Shown one piece after another: positions 1 to 64,000 of a stretch of DNA of 64,000 nucleotides. The notes under the pieces are model-generated. The model was not told the DNA's origin. It made no database searches and was given only the letters and a program-made list of their open reading frames with translations. The first letter of the stretch is position 1, and each line of letters opens with the position of its first letter. The translations under genes were made by a program, and so were the position numbers. Source of the stretch: Ginglymostoma cirratum (Eukaryota); contig JAHRHZ010000084.1 in NCBI GenBank assembly GCA_024137785.1, positions 7,093,573 through 7,157,572 on the forward strand. Direction: 5' to 3'.

Positions 1-544
1 TACAGTCCAGGAAGCAAACCATCTAAACCAAACGCCCAACCACTCTTCAGACAAAAGGCATTTCCAGTGTGCCCTGGCCAGACTCTTAATGCAATTTATT
101 CATTCTACTCTCTCTACTTCTACATATTGTTAGTTTGCATCATCTGCTTCGGTCAACATCAGTCAAAATATTCATTAAATTCTCTAATTTTGCATATGGC
201 CTCTCAGTATAATTCACTGTTTTGTACCAATAGCTACCACAAAACGTTTTGCCACCTGTTTACTAACTAAAGGTTGTAGAAGACATTTCAGCTCCATTTT
301 ATTACAGCAGCCATTTGATTCTTAGGCTCTCTTTGCCAAATTATTTTCACCTTGAATTCCACTATCAATTTACTGTATTTGATCTGCTTGCACATGCGGA
401 TATTTCTGACAGGGTATTTGAAAATGTGTACTAGTGCCCATACATGAATGTGTGTTAGACTGCCTAACTGCTTATGTACACTTATATCTTTTTTTTGTAA
501 GTCTGTGTACATGTGCCAGAAAATCCTGTAAAGTCCTATTCAGG

Positions 545-1478
545 CATCATCTTCAGATGCTTCACCAATGACATTCCCTCCATCATAAGGTCAGAATGGG
601 GGTGTTCACTGACGATTGCATTATGTTCAGCACCATTCGTGACTCCTCAGATACTAAAGCAGTCTGTGTTCAAATGCAACAAGATCTGGATAATATTCTG
701 GCTTGGGCTGACAAGTGGCAAGTGACATTCACACCACGCAAATGCCAGGTTATGACCAGCACCAATAGAAGTCATTCTAACCACCACCCCTTGACATTTA
801 GTGGTGTCACCATCGCTGAATTCCCCATTAGCAACATCCTGGGGGTTAATATCGACCACATAAACACAGTGGCTACAACAGCAGGCAAGAAGCTAGGAAT
901 ACTGTGGCCAGTAACTCACCTCCTGATCCCTCAAAGCCTGTCCACCATCGACAAGGCACAAATCAGGAATGTGATGGAGTACTCCCCACTTGGCTGGATG
1001 AGTGTAGCCCCAACAATACTCAAGAAGCTTGACACCATCCAGGACAAAGCAGCCCGCTTGATTGGCATTACATCCACAAGCATCCATTCCATCCATCACC
1101 AATGCTCAGTAGCAGAATTGTGTACTATCTACAAGAGTCGCTGCAGAAATTCACCAAAGATCTTCATACAGCACCGTCCAAACCCATCACCACTTCTATC
1201 TAGAAGGACAAGGGCAGCAGATATATGGGAAGATCACCACCTCCAAGCTCCCCTCCAAGCCACTCACCATCACGACTGAAAATATATCACCGTTCCTTCA
1301 CTGTCGCTGAGCCAAAATCCTGGAATTACATCCTTAATGGCATTGTGTGTCAACCTACATTAGGTGAACTGCAGCAATTCAAGAAGGCGGCTCACCACCA
1401 CCTTCTCAAGGGCAACTAGGGCTGGGCAAGAAATGCTGGTCAGCCAGCGATGCCTACATCCCACAAATGAACAGAAAA
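545..1478 (+). mobile_element. 3' fragment of a CR1/L2-group non-LTR retrotransposon (RT C-terminus plus 3' tail)
   Basis: ORF 596-1279 has F(T)DD..., QQDLDNILAWADKWQVTF..KCQ, ILGVNID and IRNVMEYS RT/thumb motifs; ends in gggcaactagg...ccacaaatga tail. Confidence 0.9.
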
Positions 1479-1937
1479 ACATATTTTTTCTTGTTGGTTT
1501 ATCTACATTGGCTGCTGATCTAGCGAAGACTTCATTTTAAAAGTCTCGTCTCTGGTTTCACATCGCTTTAACAACTTGTTCTTGATGTAATTCTGATCTC
1601 TTCTTCATCTTTAATTTTCATTATTTGTGGATATGTCCTGGGGTTCAAAATTCCAAAGCTCTCTAATTCAATTCACAGACAAACCGCTGTCTACCTCCCT
1701 TTTAAAGCCTGCTGTTTGATCAAGCACCAGTACCTGATGTTACTCAGTCAAAGACAAAATTTGATAACGCTCCCTGTGAAGCGTCTGATGAACTTTATAC
1801 ATACGCTATACAATCGTCTTACTGTCACATGCTTTTCTGGCACGTGTACAAAGACATACAGAAATATATATAAGCTATATATAGCTATTGGTACTAAACA
1901 GTGAATTATACATGCTTGAGTGTGCGACTGTATAGCT

Positions 1938-2082
1938 GAGATAATAGGTACTGCAGATGTTGGAGAATCCGAGATAACAAGGTGTGGAGCTGGATGAACA
2001 CAGCAGGCCAAGCAGCATCATAGGAGCAGGAAAGCTTGACGGTTCGGGCCTAGACCCTTCATCAGAAAACCTTCATCAGAAA
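1938..2082 (-). mobile_element. Short Penelope-like terminal-repeat insertion with a hammerhead-like motif
   Basis: 13-bp TSD cgactgtatagct at 1925-1937 and 2083-2095; minus strand 2038-2065 reads CTGATGA-AGGGTCTAGGCCC-GAACC-GTC. Confidence 0.8.
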
Positions 2083-2959
2083 CGACTGTATAGCTTTTTT
2101 TCTTTAGTTCTGTTTCTCTCGCCTCAATTCGTCCTTTTCGTTTTAAATTCTTCTCATTTGTCATTAACTCAATCCTGCTTAAAAGCTTCGGCCGCAGAGA
2201 AATCTGTTTTTGGCAGTTTGTGTTTTCCAACACACGATTGTTGACACTCAAGTGTGAACTCTTACAACTTATCTAGATCATCTAAAATAGATCACGACTT
2301 CTCGCTCGTTTTTATTGGATCTCAGCATGTACTGTTAACACCATCTGAGTTTCTTTTTCTCTGGGAGAACAGCTGATAGATAATCAGTTAGTTTTTCTTT
2401 CAAGTCAATCACTATATTCAGAGAACTAATTCGTTCTTTATTCTGTTGCATCCAGCCAGGCAACATTAAGAAAAAATGACAATTGTATCCAGTTATAATG
2501 GAGAATAACATTACGGCTAAAAAAAGAATTTCTCAGTGAAGTGAATTGTCGAACATTTTGGATTACATATTCCGAAGGAATGCTCCTGTTATGGTAGTAA
2601 ATAACGTAATACAATTCATCCATTGATGTTCTGCAGCGCATTTTGCGGCCATTTCAGCTCCTATCGTGCTTTATAGGCAACGTGACATGTTTGACCTGTC
2701 TACATTTGCCATGTTGTCACTGTCATGTTGGAAACATGGTATTCACACTGCACAAAAAGAAGCCTCACAATAACATACTTCAGTGAAGTTGGTTGAGGGA
2801 TAAATATTAGCTAGGACACAATCAATGCGATGAGTGACTATGCTAACCACCTTTTATGCACCTCTTCTTGAATTTCACAGGAAGACATCTATATCGTATA
2901 TCATCTATAAGTGCATCACAATCTGACTACAAATCGACACACCAGCAATATGACACGGT

Positions 2960-3497
2960 TAACAAAGTGTGGAGCTGGAGGACCACGGCAGGCCAGGCTG
3001 CAGCAGAGGAACAGGAAAGTTGACGTTTCGGCTTGGGAAACATCCCAATTTGGCCCTGACTGCGACAACCTCGCCATAAACAACATCGAGAGCCTACAAA
3101 AACGATTTTCTCTACGGATCCTCAAGCACAAACTCTCAGCAATGCGCTGACATCTTCTGGCACTACGATCAACCTCACCCAGCTCAGAGCCTCCCTCTCC
3201 CAGATCAGCAAAGGACCCCTTCTGTTTTTCATTCTGCGCAGAATCCACAACTTTAAACAACGCTTTTACTCCACCCTGACTGAAGTTAAAAAGCATAAGT
3301 ATACTGAACCTACCTGTGCCTACCACCAAACACCGATCTCTCCAAACCGCCAAGTCTTCATTCCGATTTCTGAAGCAGGGTTCCAGACCAAAATGTCATC
3401 TTTCCTGTTTCTGTTATGCTGCCTGGCCTGCTGTGTTCCTCCAGCTCCACACATTGTTATGTCTGACTCTAGTACCTGCAATTCTTCCCATCTTGAC
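2960..3497. mobile_element. Penelope-like element fragment with inverted termini
   Basis: 10-bp TSD atgacacggt at 2950-2959 and 3498-3507; empty site at 58700-58709 in unit 3; ends are inverted copies of the same repeat family as 1938-2082. Confidence 0.75.
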
Positions 3498-4329
3498 ATG
3501 ACACGGTGTCATGTTATTAGATTCTTGCCCCACATATTCATTTCCACAGTTAATTTCTTCAAAGTGAAATGGACGGCCACTCGTTTATAATCTACCGGAG
3601 CAACCTGAAGTTTGCCAAAGAGCTAGGGCTGCTGTGTCAAGAGTTGTGATGTTAATTTGCCGGGGTATCAAGAATCAGATGCAGAACTCTCACTCAATAT
3701 TCTGAATTCCACTAGAATCCTGGCTCTGGATTTATTTTGGGAGATTGCGGCAATGGGGAGAAAAAAGTCACAGCTTAGTACTATGGCCTTGCGACTATCT
3801 CTTCATAATAATGTGTTTCGTGTGCATTGAGGTCTGTAAGAGTCCTTGGGAAATGCACGAAATTCCCATCAATTTCACATATGGCAGCTATATCACCAAT
3901 ATCATCAAGGTGACAAAAGTATATTTTATTCTCAACAGGATGTCATGAACTCGCTTTTGAAATATCTCGGTCTGTGCCAGAGGCAGAAGAGGAAACAGAT
4001 TTGTTCATTGCAAAATCTTATTACCAGGAGGAGATAAAAAGAAATGACCTGCATACAAATGTATCGCCCTCCAAAGGATTCACAATCATGAAGTACTTTT
4101 AATGTTTTGACAACTGTTGCAGTGCAAAAAAAAATGAAAGACAAGTAGCAACATAATGAATGACATGGACAACAATCGGGAAAAAAAAACATCTCTGAAT
4201 TATATTGGTCAGAACACCAGAAGAGCTTCTTGTGGCATGTGGACAATACCTATTAAAAGGAAGTATGAAAGTCATAATTCAGAGTAAAAGACGTTTTTAA
4301 ACATGATACCTTTTTCTAACAACTGTTGG

Positions 4330-6610
4330 AAGTGGGACCTGGGCATCGCTGGCTGGTCAACATTTATTTCCCATTCCTAGCAGCCCTTGAGGTGGTGGTG
4401 GTGAGCTGCCTTCTTGAACTGCTGCAATCCACGAGAGATCGTGATCTGCAAGGTCCTAAGGAAGGGAATTCTAAGATTTTGAACCAGTGACAGTGAAGGA
4501 TTTGTGATACATTTCCTAGACAGGATGGTCAGAGGCTTGGTGGGTAACTTGCACGTGTTCCCATGTATCTGCTGTCTTTTTCCTTCCAGATGGCAGGGTG
4601 TGGAACGTGCTGTCTAAGGATTTTTGGTACATTTCTGCAGCGTATCTTGTTGATGGTAGACACAGCTACTAATGAGCATTGGGACCGGGAAGGGAGTAAA
4701 CGCTTGTGAATGTGCTGCTATAAAAGTGGACGACATTGTCATGATGATATCAAGATTCTTCAGAGTTGCTTCAGCTGTATCTATCCAGGCAAAGTGAGGA
4801 GTATTCCATTACACTCCCAAATTGTGCCTTGTAGATGGTGTGCAGAATTTTGGGTGTCAGGAGGTGAGATATTCACTGCAGTATTCCTCACCTCCAACCA
4901 GCTCTTGCATTCATTGTGTTTTTGCGGTGATTCCTGTCGATTGTGGAGATTCGGTGATGGTAACTCAGTCGAATATCAAGGGCAGTGGTTAGATTGTCTT
5001 TTATTTGAGCTCGTCATTACTGGCCTTTGTGTGGTATTGATGTTACCTGCCATTTGTCATCCCAAGCCTGAATATTGTTCAGATCTTGTTGCATTTGAAG
5101 ATGGACTGCTTCAGCAGCAGAAGAGTCATAAATGTTGCGGAAGCTTATGCAAGCATTGCTGAATATCCCCACTTCAGACTTTATGATGGAAGGAAGGTCA
5201 TTGATGAAACAGCCAAAGATGGTTGGATTTGGACACTACTTGAAGAACTCCCGGAGGGATGTTCTGGAGCTGAGATAACTGACCTCCAACAACCACGACC
5301 ATCTTTGTATTTGCCAGGTATGACTCCAACCAGACGGTAGTTTGCACCCTGATGTCCATTGATTCCAGTTTTGAGAGGACTTATTGATGCCACATTCAGT
5401 CCAATGTGGCCTTGATGTCAAGGCCTGTCGCTCACCCCTCACTTCACCAACACAGGTCTTTTGTCCAAGTTTGGACCGAGGCTGTAATGAGGTCAGGAGT
5501 TGTGCGGCCCTGGCAGAATCCAAACTGGGCGTCATTTAGCACGTTATTATGAGCAGATGATACTGTTTATCACTGTTGATGACAACCTCCATCACTGTAA
5601 TTATGATTGAGAGTCAACTGATGGGGCAGTAATTGGCTGGCTGGATTTGTCCTGCTTTTTGAATACGGGGAATACCTGGGAAATGTTCCACATTATGAGG
5701 TTGATGCCAGCATTGCATATGCACAGGAAGACCTTGACTAGGGGAGCAGAAAGTTGCGGAGCACGAATCTTCAGTCTAATAGCTGGAATGTTGTCTGGGG
5801 TCACAGACTTTGCAGTATCCAGCGGCTCAAACAATTATCTTGATATCACGTGGGGTGGATCTAATTGGCTGAAGACTGGTGTTTGTGATGTTGGGGACCA
5901 TAGCAGGAGACTGAGATGGACCATCTACTCAGCACTTTTAGCTGAAGTTTACTATGCATGTTTCAGTCTGATATTTTTCATGAGTGTGTTGGAATTTCTA
6001 ATATTAGGGATGGTGATGTTTGTGAAGCCTCTTCCTCCTCCCGTAAATTGTTTAATTGTCCACCACCATTCATGCCTGGGTGAGGCAGGACATCAGAGCT
6101 TAGATGTTATCCATTGGTTGTGGGATTGCTTAGCTCTGTCTATCACTTGCATCTTATGCTATTTGGCAAGCAAATAGTCTTGTTTTGTGGCTTCACCTGG
6201 TTGACGCCTCGATTTTAGGTATGCATGGTGTTGCTTCTGGTATGCCCTTCTGCAGTTTCCATTATCAAGTATCAATCCCCCGGCTTGATGTTAATAGGAG
6301 AGTGGGGGAAAATGCCGTGACGTTGCAAATTGTGCTGCAGTACAATTCTGCTGCTTTTGAGGCCCCGCAGCACCTCATGCTTGCCCAGCCATTAATTGCA
6401 GGACGTGTTTTAAGTCTTTCCCGTTTAACACAAAACACAATGGAAGGTATTCTCAACATGTAGGCGGGGCAATGTCTCCACAAGGACTGTGTAATGGTCA
6501 CTCCTACCAATACTGTAATGGACAGATGCATCTGCTGCGGGCAGATTGGTAAATGTGAGGTCGCGTATATTTTTTCCCTCTCTTCCTGGTTCCCTCACCA
6601 TCTGGCTAAT
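4330..6610 (-). mobile_element. Degenerate CR1/L2-group LINE (same family as 545-1478)
   Basis: Minus-strand ORF pieces PDNIPAIRLKIRAPQLSAPLVKVF, VFKKQDKS, SIGRSDHYTVLV (endonuclease SDH motif); many frameshifts. Confidence 0.85.
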
Positions 6611-8179
6611 CACGATTTTCCACTCTGTATTATAGTGTTAAAATTTACTAAGTTCTCATAAAAGATTGCAGTCCTTGGAAAGTTACTCGGATTCTTCTTC
6701 CGCCTGTGCTGCCTGATCTGCTGAGGGTTTTCAGCACTGATACATTGCATGCTGCAGGGAAATGCCACTCAATCAGACAAACGCAAGATGTAAGATTCCA
6801 GATTTGTTATGCCTTCATTAATTAGAGGAAAAACTGGGAGTGTTAAACAGAGTACTCTTGTTCCTGTGTGACGAAGCATAAACAAATCTCGAATCGTTAA
6901 CTCCCAATGTGGTTCAGACAAAAAAAAATCAACAGATCCTGAAAAATCACGAATGCATTTCAAATATTTAACATTTAATGTCATGTCTCCATATTCGGGA
7001 TTTTCATTCCATCAGTCCAAATGTACCTTTGTATGAGATGTTATTGATATCTGACCTTTGTTATTTTGATATTGCGCCCTTTTATACTTAGTAACAATTA
7101 CCTGTTGGAAATTCTTGTGTGACTTTGTTCTTCACCGTGGAAGTTTCTGCAGCAGCCGCGGGAAGCACCACAAATACTTGAGGCACAAAATTGGGCCTAC
7201 GTGTGGCGATTCATCTCTGCATCATTGGTAACTATCCTTAACTCCTTTGGATTTTCTTTATTGTATGTCGGCACAGGGATAACAGTGTCATTCTGAGATG
7301 TCATCAGAACCCGCCAATTGCTGGGATACAATGAGGGGAAAAAATAAAGTGACCAATCATTCTTCAACAATCAAATTGCCAGCCGAAATTCGCTCCTTAT
7401 GCAAGTTATATTAACCTAGTCTCAGATTTGAGACGTACGCTCAACCACGAGGGATGCCAAGGCCTTAACGCGGATATTTATCGGAATGTTATTAAGGCTG
7501 TGAAACTTCAGTGATGTGAGGGAAGTGGTGTTATTCTCCTTGATGGATAAGTTAGCGGCATTCAAGCCTATGAAAAGTTTTGATGGCATAAACTAATTAG
7601 GATAATACGTTTTCTGCCAGAGAATCCCGTAAGTAAGGGACAGATTGTTATAACCAGTCCTGAATTTCATAGTGGCAATTAGTTCCAGCCTAGCTCTTCC
7701 TGCTGAGGATCAAATGTTCGTGCAGATCCGCTGATGACGGTTACCACCGGCATTCTTGAATGATATTCGTCTACTTATTCAGGTCAAATAATTCTATTCA
7801 GCAAACTGCCACTTGCAACGAGCTGGAAGTCTACAAAACATGGTCTTACTTTCGCAAAAGTTCCAATGCTCCTTGAACGTTGTCCAAGCTTTTTTCTTCT
7901 CGCCGTTCCATCTCCAGGTATCACCAAACGCAATATTCTGATTATTTGTTGTGTTTTCAGGGGAATAATAGCTCCAAAAGAAAACGATTTTGAAATAACT
8001 CTTTTTAAAATACCCGGCTAAAATGAAGCTCAAACGGCCCTCATCTGCTCTGAAATGGTGAAATGGAGATGAATATAATTATCAATCTAATGGTTCCTAC
8101 TGGAAACTCGGGTGATCGGAAGATGTTAAAATGACGTGGCATGAAAATCAGAGGTCACAGGATAAATAGTTGCTTACGT

Positions 8180-8194
8180 GAAGAGGAATCGCTT
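8180..8194 (+). promoter_or_regulatory. Candidate ETS/PU.1-type site (GAAGAGGAATCGCTT) upstream of the leader exon
   Basis: GAAGAGGAATCGCTT is identical in all three copies (8180, 44648, 62353) while the flanks differ; function is inferred only. Confidence 0.35.
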
Positions 8195-8565
8195 AGGTGA
8201 AGGAGCTGGCACACTGCGGCCTGAAATAATATTTTCGGTACTAAACTACCGATGAAAGGTGAGTGTTGACAAAGGACGTCTTTCGAACGCCGTGTCCCTG
8301 TGGTGACTGAAAACTAAACAAGATTGTTGAACTTCTCGTGGAAATGTATCAGCGGGAAGTTAGGAGGGGACTCCGACCTAACAAACTCCTATGAAGAAGT
8401 ACAACCATGTCCAATACGCTACATTAGTCATATGATAAGTGATGTCATAGTCTCGCTTTTAACATATTTATCTATGAGACGCATTGGTCTCACCCGACCC
8501 AAAACCACTCAGAATACTGCCCGCGCTTACAGCAAAGCACTCACTTTTTTTTTCTCGGTTGCAAT

Positions 8566-8620
8566 ATGTCGGCGAGAGCAGCGTTTCTGTTCATGACTCT
8601 TCTGATCATGCCTTGGCCAG
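8566..8620 (+). CDS. Copy 1 leader exon, MSARAAFLFMTLLIMPWP (signal peptide)
   Basis: ATG 8566, hydrophobic core, CCAG|gtact phase-1 donor; 55-nt length conserved in copies 2 and 3. Confidence 0.85.
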
Positions 8621-8830
8621 GTACTCTTTAATGTTACCATGTGCCCTCTTCGAGTAACTTAGACTGTCTTTCATATTTACAGCTACTGCATTACAAATTT
8701 AGGTGCCCTGTTTCTCCAATCCGATGCGTGTGATTGTTCTTATTTTTTTTCTTGTATTTTACTCCTCTGTTGTTTTTCTTACCCTGCTGTCTACAACTAA
8801 TTTTTCTTTATTTTACTTATTTTTTAATAG

Positions 8831-9136
8831 TCACTAAAGTAACTTCGAGCAAAGTAGATCAGTTTCCGAAACTTTTGAAGGCAGTCAGAGGTGACAATGT
8901 TTCCATCTTCTGCACATTTCCCATATTTGAAGATGTTCCTGAAGTATTTTGGTGGAGACGCAATGAGGAATCTTTTCTGGGACCCGACAGCAGAAAGCGA
9001 TTTCATGTCCAGAAAGGAAGGGGCTCACTTCATGTTCTCAATGTCACTATCGCTGACTCCGGAATGTATTATTGTAAAATAAAACATCAGCAAACTATCA
9101 TTGCAGCTGGAAGTGGCTCTTTGCTGACAGTGTGCG
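8831..9136 (+). CDS. Copy 1 Ig V-set exon with in-exon J-like G strand
   Basis: Polypyrimidine-tag acceptor and G|gtaagt donor; 306 nt, phase 1-1; B-strand Cys (IFCTF), C-strand Trp (FWWR), DSGMYYC, GSGSLLTV. Confidence 0.95.
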
Positions 9137-9474
9137 GTAAGTGATACTGTACAAGGGGCAGAAAACGTCTTCAGCTGTTTTGTGTAATTTATGTGGCCTG
9201 CGATTTTATAATTCGAGGAAAATCCAGTGAAAGCGAATTCGCTCCATAGAGTCAGGGGGATCTCTTCCCCTTTGATTTTGTTGTTCAACGGGCTTTGATT
9301 CATTTTCGCCTGTTTTGCGCCATTTCTCAAGATCAATTCCACCACTCATTGTCATTATGACATTGCACTGTGCCGTTAATATAATGCGTGCAGAACCGGT
9401 TGATAACGCTTCAATACAGTGAAACAGCATAACTGTTTGAATTCTGGGGAGAAATTAATTTTTGGCTAGAATCC

Positions 9475-9940
9475 TGTAACAAGAGTAGGTGTTACTGGCG
9501 AAATTCAGAAGGGCTGGCAGCATCTGTGTGAGCGAACGTTTATAGTCCAGTGATCCTTCTTCAGAACGGTTCTGACGAAGGTCACTGGACTCAAAATGTT
9601 AACTGTCTTTTCGCTTCACAGGCAGCCTCAAAATAAGGGGGAACGTCTCCGTTCAAAGAGTTGTGAATCCGTGGAATTACCTGCCGTTGAAGCAGTTAAG
9701 GCTATACCTTTGAATGTTTTTAAGACACGGATAAGTCGATTTTTGAACAGTAAATGAATTAATCGTGATGGTGAGTGGGCGTTAAGTCGAGCTCGGTCCA
9801 CGAAAAGTTCAGCCATGATGTTATTCAATGGCGTTGGAGGCTCAACGGGCCAGATGACCTATTCGTGCTCCTATTTTTTCTGCTGTTACGTTCCGATGCT
9901 GCCAGACCTGCAGAATTTCCCCAGTAATTTATATTTTTGT
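9475..9940. mobile_element. Inverted Penelope-like terminal repeats with a nested CR1 3' fragment (~9627-9890, +)
   Basis: Hairpin agtccagtgatccttcttcagaac/ttctgacgaaggtcactggact; CR1 3' motif gttgtgaatccgtggaatt; orthologous copies at ~46050-46520 and ~63640-64000. Confidence 0.65.
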
Positions 9941-11749
9941 GTCATGTGGTAAAATGCTCGGTTTACCTCTTACCAAAATAAAAGTGCTAAAATGCGACAG
10001 TAGAAACAATGTTGACGCAAAATCAAAAATGCTGCGTATTTTGGAAAGTTTGAAGCAAAAATACAATTTACTTAAAACGTGTGTGAACATCTACTGAGGT
10101 AATACGAACATAAGAATTAAAAACAACAGTAGGCCATTCGTCCCTCAACTCGACTCAGGCACGCAATCAAATTATGGCTGACTCGTTTGCGGTCTCAACG
10201 GCGCTTTCCCACCGACCGCGGTACCTTTGGATATCGCTGTAAATCCAAAACAGTTAACGTTTCAGGTCATAATCTTTCATAAGAACAAATATAACAGCTT
10301 ACACATCATTTTTAAAGAAGATTATGAAGACCACCTAATAGTCATCCACAATATGCATTGATTGTAAATTCAGGTGAATAATAGCATGCCACAGCCACTA
10401 TTATACAACCAACACAGGGTAACTTTTCGACCAGCAAATTGCTGATCGAAACATTCTGTACCAAACTGTTCAAAAGTGGAGATGGATTGCAAGGGAAGTT
10501 AATCCTGGGGATCAAAGGAATAGAATAAAATCGGACAAACAGAGTTGAGATACAGTCCAACCATGACCTAAGTGAATGGCAGAGTGAGCTGTGCTGGTGT
10601 GGATCCGATGGATCATATGTCATACTTCAACATTGAAGGGATTCTAAGATTCTATTAGTGAGAGAAATTCAAAGGCAGAATCGCCAAGCATTTTGACTGC
10701 GCATTTTCCAATACTGATATTCTCCAAACGCCATTTCTTACACAAATGAATCGCATGATCCAGTGAGACGACAAACGTTGATCTTGCTCTAAACGCTGGA
10801 TTCTATACCCCGTTATGAAGTTTCCACGACAATGAAGTTACCCACTTCCTATGTGGCTCGCCAACTGGACTTTCTGTAATACGCGCACAACAGGCATCGT
10901 GAATGAAGGACGGCACCAAACATAACTAAAAGCCTCTGCGCTCCTGTGTTTGTCATGTATTATTTAGATGCAATGGTACCCATGATAGGACACCAAGATA
11001 ACACGCATATTTTTGTTCTCCGTGAGAGTTCTGTGGTATCTAAAGCAGGCCTGAGGGGGAAATGGACGAGTTCTCAGACTTTGCAGGTAATAAAAACCCG
11101 CGTAAATTTGGAAATGAATGAAATATCGACCTTAATAATTCCCTCGTAATAAAATATATAAAAAAAACAGAGAACAGATGTTAAGAATATTGATTGTAAT
11201 AAACAGCAGAACAATGCAAACCCTGCAATATTATACCCAGCTGAAAACTGATTGTAGATCGAGGGGCCACACGTTCGCTTTAGTAAATAGTTAATGTAGA
11301 ATTGATTTTGAAAGGGGGTTTTCAGGCGAAGACGGGAATATGAATCAATTGTTGTTTCAGGCTCAAAGGGTCGAATAGCCTTCTGAATGGAGCGGACTGC
11401 TTCACCTCCCAATTCGTATGTTTCCTCCAGGTAGAATCTCCTTCAAGGAAAAAAAAACTACGCCCAACAAACTGAATGCACTTTCAGAAGGGCAAAACCC
11501 TCGGGATTATGTTAAGACCCACACTTTATCAAAGCTTTTCCTTCCGGGCTCATCCTCGCTGTGCATTGTTTGAAAAACATCCTAACATTGTGTGGTGTGT
11601 TTTTACAAACAAATGCAAAGACCAAGGTTAAAATACGATGACAAAGAAAACTATTGTCGTATTAGGAATAATGTGCGACGGGGTTACGGTGTGGACGGGA
11701 GGAAACAGAAGAGAATGTGATTTTTTTAATGTTTTACGTTCTGTTATAG

Positions 11750-12046
11750 TTCCACCAACCCACTTGACAATCATCCCCGTGGAAGGAATTTCAGGAAATT
11801 ACTTGAAATTCGAGTGTGAAACCTCTGCCTTTTATCCGGAGGATTTAGGCATCACCTGGCTAAGAGATGGTGTCAATCTTCAGGCTGGAATAGAGACTGT
11901 GAAAAACAAGACCGTGGATGGGCTTTATGAGGTTACTAGTTCATTGGAAGAAGCGCAGCCTGTGCGAGGCAGTGTAATTTATACCTGCCTGGTATCTCAT
12001 GTTTGTCTTAAGGTGCCCGCTAGCGTCAGCTACACCTTTTATCGCG
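11750..12046 (+). CDS. Copy 1 Ig C1-set exon
   Basis: tag|tt acceptor and G|gtaag donor; 297 nt, phase 1-1; FECETSAFYPEDLGITWLRDG, DGLYEVTSSL, YTCLVSH are C1 signatures. Confidence 0.95.
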
Positions 12047-13234
12047 GTAAGGTTCAAAATGTTCCCACTTGGGAGTTGGGGTTTCTAATGGAGCCGGGAT
12101 GTGATTGTGGAAGACCTAAATGTGTATCTTTTATGGCACTGAAGTAGCTGTAACTCGACGATATCTTGTAAATGTGACCGGTGTTTATTCTCAATGCAAC
12201 TTATTCAAGCAGTGCATGTATATTGTTTATCCTGTTCAGCTAATCTCCGCCAACAACGTCTTATGTTGCTTATACCCTAAACTTGGAAAATTCTGGCCTT
12301 TTAATGTCTCCCTATGTCTTTCAATGTTTAAGACACTTCTTTAGCCTTATTTCTCTCTGTTCCAAGACTACTTTATGTTTGGCTGATAATGCTTTGTGAA
12401 ATGTCTTATAATTATTTGTAGCAAGGTTCAAGGTGCAGCATAATTGCAAGTTGCTGTTATATATACTAAAATTTGCAGTCGGTGTTGTCTGAGAAGGCTG
12501 GAAAAGGGTGTCATAAAGCATACAAAATCCTTTCAGATCTTGAAAGGGTAAATGAGGGAAGGATATTTCCCCTGGCTGATGGTCGAATCAGAAAACACAG
12601 TTTCAAAGTAAGGGGCAGGTCACTTAGGACTGAATTGAAGAGGGATTTCTTCAACCAGAAACTTGGGAATTCTACACCACCCTCCCATTCTCCCCACCCC
12701 GACACTCCGCCAGACTGCCGGAAAAGTTCGGTTACCAAGAATATGAATACCAAATCGACAGAGTTCCAGACATCAAATGATATGTAATTAGCGTGAGACA
12801 ATCACACTTACTAAGTTCGGTAGCGCGTGCCCGAAGATCCCAACGTCTATCCCGTTCCTGTTGTTATGCTCCTTTATTACTGCGGTTAGGAAGTAAAAAC
12901 ATTGCCAGATCTTGCAATCGTTGTGCATCTGTCTGGTTTCAGACATTGAGTAATTAAATGCAAATTCCTTTACACATAGTAAACAACCCTCTGGTACAGC
13001 GAGAAGTTTCCCGCGCGTCTAACTCATGAAATGCGTTTTCTCCATAAAATGCATTGCTGAGCTGCAATCGATGTCCACCGATGCACATTAAGGCTCTTGT
13101 ATAGCTGTTCCCACCGAAATTAAAACGCTCCAAATTGGCTATCAGTGGGGTTATCCTGGGAGACATCTATGCAATTTATCATCCTGCGCATGATGCTTTG
13201 CGCATGTAACTCGCTCTGTTCCACAATTGTTCAG

Positions 13235-13363
13235 GTCCATCAACTGTTGATCCTGTAAATGAAGTTATCAATCTTCCCATGATCGTTGGATGTGCAGGAG
13301 GGGCATTGGCAATGTTACTATTCATAATATATTTGGTGACACTGAAATTGAAGGCATCGGCTG
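13235..13363 (+). CDS. Copy 1 stalk + transmembrane exon (GPSTVDPVNEVINLPMIVGCAGGALAMLLFIIYLVTLKLKASA)
   Basis: ttcag|gt acceptor and G|gtaag donor; 129 nt, phase 1-1; uncharged hydrophobic stretch followed by KLK. Confidence 0.9.
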
Positions 13364-13937
13364 GTAAGAGTCTTTCTTATTTCGCTGGGTACTTTTTATT
13401 TCCTTAGATCCAGCGTAAAAGCATGAGGGCGGGTGACGCATCAAGGACTGCGACTTCACATCGTGGAGATGGGAGTCTAACGTAGATGTGAAATGCAAAT
13501 ATTTCGCTTTCTTTCCGAACTAAACAGTCGGTTTATTCACGTCCATGTTGCTACAATCGAAATTATTGTTCAGTTAGAGTCCAGTTCCTAAACACGAAAC
13601 TTTGTTCCGTAGATTTTGACTTTCGGCATTAAAACGGATGTTTTCGAACTGACGACTAGATATACACATTCTCAGATTTTATTTCCGTTGTAATGTTGTG
13701 GTGTCAACGGGCCGCCGACTCACAATTGGCACTATCACACAGAGACAAACTCTACACCATTGGGTGTAGCGCGATGTGAACAATAAGCAGGTGAAAACAC
13801 TGCGCTGCTGAAACCTTCGAGCTGTAGGTTTTCGTACTATATTAAAAAGTACATGTTTCTAGCAGCGAAGGCATGACACTAGATTTGGTGATACACCGAT
13901 TTTGTTACTGACGGTGCATTTCTGTACTTTCTATTAG

Positions 13938-13981
13938 GCAAAGGGAGAAAATCGGTGGAAGCAGGTCAGAATGACGTTCCG
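13938..13981 (+). CDS. Copy 1 cytoplasmic exon 1 (GKGRKSVEAGQNDVP)
   Basis: ttctattag| acceptor and |gtaatg donor; 44 nt, phase 1 to 0; same length in copy 2 (50763-50806). Confidence 0.8.
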
Positions 13982-14939
13982 GTAATGCGACATTATTCTT
14001 TATATTCCTAACAAAAATGGTAGAGAAGGTGGGCCCATAGGAAGGCTAGCAATGAATTTTATATTCAGTGGAAATTGCTTACTTTTTTTCACAGAACATA
14101 GAATTCTATCGCACGGGATGCAAATCCCGCGCCTCTGCCGTCTATGTTTTGATTCAATTGGTTCCACTCTCACGGTATTTATCTGTTTATCTCATTTTTC
14201 GTTTCAATACAATTCATTTTTGAAGGTTCCTGTCTAATCTCTTTCTGTCACTCTGTGTTTGTGGGCAGCTCCCTGTAATGAGCTGCAGCAAAAAAAGGTC
14301 TCCCCAGATGACAGAAGACCCTTCCAGTCTCGAAGACCTTTCCGTCTTCCTAATGTAGTGCCCGGAGTGGTTCACAATACCTCACGTCTTTCGGTGCTTT
14401 ATGCTTTTGTTAGCAGCGCTGACGGCAATCTGTGTGGCAGTGGGCCGGGAAGGCGGGTTGAGGGGGAAGAGAGAAGAGGGGTGGAACAATGGATGTGGCA
14501 GTGTTGCGGGAGAGTTTTTGACAGGATTCTAATTGTTGGTCGCAATTTAGAGGATGTAAATTTTCCAGAAGTGTAACGTGAGCAGACTAAGTCTTAGCTG
14601 TCAGATCTTCTAATCAGTTAGGCTAATTATGGAATAAGAAAACTGCCGTCGACACAACAAGGTCAAAGAGGGCTCAAGATAAACCAGCTAATAGTAAATA
14701 CGTATTATTCGTTCGCTAGATGTTAAAATGTAGATGAATACATTAAATGCTCTGGGATTCATCTTTAGATCATTACTCCGCACCACATTGGTGAAATATT
14801 AGAGGCAAATAATTGAGAGTTGACAAAATAAAATTGCAACCATGTTTGATTGTTCACTGTCTACATACTTAACCGTGTCAGGTGCAGTTCCAATCGGTGA
14901 TGGCTGGCTTCACAATCAAACTCGCTGCTGTCATAGTCA

Positions 14940-15420
14940 TAGAGTCACAAAGTCATAAAGCATACAGCACGGAAACAGAACCTTCAGTCCTACCAGACCA
15001 TACAAATTTAACTAGAACCACCTTTCTGCTCCTGAAACAAATCCCTCCAAACATTTCCTATTCATGTACTTACGTAAATTTCTTTTAAACGTTGTAGTTG
15101 TACCCACATCCACTACTTCCTCAGGAAGTTCATTCCATACCCGAACCAGTGTCTAAAAAAATTAACCCCATGTACTTTCTTTTTACATGTCTCTCCTCTC
15201 ACCTTAAAAATATGCCCCCAATCTTGAAATAACTATCCTAGGGAAAAGACAACTGCCATTAACGCTATCTATACACCTCATTATTTCATAAACTTCTATT
15301 AGACCGCCTCTGAACTTCCTCTGCTCCAGTGAAAAAAAAAGTCCCAGCCTATCCAGCCTTTCTTTATAACTCAAACCTTTCATTCCTGGCAACATCCTGA
15401 TAAATCTATTCTGAACCCTC
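14940..15420 (-). mobile_element. CR1 LINE 3' fragment
   Basis: MLPGMKGLSYKERLDRLGLF..LEQRKFRGGLIEVYEIM is the typical CR1 C-terminus. Confidence 0.85.
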
Positions 15421-15450
15421 TTATCAATATTTCATATCTTATTTTCCTAG

Positions 15451-15520
15451 CTGAGACAAAGACTGACTGAAGAAAATGTCACGTATGCTAATGTAAACTT
15501 GAAAGCCAAAAAAGTTCCAG
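15451..15520 (+). CDS. Copy 1 cytoplasmic exon 2 with ITIM VTYANV (15478-15495)
   Basis: ttttcctag| phase-0 acceptor; LRQRLTEENVTYANVNLKAKKVP; CCAG|gtaaga donor. Confidence 0.8.
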
Positions 15521-15654
15521 GTAAGATAGAAGAATTGTCAAGTATAAAGTATCCAGGTCAATATTATGATAATGGAGTTAATTTTTTTTTTTGAAAAAGA
15601 TACCATACAGTAGGAAGGGAAGGGTCTGTTGTAATTTTGACTTTATGGAGTAGA

Positions 15655-16170
15655 AGATGCAGTGGTAATCCAGATGTCAAGGTTAATACTATGGGGATAC
15701 GGGTTCAAATCCCACCAGAGCTGCTAAATGAGCTTAATTAGAATCGATAAATCTAGAATTTAAAGCTAGTCTCAGTAATGTCGATCATATGAATTGTCAT
15801 TAATTGTTATCAGAAAAGTTCCCTTTTTCTTTTATACAGGACACTGGTGAGAACACTGGTAAACTGTATACTTTACTGGTGACCATTTTGACGGAGGAAT
15901 ATTAACGTATTGAAAACAACACAGAGAACGTTTACTGGACTAATACTTGAAATGAGTAGATTCCATTACGTGACCTTATCATGATAAGACATGGATTCGC
16001 TAAGGGACTTCAGGGAAGGAAATCTGCCATCCTTGAGTAGTCTGCCCCACATGTGTGTCCAGAGCCACAGCAATATGGTTGACTCCCAACTAACTTCTGG
16101 GCAATTAGGGATGGGCAATGAATGCTGACCCGTCCAGTGATGCCACATGTTGTAAATGAATGAACAAAAA
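15655..16170 (+). mobile_element. tRNA-derived SINE sharing its 3' tail with the 545-1478 LINE family, interrupted by a CR1 piece (~15815-15965)
   Basis: B-box GGTTCAAATCC; tail gggcaattagggatgggcaatgaatgctg; same nested structure at ~52555-53070. Confidence 0.7.
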
Positions 16171-16174
16171 ATAC

Positions 16175-17900
16175 ATAACCCATTCAGACCATCGAGTTTA
16201 CTCCACCATCCAATGAGATCAAGATTGATCTGACAAACCTCTTCGCAAAGTTCCTGCCTCTTCCCTATACAATTTCATTCCTTTACTAACTAAAAATCTA
16301 TTTTAGGCTCGAATATTCTTAATTACTTAACTGAGTCAACCTTTCATAAGAAATAATTCAACAAATTCACTACCCTGTCAGAAAAGAAGTTCCTCCTCAT
16401 CTCTGTTTTAAATATGCAACCATTTAGTCTGATATTATACCCTCTGGTCCTTGACTCTCTGACATAGGAAACTTAATCTCCACATCTATCCTGTCAAGTC
16501 CCCGAAGAATCTTGTATATTTCAATCAGGTCACCTCTCATTCTTCCAAATTTCGATGAGTACGGGTTCAGCCTATTCAATCTCTCCTCATAAAAGACTTC
16601 CTTCATTCCTGGTAACAGCTCAGTGACCCTTGGCTGGACTGCCTCCAGTGCCAATACATCTTTTCTGAGATAAGGGGAAGAAAACTGTTCACAGCATTCC
16701 AGCTGAGGCCCTAACTATTGCCTGATGCAGTTTTGGCAAATACCCCTACTTTTATATTCCATTCCCTTTGAAATGAAGGCCCATGTGCCTTCTCTAAAAT
16801 CTGCTGAAAATAGGTTCTAACTTTTTTTTTGTGACTCATGCATGAGGAATCTCAAATCCGACTGTTCCATAGCTTTCTACTGTCCTGAATTCAAACAATA
16901 TTCATCTCCTCAATCCTTCCTGCGACATTGCATTACCTCACTTCTCCCACATTACATTCCATCAGCCAACTCTTTGTCGCTTAATGTAACCTGCCTATAT
17001 AATTCGAAAAAAAACTTTTTATGTCATCCTCACATCTTACCATCGCAATTTCATTAATGTTATCCGCAAAATTGGCCATTGTGCATGCACTTTCTGCATA
17101 CAAGTCTTCAAAATATATATTTGGAAAAATTGTGGCCCTGCCACTAATCCCAATGGTACTGAAAGAGTTCTAGATTTTCATTCATAAAATGCCCTGTCCC
17201 CATCCTAATTCTCACTGCTCTAGTAATTAGCCAATGCTCTTTGGATGTTAATGACCCAGAGACCGTGGTCTTTTATCTTATTAAGTAAGCTAATGTGTGG
17301 TATTTAAGCAAATGTTTTCCTGAAAATCCCAATATGTTACATCCACTGCTTCTCCTTTGTCTGTATTCCTTTTAAACTCCTTAAAGAATTCTAGTAGGAT
17401 TGTCAGGCATGACGACTCCTACATGAATCCATGCTGAATCTGCTTAATATTATGAGCTTCCAAATATTCTGCATCATTTATCACAGACTGATGCATTTCC
17501 CCAGTAATCAATGTTCTGCTAACTGGCCTATTACTGTCTACTTCCCTTTTAAATAAAGATGTTAGTATGGCAATTTTTTAAATATCTAGGAGGTTTTTTT
17601 CATAATCAAAGGATTTTCAGAAGATTACTACTGGTTCATTAAGTACTATGGTTACTTCCTTTGATATCCTAGGATGCTTCCAATCAGGTCCAGGGGACAT
17701 ATTAGTCTTATACCCCATTCGTTTCCCCGCTCCCTTTTCTCCAGTGATAGTTATTGTACTTATTTTCACTCCTCCTTTTACCCTTGAATATTTATTAATT
17801 TGGAATTTTCGCGCTGTTTTCCACTGTGAGAAGTATTCATTCAACTGTTCTACCATTTCCTGTTTCCCCATTATTCTTTTCCTCCACCTCATTTTGGGTT
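16175..17900 (-). mobile_element. Degenerate CR1 LINE
   Basis: ALEAVQPRVTELLPGM...GRMRGDLIEIYKIL; SPGPDWKHPRISKE. Confidence 0.85.
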
Positions 17901-17919
17901 CTCTCTCCACTTTTCTAGG

Positions 17920-18330
17920 CTGTAGGCTATAGGATAGGTATCCTCTGGAGTTTAGAAGAGTCAGAGATGACTTAATTGAATCATATAAGATTCTGACAGA
18001 CTTGACCAAGTGGATGTTGAATCTTTCCTTTGATTGGGAGAATCTAAAACTAGAATTCATAGTTTAAACATAAGAGATCGTCTATTTAAAGCAAACGAGG
18101 ATTTTTCTTTTCTTTCATGGGGCTATGTATCTTTTGAATTCCCTTCCTCAAAAGGCAGTAGATGCAGAAACTTTAAGTTTTTTTTAAGGCAAGGGTGGAT
18201 AGATTCTTGATTACCAACCAGATGAAAGGTGATTGAGGTGGGGGTTTTGAGGAGCAGGAATGTAGAGTTGAGGATACAGTCAGATCAACCATGACATGGA
18301 ATGATGGCGCGAGCTTGAAGGGCCGAGTGG
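17920..18330 (+). mobile_element. CR1 LINE 3' fragment
   Basis: ctggagtttagaagagtcagagatgacttaattgaa (LEFRRVRDDLIE) followed by CR1 3' UTR. Confidence 0.75.
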
Positions 18331-19116
18331 CAGCCAGACACTCAATTCAAGACAATTAGCGACAGGCAATAAACACTGACATTGTCACTGCCATCCTTCT
18401 GCCATGAAAAAAAAAAGACAAAGTCATGCCACTGTTCGGGAATCGACGTCTCTTCTGCCTGTTTCATCGGAAATAGAAATCAGGGGAGATATCAAACGGG
18501 CTGCGGCTCTTATCATCAGATTTAGGCTGGAATACAATCAAAATTATTCGTGTTCCTTTTTATGAATTAGCAGTTATAATGATGGTCCTGAGCAATAACA
18601 AAAGAAACTTATCTGGTAAAAGTGGCAAAAATGCATTTTACAAACAAAGTGCGAATTCAAGAACAATCCGCCTTACGCCTAAGCCGTCGAATCCAGCACC
18701 AGGAAAAAAAAAAAAAAATCCATGCAGGCAAAGGAGCGCACTGTCGATGAAATTTAATGTAATACCTTCAATGTCTTTTGGTACCGCACCAAACACTAGA
18801 GAATTGAAAGGTCCCAAGTTTAACCTCCCAACTGTATTGTGTCCGACCAAGACTCACCATGTTCGTCTTGGATCCCACGGATCGGAAGATCAGCAGCGGT
18901 GGGGTAAAGGCAGTTGAGATTTGTGACTTGAGGCCTCTGAATGGAATAAGCAGATCAAATTGGCTGTCACGCCTCAGAAATTGGGCCTTGAAAGGGATAT
19001 TTTGCAATATCAGCTTTCGAAACACATTTAAAACGACGGTATTTGATTCATTTGTGATTTTAATCGAAGTAATAACCTGTTTTCTAAAATGAGCAATACT
19101 GAACGAGAAGTTCAAA

Positions 19117-19246
19117 CCCGCACTTCTGCACTCACATCCCCTCCCCGCAACAGTAGCAAAGACAGAATCCCCCTCGTCGTCATCTATCACAAAAACTAAC
19201 CTCCGTCTTCAACGTATCGTTTTCCGCCAATTCCGCCACCTGCAAT
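19117..19246 (+). mobile_element. Penelope-like element coding fragment (RT thumb to GIY-YIG linker)
   Basis: Translates KDRIPLVVIYH..TNLRLQRIVFRQFRHLQ with one frameshift; absent at the paralogous site (~56090). Confidence 0.65.
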
Positions 19247-19424
19247 TTTTTACGGCACGGTTGAATAGAAATCAGAGATAGAAAACAATACCAAACTCGG
19301 TTACAATCTGAAGTTGGTAACTGTTTATCGGAAATTCCACCAAACCTTCTTAGTAAAATCTCGACTGCCTCTGGCAATAGGTCATCGACGGACTAACGGG
19401 AGATACTAAATTTTACTTTCACAG

Positions 19425-19565
19425 ACCAAGCAACGAAGCAAAGATAACAAGCTGACTTTGCGTCGTTTTCGAAATTGTCGATTCCAAAAAAGCATCAAAA
19501 CTAAACAGCAAGACAGTTCAGAAATATATGCAGAAGTGAAGGAGACAAGGAAATCGAAAAGCTGA
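19425..19565 (+). CDS. Copy 1 terminal cytoplasmic exon (phase-0 frame ends ...DSSEIYAEVKETRKSKS*; phase-1 frame gives DQATKQR*, stop 19445-19447)
   Basis: ttttactttcacag| acceptor; 141-nt open frame with a tyrosine motif; homologous to 56291-56418. Confidence 0.65.
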   Translation, partial: TKQRSKDNKLTLRRFRNCRFQKSIKTKQQDSSEIYAEVKETRKSKS

Positions 19566-19659
19566 GACTCTGAACATACTGGGAACATGGGAGACATTAA
19601 TGGATGTAGGTCCAGAGAATTTGGTTGTGCGTCATAAAATGTGTTCCAATCAAAATTAT

Positions 19660-19855
19660 ACCGCAGTGTGGAGCTGGAGGAGCACAGCAGACCAGGCAGC
19701 ACCAGAGGAGCAGAAAACGTGACGTTTCAGGTCGGGACCCTTCTTCAGACCTACAGACCGTTCTTGTGAAGAAGGGTCCCGACCCGAAACGTCAACGTTC
19801 CCGCTCCTCCGATGCTGCCTGGCCTGCTGTGCTCCAAACGGTGCTATCTCTGATA
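19660..19855. mobile_element. Head-to-head inverted Penelope-like termini with two hammerhead-like motifs
   Basis: ~70-bp arms at 19679-19747 and 19767-19835. Confidence 0.75.
19721..19748 (-). ncRNA. Minimal type I hammerhead ribozyme core (Penelope-type)
   Basis: Minus strand CTGAAGA-A-GGGT-CCCG-ACCT-GAAAC-GTC: intact CUGANGA and GAAA boxes, palindromic ACGT stem III, GUC triplet; stem I is weak. Confidence 0.55.
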
Positions 19856-20319
19856 TCTTATCATGTCCTCATTACCTATTTATTCTGGAAAGTGGATTGT
19901 GTGCTGCCATGCCGTCATGATTAAAACTCTGAGCTCATTTTCACAGGCTTTTTTCTTAAATTGTAAGAGTCCCTCAATAACTCAAACGCCTAATAATGAC
20001 TATATGTGTTCTGAGGCCATTTGTCCGGGCTTTGTTTTTGTCCATGTGGCAGTGGTGCCTGGAATGAGGCTCCTAACTTTCACAACAGAGGATACAGTAT
20101 AAATGTAAAATTGTGTTAATTTAATGCAGAAGATCACAGGATACAACTACAAATTACAAAGTAGCTGGTAAAATCATGTAGAGTATGTTTATTTCGAAGT
20201 TTATAATAAACAGTGTACGAAGGTGAGAAAGTGAGATATTCTCAAATTTAGGCAATACATGGTCTTGACTAAACTAACCTCATCAAGAAAGAAAGGTTTC
20301 CCTACTAGTCCTATGATAA

Positions 20320-20880
20320 TTCAGGAATTCAGTGATGGAAAGGCCTTTGATTATCAATGGGAGATGGTTAGATTTTCTCTTGTTGGAGATAGTCACTTTC
20401 TGACAGTTGTACGGCACGAATATTACTTTCCTCACCCCTGCCTAAACCTTGCATGTTACAAATCATCTGAAAATGGACACAGAATACTTCACTGTCCCAA
20501 GAGTCATGAATAGGTGGATTGGTGGCTAATTCGTCACGGGTGACATGGTGGTTCAGTAGGTAGCACTGCTGCCTCACAGCGCCAGGGATCCAGGTTCCAG
20601 ATAAGGATGCTGTTTGGATAGTGTGTGTGGACTTGTTGGCCAGAATGGCCTGTCTCCACGCTGTGTGGATTGTATATGATCCTATGAATGGTGCTGAACA
20701 TGATTCAAAAATCTCTATTTCTAATCTAATGAACGAGGGAAGGTCATTGATGAAGCAATTGAAGTTAATTGGTCCTCGGACACTATCCTGAAGAACTCCT
20801 GCAGAGGTGTCCTCGAATTATTGGACTCCAAAACCCAAAACCATCCTCTTTGCTGCGGGTATGACTCATGCCAATGGAAT
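20320..20880 (-). mobile_element. Degenerate LINE fragment with a nested short HE1-type SINE (~20537-20685, +)
   Basis: ggaaggtcattgatgaagc is shared with the LINE family above; SINE head ggtggttcagtaggtagcactgctgcctcacagcgccaggga. Confidence 0.65.
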
Positions 20881-21329
20881 CTTAGGTTTCAGGGTTTCAT
20901 TAAGGTTGTTCATCTCTCAAGAGCATATTCTGTGGAGCAAACTGAAATAAAAGAACAAGCAAAATCATAAAGAAACTATTTAAATTTTGTAATCTAATGG
21001 GATGTGATTCCCTTTTAAGCTTGAGACAAATGGATCTAAGTCAAAACCATGGATTTAAATTTAAACAAGGGCAATTATAGAAGTAGACGTTGTCTAAGGC
21101 AGATTTAGATATAAGATTAAAAGGTAAGAATCTGGATGAGCAATGAAACATTTTTCGTGATTCATTATTTTCATCAAACATAAATGCACTTGAAAAATGA
21201 ACTCTTCCTGGAGGAGTGGACAAACTATGAATAAATCAAAAAGGATAGTTGTAGCATTTGATGAAGTAACACTCTGACAATGTTACTAACAAGGGCATTG
21301 AGACTCACAGCTGGCGAGATGAGAAGCGA

Positions 21330-22230
21330 TTCATGAAGACAGAGAAGTGTAGATATGAGAGTAGACTAGTTCTAAATGTAATATAAGTTAAAAGAAACAA
21401 AGAGTCTGAAGAAGTAAACATCGTTCAATTTGCAACAGTAATATGAGATGTTAAAATGAAGAAACTGTAGAAGGATTAAACAAATGTTTTGTATCGGTCT
21501 TCATCGCAGAAAATATAAATAACCTACCAGAAATAACAGGGAAATTGTTGCGAATGAGTGAGGAAACTCAAACTAATTCGAATTAGTAAAGGGAGAGTAA
21601 TGGGGAACTTAATGGAAATAAAGGCTAAGCGGAGTGATCAAGCTTATAGCGTTAGCCATAGATATTTAATCGAGTTGGCTGCAGACATAGTGGATATATT
21701 GGATTTAATCTTGGAGAATTCCCTACAGCTCTGAATTAGATACTATTATGCATAATCTTACTGTTGCAAAAATGACAATGAAAGAATATATGGAATTGAA
21801 GGTACGTTAGCCTAGCTTTCAATTTGTTGTAAGAGACATAGTAACAGGATGCTTAAAATCAGAGGTGAACTTATTAAAACTTATTTGTTTTCTCCAGTTT
21901 GATGCTGAGTGCGTTTTTGGTTGTGTAACAGATAGAAATTGGAACATTATCTCAGGACAAAGAGACAGAAATATAGACTGAGAAGAGGAATAACTTATTT
22001 GCTCAGAGGGTTAGGAATCTCTACAATTCTCAATCCAAGAAGGATACGGATGTCAGTCATTGAGCATATTTAAGACTAAGGTTGAGAGATTTGTGAGCTC
22101 TGGGGAATCAAAAAATTATGTGATCAGGAAGAATGCTAGTACTAAGGGAGAAGTCCAGCCATCACAAAATTGAATAGCACAGCAGATTTGAATAATCTCT
22201 ATCCCCTTCTATCCTGATGGCTTGTGATGT
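21330..22230 (+). mobile_element. Old, highly degenerate CR1 fragments
   Basis: CR1-like motifs (aacaaatgttttgtatcggtcttca; ctcagagggttaggaatctct) with no intact ORF. Confidence 0.5.
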
Positions 22231-22314
22231 TATGTTGACCGAGAGCACAATGTAAAAATATGCTATTATTCATTGCACACCACAACTACACCCATATTTC
22301 AGGTAAATGTTTCT

Positions 22315-23672
22315 GGTAAGTATTCGCCAGCGAGAGGGATGTTGACGTTTGTGAGGACAGTGTGATACAGGCTGACATACTCAAACAGGGTGATGTTAAG
22401 GAGGATGTGCTAGAATTTTTGAAAATCATGGGGAATAGATGAGTCACCTGGGCCAGACGGCATATACCCAAGGTTTTAACGGGAAGTGAGGGAACAGTTT
22501 TCCGCGCCTTTGGCAATGATCTTTGCATTCTCATTGTCCACTGGAGCAGTACCAGAAGATTGGAAGGTGGCAAGTATTATTCCATTGTTCAAGAAAAATA
22601 ATAGGGATAATGCTGGGAATTACAGACCAGCCAGTCTCACTTCTGTAGTGGGCAAATTATTGAAGAGTGTTCTGAGAGATAGTATCTATGATTGTTTGGA
22701 AAAGCACAGTTTGGTTAGAAATAGTAATGTGGCTTTGTGAGGGGCAGATCATACATTACAAGCCTTATGGAATGCTTTGAGGATGTGATAAAACATATTG
22801 AAGAAGGATGAGGAGTGGATGTGGTTTATATGGATTTTATCATTTATCATTTGATAAGGTTCCCCATGGTAAACTCATTCAAAAAGAAAGGTGGCATGGG
22901 ATCCGGGAAATTTGGCTGCCTGGATGTGGAATTGGCTGCCCAATTGAAGACCGAGTGTGGTAGTAGATGGAAAGTATTCAGCTTGGAGCTCGGTGACCAG
23001 TGGTGTTCCATAGGCATCTGTTCTGGGACCTCTGCTCAAAGTGATCATTATAAATGACTTGGATGAGGAAGTGGAAAGGAAGGTTAGTAAGTTTGCCGAT
23101 GGCAAAAGGTTGGTGGAGTGGCGGATACTGTGGACGGCTGTTGTAGGTTTCAATGGGTCATTGACAGGAAGCAGAACTGGGCAAAGAAGAGGCAGATGGA
23201 ATTGAACCCGGAAAAATCTGGTGATTAATTTTGGAAAGTCCAATTTGAAAGCGGAATATAGGGTTAATGGTATGATTCTTGGCAGTGTGGAGGAACCGAG
23301 GGATCTTTGGTTCCACGCCCATAGATCCGTCAAAGTTCCTACCCAAGTTGATAGGGTTGTTAAGAAGGCATTTGGTGTGTTGGCTTTCATTGGCAGGGAA
23401 ATTATTTTAAGAGTTCCGAGAGTATGCCGCAGCTTTATAAAACCCTGGTTAGACCACTCTTGTAATATTGTGTTCAGTTCTGGTCACCACATTATAGGAA
23501 GAATGAGATAGGCTTTAGGGATGGTGCAGAGGAGATTTACCAGGATGCTGCCTGGACTGGGAGGCAGGTCTTATGATGAAAGGTTGAGGGAGTTAAGGCT
23601 TTTCTCATTGGAGCAAAGAAGGATGTCCATTTGACTTCCTAAGGGCCTGTTTCCATGCTGTATAATTCTATT
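22315..23672 (+). mobile_element. CR1 LINE RT fragment
   Basis: VPEDWKVASIIPLFKK..NYRPASLTSVVGKLL, DVVYMDF, SKFAD, VVKKAFGVLAFI. Confidence 0.9.
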
Positions 23673-24054
23673 CGGAATATTGATCATGCTCCAAACAGAA
23701 ATGTTAAAGTGAGTTTGGTTAAAGCATGACATAGAAAAGTGCTGAACATCAACTTGAAATCAAACACTGTGGCTGAGTGTGTGTATTTGTTGGGTAAGAA
23801 TGTGGAAACCTTTGAGTTGTCAAAACCTACTTTAGCCTTTTCAATTTTAGTTTGTAGTTTGAATTAATCTGAAATATGCAGTTTAAATTCTCCATTTACA
23901 AACCTTAAACCGTGTTTTTTTTCCCCAAGGTTTGAAGTGAAAATGCAGTTTAACTAAGAAACAGCTTAAACTGGATCCTTATTTAGGGCCATTGTTGGGA
24001 CCACGTATAAGTAGCTAACTTAGTGCAACTTGTTCGTTGAGAGTTTCAGAGTTA

Positions 24055-24231
24055 GATGTTTCAATGAGTTCAGTGGAGGAAGGAAAGAGATACATGGTTT
24101 CTTACTTGCCTAAAAAAAGCTGCCAAGTAGCGAGAAGAATTGATGTTTCAATGAGTTCAGTGGAGGAAGGAAAGAGATACATGGTTTCTTCCTTGCCTAA
24201 AAAAAGCTGCCAAGTAGCGAGAAGAATTGAT
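24055..24231 (+). repeat. 87-bp tandem duplication (2 copies, 1 mismatch)
   Basis: Units start at 24055 and 24142. Confidence 0.95.
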
Positions 24232-24379
24232 CAGAATTTATGTGAAATACTTAGTTCACTTTAGTTTCTATATGGTACTCGAACCGATTTCTCTTCTTAA
24301 TATCTATTTAAGTAGAAAATTGATAATGGTGTTTATACACTTAAAGTATGTTTTAACGAGCACAATTAATTAATGAACT

Positions 24380-25190
24380 AAATTAAACTATAAATAACAG
24401 ATGTGACAGGTCATGTTACTGCTGCAAGATGTGGGAGCTGTTGAACACCAAATTGACCCACACTAAACTCGTTTGTAGCAAATGTTTGCAGCACAAATTT
24501 CGATCAGACTGGAGGACCTGGATTCCAAGCTGCAGGAAATGTGCCATGTCAGGGAGGACGAGAGTTACCTGGACAGGATGACACATCCCTCGGATTAGGT
24601 CATTCAACTTCAGGTATGCAAAACTAAAGGGTAGCATTTAAGCAGACTCAGTCCCTGAAATACTCCAGCAATTACAAGGGTCTTTCAAGCTATGTGAATA
24701 TGAATGGGGAATGCTGGGAGGATGATCAAGCACACCATGTTACAAATAAATTTTCACGTTGGGGGAAGTAGTAAGAACATAGTATCGGTAGGGAGCCATT
24801 TCATTAGAGTGCATGAGTCCAAAGGCTTTTTTCCCTGCCGACTGCAAGATTTAAGGTTTGGAGGACCTCGGAGGGATAGATAGAGAGGTTTTAATGGTCT
24901 ATATTGGTATCAATGAAATTATGAAATGTAAGAATGGGCTTTTATGGAAAGAATTTGAATAGTTAGGAGCTAAATTAAAAATAAGAACTTTCAGGTAACA
25001 ATAATCAGAATTCTTCAACAAGCCACTATCAAATAGGCCAAATTAAGAAAAGTCATGGAGTTAAATGCACATCTGAAAGTTTAATGTGGAATGAATGGGT
25101 TTTAGGTGATGAGGCATTGGCACTAGTACTAGTGTAGAAGGATACTGTTTCAGTGGTACCTGTTTTACTTCAACCATGATGGGATTAATT
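24380..25190 (+). mobile_element. Degenerate CR1 5'/ORF1 (zinc-finger/esterase-like) region
   Basis: tgctgcaagatgtgggag (CCKMWE), CSKC and atattggtatcaatga (HIGTND-like) remnants. Confidence 0.5.
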
Positions 25191-25698
25191 TAAAGCTCTG
25201 GAGAGGAGATTTGTATTTTTTCCAAATCAAAAGGGTATGCCCCGGAGGGTCTTCTACTCCCGAATAGAAGCATGTTAAGTTCAAGCTCCCCGAATCTACT
25301 GCTGGTCTTTTCTACCCAAAGCGAACAGCATAATCAAATTCATCATTATGTTCTGAATGGCCTAAGCTAAGCGACGTATCGCTAACCAGTTGAAGGGACG
25401 TATCTTCAAAACGTAATTGAAAGAAATGCGCCGGTTTCTTCAAACTACAACTCCACACACGAAGTCACTAATCTCTGACACATTTCCTCATCTCATTTTT
25501 TTTTCTAAAGCCATTCAATCCGAAATGTTGGATGTCCTTTGCTTAAGACCGTCCATTTGCCTGCCATGGTCCAAAACGGTTCTGTCCTGTAGCTCGCACC
25601 CTCGGGCCTTAGTATTTCAAATATGATTAATCCTACAGTTAATTTCTACTTTTAGTTTATTTTTGAGATGCTTATTCGCATTTTACATTGGTTTTCAG

Positions 25699-25865
25699 GT
25701 AGTTTTTGCAGTCCCATCCCTCCCACCAAAGCTGCAATTAAAGGAACCAGTCATGCTGTGTTGCACATTCCCACTCTTTCTAGAGAAGTAAAAGGCAATG
25801 TTTCATCACTGGTCTCATGGCGAGGACGGGTTCCTAGACCATGGAGAAGTGAAAAGCGAAGTTAG
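25699..25865 (+). pseudogene. Relict V-exon 5' half of a diverged fourth paralog
   Basis: ttttcag| acceptor; KAAIKGT then, after a frameshift, VMLCCTFPLFLEK*KAMFHHWSHGEDGFLD, aligning to KAARGDNVSIFCTFPIF...WWRRNEESFL. Confidence 0.65.
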
Positions 25866-26150
25866 CCCCGTTGCCTTACAGTACCAAGGACCCGGGTTCG
25901 ATTCCAAACTCGGTCGATTGCCTTTGTGGAGTTTGCACATTCTCCGAGCGCCTGCGTGGGTTTCCTTCGATTGCTCAGGTTTCCTCCCACATCCCAAAGA
26001 TGCGCAGTTTACGTGGATTGGATACGCCAAATTGCCCATTGCGTCTAGCGTGGTGAATGCAGGGATAGGGTGCGTCAAGGTGGGATGCTCTGCGTATGGA
26101 CCGTGTGGTCTCGAATGTCCAAATGCCCTGCTTCTGCGAATCTATGAGCC
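25866..26150 (+). mobile_element. HE1-type V-SINE
   Basis: B-box GGTTCGATTCC plus V-domain gtggagtttgcacattctcc...gggtttcct...ttcctcccacatcccaaagatg. Confidence 0.85.
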
Positions 26151-26159
26151 ATGTAGGAA

Positions 26160-26267
26160 ATGTATGAGGTTGTCAGCACTTCTCAAGCACCAGAGCCTTC
26201 CTCCAATGAAGCTGCATTCAGCTGCCAAATGTCTCACATTTCTTTTCAGAGTCAATTACATCTTTGA
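26160..26267 (+). pseudogene. Relict C1-exon 3' half of the diverged paralog
   Basis: MYEVVSTSQAPEPSSNEAAFSCQMSHISFQSQLHL* aligns without gaps to LYEVTSSLEEAQPVRGSVIYTCLVSHVCLKVPASV. Confidence 0.7.
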
Positions 26268-26924
26268 ACTTATCTTTAGAACCTTTCCCTCGTTTATAAT
26301 TTCCCAGAAGACAAGGGCACCTCGTAGCACAAATTGATCCATTTGTTGATATTTTGTTTCGACATTTTAAAACGAATTTATACGTGCTCTGTTGATTACA
26401 CAATCTCATGTATCATTGGGTGTTCTTGCTGATTGAATTAACGCTAAAACGTAGAGGTCTTATATTTCCATTACTCTTTTGCAGATGCTGCTAACGCCAC
26501 TATCGTTTTACAGCATCACGAAATTTATTGGGAATAACAAAAAATAACAGTGTTAGTGGTTATTGTTGGGAAGTAATTGAAACTAAGGTAGTTTCTGTTC
26601 ATAGCTGTTCTGTTCCATCAAATATATTTTCTTTTAAAAATATGTTCATGACAAACAAATTAGCGCATGCACAGAAGTTGTCGGCTCTTTAGTTGATAAT
26701 TTTTTTCCATTTCACATAACGCTCTGGCACGGAGATTAGCAGCTTGCAATCTTTTCTTCAGATCCAAATTTTTTGATTTGCAAGCCGCACGTTTATTATA
26801 ACATCGAAGCTGGAAGCCGGTAAACAACTCCATATTAAACGATAAGATGGAGAAATGAGAAATGTGGACATTTAGAACATAATTTAAACATTGGAAGTGG
26901 AAAACAAATCATCCCAGAATAATG

Positions 26925-27087
26925 GGAGATAAAAGGTACTGCAGGTGCTGGAGAATCCGAGATAACAAGCATGGGGCTGGATGAACATAGCAGGTCAAGC
27001 AGCATCATAGGAGCAGGAATACTTGACGTTTCGGGCCTAAACCCGCTCCTATGATGCTGCTTGACCTGCTGTGTTCATCCAGCCCCA
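26925..27087. mobile_element. Penelope-like terminus forming a ~43-bp inverted repeat that abuts the gap
   Basis: tggggctggatgaacatagcaggtcaagcagcatcataggagc mirrored by gctcctatgatgctgcttgacctgctgtgttcatccagcccca. Confidence 0.8.
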
Positions 27088-27487
27088 NNNNNNNNNNNNN
27101 NNNNNNNNNNNNNNNNNNNNNNNNNNNNNNNNNNNNNNNNNNNNNNNNNNNNNNNNNNNNNNNNNNNNNNNNNNNNNNNNNNNNNNNNNNNNNNNNNNNN
27201 NNNNNNNNNNNNNNNNNNNNNNNNNNNNNNNNNNNNNNNNNNNNNNNNNNNNNNNNNNNNNNNNNNNNNNNNNNNNNNNNNNNNNNNNNNNNNNNNNNNN
27301 NNNNNNNNNNNNNNNNNNNNNNNNNNNNNNNNNNNNNNNNNNNNNNNNNNNNNNNNNNNNNNNNNNNNNNNNNNNNNNNNNNNNNNNNNNNNNNNNNNNN
27401 NNNNNNNNNNNNNNNNNNNNNNNNNNNNNNNNNNNNNNNNNNNNNNNNNNNNNNNNNNNNNNNNNNNNNNNNNNNNNNNNNNNNNNN
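27088..27487. other. Assembly gap (400 N)
   Basis: Run of N. Confidence 1.
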
Positions 27488-27752
27488 GTTCGATTCCACC
27501 CTCAGGTAATTGTCTGTGTGGAGTTTGCATATTCTCCCCGGGGCTGCGCGCGTTTCCTCTGGGTACTCTGGTTTCCTCCCACAATCCAAAGATGTGCAGC
27601 TTGCGTGGATTGGCCGTGCTAAACGGCCTGTAGTGTCCAGGGATGTGTAGATTAAGTGGGTTGTATGGAGATGAGTCTGGGTAGGATGCTCTGAGGTTCG
27701 GTGTAGGCTTGTTGGGTCGACGGGCCTGTTTCCACACTGTAGGGATTATATC
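27488..27752 (+). mobile_element. HE1-type V-SINE (5' end lost in the gap)
   Basis: gttcgattcc B-box remnant, V-domain, tail gggcctgtttccacactgtagggatt. Confidence 0.85.
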
Positions 27753-27939
27753 TAAAAGGACAGCAATCTCCTGTTGTCGTTTAGACTTAAATGTTGTGAA
27801 GCTGATGAAAGACATTTTATTCAAAAGAGAACTTGGGGACTAGGTATGCGAATTTAATTCTCATATGATTCTTTATTACTTTAAGAGAGAGATGAGAAAA
27901 TATTCCTTCTCAGAAAACGATGCTCGTTTGACTTTTCCA

Positions 27940-30690
27940 AAGGTAACCTTCTTTGTTATCTACCACACCTCCAATTTTGTTGCCATCTGCAAACTTACTA
28001 ACCATACCTACTATGTTCACACCTAAATTATTTGCATATGTGATGAAAAGTAGGGGACCCAGCACTGATCCTTGTTGCACACTGCAGATCACAGGCTTTC
28101 AGCCTGCTAACAACCCGCAAGCACCACCATCTGCCTTCTACCTTCGAGCCATGGTTAGTTCTTCGTCTATTTCATGTGACCTAGCTTTGCTAGATCTAAC
28201 CAGTCTACCATGAGGAACCTTGTCGAACATCTTACTGAAGTCACTATACACAACGTCTACTGCTCTTTCCCTCATCAATCCTCCTCGTTACTTTTCTTCA
28301 AAAAACTCAATCGAGGTAGCGAGACACGATTTCCCAAACAAAAAACCACATTGACTATCCATAAGCAGTCCTTGTCTTTACAAATGCATGTAAATCCTTT
28401 TGGTCAGGATTCCTTCCAACAACTTGCCCAACACAAATGTCAGGTTCACTGGTCTGTAGATTCCTGGTTTTTTCCTTACAACTTTTGTTAAACAGTGGCA
28501 CCACGTTCGCCAACCTCCAGTCTTCCGGCACCACACCTGTGGCTATCAATGTTAAAGATATCTCAGCAAGGGGCCGAGCAATCACTTCCCTAGTTTCCCA
28601 CAAAGTTCTACGGTACATCTAATCAGGTGCTGGGGATTTATCCAGCTTTATACGTTTTAAGATGTTCAGCAGCTCCTCCTCTATAATATGGATATTTTTC
28701 AGGATTTTGCTGTTTGTTTCCCCGCGTTCTCTATCTTCCATATCATTCTGCCCAGCAAACTCTGTCGCAAAATATTCATTTAGATCTCCACCATCTCCTG
28801 CAGTTCCGCACATAGGTGGCCTTGCTGATCTTTAAGGGGCCCTGTTCTCTTCCTAGTTACCCTTCATTCCTTAATATATTTGCAGAATCCCTCTGGATGC
28901 TACTTCACCTTATTTGCCAAAGCTATCGCATATCCCATTTTGCCCTCCTGATTTACCTCTTTTAGGGAGTCACTCCATCTTGCTGCCTGTACCTGACATA
29001 TGCTTCTTTTTTATTCTATACCAAAACCTGAAGTTCTCTAGTCATCCAGCATTCTTGCACATACCAGCCTTGCCGTTCACCCTAACAGAAAGACACCGTC
29101 TCTGGGCTCTCGTTATTACATTTTTGAAGGCTTCCCATTTTCCAACCGTCCATTGACCTGCAAACATCCACCCTCAATCAACTTTTGAAATTTCTTGCCT
29201 CAACCCATTGCAATTGGCCTTCCTCCAATTTAGTTATGGAAAAGGATAGACTAAATTTAAAAGTTGAACTTCTATTTTAAATCTAATAGAATAATGTTCA
29301 CTGGCCCCAAAAATGCTCCCCCATGAAAACCTCAGTCACCTGCCCTGCCTGTTTTACAAATAGTAGGTCAAGTTTTCCACCTTCTCTGGTAGGTACATCA
29401 ACATACTACCTCAAAAGATTTTCTTGTACACACTTAACAAATTCATCTCCATCCTAGCCTTTAACGTCCTGGCAGTCCGAGTCTATGTTTGGAAAGTTAA
29501 AATCGCCAACTGTTACAACCCTATTAATTTCCAAATAAGTTAGTTCTACATACTAATTTGTTTCTCAATTTCACGCTGGCTATTGGGGCTGGGGGTGGCT
29601 TCTATAGAACAATCCCAATCATGTGAACATCACTTTCTTATTTCTCAGTTCCACCAAAGTAACTTCCCTCGAAATATTCCCAGGAATATCCTCCCAAAGT
29701 GAAGCCACAATCTTATGCCTCAACAAAATGTCACTCTCCCTCCTCTCCTGCCCCCCTTTCTATCCTTGCTATAGCATCTACACCCTGGAACATTAAACTG
29801 CCAGTCCCGTCCATGCCTGAGCCATACCTCTGTAATTTCTATGACATCCCAATCCCATGTTATCAACCATCAAGCGTTCTTCTGCTTTCCCTGTTAGGCC
29901 TCTTGCATCGAAATAAATGCACTTTAATTGATCAGTCCTACCTCGTTCTCTGCTTTGTTCCTGCCTGCCATGATTATTTGACTTACTCCTTTTCCGAGCT
30001 GTACCAGTCTCACGCTGATCACTTTCCTCACTATTCCCCTGGGTCCGCTGCCTCATCAACACCACTACTAGTTTAATTCCTCTGAGCACCTCCAGCAAAT
30101 TTCCCCTACATTATATTAGTCCCCTTACAATTCAGGTACACTCCGTCCTCCTTATAAAAGTCTTTTCCATCCCAGATAAGATTCCAATGATCCAAATATG
30201 TGAGTCCGTCTCCCCTGCACCAGCTCCTCAGCCACACATTCATCTGCTCTATTCTCCTAATTCTACACTTGTTTTTATCCAATACTTCCCCAACCACAGA
30301 TGTTAAACGCATAGGCTTGTAGTTTCAATGTTTATCTCTAACACTGCTCTTGATAAATGATACTACATTAGCGATCCTTCAATCCTCTGGCATCCCCTTT
30401 GTGGCTAGAGAGACTTTAAGCATGGATATCAGAGACCCTGCAATTTCCTCGCTTGCATCCCACATATGCCTTGGACACTTCTCACAGGGTCCCGAAAATT
30501 TGTGTACTTCCAACTATGTTAAAACTGTTAATTCCTCCTCCATCTCAACGGTAACTTGTTGAAGTATATTACGGTACGACTCCTGATCTGCATCGTCCTT
30601 CTCTTTTGTGATTACATATGCAAAGTACCTATTTAAATCCTCAGCTGTGTCCTCAGGTTCCACACACAGATTGGCACTTTTATCGTTACT
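27940..30690 (-). mobile_element. Composite degenerate CR1 LINE (RT, endonuclease and ORF1 pieces)
   Basis: QQGSVLGPLLFITYANNL...SKFADG; VPEDWRLANVVPLF; LKCIYFDARGL; MNVWLRSWCRGDG. Confidence 0.9.
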
Positions 30691-30842
30691 TTTTCCTTTT
30701 CTTGTTCAATGTTTCTTGTTGGAAATTAATAAATTGGTCTGGAGTGTGGGCATTTGATTTTGTTTAACCTGGTCACTGGCTCTCTTCTGAGGTCAAAATC
30801 AATGAGCAATGAACTTACTGCCGGTTTTCCTCATTTTAACAG

Positions 30843-31130
30843 CTTTACCAGTTTCCAGAGATATTTTCCCGACGTTAACTGTTTGGATGTGGGACAGTAA
30901 ATCTACCTCCTCGTGCATACACAACATCCCATTCCAGGTTGGAACCTTTACACCGAGGACATCAGCAGAATCGCTTTGGATCCGGGATCTGCAGAATGCA
31001 GCACTCCTATCAAAACAAACTTACCAGATTCCACCAACTATCTGACAAAGTTGTCCAAAGCGCATTCGCACTTCAATTAATCAAAGCTATTTGATATTAG
31101 AGATACACTGAATCAACTTGACATCAAGTC
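30843..31130 (+). pseudogene. Possible highly decayed C1-type exon
   Basis: ttttaacag| acceptor then ALPVS..IFP; QVGTF/TEDIS/WIRD resembles SAFYPEDLGITWLRD; PDSTNYLT resembles the D-E strand; needs several frameshifts. Confidence 0.3.
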
Positions 31131-32229
31131 TGAAATGTTGTAGACAATTTAATTGTTTACAAGCCTGCTGAGTAAACGTGCTGCAGTAGTTTACGTTGTA
31201 GTTTATATAATATGATCAATGTCCCCATTGAGTATTGATCAAGTTAAACGGGCTGTACCGTACTGCAGCATTCATCCAAATTTCTGCAATTACTGTGACA
31301 AATAGTTGTTGAATATACTGGAGAATCGGGATGATTGACTACTTATGACATTTGTCCATGGATTCTCAGATTTACCACGTAATTTTACAGGGTTTTTTTT
31401 TACCTATCTAACGTTAACACTAATAGAGTAGTATGTATCTACACTTGTTTCTTCAGCTCAGTTATGCAATCAAGAATACAATACACCATTCAGCCCATGT
31501 ATTCTGATTCATCATTTAGTTAGATGATGGCTAACCTGCGTCTCAAAACCACTTAGCTGTATGGTTCCCGATCCCTAAATACTATTAATGACCACAAATC
31601 TACCTTCACAATCTTAAATGTTAACATCATCAGCCGTTTGGATAGCAAGCTCCAGATTCCTATGAATCTTTTCCTGAAAAAGAAATGATTCCTCTTTTCA
31701 TTTATGAATGTTTGACGTAAATTTTTAAGGTATTCTCCTGTTTTGGATTCTAACTAGTGTAAGTTCAGCAATGGAGACCTGGTCCAATGAGGAGAATATA
31801 TGTTTGAATAGTGAAATCTGAATTAGGAAGACCTGAAACGGGATCTAGATTATAGGCCTTATTGCAAGCTAAGTCACGCACGAGTATTAATATTTCGACA
31901 AATAAACCTCAAGCAAAAATAGTAATGTGAAATTAGTATTAGCCTTGGCTAGATCACATGTGGATTTTTGTACAGAGAATCCACGAGAGGACAGCACATC
32001 AGAACAACTTATCAGAAAACGCTAGGACAATGCTCTCCAGAAAATTAAAGGCTGAGGCTGACCTGATCAACACTTGTCAAATCATAAAAGAAACTCAGCA
32101 TGTCTGGCAGCATGCATGGAGAGAGAAACAGTGTTAATGTTATGAGTTCAGTAGGACTCTTCTTCAGAATTGAAGGGAGCTGCAAAAAATTATTTTATGC
32201 TGATAACCTAGGGGGATGTGCCCGGGTGG

Positions 32230-33520
32230 GGAACCTGCTCAGCCTGCCTTCATAAGACGCTCCCTCTATATCTGGTATCAGCTTAGCGAAACTTTTCTGC
32301 TGGGCCTCCAGTGCCAGGAACTCTTTCATTAGATAACGGCAATACAGCTGCTCATAGTTTTCTAGCTACAGTCTGATTAGTGCCTTGTATACTTTGAACA
32401 AGTTCTCCCGATTGTGTACTCCATTCGCTTTGAAATAAAGGGCAACATTCTATTTGCCTTCCATATTAACTTTTAAGCTTGGATTCTAGCTTTTTTGTGA
32501 TTCATGTACAAGGACTCAAAAATCTTTCTGTTCCATAGGTTTCTTCAGTCTTTTGCAGGTCCTTTATTCTTCCTGGCAAAGTGTACTCCCTCACATACTT
32601 CAAATTATTGCCCACTCATGTTACATGTTTATATTCCTCTGCAAGACCTGTGTCATCCTCACCAAATGACTTCCCAATTGTCTTTGTGCCATCTGCAATG
32701 CTGGCTACAGAACATTCACTTTCTTCATTCAAGGCATTAATGTATATTGCGAACAGTTGTGTCCACAACACTGAATCCCACCAAGGTCCACTAGAGTCAT
32801 AGAGATGTATCGCATGGAAACAAGCCCTTTGGTCCAGCTCGTCCATGCTAACCAGGCATCCTAAATTAATCTAGTCCTATTTGCCAGCATTTGACCCAAC
32901 TGCCACTAAACAATTTCTTTTCACGTACTCATCCAGATGCCTTTTAAATGTTGTAATTGTACCAGCCTCCACGACTGTTTCTGTCACCGCCCTCTTCATG
33001 AAACGGTTCAGCCTTAGGCCCCTTTTAAATCTTTCCCCTCTCATCTGAAGCCTATGCCCTCCAATTTAAACTCCCACATCCTGGGGAAACGACCTTGGCT
33101 GTTGACTCTATCCATGCCCATCATGATTTTATAAACCTCTGTAAGGTTACCTCTCAGCCTCCAATGCTACAGGGAAAGTAATCCCAGTCTATTCAGCCTT
33201 TTCTTATCGCTCAAACACTCCAACCCAGGCAACATCCTTGCAAATATTTTTCTGCATCCTTTCAAGTTTCACAACATCTTTCTTATAGCTTGGAGAGCAG
33301 AATTGAATGCAGGATTCCAAAAGTGCCCTAACTAACGTCCTGCAACATGACCTCTCAAATCCAATGTTCACTGCAATGACAAAGAAAGACAAGCGTACCA
33401 AACACCTTCTTCACTATACTGTCAATCTGCGACTCTACTTTCAAGGAACTATGAACCTGCACTCCAAGTTCTTTTTCTTCAGCAACACTGTCAAGCAGCT
33501 TGCCATTAAGTGTATTTGCA
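32230..33520 (-). mobile_element. Two nested CR1 LINE fragments
   Basis: WTQLFAIYINALNEESECSVASIADGTK; RTLVRALLESCIQFCSPSYKKDVVKLER. Confidence 0.85.
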
Positions 33521-33839
33521 GGTTTCCATCCTGAACTGTGGAGGGAAGATCTCTACATAAGATGAGGTTAGAAACCATCCCAAAAATAACAGCTTGACGT
33601 TCTGTGGGCCATGGGTCAGAAAAGAGAATGAGTCTGAAAGTTGGTGTTTAACCTATACCGGGTAGAAGACAACAGCACCATCCTGACCAGCAAAACTGTT
33701 AATGAATTCAAAGTTAGAACTACGAGAATGTTGTGCAGCAAATTCAGAGGGACAAAGGTTACAGTATGCAAATGGGGCAGAGCAAATATGACAGTCAATG
33801 TCAAATTGATAAGTCTCATGCTCAAAGACCGGTGGAGAA

Positions 33840-34540
33840 TTCCAGTGGAGGGGTTGATTAGAAGTGGATGAAAGAGTCCATGGAGCAGCATGGGGACTCC
33901 TGCCCCAGAGTTCAACATCATGTTCTGCCTGAAATTAATTGAAGTGGGGGCATAATGGGAGAAATTAAATTATTTACTGAGTATTGATTGCCAGCGTCTG
34001 AATAAAGAAAGAAGATTCACCATAGACTTACAGAACCATAGGCTGCTGTCTAAATTACACACGAGAGCAGAGGTTGAGAAGGAAAATATTTTATGTTGAC
34101 CTCAGCCAGTGTAAGAATTAAGCTTGCACATTTGGTGCCACTCTGCATCACAAACCAGCCATTCAAAGTAACTAATCCTCATTGTAATAGTGAATACCTC
34201 GAGGCTATTGTGAATCCAGGGCAAGTTATGGAATTGGAAGAAAGGATGAAGTCAGAGTGAAGTAGAGGGAGGGAAGAATCCAGAAGGGCACCAGTATTTG
34301 TGAATTTTTGAGCTTGTTTTCCTTAAGAATTCAAAGGAAGAAAAAGTGCTTCTTGTTAAAGTTGTGCATGAAACAAATAATAAAATAGAACTGCGAACTA
34401 GGACAGTGTGAGGTAGTACTGATGGAGAGAGTGATTTAAGAGAGTGCATGTGGCAGCACATGGCACTGGTTATGGATGTGGGATAGGGTGGGATCAGTTG
34501 AGTACTATTGCTGACCAATTATCTCACACTTCTTCTTCAT
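33840..34540 (-). mobile_element. Old L2-like LINE remnants
   Basis: Degenerate minus-strand reading IPPYPTSITSAMCCHMHSLKSLSPSVL resembles the L2 C-terminus. Confidence 0.4.
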
Positions 34541-35469
34541 CTAAGGAGGATTAAATGATTATGGTAAGCACCGTCATGTCCACCCTCACTTGCATTTGCA
34601 GTCCCGGAAGCAAGCCTTCTGAAGCAAGCACCCAACCACTCTTGGGACAAACAGCATTTCCAGTGCATCCTAGCCAAACTTTTAATACAATGTATTCATT
34701 CTACACTCTCTACTTCTACATATTGTTGGTTTGCATCATCTGCTTTGGTCAACATCAGTCAAAATATTCATTATATCCTCTAATTTTGCATATGGCCTCT
34801 CAGTATAATTCACTCTTTTCTGCTAACAGCTACCACAAAACGTTTTGCCTTCTGTTTGCTAACGAAAGTTTGTAGAAGACATTTCAGTTCTATTTTATTA
34901 CAGCAGCCATTCGATTCTTAGAATATCTTTGCCAAATTATTTTCATCTTCAGTTCTACTATCAATTTACTGTATTTGGTCTGATCAGCGTCTTGAGGTAT
35001 TTCTGACTGTTCATTTGAATACTTGTATACTTGTACCCATATGTGAATGTGTCTATGACTGCCTATTTACGCTTACATATATTTAGGAATGTCTGTGTAC
35101 ATGTGCCAGAAAAGCATGTGACAGTAAGACAATTATGTGACATTGGAATCAAGTTCATCAGACTCTTCACAGGGAGGGTTATCAAATATTGTTTCCGACT
35201 GAGTAACATCAAACACTGGTGCTTGAGCAAGCAGCAAGCTTTAAAAGACGACACAGGCAGAAGGGTTTTTTTTGGATTGAATTTCGGAGCTTTGGAATTT
35301 TGCACCTCAGGGCATATCCACAAATGATGGAAATTAAATATGAAGAAGAGATCAGAATTGCCGCAAGAGCAAGTTGTGAAAGCGACTGGAAAACAGAGAC
35401 GAGACGTTTAAAATATGACGTCGCTAGTTCAGGAGCCAATGGAGACAAACCAACAAGGAAAATAATTTT

Positions 35470-36400
35470 TCTATTCATTTGTGGAATGTAGGCATCGCTG
35501 GCTGACCAGCATTTCTTGCCCAGCCCTGGTTGCCTTTGAGAAGGTGATGGTGAGCCGCCTTCTTGAATCGCTGCAGTCCACCTCCTGTAGGTTGTAGGGA
35601 TGGAATTTCCGGATTTTGACCCAGTCACAGTGAAAAAGACAGGCTTTATATTTCCAAGTCATGATGGTGAGTGGCTTGGAGGGGAGAATGGAGGTGATGG
35701 TGTTCCCATATGTCTGCTGCCGTTGTCCTTCTGGATGGAAGTAGTAATGGGTTTGATGGTGCTGTCTGGGGATCTTTGGTGAATTTCTGCATTCCATCTT
35801 GCAGATGGTACACACTGCTGCTACTGAGCATTGGTGATGGACGGAGTAGAATCTTGTGGATGTAATGCCAATCAAGTGGGCTACTTTGTCCTGGATGGTG
35901 TCAAGCTTCTTGAGTATTGTTGGGGCTGCACTCAGCCAGCCAAGTGGGAAGGATTCCATCACACTCCTGATCGATGCCTTGTCGATGGTGGACAGGTTTT
36001 GAGGAGTCAAGAGGTGAGTTACTGGTCGCAGTATTCCTAGCTTCTGGCCTGCTCTTGTAGCCACTGTATTTATGTGGTGAGTCCAGTTGAGTTTCTGGTC
36101 AATGTTAACCCCAGGATGTTGATAGCGGGGGATTCAGTGATGGTGACATCATTGAATGTCAAGGGGTGGTGGTTGGAACGTCTATTTTTGGTGCTGGTCA
36201 TAGCCTGGCATTTGTGTGGCGTGAATGTCACTTGCCACTTGTCAGCCCAAGCCTGGATATTATCCAGACCTTGTTGCATTTGAACATGGGCTGCTTCAGT
36301 ATCTGATGAGTAACGAATAGTGCTGAACATTGTGCAATCATCGGCGAACATCCCCATTCAGACCTTATGATGATGGGAAGGTCATTGATGAAATAGCTGA
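35470..36400 (-). mobile_element. CR1/L2-group LINE 3' fragment, paralog of 545-1478 in opposite orientation
   Basis: MFADDCTMFSTIRYSSDTEAAHVQMQQGLDNIQAWADKWQVTF; ATRAGQKLGILRPVTHLL. Confidence 0.9.
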
Positions 36401-37168
36401 GATGATGTCTGAATAGGAATTTACAGGATTCTCTGGCACATATACACAGACATACATAATCTTATATAAGAGTACATAGACAGTCATGCACACATTCATA
36501 TATGAGTACAAGTGTACAAATATTCAAAAGGACACAGTTATAAATATCAACATAAGCGGACCAGACCAAATACAGTAAACTGATAGTTGATTTGAAGTCT
36601 CTCAGTTGTGAACTCTTACAACTTATCTACTAAAATAGATCACAAATTCTCGCTCGTTTTTATTTTCATTTAGCTAATCATTGTGCTTGGAGAGCAGAGC
36701 TTCATCACAGCTAATAGCATAAAGGAAACACTTGTGGTTAGACATTGCGTGCATTTCAGCATATGCTGGTTAACACCGCGCGCATGCTACATTGTTTGAC
36801 GTTCGGAAGAAACATAATTTAAGAAACGTATTTGTAATTTCGCGTCAGTCAACCAAACACTTCTACAATCACTCTGCAATGTCTATATTTAGCGATATCT
36901 CAGCGTGCTGATTCTGAAAAGCAAAATGCGAATGCATTGTCCTGATGTCAACTCGATCGTCGTTGTCATTCTGAGTTTGCCTTTAATTCAATACCCGCTG
37001 CTTCTGCTGTTGATGCTTCATTCTGGTCCGTTTAATTTGCAGGTCTTGTCAGTGGTGTGTCGCATTGCCTTACTCTTCCATTTACACCGCCATTTATAGG
37101 GTCAGAAGTCAGGTTCCAAGTCTACTTAAAGCAGAATGGAAATCAAACGTTATGAACTGCATATATGA

Positions 37169-37730
37169 CAAGATGGCGGCAGGGTAAGTTGCTCCAATTT
37201 GGAGCTCCACCCTGCTCGCCTGTTTCCTTTCCTTTTTCTCTTCTTCTCCCTCCTCTCTGCAGTAATTCTATCCTCCGCCCCTTTAACTACCTACCTAAGG
37301 AGTCGGGAAGGAGCTGAGTCGCGCGACCGGGAACAGCGTGGTGGGAGCTAATCGCGCGGGCCGTCTTCCTGTCGCGACGGCGGTTCGATCGTGGGCCGGT
37401 GAGGCAAAAGCAGTCGGTGATTGTAGTCGGACGCGAGAGTGGGCCGATAAGGCGGTAACAAACAGCGACGAGCGTGGGCCTTTCGCAAGACGGAATCGAC
37501 CTCTTTGGTGTGTGAGCGATTGGAGCGGCGCCTGCATCATTGTGGAGATGGGACTTGGGATTCAGACCGGGACGTTTTTTATTTCCTTTTGGCTCTGTTA
37601 AAATCCTTTAATTCTGTTTTTTTTTGTTACCAAACGGGCGCCTGCGAATGGCGAATTATGCACTTCTCTCTGTACTTATGTATTCCTATACTTAGTACAT
37701 GTGACAGATAAATAAATCTAAATATAAATC
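37169..37730 (+). mobile_element. CpG-rich non-autonomous retroelement-like insert (YY1 box at 5' end, L2-type 3' tail)
   Basis: Starts CAAGATGGCGGC; ends gtacatgtgacagataaataaatctaaatataaatc; CpG-dense core; absent from unit 1. Confidence 0.55.
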
Positions 37731-38374
37731 ACTTTGGAGAAAAGTAGATTATTTTTCCTCTGTGAGAACATCTGACAGAGAATCAGTCGTGTTTTTCTTT
37801 CGAGGCAATCGTTGCACGATTGACTACATCCAGAGAGCAAAGTCGTTCTTTATTATGTTACGTCAAGCCAGGAAACATCCGGAAAAAAATGGCAGTTATA
37901 TCCAGTTATAATGGAGAATAACATTATGGCTAAAAAAAATTCTCAGTGACATGAATTGTCGAACATTTTTGGATTGCACATTCCAAAGGAATGCTCCTGT
38001 TATGGTAGAAAATAGCATAATACAATTCACCCATTGATTTTCTGCGGAGTATTTTGCGGCCACTTGAGCTACCATGGTGCTTTATAGGCAACGTGACCTG
38101 TTTGACATGTCGACATTTGCCATGTTGTCACTGTCATGTTGGAAACATGGTACTCACACTGCACATAAAAAATGTAGCCTCACAATGACATACTGCAGTG
38201 AAGTTGGTTGAGGGATAATTATTAGCTAGGACACAACCAATACACTAAGTGCTTGTACTAACCATCTTTTATCCACCGATTTTTGAATTTCGTAGGAGTG
38301 TATCCACATAGTATATCATCTATAAGTACATCAGAATCTGACTACAAAGTGACACACAAGCAACATGACACGGT

Positions 38375-38860
38375 TAACAAAGTGTAGAGCTGGAGGAATA
38401 CAGCAGGCCAGGCAGCATAAAAAAAAGAGGAAAGCTGACGTTTCGGGGTGGGAAAAATCCTAATCTGGCCCCGACCGCCACAACCTCAACAGAAATAACA
38501 TCCATAGCCTCCAAAAACGGTTTTCTTTACGAATCCTCAAACACACACTCTCAACAATGCGCCAATATCTTCTGGCACTGCATTATCCCAGCTCAGAGCC
38601 TCCCTGTCCCAGACCCGCAAAGGATCCCTTCTGTTCTTCATTCTATGCAGCCTTAAAGAACACTCCTACTCCACCCTGTCTGACATTAAAAAAACATAAG
38701 TACACTAACCTTACATGTGCCTACCACCGAACACAGACCACACCCACCTCCCAATTCTTCCTCCCCATTTCTGAAGCAGAGTCCCGACCCGAAACTGTTG
38801 TGTTCCTCCAGCTCCTCACTTTGTTATCTCTGACTCTAGCATCTACAGTTCTTGCTATCT
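38375..38860. mobile_element. Penelope-like fragment, paralog of 2960-3497
   Basis: Same 5' junction catgacacggttaacaaagtgt and same internal sequence. Confidence 0.75.
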
Positions 38861-39624
38861 CAGTGATTAATGACCCCACTGTGAACCCTCTTTCCAGCAT
38901 GCCCCCTTGAAAAAGTTGTCCTCCTTCATCCGGAAAGACCTCAGTGAATCTCTCTCCCACTGCAACCCTCTGGTAATCTCTTTGGCCTTGAAAATCCTTG
39001 ACCATATACTCAAACAAATCTGGCTCCGGATTTACATTGGCAGATGGGGGCAATGGAGAGAAAAAAGTCACAGCTTAATATTATGACAATGCGACTACCC
39101 CTTCATAATAATGTGTTTCGTGTGCATTGAGTTCTGTAAGAGTCCTCGGGAAATGCAAAATTCCCATCAATTTCACATATCTCAGCTCTATCATCTATAT
39201 CACCAAGGTGACATAAGTATATTTTATTATTGTATACGGCGTCATTAACTAACTTTTGAAATATCTCTGTTTGTGCCAGAGGCAAAAGAGAAAACAGAAT
39301 TGTTCATTGCAAAATCTTTTTACCAATAGTAGATTAAAGAAATGACTTGCATGCAGATGAGGCACTATCCAAAGAATTGACAACCATGAAGTACTTTCAA
39401 CGTTTTGACAACTGTTGTAATGCAAAGAAACATGAAAGACTGTTGCAACCTAATGAATGATATGCCCAGCACTTAGGTAGTCTGGAAATACCATCTCTGA
39501 ATTAAATTGTTCAGAACACCAGAAGGCTCCTTGTGGCATGTGAACAATACCTATTACATGAACGTATGAAAGGTATCATTCAGAGAAAAATACGCTTGTA
39601 AACATGAAACTTTTTTCATTAACA

Positions 39625-41795
39625 TATAGGAAGTGGGATTTGGGCGTTGCTGGCTGGCTAGCATTTATTTCCCATTCCAAGCTGCTCTTGAGGAGGCGGT
39701 GATGAACTGCTTTCTTGAACTGCTGCAATCCAAGTGAAAGGGTGATCTGCCACATCCTTCAGAAGGGAACTCTAAGATTTTGACCCAGTGACAGTGAAGG
39801 ATTGGCGATACATTTCCAAGTCAGAATGACTAGTGGCTTGGAGGGTAACTTGCACGTGTTCCCACGTATCTGCTTACCATATATTTGAAGTGGTCATTGC
39901 TGGCCTTTGTGTGGTACGGATGTTACCTGCCATTTGTCAGCCCAAGACTGAAGATTGTCCAGATCTTGTTGCATTTGAACGTGGACTGCTTCAGTAGCCG
40001 AAGAGTCATAAATGTTGCTGAAGTTTTTGCAAGCATTGCCGAATATCCCCACTTCAGACCTTATGATGGAAGGAAAGTCTTTGATGAAACAACCAAAGAT
40101 GGTTGGATTTGGACACTATCCTGAAGAACTCCTGCACGGATGTTCTGGAGCTGAGATAACTGTCTTCCAACAACCACAACCATCTGTGCCAGGTATGTCC
40201 CTGGTATATATTGATTCCAGTTTTGCACGGACTCTTTAATGCCACATTCAGTCCAATGTGGCCTTGATGTCAAGGGCTGTCACTCACACCTCACTTCATG
40301 AATACAGATCTTTTTTTCCATGTTTGAACCAAAGCTGTAATGAGGTCAGGAGCTGAGTGGCCCTGGCAGAATCCAACTGGATGTCAGTCAGCAAACTATT
40401 ATGAGCAGTTGATACTAGTTAGCAATGTTGACGACAACTTCCATCACTGTAATTATGATTGACAGGCGAATAATGGGGCAGATATTGGCTGGTTGGATTT
40501 GATTTGCTTTTTGAGCACAAGGCATACCTGGGCAATTTTCCACAATGTCAGGTTGATGTCAGCATTATAGCTGCACTGGAAGACCTTGGTTAGGGGAGGA
40601 GCAAGTTGTGGAGCACGAATCTTCCCTAATATACCTGGAATGTTGTCTGGGCTCATAGACGTTGCGGTATCCAGTGACTCCAACAATTATCTTGATATCG
40701 CGTGGGGTGGATCAATTTGGCTGAGGACTGGTGTTTGTGATATTGGGGACCATAGCAGGAGACTGAGATGGATCATCCACTCAGCACTTCTAGCTGAAGT
40801 TTACTCTGAATGCTTCAGTCTGATCTTTTTCACTAGTGTGTTGGGCATTTCCAATATTAAGTATGGAGATACTTGTGAAGCCTCCTCCTCCTCCAGTAAA
40901 TTGCGTAATTGTCCACCACCATTCATGCCTGGATGTGAGAGGACAGCAGAGATTAGATGTGGTCCATTGGTTGTGGGATCGCTTAGCCCTGTCTATCACT
41001 TGCTGCTCATGCAATTTGGCAAACAAGTCGGCCTGTTTGGTGGCTTCACCAGGTTGATGCCTCAGTTTTGTATATGTCTGGTGTTGCGTCACTGAACCAG
41101 TATCATTCCCCTGGCTTGATGTTAATAAGGGATTGGAGTGAATTGCCATGATGCTGCAGATTGTGCTGCAGTACAATTCTGCTGCTGTTGATGCCGCACA
41201 GCACATCATGGATTCCCAGCCACAAATTTGCAGGATCTGTTTTAAGCCTGTCCCATTTAGCACAGCGATAATGCCACACAACGCAATGTGCGGGTATTTT
41301 CAATATGTGGACGGGACAATGTCTCCAAAAGACTGTGCAGTGGTCACTCCTACCAGTACTGTCATGGGCAGATACATCTGCTGCCGGCAAACTGGTAAGG
41401 ATGAGGTCAAGTATATATTTCCCCCTCTTGTTGGTTTCCTCATCATCTGCCTCAACTCTCTTCAAGCAGTTATGTCCTTTTGGACCTGACCAGCACAATT
41501 AGTAATTCTACTGCAGAACCACTCTTGGTCTTCAACATTGAAATCCACCACCCAGAGTACAGTTTGTGCCCTTGCTACCTTCAGTGTTTCCTCCATGTAC
41601 TGTTCAACATGGGGGAGTACGGACTCATCAGTCCAGGGAGGATGGTATGTGGTAATCAGCAGGAGGTCCTTTCCCGCGTTTAACCTGAAGTGGTCCTATT
41701 TCTGGGGTCTGAAGTCAATGTTGAGGATTCCCAGGGCAATTCTATCCCGGTTGCATACCACAGTGCTGCAAAATCTGCTGGGTGTGTCCTGCAAA
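39625..41795 (-). mobile_element. Degenerate CR1/L2-group LINE, paralog of 4330-6610
   Basis: SPDNIPGILGKIRAPQLAPPLTKVF; LDLILTSLP..STGRSDHCTV. Confidence 0.85.
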
Positions 41796-44700
41796 AATAT
41801 TTTTCAACTTTAGTCGCTATTGTCATAAACTGTTAACTACTTGTGCATGATAGAGATCTACAATTAATATAGATAATTTCCAGGTTTTTTTTAGCGGTAT
41901 TGGCCAAGAGATAATCATGAGTTCAGAAACCGAGAGAACCTTCCTCCTATTTCTCCAAGTGATGGATGAGATTTTTTAACCATTATGTACTTAGTACAAT
42001 ACTTTGTACAAAGCAGGCGCTGTTTTACATTTATTATCATTTCATCTTGAGATCTTCAGTTTAGGAATCACTATTAAACTCTAGAAAGCAATGTCGAACA
42101 TTTTATTCGGGACTCGATAATTCTAAGAAACACAACTGATGTGAGTGTTCTAATATTTGTAACATTTGTAAGCATGATTCCCAGCTATCAGTAGCTATCA
42201 TTTCAATTCTCTATTTGACTTTCATAGTGACCTGTTGGTGCGGTGTGTCGCTGTGTTCCAGTAAAGCTCATTGATAGCTACAGGAACTGCACCTTGTTGT
42301 CCTATTTGGGACTTTATATTCTTCCAGACTTAACATGGTGTTTAACAATTCTCGAAAACAATTTTGCATTTTGTTAGTCATATTACAGCAGCATACCTGC
42401 TCAAGGGCACATATTCTGTTTCATTGTTTCTTTTCGCACATTACCATTCTCTTTGGCTCTGTACGATTCACTCTCCAAACTTTCCGTCTCTTCTGTGTTC
42501 CCACTGTCATAGGCCTCCTTTTTCGTGATTTTCCACTTTCTGTCTCAAAGTGTTGTACTTTTGAAATTTATGAAGTTTTAATGAGATTGCAGTCCTTGGA
42601 AAGTTACTCGGATTCTTCTTCCACCTGTGCTGCCTGATCTGCTGAGCGTTTGCAGCTCTGACACATTGCATGCTGCAGGGAAATGCCACTCGATTGACAA
42701 GTGCAAGACGTAAGATTCCAGATCTGTTATGACTTCATTAAATGGAGGAAAAACTGGGACTGTTAAACAGAGTAGTCTTGTTCCTGTGTGACGAAGCATA
42801 ATCAAATCTCCAGTCATTAACCCGCAACGTGGCTCATACAAAAATCAACAGATACTGAAAAATCATGAATGCAGTCAAAATATTTAATATTTAATGTCAT
42901 GTCTTCATATTCGAGATTTCCATTTCACCAATCTAAATGTACCTTTGTATGAGATGTTATTGACATCTGACCTGTCATTGCGCCCTTTGCTACTGTAGTA
43001 ACAATTACCTGTTGGAAATTCTCGTGCGGCTTTGTACTTCCAACTTGTAAATTTCTGCGGGAAGCACCACAAATACTAGAGACACAAATTTGCGCCGATG
43101 CGTAGCGATTCATCTCTGCTCCATTGGTAATTATCTTTTGTTCCTTTAGAAGTTCCTTACTGTAACTCGGCGCAGGGATAACTGCCATTCTTAGATGTCA
43201 AGAAAACTCGATAATTACTGGAATATAATGAGGGGAATTAATTGATGTGACCAATCATTCTTCAACAACAAATTGCGAGCCGAAATTCGCTGCTTTGGAT
43301 CAAGCCGAAGCCAAGAGAAATTTCACATGTCAATGATAATATTAAAGCTCTCACAGGTATATAGTTAGTGTGTATAATGTACCATTTATTCGAATAACAT
43401 CCAGAACTCTGTCCTGAATTAACATGTTAGGTCACCTTGGGTTTCCGAGCAGAACCTGTCACCTCAGGGGTTCTCGTGCTGTAGTGATAGTTTCCCCACT
43501 TCTGAGCCAAAAGATTCAAGTCACGCAGGCTCTCGTAGCGTATAATAACATCTCTAAACAGGTTGGTTCGATTTTAGCAAGACCTACCACCTTCCCGCCT
43601 CCACATTCACATGAATAACGAGGATTCCCTGATGTGGAATTAGGAATGGACAGAAATCTAGCCTTGCCCCTAATATTAATCATGTTATTTTAAAAATGCA
43701 AGCAGAGAAAATTTCTCACGTTTTCGCGACTACCAAAAGAGAGATGTGCTTGAAAGTATATGTCTAAGATGTGTTTACAATATTTTGAAAGTGGGAGAAA
43801 AGTGGGACATAAAAGCTAAGGCAAGTAAGTCATATTAAACTAGTCTCAGAGTTGAGGCGTATGCTCAACCATGACGGCCGTCAAGGCCTTAAAGCGGATA
43901 TTTATTGGAATGTTATTAAGGCTGAGAACTTCAGTGATGTGGGGAAAGTGGTGTTATTCCTCTTGATAGATAGGTTAGCGGCATTCAAGATTAGGAAACG
44001 TTTCGATGGCATAAACTAACATAAAGGTTTTGATGGCATAAACTAATTAGGATAATACGTATTCTGTCAGACAATCCGGTAACGAGGGGACAGATTGTTT
44101 GAAGACCCAGAGGGTTTTGAATTTCATAGTGGCAATTAGTTCCAGCCTACCTCTTCCTGCTGAGGACCAAATGTTCGTGCAGATCCGCTGATGACGGTTA
44201 CCACCGGCATTCTTGAATGATATTCGTCTACTTATTCAGGTCAAATAATTCTATTCAGCAAACTGCCACTTGCAACAAGCTGAAAATTTACAAAACATGG
44301 TCTTACTTGCGCAAAAGTTCCAATGCTCATTGAACGTTGTCCAAGCTTGTTTCTTCTCGCCGTTCCATCTCCAGGTATCACCAAACGCAATGTTCTGATT
44401 TTGTTTTGTTTTTGTTTTTTTGCTTTGAGTGGACTAATACCTCCAAGTATAACAATTTGGAAATAACTTTTTTTTATTGTTCAGCTAAAATGAAGCTCAA
44501 ACAGTCCTCATCAGCTCTGAAATACTAAAATTGAGATGAATATAATTATCAATTCAATGGTTCCTGCTAGAAACTGTGGCGATCAGAGGATATTAAAATG
44601 ATGGTGGCATGAAGCTCAGAGGTCCCAGGATAAATAATTGCTTACGTGAAGAGGAATCGCTTCGATGAAGGAGCTGGAGTACTGCCGCCTGAAACGGTAC

Positions 44701-45021
44701 TAAACTACCGATGAAAGGTGAGTGTTGACAAAGGAGGTTTTTGGAACACCGTGTCCCTGTGGTGACTGAAAACAAAACAACGTTGTTGCTCTACTGGTGG
44801 AAATGTTTCAGCAATAAGTTAGGAGGGGACCTCCAACGTAACAAACTCCCACAAAGAGGTACAACCATATCCAAACGCCGCATTTGTCATGCGATAATTA
44901 ATGCCACGGTCTCGCGTTTAGCATATTTATCTGAGATCCAGTTGTCCCACCCGACCCAAAACCACTCAGAATACTGACCTCGTTTACAGCAAGGAGCCAA
45001 CTTTCTTTTCTCGTTTGCAAT

Positions 45022-45076
45022 ATGTCGTCGAGAGCAGCGGTTCTGTTCATGGCTCTTCTGCTTATGCCTTGGCCAG
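45022..45076 (+). CDS. Copy 2 leader exon, MSSRAAVLFMALLLMPWP
   Basis: 55 nt, CCAG|gtact donor. Confidence 0.8.
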
Positions 45077-45287
45077 GTACTCTTAAATGTTCCTAAATGC
45101 CCTCTTAGACTAAATTAGACTGTATTTCATGTTTACAGCTACTATGCGTTACAAAGTTAGATGCCCTGCCTCTCCAATCCGATGCGCGTAATTGTTCTTA
45201 CATGTTTCTTTTTCTTTCCTCTGTTGTTTTTCCTACCCGGGTGTCGACAACTGTTATTACTTTTTTGACTTGTTTTTCTTTTAATAG

Positions 45288-45593
45288 TCACTAAAGTAAT
45301 TTCGAGAAAAGTAGATCAGTTTCCCAAACGATTAAAGGCGGCCAGAGGTGACAATGTTTCCATATTCTGCACATTTCCCATATTTGAAGATGTTCCCGAA
45401 GTACTTTGGTGGAGACGCAATGAGGAACATTTTCTGGAATCCGACAACAGAAAGCGATTTCATGTCCAGAAAGGAAGGGCCTCACTTCATATCATCAATA
45501 TCACTGTTGCAGATTCCGGAATGTATAATTGTAAAATAAAACATCAGCAAACTATCATTGGAGCTGGAAGTGGCTCGTTGCTGACAGTGTGCG
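45288..45593 (+). CDS. Copy 2 V exon (open frame; DSGMYNC, GAGSGSLLTVC)
   Basis: 306 nt, intact splice sites, no stop; missed by the ORF track. Confidence 0.9.
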
Positions 45594-45887
45594 GTAAGTG
45601 ATACTGTACAAGGGCAGACAACTCTTCAGCTGTTTCGTGTGATTTATGTGGCCTGCGATTTTATGATTCGAGCAAAATCTAGTGATAGAGTATTCGCTTC
45701 ACACCGTCAGGGGCATCTCTCCCCATTGATTTCGTTGTACAACGGGCATTGATTCGCTTTCCCTCGCTTTGCGGCATTTCTCAAGATCAATTCCACCACT
45801 CATTGTCATCATGACATTGCACTTTGAGGTTAATCTAATGACTGCAGAAACGGTTGTCAATGGGTCAACATAGTGAAACAGCATAAC

Positions 45888-45981
45888 AAGGTGTTGAGCT
45901 GGATGAACACAGCAGGCCAAGCAGCATTGTAGGAGCAGAAAGGCTGAAGTTTCGGGCCTAGACCCTTCATCAGAGAATGAT
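45888..45981 (-). mobile_element. Copy-2-specific Penelope-like terminal insertion with hammerhead-like core (45946-45973)
   Basis: 15-bp TSD gtgaaacagcataac at 45873-45887 and 45982-45996; empty site at 9419-9433; CTGATGA-AGGGTCTAGGCCC-GAAAC-TTC. Confidence 0.85.
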
Positions 45982-47164
45982 GTGAAACAGCATAACCGTC
46001 TGAATTCTGGGGTGAAATTAATTTTTGGAATAAGAATAAGAAATTTGGATGCTAGAAATCTGTAACAAAAGTAGATATTGCTGGAGAAACTCAGAAGGAC
46101 TGGCAGCATCTCTGCTAACGTTTAAAGTCCAGTGATCTTCTTCAGAACGGTTCTCAAGAAACGTCACTGGACTCAAAATTTTAACTGTCTTTTCCCTTCA
46201 CAGACAGCCTCAAAATAAGGGGGAACAGCTCTATTGAAGGAGTCGTGAATCTGTGGAATTCCCTGCCCAGCGAAGCAGTTAAGGCCACACCCTTGAATGT
46301 GTTAAGGCACAGATAGGTCGATTTTTGAACAGGAATTAAGGGTTATGGTGAGTGGGTGCTAAGTAGAGCTGAGTCCGCGAAAAGGTCAGCCATGATGTTC
46401 TTCAATGGTGTAGGAGGCTCAACGGGCCAGATGACCTATTCCTGCTCCTACCTCTGTTGCTGCTACGTTCTGATGCTGCCAGACCTGCAGAGTTTCTCCA
46501 GTAATTTCTATTTTTGTGTCATGTGGTAAAATGCTCGATTTACCTCTTACCAAAATAACAGTGCTAAAATGCGACAGTGGAAACAATGTTGATGCAAAAA
46601 CAAAATGCTGCCGAAATTGGAACTTTGGAACACGAATATAATTTACTTAGGACGTGTGTGAACATCTACAGAGGTAGCACGGCCATAGGAATTAGAAACA
46701 AGAGTAGGCCATTCGTCCCTCAACTCTACTCAGCCATTCAATAAAATTATGGCTGATCTGATTGCGGTCCAACGGCACTTTCCTATTCACCTCGGTACTC
46801 TTGGACTTCCATGTAAATCAAAAACAGTTAACGTTTCAGGTCATAATCTTTCATAGGCGCATGTATAACACCTTAGACATCATTTTTTGTAGAAGATTAT
46901 AAAGACCACCTAATAGGCACCTACAAATGCATTGATTGTAAATTCAGGTGAATGATAGCATGCCACAGCCACTATCATTCAACAAACACAAGGTAACTTT
47001 TCGACCGGCAAGTTACCAATCGAAGCATTCTGTACCAAATTGTTCAAACGTTGAGATGGATAGCAAGGAAAATTATTCCTGGGGACCAAAGGAATAGATC
47101 AAAACCGGACAAACGGAGTTGATATACAGTAGAACTGTAACCCAATTGAATGGCAGAGTAAGTT

Positions 47165-47370
47165 CATAGAATCATAGAATCCCTACAGGGTGGAAACAGG
47201 CCCCTCATCCCATCAAGTTCGCAGCTCTCCTCAGAGCATCCCACACAGACCCATCCCTCATAACCCATCTAATCTACACATCCCTGAACACCATAGGCAA
47301 TTTAGCATGGCCAATCCATCTAACGTGCTGTGAGGCAGCAGTGCTAACCACTGTGCCGCCGTACCGCCCC
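47165..47370 (-). mobile_element. Copy-2-specific internally deleted HE1-type SINE
   Basis: Minus strand ggggcggtacggcggcacagtggttagcactgctgcctcacagc head and ttctatga tail repeats; absent near 10588. Confidence 0.8.
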
Positions 47371-48550
47371 AGTTTGTGCTGGTGTGGATTCGATGGGTCA
47401 AATGTCCTATTTCAACAATGGAGCGATTGTAGGATTCTATTACTGAGAGAAATTCAAAGGCAGAATTGCTAAGCGTTTTGACTGCGTATTTTCCAATACT
47501 AACATTCTCGAAACTCCATTTCTTAAACAAATGAATCGTACGATCCAGTGAGACGACAAGCGTTGATCTTGCTCTAAACGCTGGATTCTATACCCCGTCC
47601 AGAAGCTTACAGGACAATGAAGTAGCTTATTTCCTCTGTGACTCGCCAACTGTACTTTCTGTGAGGCACGCACGACAGGCATCCTGAATGAAGGACGGCA
47701 CCAAACATATCTAAAAACCTCTGCACTCCTGTGTTTGTAATGTATTATTTCGATGCAATGGTACTCATGGCAGGAGACCGAGATAATACGCATATTTTTG
47801 TTCTCCGTGAGAGTTCTGTGAAATCTAAAGCAGATCTGTGGGGAAATGAAAGAGTTCTCAGCCTTTGCAGGTAATAAAAGCCTGCATAAATTTGGAAATG
47901 AATGAAATATCTACATTAGTGACTCCCTCGTATTAAAATTAAAAAAAAACATAAACATGCAGAGAACAGATGTTAAGAATATTGATTGTAATAAACAACA
48001 GAACAATGCAAACATTGTTTGTAACATTATATCCAGCTGAAAACTGATTGTACATCGAGAGGCCACACATTCGCTTTGGTAAATGGTTAATGCAGAATTG
48101 ATATTTCAAGGGTGTGGAGGAGGAGGCGGTTTCAGGTGAACACGGGAATACGAATCGATTCTTGGATCAGGCACAAACGTTCGAATAGCCTTCTGATTGG
48201 AGCGTACGACTTCAGATCCTAATTGCATGTTTCCTCCAGATAGGATCTCCTTCAGGAAAAAAAAATAACATGCGTAACAATACACATTCAGAAGGGCAAG
48301 ACCCTCGGGATTATGTTAAGGCCACACTCTATAAAAGATTTTCCGTCCGGGTTCATTTTCGCTGTGCATTGTTCGAAAAGCGTTCTAACATTGCGCCGTG
48401 TATTTTTAAGAATATATGCAAAGACCAAGGTTAAAGTTCGATAACAAAGAAAGCTATTGTTGCTTTAGGAATAATGTGGGATGGGGTTACGGTGTGGAGG
48501 GGAGGAAACAAAAGAGAATGTAATTTTTTATGTTTTACGTTATGTTATAG

Positions 48551-48847
48551 TTCCACCAACCCACCTGACAATCGTCCCCGTAGATGGAATTTCGGGAAAT
48601 TACTTGAAATTCGAGTGTAAAACGTCTGCCTTTTATCCGGAAGATTTAGGCATCACCTGGCTAAGAGATGGTGTCAAAATTCAGACTGGAATAGAGACTG
48701 TGAAAAACAAGACCGTGGACGGGCTGTATGAGATTACTAGTTCATTGGAAGAAGCACAGCCTGGGCGAAGCGGTGTAATTTATACCTGCCTGGTATGACA
48801 TGTTTGTCTGAAGGTGCCCGCTAGCTTCAGCCACACCTATAATCGAG
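48551..48847 (+). pseudogene. Copy 2 C1 exon with premature stop (YTCLV*H)
   Basis: 297 nt, intact splice sites, TGA at 48796-48798 replaces Ser. Confidence 0.9.
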
Positions 48848-50069
48848 GTAAGGTTCAAAATGTTCCCATTTGGGAATTAGGGTTTCTTATGGGGCCTGAG
48901 TGGGAGTGGTGGACCTTAAATGTGTATTTTTATGGCAGTGAACTAGCCCTGACTCGAGGATATCTCGTAAATGTACCGGTGTTTATTCTCAATGCAATTT
49001 GTACAAGCTGTGCGTGAACATTGTTTACCCTGTTCAGCTAATCTCTGCCAACACCGTCTTCAGTTGCCTGTACACTAAAATTGGAAAATTCTGGCCTCTT
49101 AATGTCCCGCTACGTATTTCTATGTTTAAGACACTTCTTCATCCTTATTTCTCTCTGTTCTAAGACTACTTTATGTTTGACTGATAAGGCTCTGTGAAGT
49201 GTCTTAGAATTATTTTTAGCATGGTTGAAGGTGCAGCATAATTGCAAGTTGCTGTTATATATACAAAAATTTGCGGGCGGTGTTGTCTGAGAAGGCTGGA
49301 AAAGGGTGTCATAAAGCATACAAAATCCTTTCAGGTCTTGAAAGGGTAAATGAGGGAAGGATATTTCCCGTGGCTGATGGTCGAGAATCAGAAAACACAG
49401 TTTCAAAGTAAGGAGCAGGTCATTTAAGACTGAAGTGAAGAGGAATTTCTTCAACCAGAAACTTGGGAATTCTTCACCACCCTACCATTCTCCCCACCCC
49501 GACACTCCAGAAAAGTTCGGTCACTATGAGTATGAAATATCGAGATCGACACAGTTCCATACGCCAGATGATACGTAATTATCGCGAGAAAATAGCGCTG
49601 AGGAAGTTCAAGTATACTATACTGGAATGGTGGCGCGTGCCCGAAGATTCCAACGTCTAGCCCGTTCCTGTTGTAATGCTCCTTTGTAACTGAGGTTAGG
49701 AAGTAAAAACATTGCCAGATCTTCCAATTGTTGTGCATCTGTCTGGTTTCAGACAATAAGTAATTAAATGCAAATTCCTTTACACATAGCAAACAACCCT
49801 CCGGTGCAGTGAGAAAATTCCCGCGCATCTAAGTCATGAAATGCGTTTTTCTTCATAAAATGCATTGCTGAGCTGCAATTGATGTCCACCGATGCACATT
49901 AAGGCTCTTATATAGCTATTCGCACCGAAATTAAAACGCTCCATCTTGGCTAACAGTGGGGTTATCCAGGGACACATCTTCGCAATTTATCATCCTGCGC
50001 ATGATGCTTTGCGCATGTAACTCGCTCTGTTCCACAATTGTTCACATGCATCAACTGTTGATCCTGTAG

Positions 50070-50174
50070 GTGAAGTTATCAATCTTCCCATGATCGTTGC
50101 ATTTGCAGGGGGGGCATTGGTAATGTTACTATTCATAATACATTTGGTGACACTGAAATTGAAGGCATCAGCTG
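50070..50174 (+). CDS. Copy 2 TM exon using a shifted acceptor
   Basis: Copy 1 acceptor CAG is CAC here; tgtag|gt 24 nt downstream is in frame; EVINLPMIVAFAGGALVMLLFIIHLVTLKLKASA. Confidence 0.7.
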
Positions 50175-50762
50175 GTAAGAGTCTTTCTTATTTCGCTGGG
50201 TGCTTGTTATTTCCTTAGATCCAGCGTAAAAGCATGCGGATGGGTGAATAGTCAAGGATTGTGACTTTAAATTGTGGAGATGAGAATCTAACGTAGGTGT
50301 GAGATGCAAATATTTCACCTCCTTATTCGAACTAAATATTCCGTGTATTCACGTCCATGTTGCTACAATCGAAATTGTTGCTCACTGGGGGCCCAGTTCC
50401 TAAACACGAAACTTTGTTTAGTAGATTTTGACTTTCGGCATTAAAGTGGATGTTTTAGAACTGACGACTAGATATGCATCTCCTCAGATTTTATATCCTT
50501 TGCATTGTTGTGGGGTCAATGGGGTGCCGACTGACATTTTGCACGATCACACGGAGACAAACTCTACATCATTGGGTGCAGCGAAATGTGAACAATAAGC
50601 AGGTGAAACACAATGTACTGCAGCTGGTGCTGCTGAGCACCTTTGAACTGCAGGTGTCCTGACTGTATAAAAAGTAAATGATCCTAGCTACGAAGGCGTG
50701 ATATTAGATTTGCTGATATACTGATTCTGTTATTGACGGTGCATTTCTGTGCTTTCTATTAG

Positions 50763-50806
50763 GCAAGTGGAGAAATTCGACGGAAGCAGGTCAGAATGAC
50801 GAGCCG
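50763..50806 (+). CDS. Copy 2 cytoplasmic exon 1 (GKWRNSTEAGQNDEP)
   Basis: 44 nt, AG/GT intact. Confidence 0.75.
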
Positions 50807-51774
50807 GTAGGGCGACATTTTTCTTTATATTCCTAGCAAAAATTATAGGGGAGGTGGGCTCATTGGATGGAAAACAATGAATACTATATTCAGTCAAAAT
50901 TGCTTAGTTTTCATAGAACATAGAATTCTATAGCACGGGATGCAACTCCCACACTTCTACCGCCTCTATGAGATAATGAGTCAAGTTGTTCCACTCTCAT
51001 ACAATTTATCATTTTATCTCATGTTTCGTTTCAAACCAATTCCCTTTTGAAAGTTCCTATCGAATCTCTTTCTGTCACTCTCTGTTTGTCAGCACTCACT
51101 GCAACAGGCTGTAGAAAAAAATACAAACTCCACAGACTACAAGGGAGTCTTCCAGGAAATCTCTGTTATACTCTCGAAGACCTTGACATCTTCCTAAAGT
51201 AGACAGTACTGTTGTTCACAATATCTCATGTCTTTCTGTGCTGCATGCTTTTGTTAGCAGTGTTCGGAGCAGTGTGTGTGGCAGTGGGGGTGAGGGGAGG
51301 AGATAGATGGGATAATGGGTGTGGAAGTATTTGGGGAGAGTTTTTGACAAGACTATTATTGTTGGTTGCCACTTTGAGGATATAAGTTTCCAGAAGCATA
51401 ACGATAATAGTCTAAGGTTTAGCTGTCAAATCTCCTAATCGGTTGGGTTAACTATGCAGTAAGAAAACTGCCGTGGACACAACGAGATAAAAGATAGCTG
51501 GAGATAAATGAACAAATTTTCAGTATCTATTATTCGTTAGCTAGATATTAAAATGTAAGTAAATACATTAAATGCTATGGGAGTCGTATTTAGAGCATTA
51601 CTCCGCACCACACTGGTGAGACATTAGTTGCAAATCATTGAGAGTTGACAAAATAAAATTGCAACATTGTTTAATTGCCTACTATCTGCACATTTACCGT
51701 GTCAGTCGGGTGCGGTTCCAATCAGTGACGGCTGGCTGCAAAATCAAACTGGCTGCTACGATAGTCACAAGAGT

Positions 51775-52265
51775 CAAAGAGTCATAAATAAGACAGCACA
51801 GAAACAGAACCTTCAGTCCCACCAGTCCACACAGAATATAATCTCAAATTAAACTAGTTCCACTTTCCTGCTCCTGACCCAAAACCCTCCACATGTTTCC
51901 TATTCATGTACTTATCCAAATTTCTTTTCAATATTGTAATTGTACCCATGTCCAACACTTCTTCAGGAAGTTCTCGCGAACCACTGTCTGTTTGAAAAAA
52001 AAATGTTCCTGATGTCTTTTTAAAATCTCTCTCCTCTCACCTTACAAATGTGCCCCGAATCTTGAAATAAACCATACTAGGGAAATGACAACTACCATTA
52101 ACTCTATCTACACGCCTCATTATTTCATCACCTTCTATTAGGTCGCCTCAGAACGTCCTATGCTTCACTGAAAAAAAAGTCCCAGCCTATCCAGCCTTTC
52201 TTTATAACTCAAACATTCCATAATCGGCAACATCCTGGTAAATCGATTCTGAACCCCCTCCAGCT
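51775..52265 (-). mobile_element. CR1 3' fragment (paralog of 14940-15420)
   Basis: Shared sequence cagcctatccagcctttctttataactcaaac. Confidence 0.8.
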
Positions 52266-52294
52266 CATCGATATTTTATATCTTATTTTCCTAG

Positions 52295-52404
52295 CTTAGA
52301 CAAGGACCAACTGAAGAAAATGTCGCCTACGCTATTGTAAACTGGAAAAGCAACAACGTTACCTTCAAGTACAGTCATAAGGGAGAACACACTATCTATT
52401 CCAC
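52295..52404 (+). CDS. Copy 2 cytoplasmic exon 2 (ITIM VAYAIV ... HTIYS)
   Basis: LRQGPTEENVAYAIVNWKSNNVTFKYSHKGEHTIYS; 40 nt longer than in copy 1; AC|gtaag donor (read-through gives T*). Confidence 0.7.
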
Positions 52405-52554
52405 GTAAGAAAGAAATATCGTCAAGTATAAAATATCCATGTCACTCGTATGCAAAGTCAATATTTTGATAATTGAGTCAATTAAAAATAACACACACTA
52501 CAGTGTGTACAGTACAAAGAGAATGGTTTGCTGTAATGTTGACTTCATGAAGCA

Positions 52555-55205
52555 GAACGTACAGTGGTTATCCAGATGCCACGGTTAATAATATGGGGAT
52601 ACGGGTTCAAATCGCATCGGAGCAGCTAATGGAACTTGATTGGAATCGATAAATCTGGAATGTAAAGCTAGTCTCAGCCATGTCGATCATGTGAACTGTC
52701 ATTAATTGCCATCGGAAAAGTTCCCTTCGTCGTTTATACAGGACATTGGTGAGAACACATCTGGAATACTGTGTACATTACTGGTCAGTCTTTTGATGGA
52801 AGGATATTGATACATTGAAAACAATTCAGTGAACGTTTACTAGACTAATACCTGAAATGAGTAGATACCATCATGTGACCTAATGATGATAAGACATTGG
52901 TTCATTAATGAACTTCAGGGAAGGAAATCTGCCATCCTTACCTGGTCTGCCCTACATGTGAGTCCAGAGCCACAGCAATGTGGTTGACACTCAACTGCCA
53001 TCTGGTCAATTAGGGATGGGCAATAAATGTTGGCCTAGCCAGTGATGCCCACATATTGTAAATGAATTAACAAAAAAGACACAACCCATTTAGACCATCG
53101 AGTCTGCTCCACCATCCAATAAGATCAAGGTTTATCTGACAAATGTCTTCTCAACTTTCCCGCCTCTTCCCTTTCATACTTCATTCCTTTACTAACTAAA
53201 AATCTATTTTAGGCTTGAAAATTCTCAATTAGCTAACCGAGCCAACCTTCTTTCAACAGATTCCTACTCTGTCAGAAAAGAAATTCCTCCTCATCTCTGT
53301 TTTAAATATGCAGCCACTTATTCTGAGATTATGCTTTCTGGTCCTAGACTGTCTCACATGGGAAACGAAATCTATACATCTTTCTTGTCAAGTTCCCGAA
53401 GAATCTTGTATGTTTCAATCAGGTCACATTTCATTCTTTTAAACTTCAATGAGTACAGGTCCAGCCTGCTCAACCTCTCCTCAAAAGAGACTCCCCTCAT
53501 TCCTGGTGTCAGCCCAGTGAACCTTGTCTGGTCTGCTTCCAGTGCCAGTATATTTTTTTTTTATTCCGAGATAAGGGGAAAACAACTGTTCGCAGCATTC
53601 CTGCCTGGTATATTTTTGGCAAATATCCCTACTTCTTTATTCCATTCCCTTTGAAAATAAGGCCTACATGCCTTCTGTAAAAACTGCTGAAACTGGGGGT
53701 TGGCTTTTTGTTATTTATGTATGAGGAATCTCAAATCCCTCTGCTCCTTGGTTTCTACTGTCCTGCATTTAAATAATATTCAGCTCCACTATTCTTTCTG
53801 CCACACTGCATAACCTCATACTTCCCACATTACACCCCATCTGTCAATCTCTGTCACTTTGCCTATGTCCCTCTATAAGTCTTTTTGTGTCATCTTCACA
53901 ACTCGCCATCCCACTTACTTTAATGTTATCCACAAAATTGGCCATAGTACATGCATTTTGTGCATGCAAGCCTTTAATATATATATTTGGAAAATGTGTG
54001 GCCTACCACTAATCCCTGTGGCACTTAACGAGTTCTAGATTTCCTTTTTGAAAACGCTGTGTCCTATCCCAGCTCTCAATCTTCTATTGATGAGCCAATG
54101 CACTATCAATGTTAATGTATTACACCAGTGACCATGCGCTTTTACTTTATTAAGTAACCTAATATGTGGTATCTGAACAAATGCTTTATGAAAATCCCAA
54201 TATATTACCTCCACTACTTCTCCTTTATCTGCCCTCCTTTTAACCTTCTTAAAGAATTCTAGTAACGTTGTCAGGCATGATTACTCCTACATGAATCCAT
54301 TCTGAATCTGCTTAATATTATGAACTTCCAAATACTCTACATCATTTATAACAGACTGATGCATTTCCCCAATAATGAATGTTCTGCTAACTGGCCTATT
54401 ATTGTCTTCTTCCCTTTGAAAGAACGATGTTGGTCTGGCAAATGTTTAACCCTTTAGAGGTTTTGTTTTTCAGAATCTAAGGATTTCTGGAAGACTACTA
54501 CTGATGCATCAAATACTATGGCAACTCCTTTGATATCCTATGATGCATCCCATCAGGCCCAACCGGCTTATTAGTCTTATGACCCATTCGTTTCCCTAAT
54601 CCCTTTTCTCCGGTGATAGTTATTGTACTTATTTCGACTCCTTCCTTTGCCCTTGAAAATGTGTTAATTTGGAATTTTCGCGCTGTTTTCCACAGTGAAA
54701 AGTATTCATTCAACTCCTTTACCATTTCGTGGTTCCCCGTTATTCTTCTTCCCCACCTTATTTTTGGGTTCTGTCTACATTTTTTAAAGATTGTAGACTA
54801 TAGGATAGGTATCCTCTGGCGTTTAGAAGAGTCAGAAATGACTTAATCGAAACATGTAAGATTCTGACAGACTTCACCAGGTGGATGTTGATTTTTTTTC
54901 CTTTTTTGGGAGAATCTAAAACTACTGATCATAGTTTAGAAATAAGAGATCACCTATTTAAAACAGGTGGGAATTTTGCGCTTCTCTTGTAGGGTTATGA
55001 ATCTTTGGAATTCCCTTCATCAAACGGTAGTAGATACAGAAAGTTTAAATATTTTAAAGCAAGTATAGATAGATTCTTGATTATCGAGCAAGCGAAAGAT
55101 TATTGAGGTGGCGGGGGATTACGCGGGTGTTGGTGGTCGGATAGCAGGAATGCAGCGTTGAGGATTTAGTCATTAAATGATGGCGCAGGCTTGAAGGGCC
55201 GATTG
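52555..55205. mobile_element. SINE + CR1 cluster paralogous to 15655-18330
   Basis: Same order and orientation of fragments. Confidence 0.8.
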
Positions 55206-57499
55206 GCTTGCTCAGTCACTCAATCCAAGGCAATCAGCGATGGGCAACAAAACTGACATTGTCACTACCATCCTTAAGCCATGAAAAAAAGAGACAAAAT
55301 CATTCCATCGTTCGGAAATCAAAGTCTTTTCTGACGATTTGGTCGCAAACCAGGGTAGATATCAAACAGGCAGTGGGCTCTTACCATCAGTTTTAAGCTG
55401 GAATACAAACAAAATCATTTGTGTTTTCTTTCATAAATTAGCAGTAATAATGATGGTCCTGAGCAACAACAAAATAAACATACCTGCTAAGAGTGACAAA
55501 TATCCACTTTACAGACAAACTGCGAAATCGAGAGCAATCTGCCTTACACCTACCCTGTCGAATCCAACAGCAGAAAAAATTAGAAATCCAGACAGGCAAA
55601 GGAGAATTAGTAAGAACTGCCGATGCTGGAGTCAGAGATAACACAGGACCGAGCGCACGGTGCTCCTCCAGCTCCAGGCAAAAGAGAGTACTGTCTATGA
55701 CACTTAATGTAATACCTTCAATGACATTTGGTACTACGCTACACGCTAGGGAATTGAAAGGTCCCAGGGTTAATCTCTAACTGTATTGGATCCGACCATC
55801 TCAACCAAGACTCACCGTATTCGCCTTGGGTCCCAGGGATCGGAAGATCAGCAGCTACAGGGTAAAGGCAGTTGAAATGTGTGACTTGAGGCCTCTCCAT
55901 GGAATAAGCAGATCAAATAGGCTGTCACGGCTCAGAGACTGGGGCTTGACAGGGATATTTTGCAATATCAACTTTCCAAACACATTTCATACACCGGCAT
56001 TTGATTCATTTGCTATTTTAATAGAAGTAATAACCCGTTTCCTTAAATCGACAATGTTGACATTCCAACTCATTTTGCGAGAAGCTCAAATTAGAATAAC
56101 AAAAGTTTTTACGGCAAGGCTGCAGAGTGGGGAGAAATCAAAGATGGAAAACAAAGCAAACTCGGTTAAAATCTGACGTAGATAACTGCTGAACGGAAAT
56201 TCCACTAAACTTTTTAAATAAAACATTGACTGCCTCTGGGAAGGGGTCGACGACGTACTAGCGGGAGATCCTAAATTTTACTTTCACAAATCAAGCAAGG
56301 GTAACAATTTGACTTATGTCGTTCTGTTAATTGTTGACTCCAAGCATCAAAACCTAAACAGCAAGACATTTCCGCATTATACGCAGAAATAAAGGTGAAA
56401 AAGAAAGTGAAAAGCTGAGACTCTAAATATATTGGGAAGATTGTATATATTAATTGATGTAGTTCCAGAGTATTTGGTTATGCGTCGTAAAACGTGCTAC
56501 AATAACAATTAACATTCATTGCAGTCAGGCTAAGAACCAACTATCTAGAATATCTGTGTGCATTGGGAAATGTTAGATGGAAGAATCGTTGGGAGGTTGA
56601 TTACAAAACCAATCCAATATCGGGAGCATGCCACGCCCAGGGCAAAACTTCCGAAACCATTTTTAACTTGTCACAAGTGGAAAACTAACTTCAGACCAAA
56701 TGTTCTGTTTTTCAAACATGCACTTGTTTGAGCGTTTAGATATTAACATTCAGTTTATAGGTAATTTGTTGAGCTTCACACACATCATCTAAATTCCGCT
56801 GGAGGACTGGTTTCTATTTGCGCCTAACGCAATAATTCACTAAACATGATCTCTGATATGATCTTCTAGGACACGGGATAAGTAAGCAGTGGCCACTGCA
56901 CCCAAAACTCTACCACTTGCACCGAAACCGTTTTTTTACGTTATCCGTGTTTAATGCCTGCTGTTTTCAATAAAGAAACAACCAAACCTCACATGCACAG
57001 GAATACTACTAAGATCTACGCTTAAGGAGAAATCATTTATAAAATGTACCGGAAGCCCATCCACTGTACCACTGTAAACAAAATATAAGATCATATTGGA
57101 TTCAAAACCAAAATGGAAACTGAAACTGTTCCCCAGGAGGGAGAGTGAGTTGGAGAAAACAGGCCAGAAAGAATCTATTAAAACGCAGGAACAATGTAGT
57201 TTTTGCCGCTTAAGGAAAAGCCTAGTTAGAGCCCAATCCCAGAGATCCAATAGTATCAACATGAACTTTGGCTCATGCCCATCTGACTGTCGTCCAGATT
57301 TGTGCAGTTTTCATTGTGATTTTGTAACACTTGCCAGTCCAAGAAGGTACAGGCACAGGCTTCTGCTTAGAGGCGCAATTGCAGAACGAAGTATAATGCA
57401 AAGATGCAACCATGGTTCCAGCATTGTCAATCAATTTATTTCGAGCCGCATGATCGTTTATGAACCGAAAAAGGTCTACAGATTTCAGGAACAAGTCAC

Positions 57500-57511
57500 G
57501 TGTGTGTGTGT

Positions 57512-57545
<34 letters not shown>

Positions 57546-57571
57546 GAGAGAGAGACAGAGAGAGAGAGAGA
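57500..57571 (+). repeat. Compound microsatellite (TG)n(AG)n(ACAG)n
   Basis: Directly visible. Confidence 0.95.
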
Positions 57572-57619
57572 AATGTACACATTGTGAGGATGCCCAGAGT
57601 GAAAGACACAAACCAGAAG

Positions 57620-58270
57620 ACTCTAAAACTCTGGAGCAGGAGTAGGCCATTCAGCGCATTAAGTTTGAGTCACCTTCAATGACGTTATCCTTTATCAAAT
57701 GCTTCCCTTCTCCGATTTTTTTTTTTGCCTTTTTGACGTAACCCTTGATTCAATTTACTATTTAAAGACATATCTATCTCAGACTTGAATATTATTAAAG
57801 AACCTGCTTCTACAGCTGTCAGTGGGAAGGAATTCCACAGATTTACTACCCTCTGAGCAAAGAAATTCTTTCGCATCTTTGTCCTAAACGTGCAAACCCA
57901 GTTCTGAGATTGTGGCCTCTGTCTCCCCACAAAATGAAACAACTTTTCAGCATCTAACCTGCCAAGTCCCTTAAGAATCTTCAATCATTCAATAAGATTG
58001 CCTCGCATTTTAAATTTCTAAAATTGAAGGCTCAACATACTTAACCTGTATTCATGAGACAGTGCCCCCTTGAGAATTAACCTCGTGAACCTTCTCTGGG
58101 CTGCCTCCAATGTTAATGCATCTTTCCTTAGATAATGCGAATAAAAATGTTCACAGCTTTCCAGCTATGGCCTGATCAGTGCTTTGTATAGATTTAGCTA
58201 GACTTCCCTGCTTTAATGCTCCATTCCCTTTGAAATAAAGGACAACATTGTATTTGCTTTCCATGTTAAT
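57620..58270 (-). mobile_element. CR1 3' fragment
   Basis: MKILKGLGRLDAEKLF...FFAQRVVNLWNSFP. Confidence 0.85.
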
Positions 58271-58279
58271 GGAAATTAT

Positions 58280-61200
58280 TAAATATTTTTCCGAGCACAT
58301 TCCAAAGGAATGCTGCTATTGTGGTAAAACATAGAATAAGGCAATTCACTCATTGATTTTCTGCAGCGCATTTTGTAGCCACTTGAGCTACCAAAGTGCT
58401 TTATAGCTAACTTGACATGGGTGGCATGTCTGCATTTGTCACATTGTCACTGTCGTGTTGGGAACAAGGCATTTACATAGTACATAAAAAAAGCCCCACA
58501 AATGGAAACATTATAATGAGCAGATAACATACTTCTTTGAAGTTGGTAGAGGAAGGAATATTATCTAGGAAACAACAAGATGACTGATTGTGTTAAACAT
58601 GTTTTATGCACGTCCTTTTGAATTTCACATGAGCACGTCTGTGTAGTACGTCATCTATAAGTACACCACCACCTGACTACTAAGCAACACACAAGGAACA
58701 TGACACGGTATTGTGTTATTAGGTTCTTGCTTCTCATCTACGTTTACAGTTCTTTTCTGCAAAGGGAAACAGACAACCAATCGCTATTAATGTACCTAAG
58801 CATTCTGGTGGTTGCCAAAGTGCTGGGGCTACTTTTTCAAGGGTTTTGATTTTAGGTCGCTGGGGTATCAAGATTCAAATGCTCAATGTTCTGAATTCCA
58901 CTAAAATCCTAGATCTGGATGTGTATTGGGAAATGGGTACAAAAAATCCATGGAGAGAAACATTTGTAACTTAATGCTATAGCTTTGCGTCCATCCCTTC
59001 ATGATAATGTGTTTCATGTGAATTGGGAAATAGTAAATTCGAATCAGTTTCAAATATTTCAGATATATCACCTTGGTGAAATAAATATATTTTATTCTTA
59101 CATAGCTCTTCATTAACTCGTTTTTGAAATATCTCTGTTTGTGCCAAAGGCAAACTGGAAACAGATTTGTTCATTGTAAAATCTTATTATCAGCAATAGG
59201 TAAAAGAAACGACTTGCATACACGTGCAACGCCCTCCAAAATAATTTTGAAGTTTTGACAGCTGTGTAATGTAAAGAAATATGAAAGAGAAGTAGCAACC
59301 TGATAAATGACACGCACAACAATTAGACAACCTGGAAATACCATTTCTAAGCTATGTTGGTCAGAACACCAAGATAGCAGTTTGCAGCATGTGAATAATA
59401 CCTATTCTATGAAAGTCTGAAAAACATAATTCAAGAAAAGACGTTTCTGAACATGAGAACATTTTTTAAAACACGTGGGACATGGGACTGATCAGCATTT
59501 ATTGCTCGCACCTAGCTGCCATTGAGAAGATGGTGGTGAGCTGCCTTCTTGAACTGCTGCAGTCCACGTGCTGCAGGGTGACCGACAGTGCCCTTGGGAA
59601 GAGAATTCCAGGATTTTGATCGAACAACAGTGAATACAGATACAGATAATCACCAGTTTTTTTTTTTTAGTAGCAGTATTTGGATAAGGAATAACCATAG
59701 CTTCAATTACTGAGAAAATCTTCCTCCTATTGCTCCAAATGTTTTGTGAGACATTTTTACCATGACTTTCTTATTGAATTAATACACTGTACAAAAACAA
59801 ACGTTGTTTTTCATTACTTAACATTTAATCTTGACATCTTCAATATAGGAATTACTGTTAATCTCTAGAAAACAACAAATTAAAATATTTTATTCTGGAA
59901 TAGATAATTCTAGGCAATGCAGCTAATGTGAATATGCTAATATTTGTAAGCATGATTCCATGCTACTGGTATCTAGCATTTCAATTCTCCACTTGACCAT
60001 CACACTAATCTCTCAGTGCTCGGCATGACGCTGTGCTCCAGTAAAGTTCATTGGTAGCTGTAGGAACAGCACTTTCTGTTGTTAGGGACTTTACAGCCTT
60101 CTGGACTTAACAAGGAGTCTAACTATTCTTAAAACAGCCTTGCATTTTGTGACTGTTTTTCCAGGAGTGTACCTGCTTTTTGGTGATATTCTGCTTCATT
60201 GCTTTTTATCACCAATCTCCACACGCTTTGGCTCTGTACCAGTAAGTCTCCAGTCTTTCCATCTCTTCTGTGTTTCCTCCATCATATAGCTCCTTTTTTC
60301 ACTAATTTCCATTCTTGTCTCAAAGTATTACGCTTTTGAACATTACAAAGTTGTAATCAAAGTGCATAGTCCTTGCAAACTCACTCGGATTTTTTTTTCC
60401 CACCTGTGCTGCCTGGCCTGCTGAGCAATTGGGAAATGCCAATTGATCACATATCAAGTGCCAGGTGTAAGATTTCAGGTTTGTTATGATTTCATTTAGC
60501 GGAAGGAAAACTGAGAGTTAAACAGAGAAGCCTTGTTCCTGTGCGAACAGCATAATCAAATCTCCAATCATTAACTCGACTGTATGACTCAAAACCATTT
60601 CCAATAGATATTGAAAGATCATGAATAGATTTCAAACATTTAATATTTAACATTATGCCCCCGTGCTTGCGATTTTAATTCCATCAAGGCAAATATACCT
60701 TTGTCTGAGATCACTAAAAATTACCTCGTGGAAATCGTCGCTCAGTTTTATTGTTCGTCTTGGAAATTATTGCGGCAGTTGGGGGAAGCACCACAATTTT
60801 GATGCCCGTTTGCGCCTATGTGTGGAGATTCATCTTTGCTCCTGATAGCCGTCCTTAACTCCTTCAGAAGTTCTTTATTGCAATTCGGCACAGAGATAAG
60901 TGTCATACTTAGACGTGAAGAAACTCATCGATTATTGAGATTTCACGAGTGGACCAAACATTCTTCAACAATTGAATTGCCAACTGAAACTTGCTGCTTC
61001 AGATCAAGCCAAAACCAACCGGAATTCCATCTCTCTGATACAATATTAAAGATCTCACAGCTGTGGTTACTGTGTTTAAGGTACGATTTATTAGTATACC
61101 ATTCAGAACTCTGTCCCGAATTTGGTAAAATGTTGGATCACCTTGTGTTTTCGACCAGCACTTGCCACCTCAGAGGTTCTGGTGGTGCAGAGATAGTGTC

Positions 61201-64000
61201 CCTATTTCTGAATCAGCAGACCACAGCCCAAATCCTAATGACGCTAGTGCTGTATCATGACAACTCTAAACAGGTTGACTAGAAATTAACAAGACCCCGG
61301 CACCTTTCCTACTCCACATCAAAATGAACAACCGGGATTACCTCAAAGATAATTAAGGATGGACAATAATCCTGCCTTGCCCTTAATGCTCATAAACTGT
61401 TTTTAAAAGGCAAGCAGAGGGAACGACTCACAGTTTAGTAATTGGCAAGAGATGAGAAATTTAATTGAAAGTAAAGTATGAGGAGTGTTTCCAATACTTT
61501 GAAGATAGGAGGACAATAGTACATAAAATATCAGGCAGATAAGTTCAACTAAACATGAACTAGCCTCAGCCTGGACACTTGTGCGCAACCCTAAGGGAGG
61601 TCAAGGCCTTAGAAAGGATGTTGCAAGATATTTATTGGAATGATATTTGAGGTTAGGAACTTCAGTGATTTTAAGAAAGTGGTGCTATTCTCTTTGATCA
61701 AAATAGTTAGCTGCGGTCAAGAGTACAGAAAAGTTTTCATGGTATAAATGGCCATAAAAAAATTTAAAGCATAAACTACTTAGGATAAACGACATCCTGT
61801 CAGAAGAGCCTGTAAATAGGCAAATTAGCAAAACACCCAGGTGCTTTTGAATTTCACAGTGGCAACGAGTTCTAGCCTAGTCCTTTCTGCTGAGAGCAAA
61901 ATTTTCGTGCGCTCCGCTGATGATAGTTTGTATCGCGATTCCTGAATAAGTTTCATCTGCTAATTTAGGTCAAAACATTCCACTCAGCAAGCTACCAACA
62001 AGCTAAACATTGACAAAATCTGGTCTTACTTTCACAAAATTCTCTATTTCTTTCCAGTCGGTTAAATGGGCGTTGACCAAGCTTGTTTCTCCTCGCGATT
62101 CCATTCCGGGTATCAACAAACACAATATCGTAACTATTTCTTGTGTATAGTGTGGACTAATAGCCCCAACAGGAAACTATTTAGAAATAAGTCTTTTCTC
62201 TTTATTTCCGGCTAAAATAAAGCTCAAACATTAGCTCTGAAATAATGAAATGGAGATGAATATAATTTTCAATCCAGTGGTTCCTGCTGGAAACTGGTGT
62301 GTTCGAAGGTCGTTAAAGATTAAGGTGGCATAAAACTCAGAGTTCTCAGGGTGAAGAGGAATCGCTTAAATAATGGAGCTGAGTACTGCGGCCTGAAGAG
62401 ATATTTTCAGCATTAAGATAACGCTAAAAAATAAGTGTTGACAAAAAAGCTATTTTTGAATGCAATGTCCCTCTGGTGACGGAAAATAAAACAAAACCGT
62501 TAATCTTCAGACGGAAACGTTTCAGCAAAGAGTTAGAAGGGGATCTTCGACCTCACAGGCTCCCACAGAGAAGTACAAGCACATCCAATTGGCCTTATTA
62601 GTCATGTGATTTCTTACGTCATGGTCTCACGTTTAATATGTTTATTTCTGAAACCTATTTGTTATCCTCATCCCCCAAGCACTCAGAATACTGCCCTCCT
62701 TTGCAGCAAAGAGTTCACTCTTTTATTTCATTTGCAATATGTCGCTGAGTGTAGCGGTTCTGATCGTAGCGTTTCTGTGTATGGCCTGGCCAGGTACTCT
62801 TTAAAGTTACGAGCTGCACTTTTAGAATACCTTAGATTGTACTTCATATTTACAACTACGATGCATTGCAAAGTTAAATTCCCTGCTTCTCCAAGCCTAT
62901 TCGTGTGCTTGTTCTTAATTGTTCTTGTATTTTACGCCTCTGTTGTTTTCTTTTTTCCTTCTCTTTCTGCAATTGGTACCACGGATTTTACTTGTTTTCT
63001 TTTGTTTAGTAGCCACTAAAGTGACTTCGAGCAAAGTAAATCAGTTCCCCAAACTCTTGAAGGCGGCCAGAGGTAGCAATGTTTCCATGTTTTGCACATT
63101 TCCCGTAATTCAAGATGTTTCCGAAGTATTTTAGTGGAGACTCAATGAGGAATCGTTTCTGGAAGCGGACAAGAGAAAGCGATTCCATGTCCAGAAATGA
63201 ATAGGCTCATTTCATATTCTCGATGTCACTGCTGCAGACTCCGGATTGTATTATTGTAAAATAAAGCATCAGCAAACCATCATCGGAACTGAAAACGTCT
63301 CGTTGCTGACAGTGTGCGGTAAGTGACACTGCACTAGGGACAGACCACTCTTCAGATGTATTGGTTGACTTATGTGATCTGAACTTTTATAACTAACATA
63401 TTAGCTTCACACTGTCGTGGGATCACTCCCCCATTGACCTCACTGTACATCGACCGTTGATTCACTTTCGCTCATTTTGCGTTATTTCCTAAGATCGATT
63501 CCACTGCTTATTATGATCACGGCATTGTACTGCGTTGTTAATGCAATGAGTATATTTTTTTGTGCAGGAAACGTTGATATTACGCCAGGATAGTGAAGCA
63601 GGGTAACTGTTTACATCTTGGGATGAATTAAGTTAATGGAATAAGATAAAGAACTGCGGGTGCTGGAATCTGAAACGAAAATGGAAATTGGTGGACAAAC
63701 TCAGCGCGTCTGGTGGTACTTGTGTGTGTTAACGTTTACAGGTCAGCGATCCTTCTTCAGGATGGTTCTGATCAAAGGTCATTTGGCTGGCAACTTTAAC
63801 TCACTTTTCGCTTTTCAAAATAAGGGGCAACAGATTTAGGACTGAGTTGAGGAGGAACTTCTTCACGCAAAGGGTTGTGAATCTGTGGAATTCCCTGCCC
63901 ACTGAAGCAGCTGAGGTTACCCCAGTGAGAGTTATATAGGCAACAATAGATAGATTTTTGAACATCAAAGAAATTAAGGGCTTTTGTGAGCGGGTCGGCA
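58280..64000 (+). repeat. Segmental duplication unit 3 (more diverged; runs off the window end)
   Basis: Colinear with ~2560-9760 and ~37970-46350. Confidence 0.85.
62739..63318 (+). pseudogene. IgSF receptor copy 3: leader (62739-62793, MSLSVAVLIVAFLCMAWP) and V exon (63013-63318) with two nonsense codons
   Basis: TAG at 63132-63134 replaces the first Trp of FWW; TGA at 63198-63200; GSG changed to ENV; splice sites intact. Confidence 0.9.

What the first reader, a model, noticed from the sequence alone, without database searches (positions are those of the whole stretch)
8566..19565. Tandem family of non-rearranging, antigen-receptor-shaped V(J)-C1 inhibitory receptors in a cartilaginous fish
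Seen: one exon encodes a complete V domain including a J-like diglycine G strand (AAGSGSLLTV), followed by a C1-set exon (FYP..I.W, YTCxVxH), an uncharged TM and an ITIM. I saw no heptamer/nonamer RSS next to any V exon. At least three or four paralogs lie within 64 kb. Established: C1 domains occur in few families (Ig, TCR, MHC, beta2m, tapasin, SIRP and a few non-rearranging VJ-C1 genes), and mammalian SIRP-alpha is V-C1-C1. Inference: this is a clustered, rapidly turning-over family of shark V-C1 SIRP-like receptors resembling the proposed pre-RAG ancestor of antigen receptors. Whether it is undescribed cannot be judged from the sequence alone.
Basis: partly seen in the sequence, partly recalled or inferred. 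Interest (0 to 1): 0.9.

Follow-up and report, generated by a model that had tools for sequence, protein, structure and literature searches.

The report
Decaying shark SIRP-like receptor gene cluster
The window holds four tandem copies of a shark immune-receptor gene built like one pre-joined antibody or T-cell-receptor chain with an inhibitory tail, but only one copy is unbroken, that copy has lost most of its signalling tail and gave no RNA reads, and annotation pipelines already predict the family in sharks, rays and chimaeras.

Summary
At 8566-19567 (+) lies a seven-exon gene with canonical AG/GT splice sites. It has a leader, one V exon that includes a J-like G-x-G strand, one C1-set exon, an uncharged TM and an ITIM (VTYANV). 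No RSS flanks any V exon.

The window is a tandem duplication with a unit of about 36.5 kb:
- Copy B (45-56.4 kb) has a TGA in C1, two lost acceptors and a tail frameshift.
- Copy C (V at 63013-63318) has two stops.
- A fourth relic (25.7-26.3 kb) is half a V and half a C1 around a repeat.

Copy A is impaired too. A 40-bp deletion removes the second tyrosine motif and shifts the frame, so the last exon stops after seven codons and only one of four ancestral tyrosine motifs stays in frame. No read fell on any of the five copy-A exons (leader to cyt1) within the 6-kb stretch laid, in two RNA raw-read runs and two contig sets.

The gene belongs to a large family found across Chondrichthyes. Pipelines name its members "SIRP-alpha-like", "NCR3LG1-like" or "Ig lambda-like". 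I found no paper in the held library that describes it.

Kinship to true SIRPs is plausible but not shown. The family has one C1, not two, and its profile scores UrIg2, SIRP-alpha and Ig lambda about equally.

This scan has already reported the same family on other stretches of this genome.

The parts
2354..19658 (+). Duplication unit A of the tandem segmental duplication
   Evidence: Self-BLASTN: 2354-19658 matches 37753-56511 at 77-84% identity in colinear blocks
8566..8620 (+). Copy A leader exon (MSARAAFLFMTLLIMPWP, ends in phase 1)
   Evidence: ATG and GT donor read; aligns to leaders of homologues
8831..9136 (+). Copy A V exon with a J-like G strand (AGSGSLLTV) in the same exon
   Evidence: Pfam V-set 3.4e-10; AF2 pLDDT 92.7 with the G strand split at G-S-G; both Gly nearly invariant in 46 family members; AG/GT flanks
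11750..12046 (+). Copy A C1-set exon
   Evidence: Pfam C1-set 1.2e-8; AF2 pLDDT 92.2; VIA Z 14-15 to MHC-II beta2 and antibody CL; AG/GT flanks
13235..13363 (+). Copy A stalk and uncharged transmembrane exon (..NLPMIVGCAGGALAMLLFIIYLVTLKLKASA)
   Evidence: Hydropathy scan, sequence, 70% identity to the TM of Heterodontus P0156
13938..13981 (+). Copy A cytoplasmic exon 1 (GKGRKSVEAGQNDVP), ends in phase 0
   Evidence: colinear with SKKDSAEAGQAEEQ of P0156
15451..15520 (+). Copy A cytoplasmic exon 2 with ITIM VTYANV; shortened by a 40-bp deletion relative to copy B, so it ends in phase 1
19425..19567 (+). Copy A last exon. Entered in phase 1 it reads DQATKQR and stops at 19445-19447. In frame 0 it is open to TGA 19565-19567 and holds EIYAEV, with the third motif destroyed by compensating indels
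45022..45076 (+). Copy B leader exon
45288..45593 (+). Copy B V exon (open frame; YYC changed to YNC)
48551..48847 (+). Copy B C1 exon with an in-frame TGA at 48796-48798
50046..50174 (+). Copy B TM exon; the acceptor AG used in copy A is lost
50763..50806 (+). Copy B cytoplasmic exon 1
52295..52404 (+). Copy B cytoplasmic exon 2, keeping motifs 1 (VAYAIV) and 2 (HTIYS)
56285..56420 (+). Copy B last exon: acceptor AG lost, 8-bp deletion, and a frameshift between LTYVVL and SALYAEI
62739..62793 (+). Copy C leader exon
63013..63318 (+). Copy C V exon with stops TAG 63132-63134 and TGA 63198-63200; the rest of the gene lies beyond the window end
25750..26324 (+). Fourth, old relic: the first half of a V exon and the last half of a C1 exon, either side of a repeat
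   Evidence: tblastn; translation and repeat copy at 27488-27613

Best explanation
The region is one unit of a tandemly duplicated cluster of non-rearranging V(J)-C1 receptor genes. They belong to a large family of cartilaginous fishes that is SIRP-like in architecture.

Copy A (8566-19567) would encode a type I membrane glycoprotein with these parts, in order:
- a signal peptide;
- a short V domain with no C'' strand and an antigen-receptor-type G-x-G bulge in strand G;
- one C1-set domain;
- an uncharged transmembrane helix;
- a cytoplasmic tail whose single in-frame ITIM is VTYANV.

Inferred mechanism, by analogy with ITIM receptors such as SIRP-alpha: the V domain binds an unknown ligand, a Src-family kinase phosphorylates the ITIM, SHP-1/SHP-2-type phosphatases are recruited, and activation of the carrying leukocyte is dampened.

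Shown here: the exon anatomy, the domain classes, the absence of RSS and family membership. Inferred: the ligand, the cell type and the signalling.

The locus is decaying. Copy A has lost three of the four ancestral tyrosine motifs from its reading frame. Copies B and C and a fourth relic are pseudogenes.
For: - Anatomy: seven exons with AG/GT flanks and consistent phases.
- Domains by sequence: Pfam V-set and C1-set, both above their cutoffs.
- Domains by structure: confident AF2 models. The nearest solved folds for V are shark VNAR, TCR V, CD79b, Ig lambda V and SIRP-alpha d1. For C1 they are antibody CL and MHC-II beta2, Z about 15.
- No rearrangement signals.
- Colinearity: all exons map in order onto Heterodontus 'SIRP-alpha-like' P0156 at 63-70% identity in V, C1 and TM.
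- Family size and spread: 108 representatives at E<1e-30, from sharks, rays and Callorhinchus.
- Family make-up: long-tailed members with 1-5 ITIM/ITSM-like motifs, and short-tailed members with Arg/Asp-His in the TM.
- Selection: exons are 91% identical between A and B against 77-84% for the flanks, and dN/dS is 0.40. Three-way branch estimates made by hand from the counts give about 0.25 on the A branch and about 0.8 on the B branch.
Against: - No RNA read at 95% identity or more lay on any exon within 8500-14499. This covers about 1.9 and 2.1 thousand million letters of two RNA raw-read runs plus two contig sets. The tissue is unknown, so this is weak negative evidence.
- The 40-bp deletion makes the last exon terminate after seven codons, leaving one ITIM. 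ITIM receptors that engage the tandem SH2 domains of SHP phosphatases usually need two phosphotyrosines (my knowledge).
- Several positions invariant in six homologues are changed in copy A, for example LEPD to LGPD and PPTPL to PPTHL.
Confidence: 0.62

Rival explanations
1. Copy A is itself a silent or dying pseudogene, so the whole window is a graveyard of the family with no working receptor.
For: There are zero reads on the five copy-A exons laid, in four runs. The tail is truncated by a frame-shifting 40-bp deletion, and the last exon carries compensating indels that erase the third tyrosine motif. All three neighbouring copies are dead.
Against: All seven exons keep open frames and canonical splice sites. 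dN/dS is well below 1, and lower on the A branch than on the B branch. One canonical ITIM remains in frame. The RNA runs are of unknown tissue, and only 24-57% of their reads were read.
Confidence: 0.33
2. The family is not SIRP kin. It would be a separate old lineage of non-rearranging V(J)-C1 genes, nearer to UrIg/UrIg2, to the chicken PRARP genes or to Ig light chains, and its tyrosine tail would be convergent.
For: The family profile scores UrIg2 highest among solved chains (3.5e-20), ahead of SIRP-alpha (1.8e-15) and Ig lambda (about 1e-12). The V exon alone does not list SIRP d1 among its 60 best sequence matches. There is one C1 instead of two. Pipeline names are inconsistent: SIRP-alpha-like, NCR3LG1-like, Ig lambda-like, tapasin-related. 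Searches from the tail and from the coelacanth relative did not reach tetrapod SIRP-alpha.
Against: The UrIg2 score is summed over three C domains; its best single stretch is 26.9 bits against 33.2 for SIRP-alpha d1-d2. The first small non-chondrichthyan representative is a coelacanth V-C1-TM protein with tyrosine motifs, named SIRP-like by the pipeline. Full-length members carry a four-motif tail in the order ITIM, YxQT, ITIM, YAEV, which resembles SIRP-alpha as I recall it. UrIg is secreted, with three or more C domains (PMC12227049).
Confidence: 0.25
3. The genes encode B7-H6/NCR3LG1-type V-C1 ligands rather than receptors.
For: Some members are named NCR3LG1-like. The B7-H6 C domain matches at about 1e-12.
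Against: The match to B7-H6 starts only at profile position 78 and so misses most of the V domain. The V domain has the J-like G-x-G strand and resembles VNAR/TCR V. The family has paired ITIM tails and charged-TM forms typical of receptors.
Confidence: 0.04

Closest known systems
Mammalian SIRP family (SIRP-alpha inhibitory; SIRP-beta activating through DAP12)
   Same: Both have a non-rearranging V domain with a J-like G-x-G strand, followed by C1-set domain(s), a TM, and either a multi-tyrosine ITIM tail or a short tail with a charged TM. Human SIRP-alpha d1-d2 aligns in one stretch across V and C1 (E=1.8e-15, GSGSQLTV against GAGTELSV). The idea that V-C1 links SIRP to antigen-receptor origins is already published (PMC2785349).
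   Different: There is one C1 domain instead of two in nearly all members. The V domain is short, without C''. Copy A keeps only one tyrosine motif. The charged-TM forms carry Arg plus Asp-His rather than a single Lys. CD47 binding, synteny and tail homology were not tested.
UrIg / UrIg2 of elasmobranchs (PMC12227049)
   Same: Both are non-rearranging, with a single-exon VJ followed by C1-type domains, and both occur in cartilaginous fish. UrIg2 has the highest summed sequence score among solved chains (3.5e-20).
   Different: UrIg is secreted, with three C domains. Nurse shark UrIg2 has nine C domains. Both are single or few-copy genes linked to the MHC or to the Ig/TCR complex. The family here has one C1, a TM and an ITIM tail, and is a large multigene family.
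Chicken PRARP genes (Fu et al. 2019, cited in PMC10751288 and PMC11599192)
   Same: [quoted passage not shown]
   Different: No comparison was possible. The paper is not held and no PRARP sequence was available through a tool.
Shark IgNAR V domains and TCR V domains
   Same: These are the best structural neighbours of the V exon (Foldseek E about 2e-8, TM 0.75-0.81). They are also the only sequence matches among the 60 best that run from strand A through strand G. The V domain shares the VNAR format of a short domain lacking C''.
   Different: Those domains are assembled by RAG-mediated rearrangement. Here the whole domain is one germline exon with no RSS. Identity is only 20-27%.
Teleost NITRs and other paired V-type receptor families
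   Same: These are also large, fast-evolving clusters of non-rearranging V(J) receptors with inhibitory (ITIM) and activating (charged TM) members, together with many pseudogenes.
   Different: As I recall, NITRs have V or V plus I-type domains and no C1-set domain. No sequence link was tested here.

Membership tests
Non-rearranging VJ-type V domain | V-set domain with strand G and its G-x-G bulge encoded in the same exon as the rest of the domain | tested here: met
   Single exon 8831-9136. Pfam V-set 3.4e-10. G93 and G95 nearly invariant in 46 members. AF2 shows the G strand split at 93-95.
Non-rearranging VJ-type V domain | No recombination signal sequences; the exon ends at a splice donor | tested here: met
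C1-set Ig domain | Sequence and fold of the C1 set | tested here: met
   Pfam C1-set 35.6 bits against a cutoff of 21. VIA Z 14-15, rmsd 1.3-2.0 over 87-97 residues, to MHC-II beta2 and antibody CL.
SIRP family | Ectodomain of V followed by two C1-set domains | tested here: not met
   There is one C1 exon between V and TM in copies A and B. Most family members also have one; Amblyraja P0016 has two nearly identical C1 domains.
SIRP family | Sequence kinship with bona fide SIRP ectodomains beyond other V-C1 proteins | tested here: inconclusive
   The family profile gives SIRP-alpha 60 bits, Ig lambda about 50 bits and UrIg2 76 bits summed. No tree with real SIRPs could be built, because no SIRP sequence was available through a tool.
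SIRP family (alpha type) | Cytoplasmic tail with four tyrosine motifs forming two SHP-binding pairs | tested here: not met
   Copy A keeps only VTYANV in frame. Full-length relatives such as P0012, P0156 and P0125 do have three to four motifs. Homology of those tails to tetrapod SIRP-alpha was not reached.
SIRP family | Binds CD47 | not testable with these tools
   This needs a binding assay.
SIRP family | Synteny with the neighbours of SIRPA (human 20p13) | not tested
Paired inhibitory/activating receptor family | Similar ectodomains joined either to ITIM tails or to short tails with a charged TM | tested here: met
   This holds at family level. About 25 fetched members have an uncharged TM with 1-5 motifs, and about 9 have an Arg...Asp-His TM with a short tail. 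No charged-TM exon was found in this window.
Rearranging antigen receptors (Ig/TCR) | Separate V and J segments flanked by RSS | tested here: not met
UrIg/UrIg2 | VJ followed by three or more C1-type domains, secreted or with many C domains | tested here: not met
   Here there is one C1 followed by a TM and a tyrosine tail. UrIg features are taken from PMC12227049.

The most novel reading that the evidence does not exclude
The cluster is part of an undescribed, Chondrichthyes-wide paired-receptor family that represents the ancestral single-C1 form of the SIRPs. On this reading it would be a surviving membrane-bound, myeloid-type V(J)-C1 receptor close to the gene that RAG invaded, and its short VNAR-like V domain would be the nearest non-rearranging relative of IgNAR/TCR V domains.
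Probability: 0.12. Interest if true: 0.8.

Novelty: new variant of a known kind. Interest (0 to 1): 0.4.

Why it matters
C1-set domains are confined to antigen receptors, MHC and a few associates. Non-rearranging V(J)-C1 genes are therefore examined as witnesses of the pre-RAG state (PMC2785349, PMC12227049, PMC10751288).

A large family of this kind, present in sharks, rays and chimaeras and with both inhibitory and probably activating members, would push SIRP-type paired receptors back to the base of jawed vertebrates. It would also give a second set of shark V(J)-C1 genes to compare with UrIg.

This window adds little beyond that. It shows the birth-and-death side of the family: one impaired copy and three dead ones. 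Pipelines already predict the family, and this scan has found it repeatedly in the same genome.

Tried and rejected
- RSS: a strict pattern and a loose heptamer/nonamer scan found nothing near any V exon.
- RNA: one read-laying run on 8500-14499 with four runs gave no exon reads. The only hits were partial matches to repeats at 9500-10300.
- Tail homology: a search with only the tail of Callorhinchus P0036 found only chondrichthyan relatives.
- Bridge through the coelacanth relative P0167: it found only itself.
- C1 homodimer (complex prediction, two copies of the C1 exon): no verdict, score 0.11 against a mark of 0.32. This is not evidence either way.
- Activating-type TM exon in the window: tblastn with charged-TM members found none.
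- PRARP paper: not held. PRARP kinship is untested.
- Literature: ten searches for SIRP with shark, cartilaginous fish or elephant shark returned no description of the family.
All searches and folds were done exon by exon, by reference.
- B7-H6-type ligand reading: rejected, because the V domain is of the J-like receptor type and the tails are ITIM tails.

Full report
**Observation**

The ORF list and direct reading show a V-type exon and a C1-type exon at the stated places.

- The V exon (8831-9136) runs from the acceptor through ...YYCKIKHQQTIIAAGSGSLLTVC to a GT donor. Strand G, with its G-x-G motif, therefore lies in the same exon as the rest of the domain.
- The C1 exon (11750-12046) carries AFYPEDLGITW and YTCLVSH.
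- Pfam gives V-set at E=3.4e-10 and C1-set at E=1.2e-8, both above their curated cutoffs.
- A hydropathy and motif scan found an uncharged TM segment at 13235-13363 and VTYANV at 15451-15520.
- All seven exons have AG/GT flanks, with phases 0-1-1-1-1-0-1.

**Cluster structure**

Self-comparison shows a tandem segmental duplication. 2354-19658 matches 37753-56511 at 77-84% identity. A third, older unit starts near 58.3 kb and runs off the window at about 70% identity.

tblastn with the copy-A exons finds V exons at 45290 and 63015 and a C1 exon at 48547. It also finds weak V and C1 fragments at 25750-26324.

State of each copy:
- Copy B has TGA at 48796-48798 in C1, and YYC has changed to YNC. 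It has lost the AG acceptors of the TM exon and of the last exon, and a frameshift separates its third and fourth tyrosine motifs.
- Copy C has TAG at 63132 and TGA at 63198 in its V exon.
- The relic is the first half of a V and the last half of a C1. Between them lies a repeat that recurs at 27488-27613.

**Domain identity**

- C1 exon, by sequence against solved chains: it hits Ig constant domains, UrIg2, SIRP-gamma and SIRP-alpha, B7-H6 and MHC-I alpha3.
- V exon, by sequence: its core hits I-set proteins. Among the 60 best matches, only a shark VNAR and two TCR-alpha chains align from strand A through strand G.
- AF2 models, built exon by exon with 46-sequence family alignments, are confident: pLDDT 92.7 and 92.2.
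- The V model has strands A, A', B, C, a short C', D, E and F, and a G strand split at residues 93-95. It has no C'' strand.
- Foldseek ranks shark VNARs first for V, then TCR V, CD79b, Ig lambda V and SIRP-alpha d1, all at E of 2e-8 to 2e-7. Discrimination among them is weak.
- The C1 model matches antibody CL and MHC-II beta2, with VIA Z of 14-15.

**No rearrangement signals**

- A strict heptamer-12/23-nonamer pattern has no match.
- CACAGTG occurs 10 times against 8.8 expected, none beside a V exon.
- A loose scan finds nothing within 500 bp of the three V exons.

**The family**

The C1 exon finds shark proteins at 63-70% identity, from Chiloscyllium, Heptranchias, Scyliorhinus and Heterodontus. 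Their pipeline names are discordant: Ig lambda-like, NCR3LG1-like and SIRP-alpha-like.

A profile of six of these, searched against 1.84 billion representatives, gives 108 hits at E<1e-30. Every small one I looked up among the top 148 ranks is chondrichthyan, including Mobula, Amblyraja, Narcine, Hypanus and Callorhinchus.

The first small non-chondrichthyan hits are:
- a coelacanth V-C1-TM protein with LLYTTI and TVYAEI, named SIRP-like by the pipeline (E=3e-25);
- a frog (V-C1)x2 protein.

Among the fetched members there are two TM types:
- about 25 with an uncharged TM and a 70-150-residue tail holding 1-5 ITIM/ITSM-like motifs;
- about 9 with Arg near the start and Asp-His at the end of the TM, and a short tail.

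This is the pattern of a paired receptor family. Copy A is of the first type. All its exons map in order onto Heterodontus P0156.

**Kinship with SIRP**

For:
- Human SIRP-alpha d1-d2 is the best match among solved chains in which one stretch spans V through C1 (33.2 bits for that stretch, 60 bits in total), with GSGSQLTV aligned to GAGTELSV. Domain d3 also aligns.
- Many pipeline names point the same way.
- So does the coelacanth hit.
- Full-length tails show the order ITIM, YxQT, ITIM, YAEV, which resembles the SIRP-alpha tail as I recall it.

Against:
- UrIg2 scores higher in sum, and Ig lambda is only about 10 bits lower.
- There is one C1, not two.
- Two searches aimed at reaching tetrapod SIRP-alpha found nothing.

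I therefore call the family SIRP-like. I do not file it as a member of the SIRP family.

**The tail of copy A**

Aligned with copy B, exon 15451-15520 lacks 40 bp. The missing stretch holds the second motif (HTIYS in B), and its loss moves the donor from phase 2 to phase 1.

Entered in phase 1, the last exon reads DQATKQR and stops at 19445-19447. In frame 0 the same exon is open to 19567 and holds EIYAEV. There, the third motif (LTYVVL in B) reads LTLRRF between compensating indels.

Skipping exon 15451-15520 would join phase 0 to phase 0 and give a tail with EIYAEV only. That is possible but unsupported.

Weak matches at 18618-18764 (A) and 55524-55604 (B) suggest degenerate extra tail exons.

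**Expression**

On 8500-14499, no read fell on any of the five exons within that stretch (leader, V, C1, TM, cyt1). The runs were a polyA RNA-seq run (24% read), a second RNA run (57% read) and two contig sets. Only partial repeat matches at 9.5-10.3 kb were laid. The tissues are unknown, so this is weak negative evidence.

**Selection**

- Exons are 91% identical between A and B, against 77-84% for the flanks.
- dN/dS is 0.40 for both V and C1.
- Splitting the V-exon counts over three branches by hand gives about 0.25 for A, 0.8 for B and 0.55 for C. The counts are small.
- This fits constraint on A and neutral drift in B.

**Mechanism**

If expressed, copy A is a type I membrane receptor. 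Its V domain binds an unknown ligand, and its single ITIM, once phosphorylated, recruits SHP-type phosphatases. These signalling steps are inferred from ITIM receptors in general. One ITIM instead of four predicts weak signalling.

**Literature**

- SIRP-alpha as a V-C1-C1 link to antigen-receptor evolution is established (PMC2785349).
- SIRP is listed among joined-VJ IgSF genes (PMC11599192).
- UrIg and UrIg2 are the current candidates for the gene RAG invaded, and that paper does not mention SIRP (PMC12227049).
- VJ-C1 genes, including PRARP, are discussed for tetrapods (PMC10751288).
- No held paper describes a chondrichthyan SIRP-like family. Subscription journals are mostly not held.

**Earlier scan notes**

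The same family has been reported on several other stretches of this genome. Three lie on the same piece: 220 kb upstream, and 40 kb and 191 kb downstream. Notes on this window led me to the tail decay and to the relic, and I checked both myself.

**Limits**

All searches and folds were exon by exon.
- The N run at 27088-27487 was left untouched.

Noticed in passing
window 25750-26324: An old fourth paralogue. A V fragment (strands A-C, with a stop) and a C1 fragment (strands E-G, FSCQMSHISF) lie 400 bp apart, with a repeat between them. The second half of V, the intron and the first half of C1 are missing.
   Followed up: partly
window 25896-26021 and 27488-27613: Two copies (79% identity) of a short interspersed repeat. 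Its translation has the VEFA.SP...GFLR.LRFPP look that I recall from fish SINEs. The second copy abuts the N run.
   Followed up: no
window 27088-27487: A 400-base run of N (assembly gap or masked). It was left untouched.
   Followed up: no
window 18618-18764 and 55524-55604: Weak tblastn matches (E about 0.3-1) to the tyrosine-tail exons of Heterodontus P0008, with the tyrosines lost or with a stop. These may be degenerate duplicated tail exons inside the last intron.
   Followed up: no
window 596-1279, 35071-36597, 4332-5221: Fragments of a reverse-transcriptase-bearing retroelement (RVT_1 at 22 bits, below the cutoff), present in direct and inverted copies in both duplication units.
   Followed up: partly
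window 9500-10300: RNA reads and contigs of the same species lay only partly on this intronic stretch and run on into unlike sequence. This looks like transcribed copies of a repeat located elsewhere.
   Followed up: no
window 9131-9133 and 12004-12006: Copies A and B share two extra cysteines. One is at the V-C1 boundary (LLTVC, also in copy C and recurrent in the family as TVC-V/A/I-PP). The other is in the C1 G-strand region (SHVCL, where relatives have SHVSL or SHISL).
   Followed up: no
P0016 (Amblyraja radiata): One family member has two nearly identical C1 domains in tandem (V-C1-C1). This is either a recent exon duplication that mimics the SIRP-alpha layout or an assembly or model artefact.
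   Followed up: no

Follow-up and report, generated by a model that had tools for sequence, protein, structure and literature searches.

The closest described systems are SIRP-alpha, UrIg/UrIg2 and NKp30 (NCR3). NKp30, an MHC-linked receptor with a VJ-type V domain, has a charged transmembrane (TM) residue and is not known to have a tyrosine-motif tail. SIRP-alpha (SHPS-1, PTPNS1) of tetrapods carries four cytoplasmic tyrosines in two pairs, the second pair being spaced by 26 residues in the human protein. The first human pair reads ITYADLNL...(24)...HTEYASIQT (PMC5589908), and the third motif is LTYADL (PMC5413580). UrIg2 is a non-rearranging antibody-like gene of elasmobranchs, described in a paper that mentions neither ITIMs nor SIRPs (PMC12227049). 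A full-text literature search returned no paper describing the cartilaginous-fish VJ-C1-TM family examined here, for which only automatic names exist.

The window (i.e., the whole 64-kb stretch of DNA analysed) contains three tandem paralogs that are about 83% identical and all partly broken. Taken as a whole, it is probably best explained as a decaying corner of a large multigene family that, within the reach of these searches, is restricted to cartilaginous fish. The exon order of the receptor gene is leader, V(J), C1, TM, a 44-nt mini-exon, exon A and exon B, with V-set and C1-set domains recognized by Pfam on the exons. Searches with tblastn against relatives from Heterodontus, Mobula and Heptranchias matched the exons one by one and in colinear order, including the tail exons of copies 1 and 2, which follow in order 3' of the TM exon; every search was run exon by exon. 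The best single-domain matches to the V exon among 1.84 billion representatives were family members (57-67% identity). In the V-domain tree, copies 1-3 form one clade (100/99) nested in shark members, with copy 3 falling outside the pair formed by copies 1 and 2. The window shares exon order, V(J) and C1 domains, tail exons and motif order with the family, but no window copy has the whole tail.

The original prediction had rebuilt a four-tyrosine tail from two differently broken copies and proposed a search for an intact paralog. Intact relatives are found at the protein level: public protein sets already contain the whole tail, and rebuilding it is unnecessary. We found it in relatives from at least nine cartilaginous-fish species (sharks, rays and chimaeras), including Heterodontus, Heptranchias, Mobula (two species), Hypanus, Narcine and Callorhinchus. 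A Mustelus relative has a tail that diverges more, and the retrieved Scyliorhinus and Pristis relatives lack a four-tyrosine tail. The claim that such a tail exists in sharks therefore stands for these relatives and extends to rays and chimaeras, although none of the window copies keeps all four tyrosines. The relatives follow the pattern ...xIY(S/A)Q/TK(Q/R)...LTYAAL...(22-23 aa)...YA(D/E)V, where the slash between Q and T marks the putative join of exons A and B; P0065 (Mobula) reads ...RIIYSQ/TKRNGADKLTYAAL...TLYADV and P0151 (Heterodontus) reads ...TVYAQ/TKQRSGENQLTYAALQLADSKKTSKPKQDKSAVYAEV, and P0113, P0141, P0145, P0174 and P0181 make the same join. The in-frame junction of HTIYS with IKQ, on which the reconstruction had been staked, thus has its equivalent in all seven proteins, and the bracketed Q guessed there is the usual family residue at that position. 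In a Mobula isoform, P0162, precisely the 37 exon A residues are skipped, which fits the postulated symmetric 111-nt phase-0 exon; this length in the relatives comes from protein alignment and one exon-skipping isoform. In copies 1 and 2, the mini-exon, the 37-codon exon A and exon B occur in order and match the relatives' peptides, with altered lengths of exon A (70 and 110 nt).

Most relatives examined (308-395 aa) are V-C1 proteins, and a few are without C1 or without V. P0049 and P0145 consist of V-TM only, a layout shared with NKp30, from which they differ by keeping the four-tyrosine tail. An additional, duplicated tyrosine exon of 31 residues brings some Heterodontus members to six tyrosines. 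In an AlphaFold2 model of P0151, the V-C1 ectodomain is predicted with confidence (pLDDT about 90-97) and is followed by a TM helix and a tail that is disordered. Many relatives are automatically named tyrosine-protein phosphatase non-receptor type substrate 1-like (SHPS-1/SIRP-alpha-like) in RefSeq (e.g., XP_067906043 of Heterodontus francisci, XP_062923465 of Mobula hypostoma and XP_067853494 of Heptranchias perlo). Other RefSeq names are inconsistent and include SIRP-beta-1-like, NCR3LG1-like, tapasin-related-like, Ig-lambda-like and TCR-beta-like. A search of NCBIfam, which covers prokaryotes, matched no family.

By a rough estimate, an ITIM-like hexamer alone is not significant, as hundreds of them would arise by chance when 64 kb is translated in all six frames. 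The tail motifs rise above chance because of their homology and because in both paralogs they follow the TM exon in order, behind canonical splice sites. P0151 matched exon A of copy 2 (tblastn, E 1e-3), exon B of copy 1 (E 1.6e-6) and both exon-B pieces of copy 2 (E 5e-3 each). The labels ITIM-ITSM-ITIM-ITIM given to the tail hold for the first and third motifs, with VTYANV, VAYAIV and LTYVVL fitting the ITIM consensus (I/V/L/S-x-Y-x-x-I/V/L). HTIYS-Q-I fits the ITSM consensus (T-x-Y-x-x-V/I) only through a derived Ile of copy 2, the relatives having Y(A/S)QT with Thr at +3. The fourth motif is not a canonical ITIM, with Glu (EIYAEV) or Ala (ALYAEI) at -2, as also in sharks and rays; the Callorhinchus counterparts SEYSEV and TEYAEI do fit the consensus. 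The relatives' tyrosines are spaced by 23, 13 and 22-23 residues, so the two pairs, predicted to be 23 residues apart each, are so in the first pair and 22-23 apart in the second.

Family members are non-rearranging receptors with a V(J) domain, one C1 domain, a TM segment and a cytoplasmic tail, the intact tail probably being assembled from three small exons (44-nt mini-exon, 111-nt phase-0 exon A and terminal exon B). The first tyrosine pair comprises (T/V)xYAxL-N-L, 23 residues and xxY(S/A)QT, and the second LTYAAL, 22-23 residues and xxYA(D/E)V, a layout that parallels the two tyrosine pairs of SIRP-alpha. Once phosphorylated, the pairs might be bound by the tandem SH2 domains of SHP-1/SHP-2 and so deliver an inhibitory signal, making SHP recruitment and inhibitory function candidate properties of the family tail.

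The likeness to SIRP-alpha spans a V domain that does not rearrange and carries a J-like G-x-G motif, the C1-set Ig domain after it, an uncharged single-pass TM segment and four tyrosines in two pairs. Shark relatives read TAYATLNL...(23)...HTVYPQT or HTIYSQT with the third motif LTYAAL, so that local wording can be compared motif by motif (SIRP-alpha first: YADLNL/YATLNL; HTEYASIQT/HTVYAQT; LTYADL/LTYAAL; YASV/YAEV). Differences are also evident: SIRP-alpha has two C1 domains and the family one, within-pair spacing is 24 and 26 in human SIRP-alpha versus 23 and 22-23 in the family, the gap between pairs is 17 versus 13 residues, and position +3 of the second tyrosine is Ile in SIRP-alpha versus Thr in most family members. 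From these sequence comparisons, the family may share common descent with SIRP-alpha. It is close to an even chance, though, that the resemblance is convergent or generic and that the family forms a separate branch among antigen-receptor-like VJ-C1 genes instead of being SIRP kin. Paired tyrosine motifs some 23 residues apart are a common docking format for tandem-SH2 phosphatases, used also by PECAM-1, PZR, Siglecs and CEACAM1. Convergence would further accord with the single C1 domain, as opposed to the two of SIRPs, and with the inconsistent RefSeq names. It would also accord with the taxonomic confinement of the matches: tail-only searches with two different relatives as queries returned cartilaginous-fish proteins only (a search that needs shared 5-residue words, so that a blank says little), and all 31 whole-protein matches at E <= 1e-10 came from cartilaginous fish, with no bony-vertebrate SIRP. 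Against convergence, motif order and local wording match SIRP-alpha beyond the bare consensus. The family profile searched against PDB points both ways: SIRP-alpha 2wng (E 4.8e-26, V and C1 in one match) is the top-scoring cell-surface receptor once antibody chains and chain 7t62_B ('CT3') are set aside, but scores at least as good go to IgA, UrIg2 and Fab chains. UrIg2 (9dmx, E 2.6e-32) ranks second among the PDB matches; UrIg/UrIg2 share with the family a germline-joined VJ exon followed by C1 in cartilaginous fish, but the UrIg2 chain has the layout V-C1-C2-C3 (9dmx title) in place of a single C1, TM and tyrosine-motif tail. A Foldseek search of the P0151 model against PDB listed only Fab (light) and TCR chains among the top 50 and does not discriminate SIRP kinship.

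We next consider the copies themselves, all of whose exons lie on the forward strand. Copy 1 begins with a leader exon (8566-8620, 55 nt, ATG at 8566, ending in phase 1), read from the sequence and from a tblastn match to the P0151 N-terminus MSARAAFLFMTLLIMPWP. Its V(J) exon (8831-9136, 306 nt, phase 1 to 1) is open, with the J-like GSGSLLTV, a Pfam V-set match (3.8e-10), 66% identity with P0151 and splice sites read from the sequence. This V exon is single and ends ...AAGSGSLLTVC, without a split of the recombination-signal type; it is therefore non-rearranging, with a germline J-like G-x-G-x-x-L-x-V. In copies 1 and 2 a single C1 exon separates the V exon from the TM exon; that of copy 1 (11750-12046, 297 nt, phase 1 to 1) is open, contains YTCLVSH, matches Pfam C1-set (1.4e-8) and is 63% identical with P0151. 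The stalk and TM exon (13235-13363, 129 nt, ending in phase 1) matches P0151 residues 225-253 (tblastn, E 4.8e-6) and has no charged residue in the membrane core. To be added to the prediction is a cytoplasmic mini-exon that intervenes between the TM exon and exon A in both copies, at 13938-13981 in copy 1 (44 nt, phase 1 to 0, (G)KGRKSVEAGQNDVP, matching Heterodontus (G)SKKDSAEAGQAEEQ) and at 50763-50806 in copy 2 (44 nt, (G)KWRNSTEAGQNDEP). It was found by a scan for splice sites and frame scored against the relatives' peptides, in which it was the top candidate in both copies. A run of N occupies 27088-27487 of the window.

Rereading and retranslation confirmed the predicted motifs, exon lengths (70 and 110 nt), frames and positions. 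Exon A of copy 1 (15451-15520, AG...GT, ending in phase 1) spans 70 nt in place of 111; it keeps the ITIM VTYANV (15478-15495, phase 0) and has lost the second tyrosine to a 40/41-nt deletion. Exon B (19425-19565, acceptor AG at 19423-24, TGA at 19563-65) is open in phase 0, reading TKQRSKDNKLT...EIYAEV...TGA with EIYAEV at 19521-19538. A +1 insertion falls on the third tyrosine codon and, together with a -1 change further down, scrambles about 18 codons; beyond the shift of frame, the third tyrosine codon is itself altered (TGC in the restored frame). Because the exon A deletion shifts the frame, translation ends seven codons into exon B (D-QATKQR-stop, TAA at 19445-19447). Copy 1 as spliced keeps 307 codons open from the leader through V, C1, TM and the mini-exon to the end of the tail reading, which takes in exon A, with canonical splice sites and the membrane-proximal ITIM VTYANV as its sole in-frame motif.

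Copy 2 is a pseudogene: its C1 exon contains a stop, the exon-B acceptor is gone, and three deletions, of 1, 8 and 4 nt, shift the frame. Its leader exon (45022-45076; blastn 91% to that of copy 1, and tblastn) is followed by an open V(J) exon (45288-45593), whose boundaries were set by offset from copy 1 (in-frame comparison 45293-45589; Pfam V-set 1.3e-10 on the ORF 45269-45598). The C1 exon (48551-48847) has an in-frame TGA at 48796-48798 (LV*H versus LVSH in copy 1), and the TM exon (50046-50174) is 94% identical to that of copy 1 by blastn and is also matched by tblastn. Exon A (52295-52404) is 110 nt long, 111 minus one, with VAYAIV at 52322-52339 and HTIYS at 52388-52402, the predicted 23-residue distance between its tyrosines being correct. 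The exon-B remnant (56290-56418, TGA at 56416-18) lies behind an acceptor changed from AG to AA (56288-89), the sequence reading CACAA in place of CACAG. Deletions of 8 and 4 nt set LTYVVL (56309-56326) and ALYAEI (56374-56391) in different frames. Four motifs in two pairs as spliced are thus absent from the window copies, copy 1 having one in frame and copy 2 being broken between motifs. Copy 3 is also a pseudogene, with two stops in its V(J) exon (63012-63314, found by tblastn; stops at 63132-63134 and 63198-63200); its remainder extends past the window end.

The final base of exon A is C in copy 2 versus G in copy 1 (TCC-AC and TCC-AG before GTAAG), and we considered a 1-nt loss at this end common to both copies, i.e., a frameshift predating the duplication; the alternative, a single loss of 41 nt in copy 1 with independent changes in copy 2, is equally cheap in events. 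An 8-nt tandem duplication AAGCAACG/AAGCAAAG in copy 1, by which the 110-nt exon of copy 2 would be in frame with its own exon B, was rejected. The relatives read TKQRS..N.LTY, indicating that the state of copy 1 is ancestral and that copy 2 carries an 8-nt deletion.

In DNA alignments between copies, which list all indels, the ectodomain exons showed 0.91 identity and a dN/dS of 0.48 (23 synonymous and 38 nonsynonymous changes), departing from neutrality in our own computation (chi-square about 7, p about 0.01). The tail exons (0.80-0.84 identity; mini-exon 0.84, exon A 0.80) diverged like introns (0.83), a comparison made over short stretches of tails that evolve fast anyway. It is conceivable, and we lean somewhat against it, that copy 1 is a working gene for a 307-residue shortened receptor that has shed the distal three tyrosines under ectodomain selection and acts by signalling through its single ITIM VTYANV or as a decoy. 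Each of its six junctions has canonical splice sites, and the reading frame stays open; a stop codon in the last exon as a rule does not trigger nonsense-mediated decay, so none would be expected here. The ectodomain dN/dS agrees with this, as does an end branch in the V-domain tree (0.04) that is 2.5 times shorter than that of copy 2 (0.10) and four times shorter than that of copy 3 (0.17). Yet the mini-exon and exon A evolve at the intron rate, leaving constraint on the remaining ITIM exon undetectable, and the ectodomain signal may partly predate inactivation. The tail exons (mini-exon, A and B) also drew zero reads, with only repeats covered, in roughly a quarter of a single polyA RNA run of unstated tissue, which neither demonstrates silence nor favours expression. 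We could at most infer any expression or function of copy 1 from these features. A broader reading strikes us as doubtful, namely that the family is a true sister or ancestral form of the SIRPs, that a SHP-docking tail of four tyrosines in two pairs would already have been present in the jawed-vertebrate ancestor on a one-C1 antigen-receptor-like ectodomain, and that birth-and-death evolution has since repeatedly shed tail tyrosines under ectodomain selection, with copy 1 as a live intermediate (single-ITIM or decoy).

It is highly improbable that the lesions stem from misassembly or from picking the wrong exons, with copies 1 and 2 in truth encoding the full four-tyrosine tail. Three of them are indels of one base within short homopolymers, an error type of long-read assemblies, and such indels could be assembly errors, but the 40-, 8- and 4-nt indels, the C1 TGA and AG-to-AA acceptor of copy 2 and the stops of copy 3 are untypical of them, no alternative acceptor inspected by eye around 19420-19440 restores the frame of copy 1, and tail-exon divergence equals the intron rate.

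As a decaying corner of the multigene family, the window copies themselves add little, and the comparison of their lesions illustrates tail loss while the ectodomain stays constrained. The larger meaning lies in the family, in which chimaeras, sharks and rays alike conserve a double-pair tyrosine tail in the style of SIRP-alpha, carried on an ectodomain resembling a non-rearranged antigen-receptor chain. Comparative immunologists gain from it a concrete family in which to study the age of the SIRP/SHP inhibitory module.

Self-comparison of the window revealed a tandem triplication, in which 34599-56511 repeats positions 1-19658 with ~83% identity, and a further copy begins near 58121 and continues past the window end. 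One gene model per copy, all on the + strand, was built from stop-to-stop ORFs, Pfam and tblastn with cartilaginous-fish relatives, and splice sites were read directly. Copy 1 comprises a leader exon (8566-8620), a V(J) exon (8831-9136; Pfam V-set, 3.8e-10) with a J-like 3' end (GSGSLLTV), a C1 exon (11750-12046; Pfam C1-set, 1.4e-8) carrying YTCLVSH, a stalk/transmembrane (TM) exon ending in phase 1 (13235-13363), a 44-nt mini-exon (13938-13981), and two tyrosine-bearing tail exons, exon A (15451-15520) and exon B (19425-19565). The exon A lengths in the original prediction, 70 nt in copy 1 and 110 nt in copy 2, were confirmed, yet its gene anatomy left out the mini-exon, which connects the TM exon, ending in phase 1, with exon A, starting in phase 0. 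We located the mini-exon by scanning AG...GT intervals with a length of 2 mod 3 and open in phase 1, scored against the peptides of relatives; the equivalent interval was the top candidate in copy 2 (50763-50806, +). A run of 400 Ns (27088-27487) is an assembly gap or a masked stretch.

All six predicted tyrosine motifs were recovered in place, namely VTYANV (15478-15495) and EIYAEV (19521-19538) in copy 1, and VAYAIV (52322-52339), HTIYS (52388-52402), LTYVVL (56309-56326) and ALYAEI (56374-56391) in copy 2, the last two in different frames. Such hexamers alone are frequent by chance. Their significance comes from homology, as the tail exons matched a full-length relative by tblastn within the window (E 1.6e-6 to 5e-3), together with their position 3' of the TM exon, canonical splice sites and their presence in two paralogs.

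Searched with HMMER against the full set of 1.84 billion representatives, the V exon retrieved giant multi-Ig proteins, whose scores are sums over many domains, and single-V proteins with 41-67% identity. The latter reveal a multigene family in sharks (Heterodontus francisci, Scyliorhinus canicula, Heptranchias perlo, Mustelus asterias), rays (Mobula hypostoma, Mobula birostris, Hypanus sabinus, Narcine bancroftii, Pristis pectinata) and a chimaera (Callorhinchus milii). With a Heterodontus protein as query, all 31 matches at E <= 1e-10 were from cartilaginous fish. Their automatic RefSeq names are inconsistent: many are called tyrosine-protein phosphatase non-receptor type substrate 1-like (i.e., SHPS-1/SIRP-alpha-like), others SIRP-beta-1-like, NCR3LG1-like, tapasin-related-like, Ig-lambda-like or TCR-beta-like.

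Alignment of the intact members shows that the first half of the tail reads (T/V)xYAxLN(L/M)...23 residues...x(I/V)Y(S/A)Q and the second TK(Q/R)xxxxxxLTYAALxLxxSK(K/N)T...22-23 residues...(L/V)YA(D/E)V...stop. The in-frame junction of HTIYS with IKQ, on which the original reconstruction from copies 1 and 2 depended, is thus present in intact relatives as '...IYSQ' followed by TKQ or TKR, and the glutamine guessed at the junction is the usual family residue there. The predicted 111-nt phase-0 exon A is likewise supported: a Mobula isoform (P0162) lacks exactly 37 residues, from after ...QNEEP to before TKGNG, equivalent to exon A, as expected if a symmetric 111-nt phase-0 exon were skipped, the boundary in relatives being deduced from proteins. 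Exon A of copy 2 comprises 36 in-frame codons plus 2 nt, one base short of 111 nt. A four-tyrosine module therefore does exist in sharks, as proposed, in intact relatives, but it is not a new find, since public protein sets already contain such tails, labelled SHPS-1-like.

Several members depart from this architecture. Three Heterodontus proteins (P0151, P0163, P0166) contain an additional 31-residue block (TEQEFPYTTV...RTVYAQ) between exons A and B, giving six tail tyrosines; the block seems to duplicate part of exon A. P0049 and P0145 are V-TM forms that lack C1 and keep the full tail, and the V domain is missing from P0159 and P0160. Four members (P0017, P0080, P0091, P0093) have short tails devoid of tyrosine motifs, and their TM segment finishes in a conserved acidic residue plus His (IVDHV, IVEHL, IMDHF, IFDHV). 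In the V-domain tree, short-tailed members adjoin four-tyrosine ones (e.g., P0093 with P0141 and P0080 with P0113), an arrangement that suggests inhibitory and non-inhibitory paired receptors, comparable to SIRP-alpha and SIRP-beta.

Comparison with relatives also set the polarity of the lesions in the window. Exon A of copy 1 has a 40-nt gap (a 41-nt deletion from the intact exon fits equally) through which the second tyrosine is lost and the exon ends in phase 1; joined to exon B, it reads ...KKVP-D-QATKQR and then TAA (19445-19447). In exon B of copy 1, the third tyrosine codon carries a +1 insertion, followed ~18 codons later by a -1 change; the two scramble LTY...SKKASK. This tyrosine codon is TGC once the frame is restored, and EIYAEV keeps the exon's phase-0 frame, beyond the reach of translation. 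As spliced, copy 1 is predicted, from the sum of exon lengths, to encode a receptor of 307 residues that carries a single canonical ITIM. An 8-nt duplication considered for copy 1 was overturned, as relatives show TKQRS..N.LTY to be ancestral. Copy 2 has a TGA in its C1 exon (48796-48798; LV*H), a 110-nt exon A whose final base is changed from G to C, an exon B acceptor changed from CACAG to CACAA, and two deletions in exon B, one of 8 nt after IKQ and one of 4 nt within the A-run that follows DSK. In copy 3, the V exon (63012-63314, +) is interrupted by in-frame stops at 63132-63134 and 63198-63200. Neither copy 2 nor copy 3 can yield a receptor. Parsimony does not place the first frameshift before or after the duplication: losing 1 nt once, before the copies split, takes as many steps as separate events in each.

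The copy 1 C1 exon found no third blastn match in the window, which holds just ~700 nt 3' of the copy 3 V exon; the C1, TM and tail exons of copy 3 may lie beyond 64000 or be absent. Separately, 25627-26264 (+) has a V-exon-like start (...PVMLCCTFPLFLEK, then stop) and, ~400 nt further on, a piece resembling the end of C1, EMYEVVSTSQAPEPSSNEAAFSCQMSHIS (tblastn against P0151, E 0.024), with other sequence between. The pieces are spaced as they are in the protein, which makes a deleted or processed copy possible, and the stretch may be what is left of a fourth family member.

The V, C1 and TM exons of copies 1 and 2 share an identity of 0.906-0.929, with 23 synonymous and 38 nonsynonymous differences across the ectodomain and TM exons (dN/dS 0.48; chi-square against the neutral expectation ~7). 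The mini-exon (0.84), exon A (0.80) and exon B (0.80) are at the level of the flanking introns (0.81-0.85), and gaps open 4 times within the 141 nt of exon B, compared with ~10.5 times per kb of intron. A maximum-likelihood tree of V domains groups the three copies in a single clade (100/99) within shark members, with end branches of 0.04 for copy 1, 0.10 for copy 2 and 0.17, the longest, for copy 3. Taken together, exon identities, dN/dS and branch lengths show that the copy 1 ectodomain is under purifying selection, now or until recently, and that the tails of copies 1 and 2 have drifted.

RNA data are evidence neither for nor against expression. We mapped four runs under the same species label to 13570-19569, reading roughly one quarter of the polyA run, and depth was zero over all three copy 1 tail exons (the mini-exon, exon A itself and exon B). 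All depth in the polyA and two contig-based runs fell in three blocks (~14970-15450, 15970-16170 and 16370-18170), which we take for interspersed repeats; 98% of mapped polyA reads continue into unlike sequence and are thus partial matches, depth reaches thousands in the contig runs, and both the RNA and the DNA runs of this species contain the repeats in abundance. Such repeats crowd the introns. The second raw-read RNA run placed 0 reads anywhere on the interval and hence does not test expression. Reverse-transcriptase-like ORFs occur at 572-1276 (+) and 35474-36133 (-).

The likeness to SIRP-alpha lies in a non-rearranging VJ-type V domain followed by C1, an uncharged TM segment and four tyrosines in two pairs, and extends to wording (YADLNL in SIRP-alpha and YATLNL in sharks; HTEYASIQT and HTVYAQT), including LTYADL in SIRP-alpha (PMC5413580) against LTYAAL in shark relatives. 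Against the PDB, the family profile matched SIRP-alpha (2wng, E 4.8e-26) across V and C1, the top cell-surface receptor when antibody chains and a 'CT3' chain (7t62_B) are left aside. However, the shark family has one C1 domain and not the two of the defining V-C1-C1 layout, Thr occupies position +3 of the second tyrosine, and in sharks and rays the -2 residue of the fourth tyrosine is non-canonical. Ig chains and those of UrIg2, a non-rearranging VJ-C1-type gene of elasmobranchs, scored equal to or above SIRP-alpha, Foldseek with a confident AlphaFold model returned Fab and TCR chains, and tail-only protein searches gave no match outside cartilaginous fish. On this evidence, the shark receptors are not established as SIRPs.

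On paper, the receptor would work like SIRP-alpha. Intact members present two pairs of tyrosines ~23 residues apart, after a short basic juxtamembrane stretch. A SIRP-alpha 'BTAM' peptide (ITYADLNL...24...HTEYASIQT) with both tyrosines phosphorylated activates SHP-2 (PMC5589908). If the analogy holds, SHP-1/SHP-2 would be recruited by the shark tail, and the cell bearing it would be inhibited. Our literature searches found no paper describing this cartilaginous-fish VJ-C1-TM family, and the UrIg2 paper (PMC12227049) and a shark MHC paper mention neither SIRPs nor ITIMs. The window contributes decayed members of a known yet uncharacterised receptor family.
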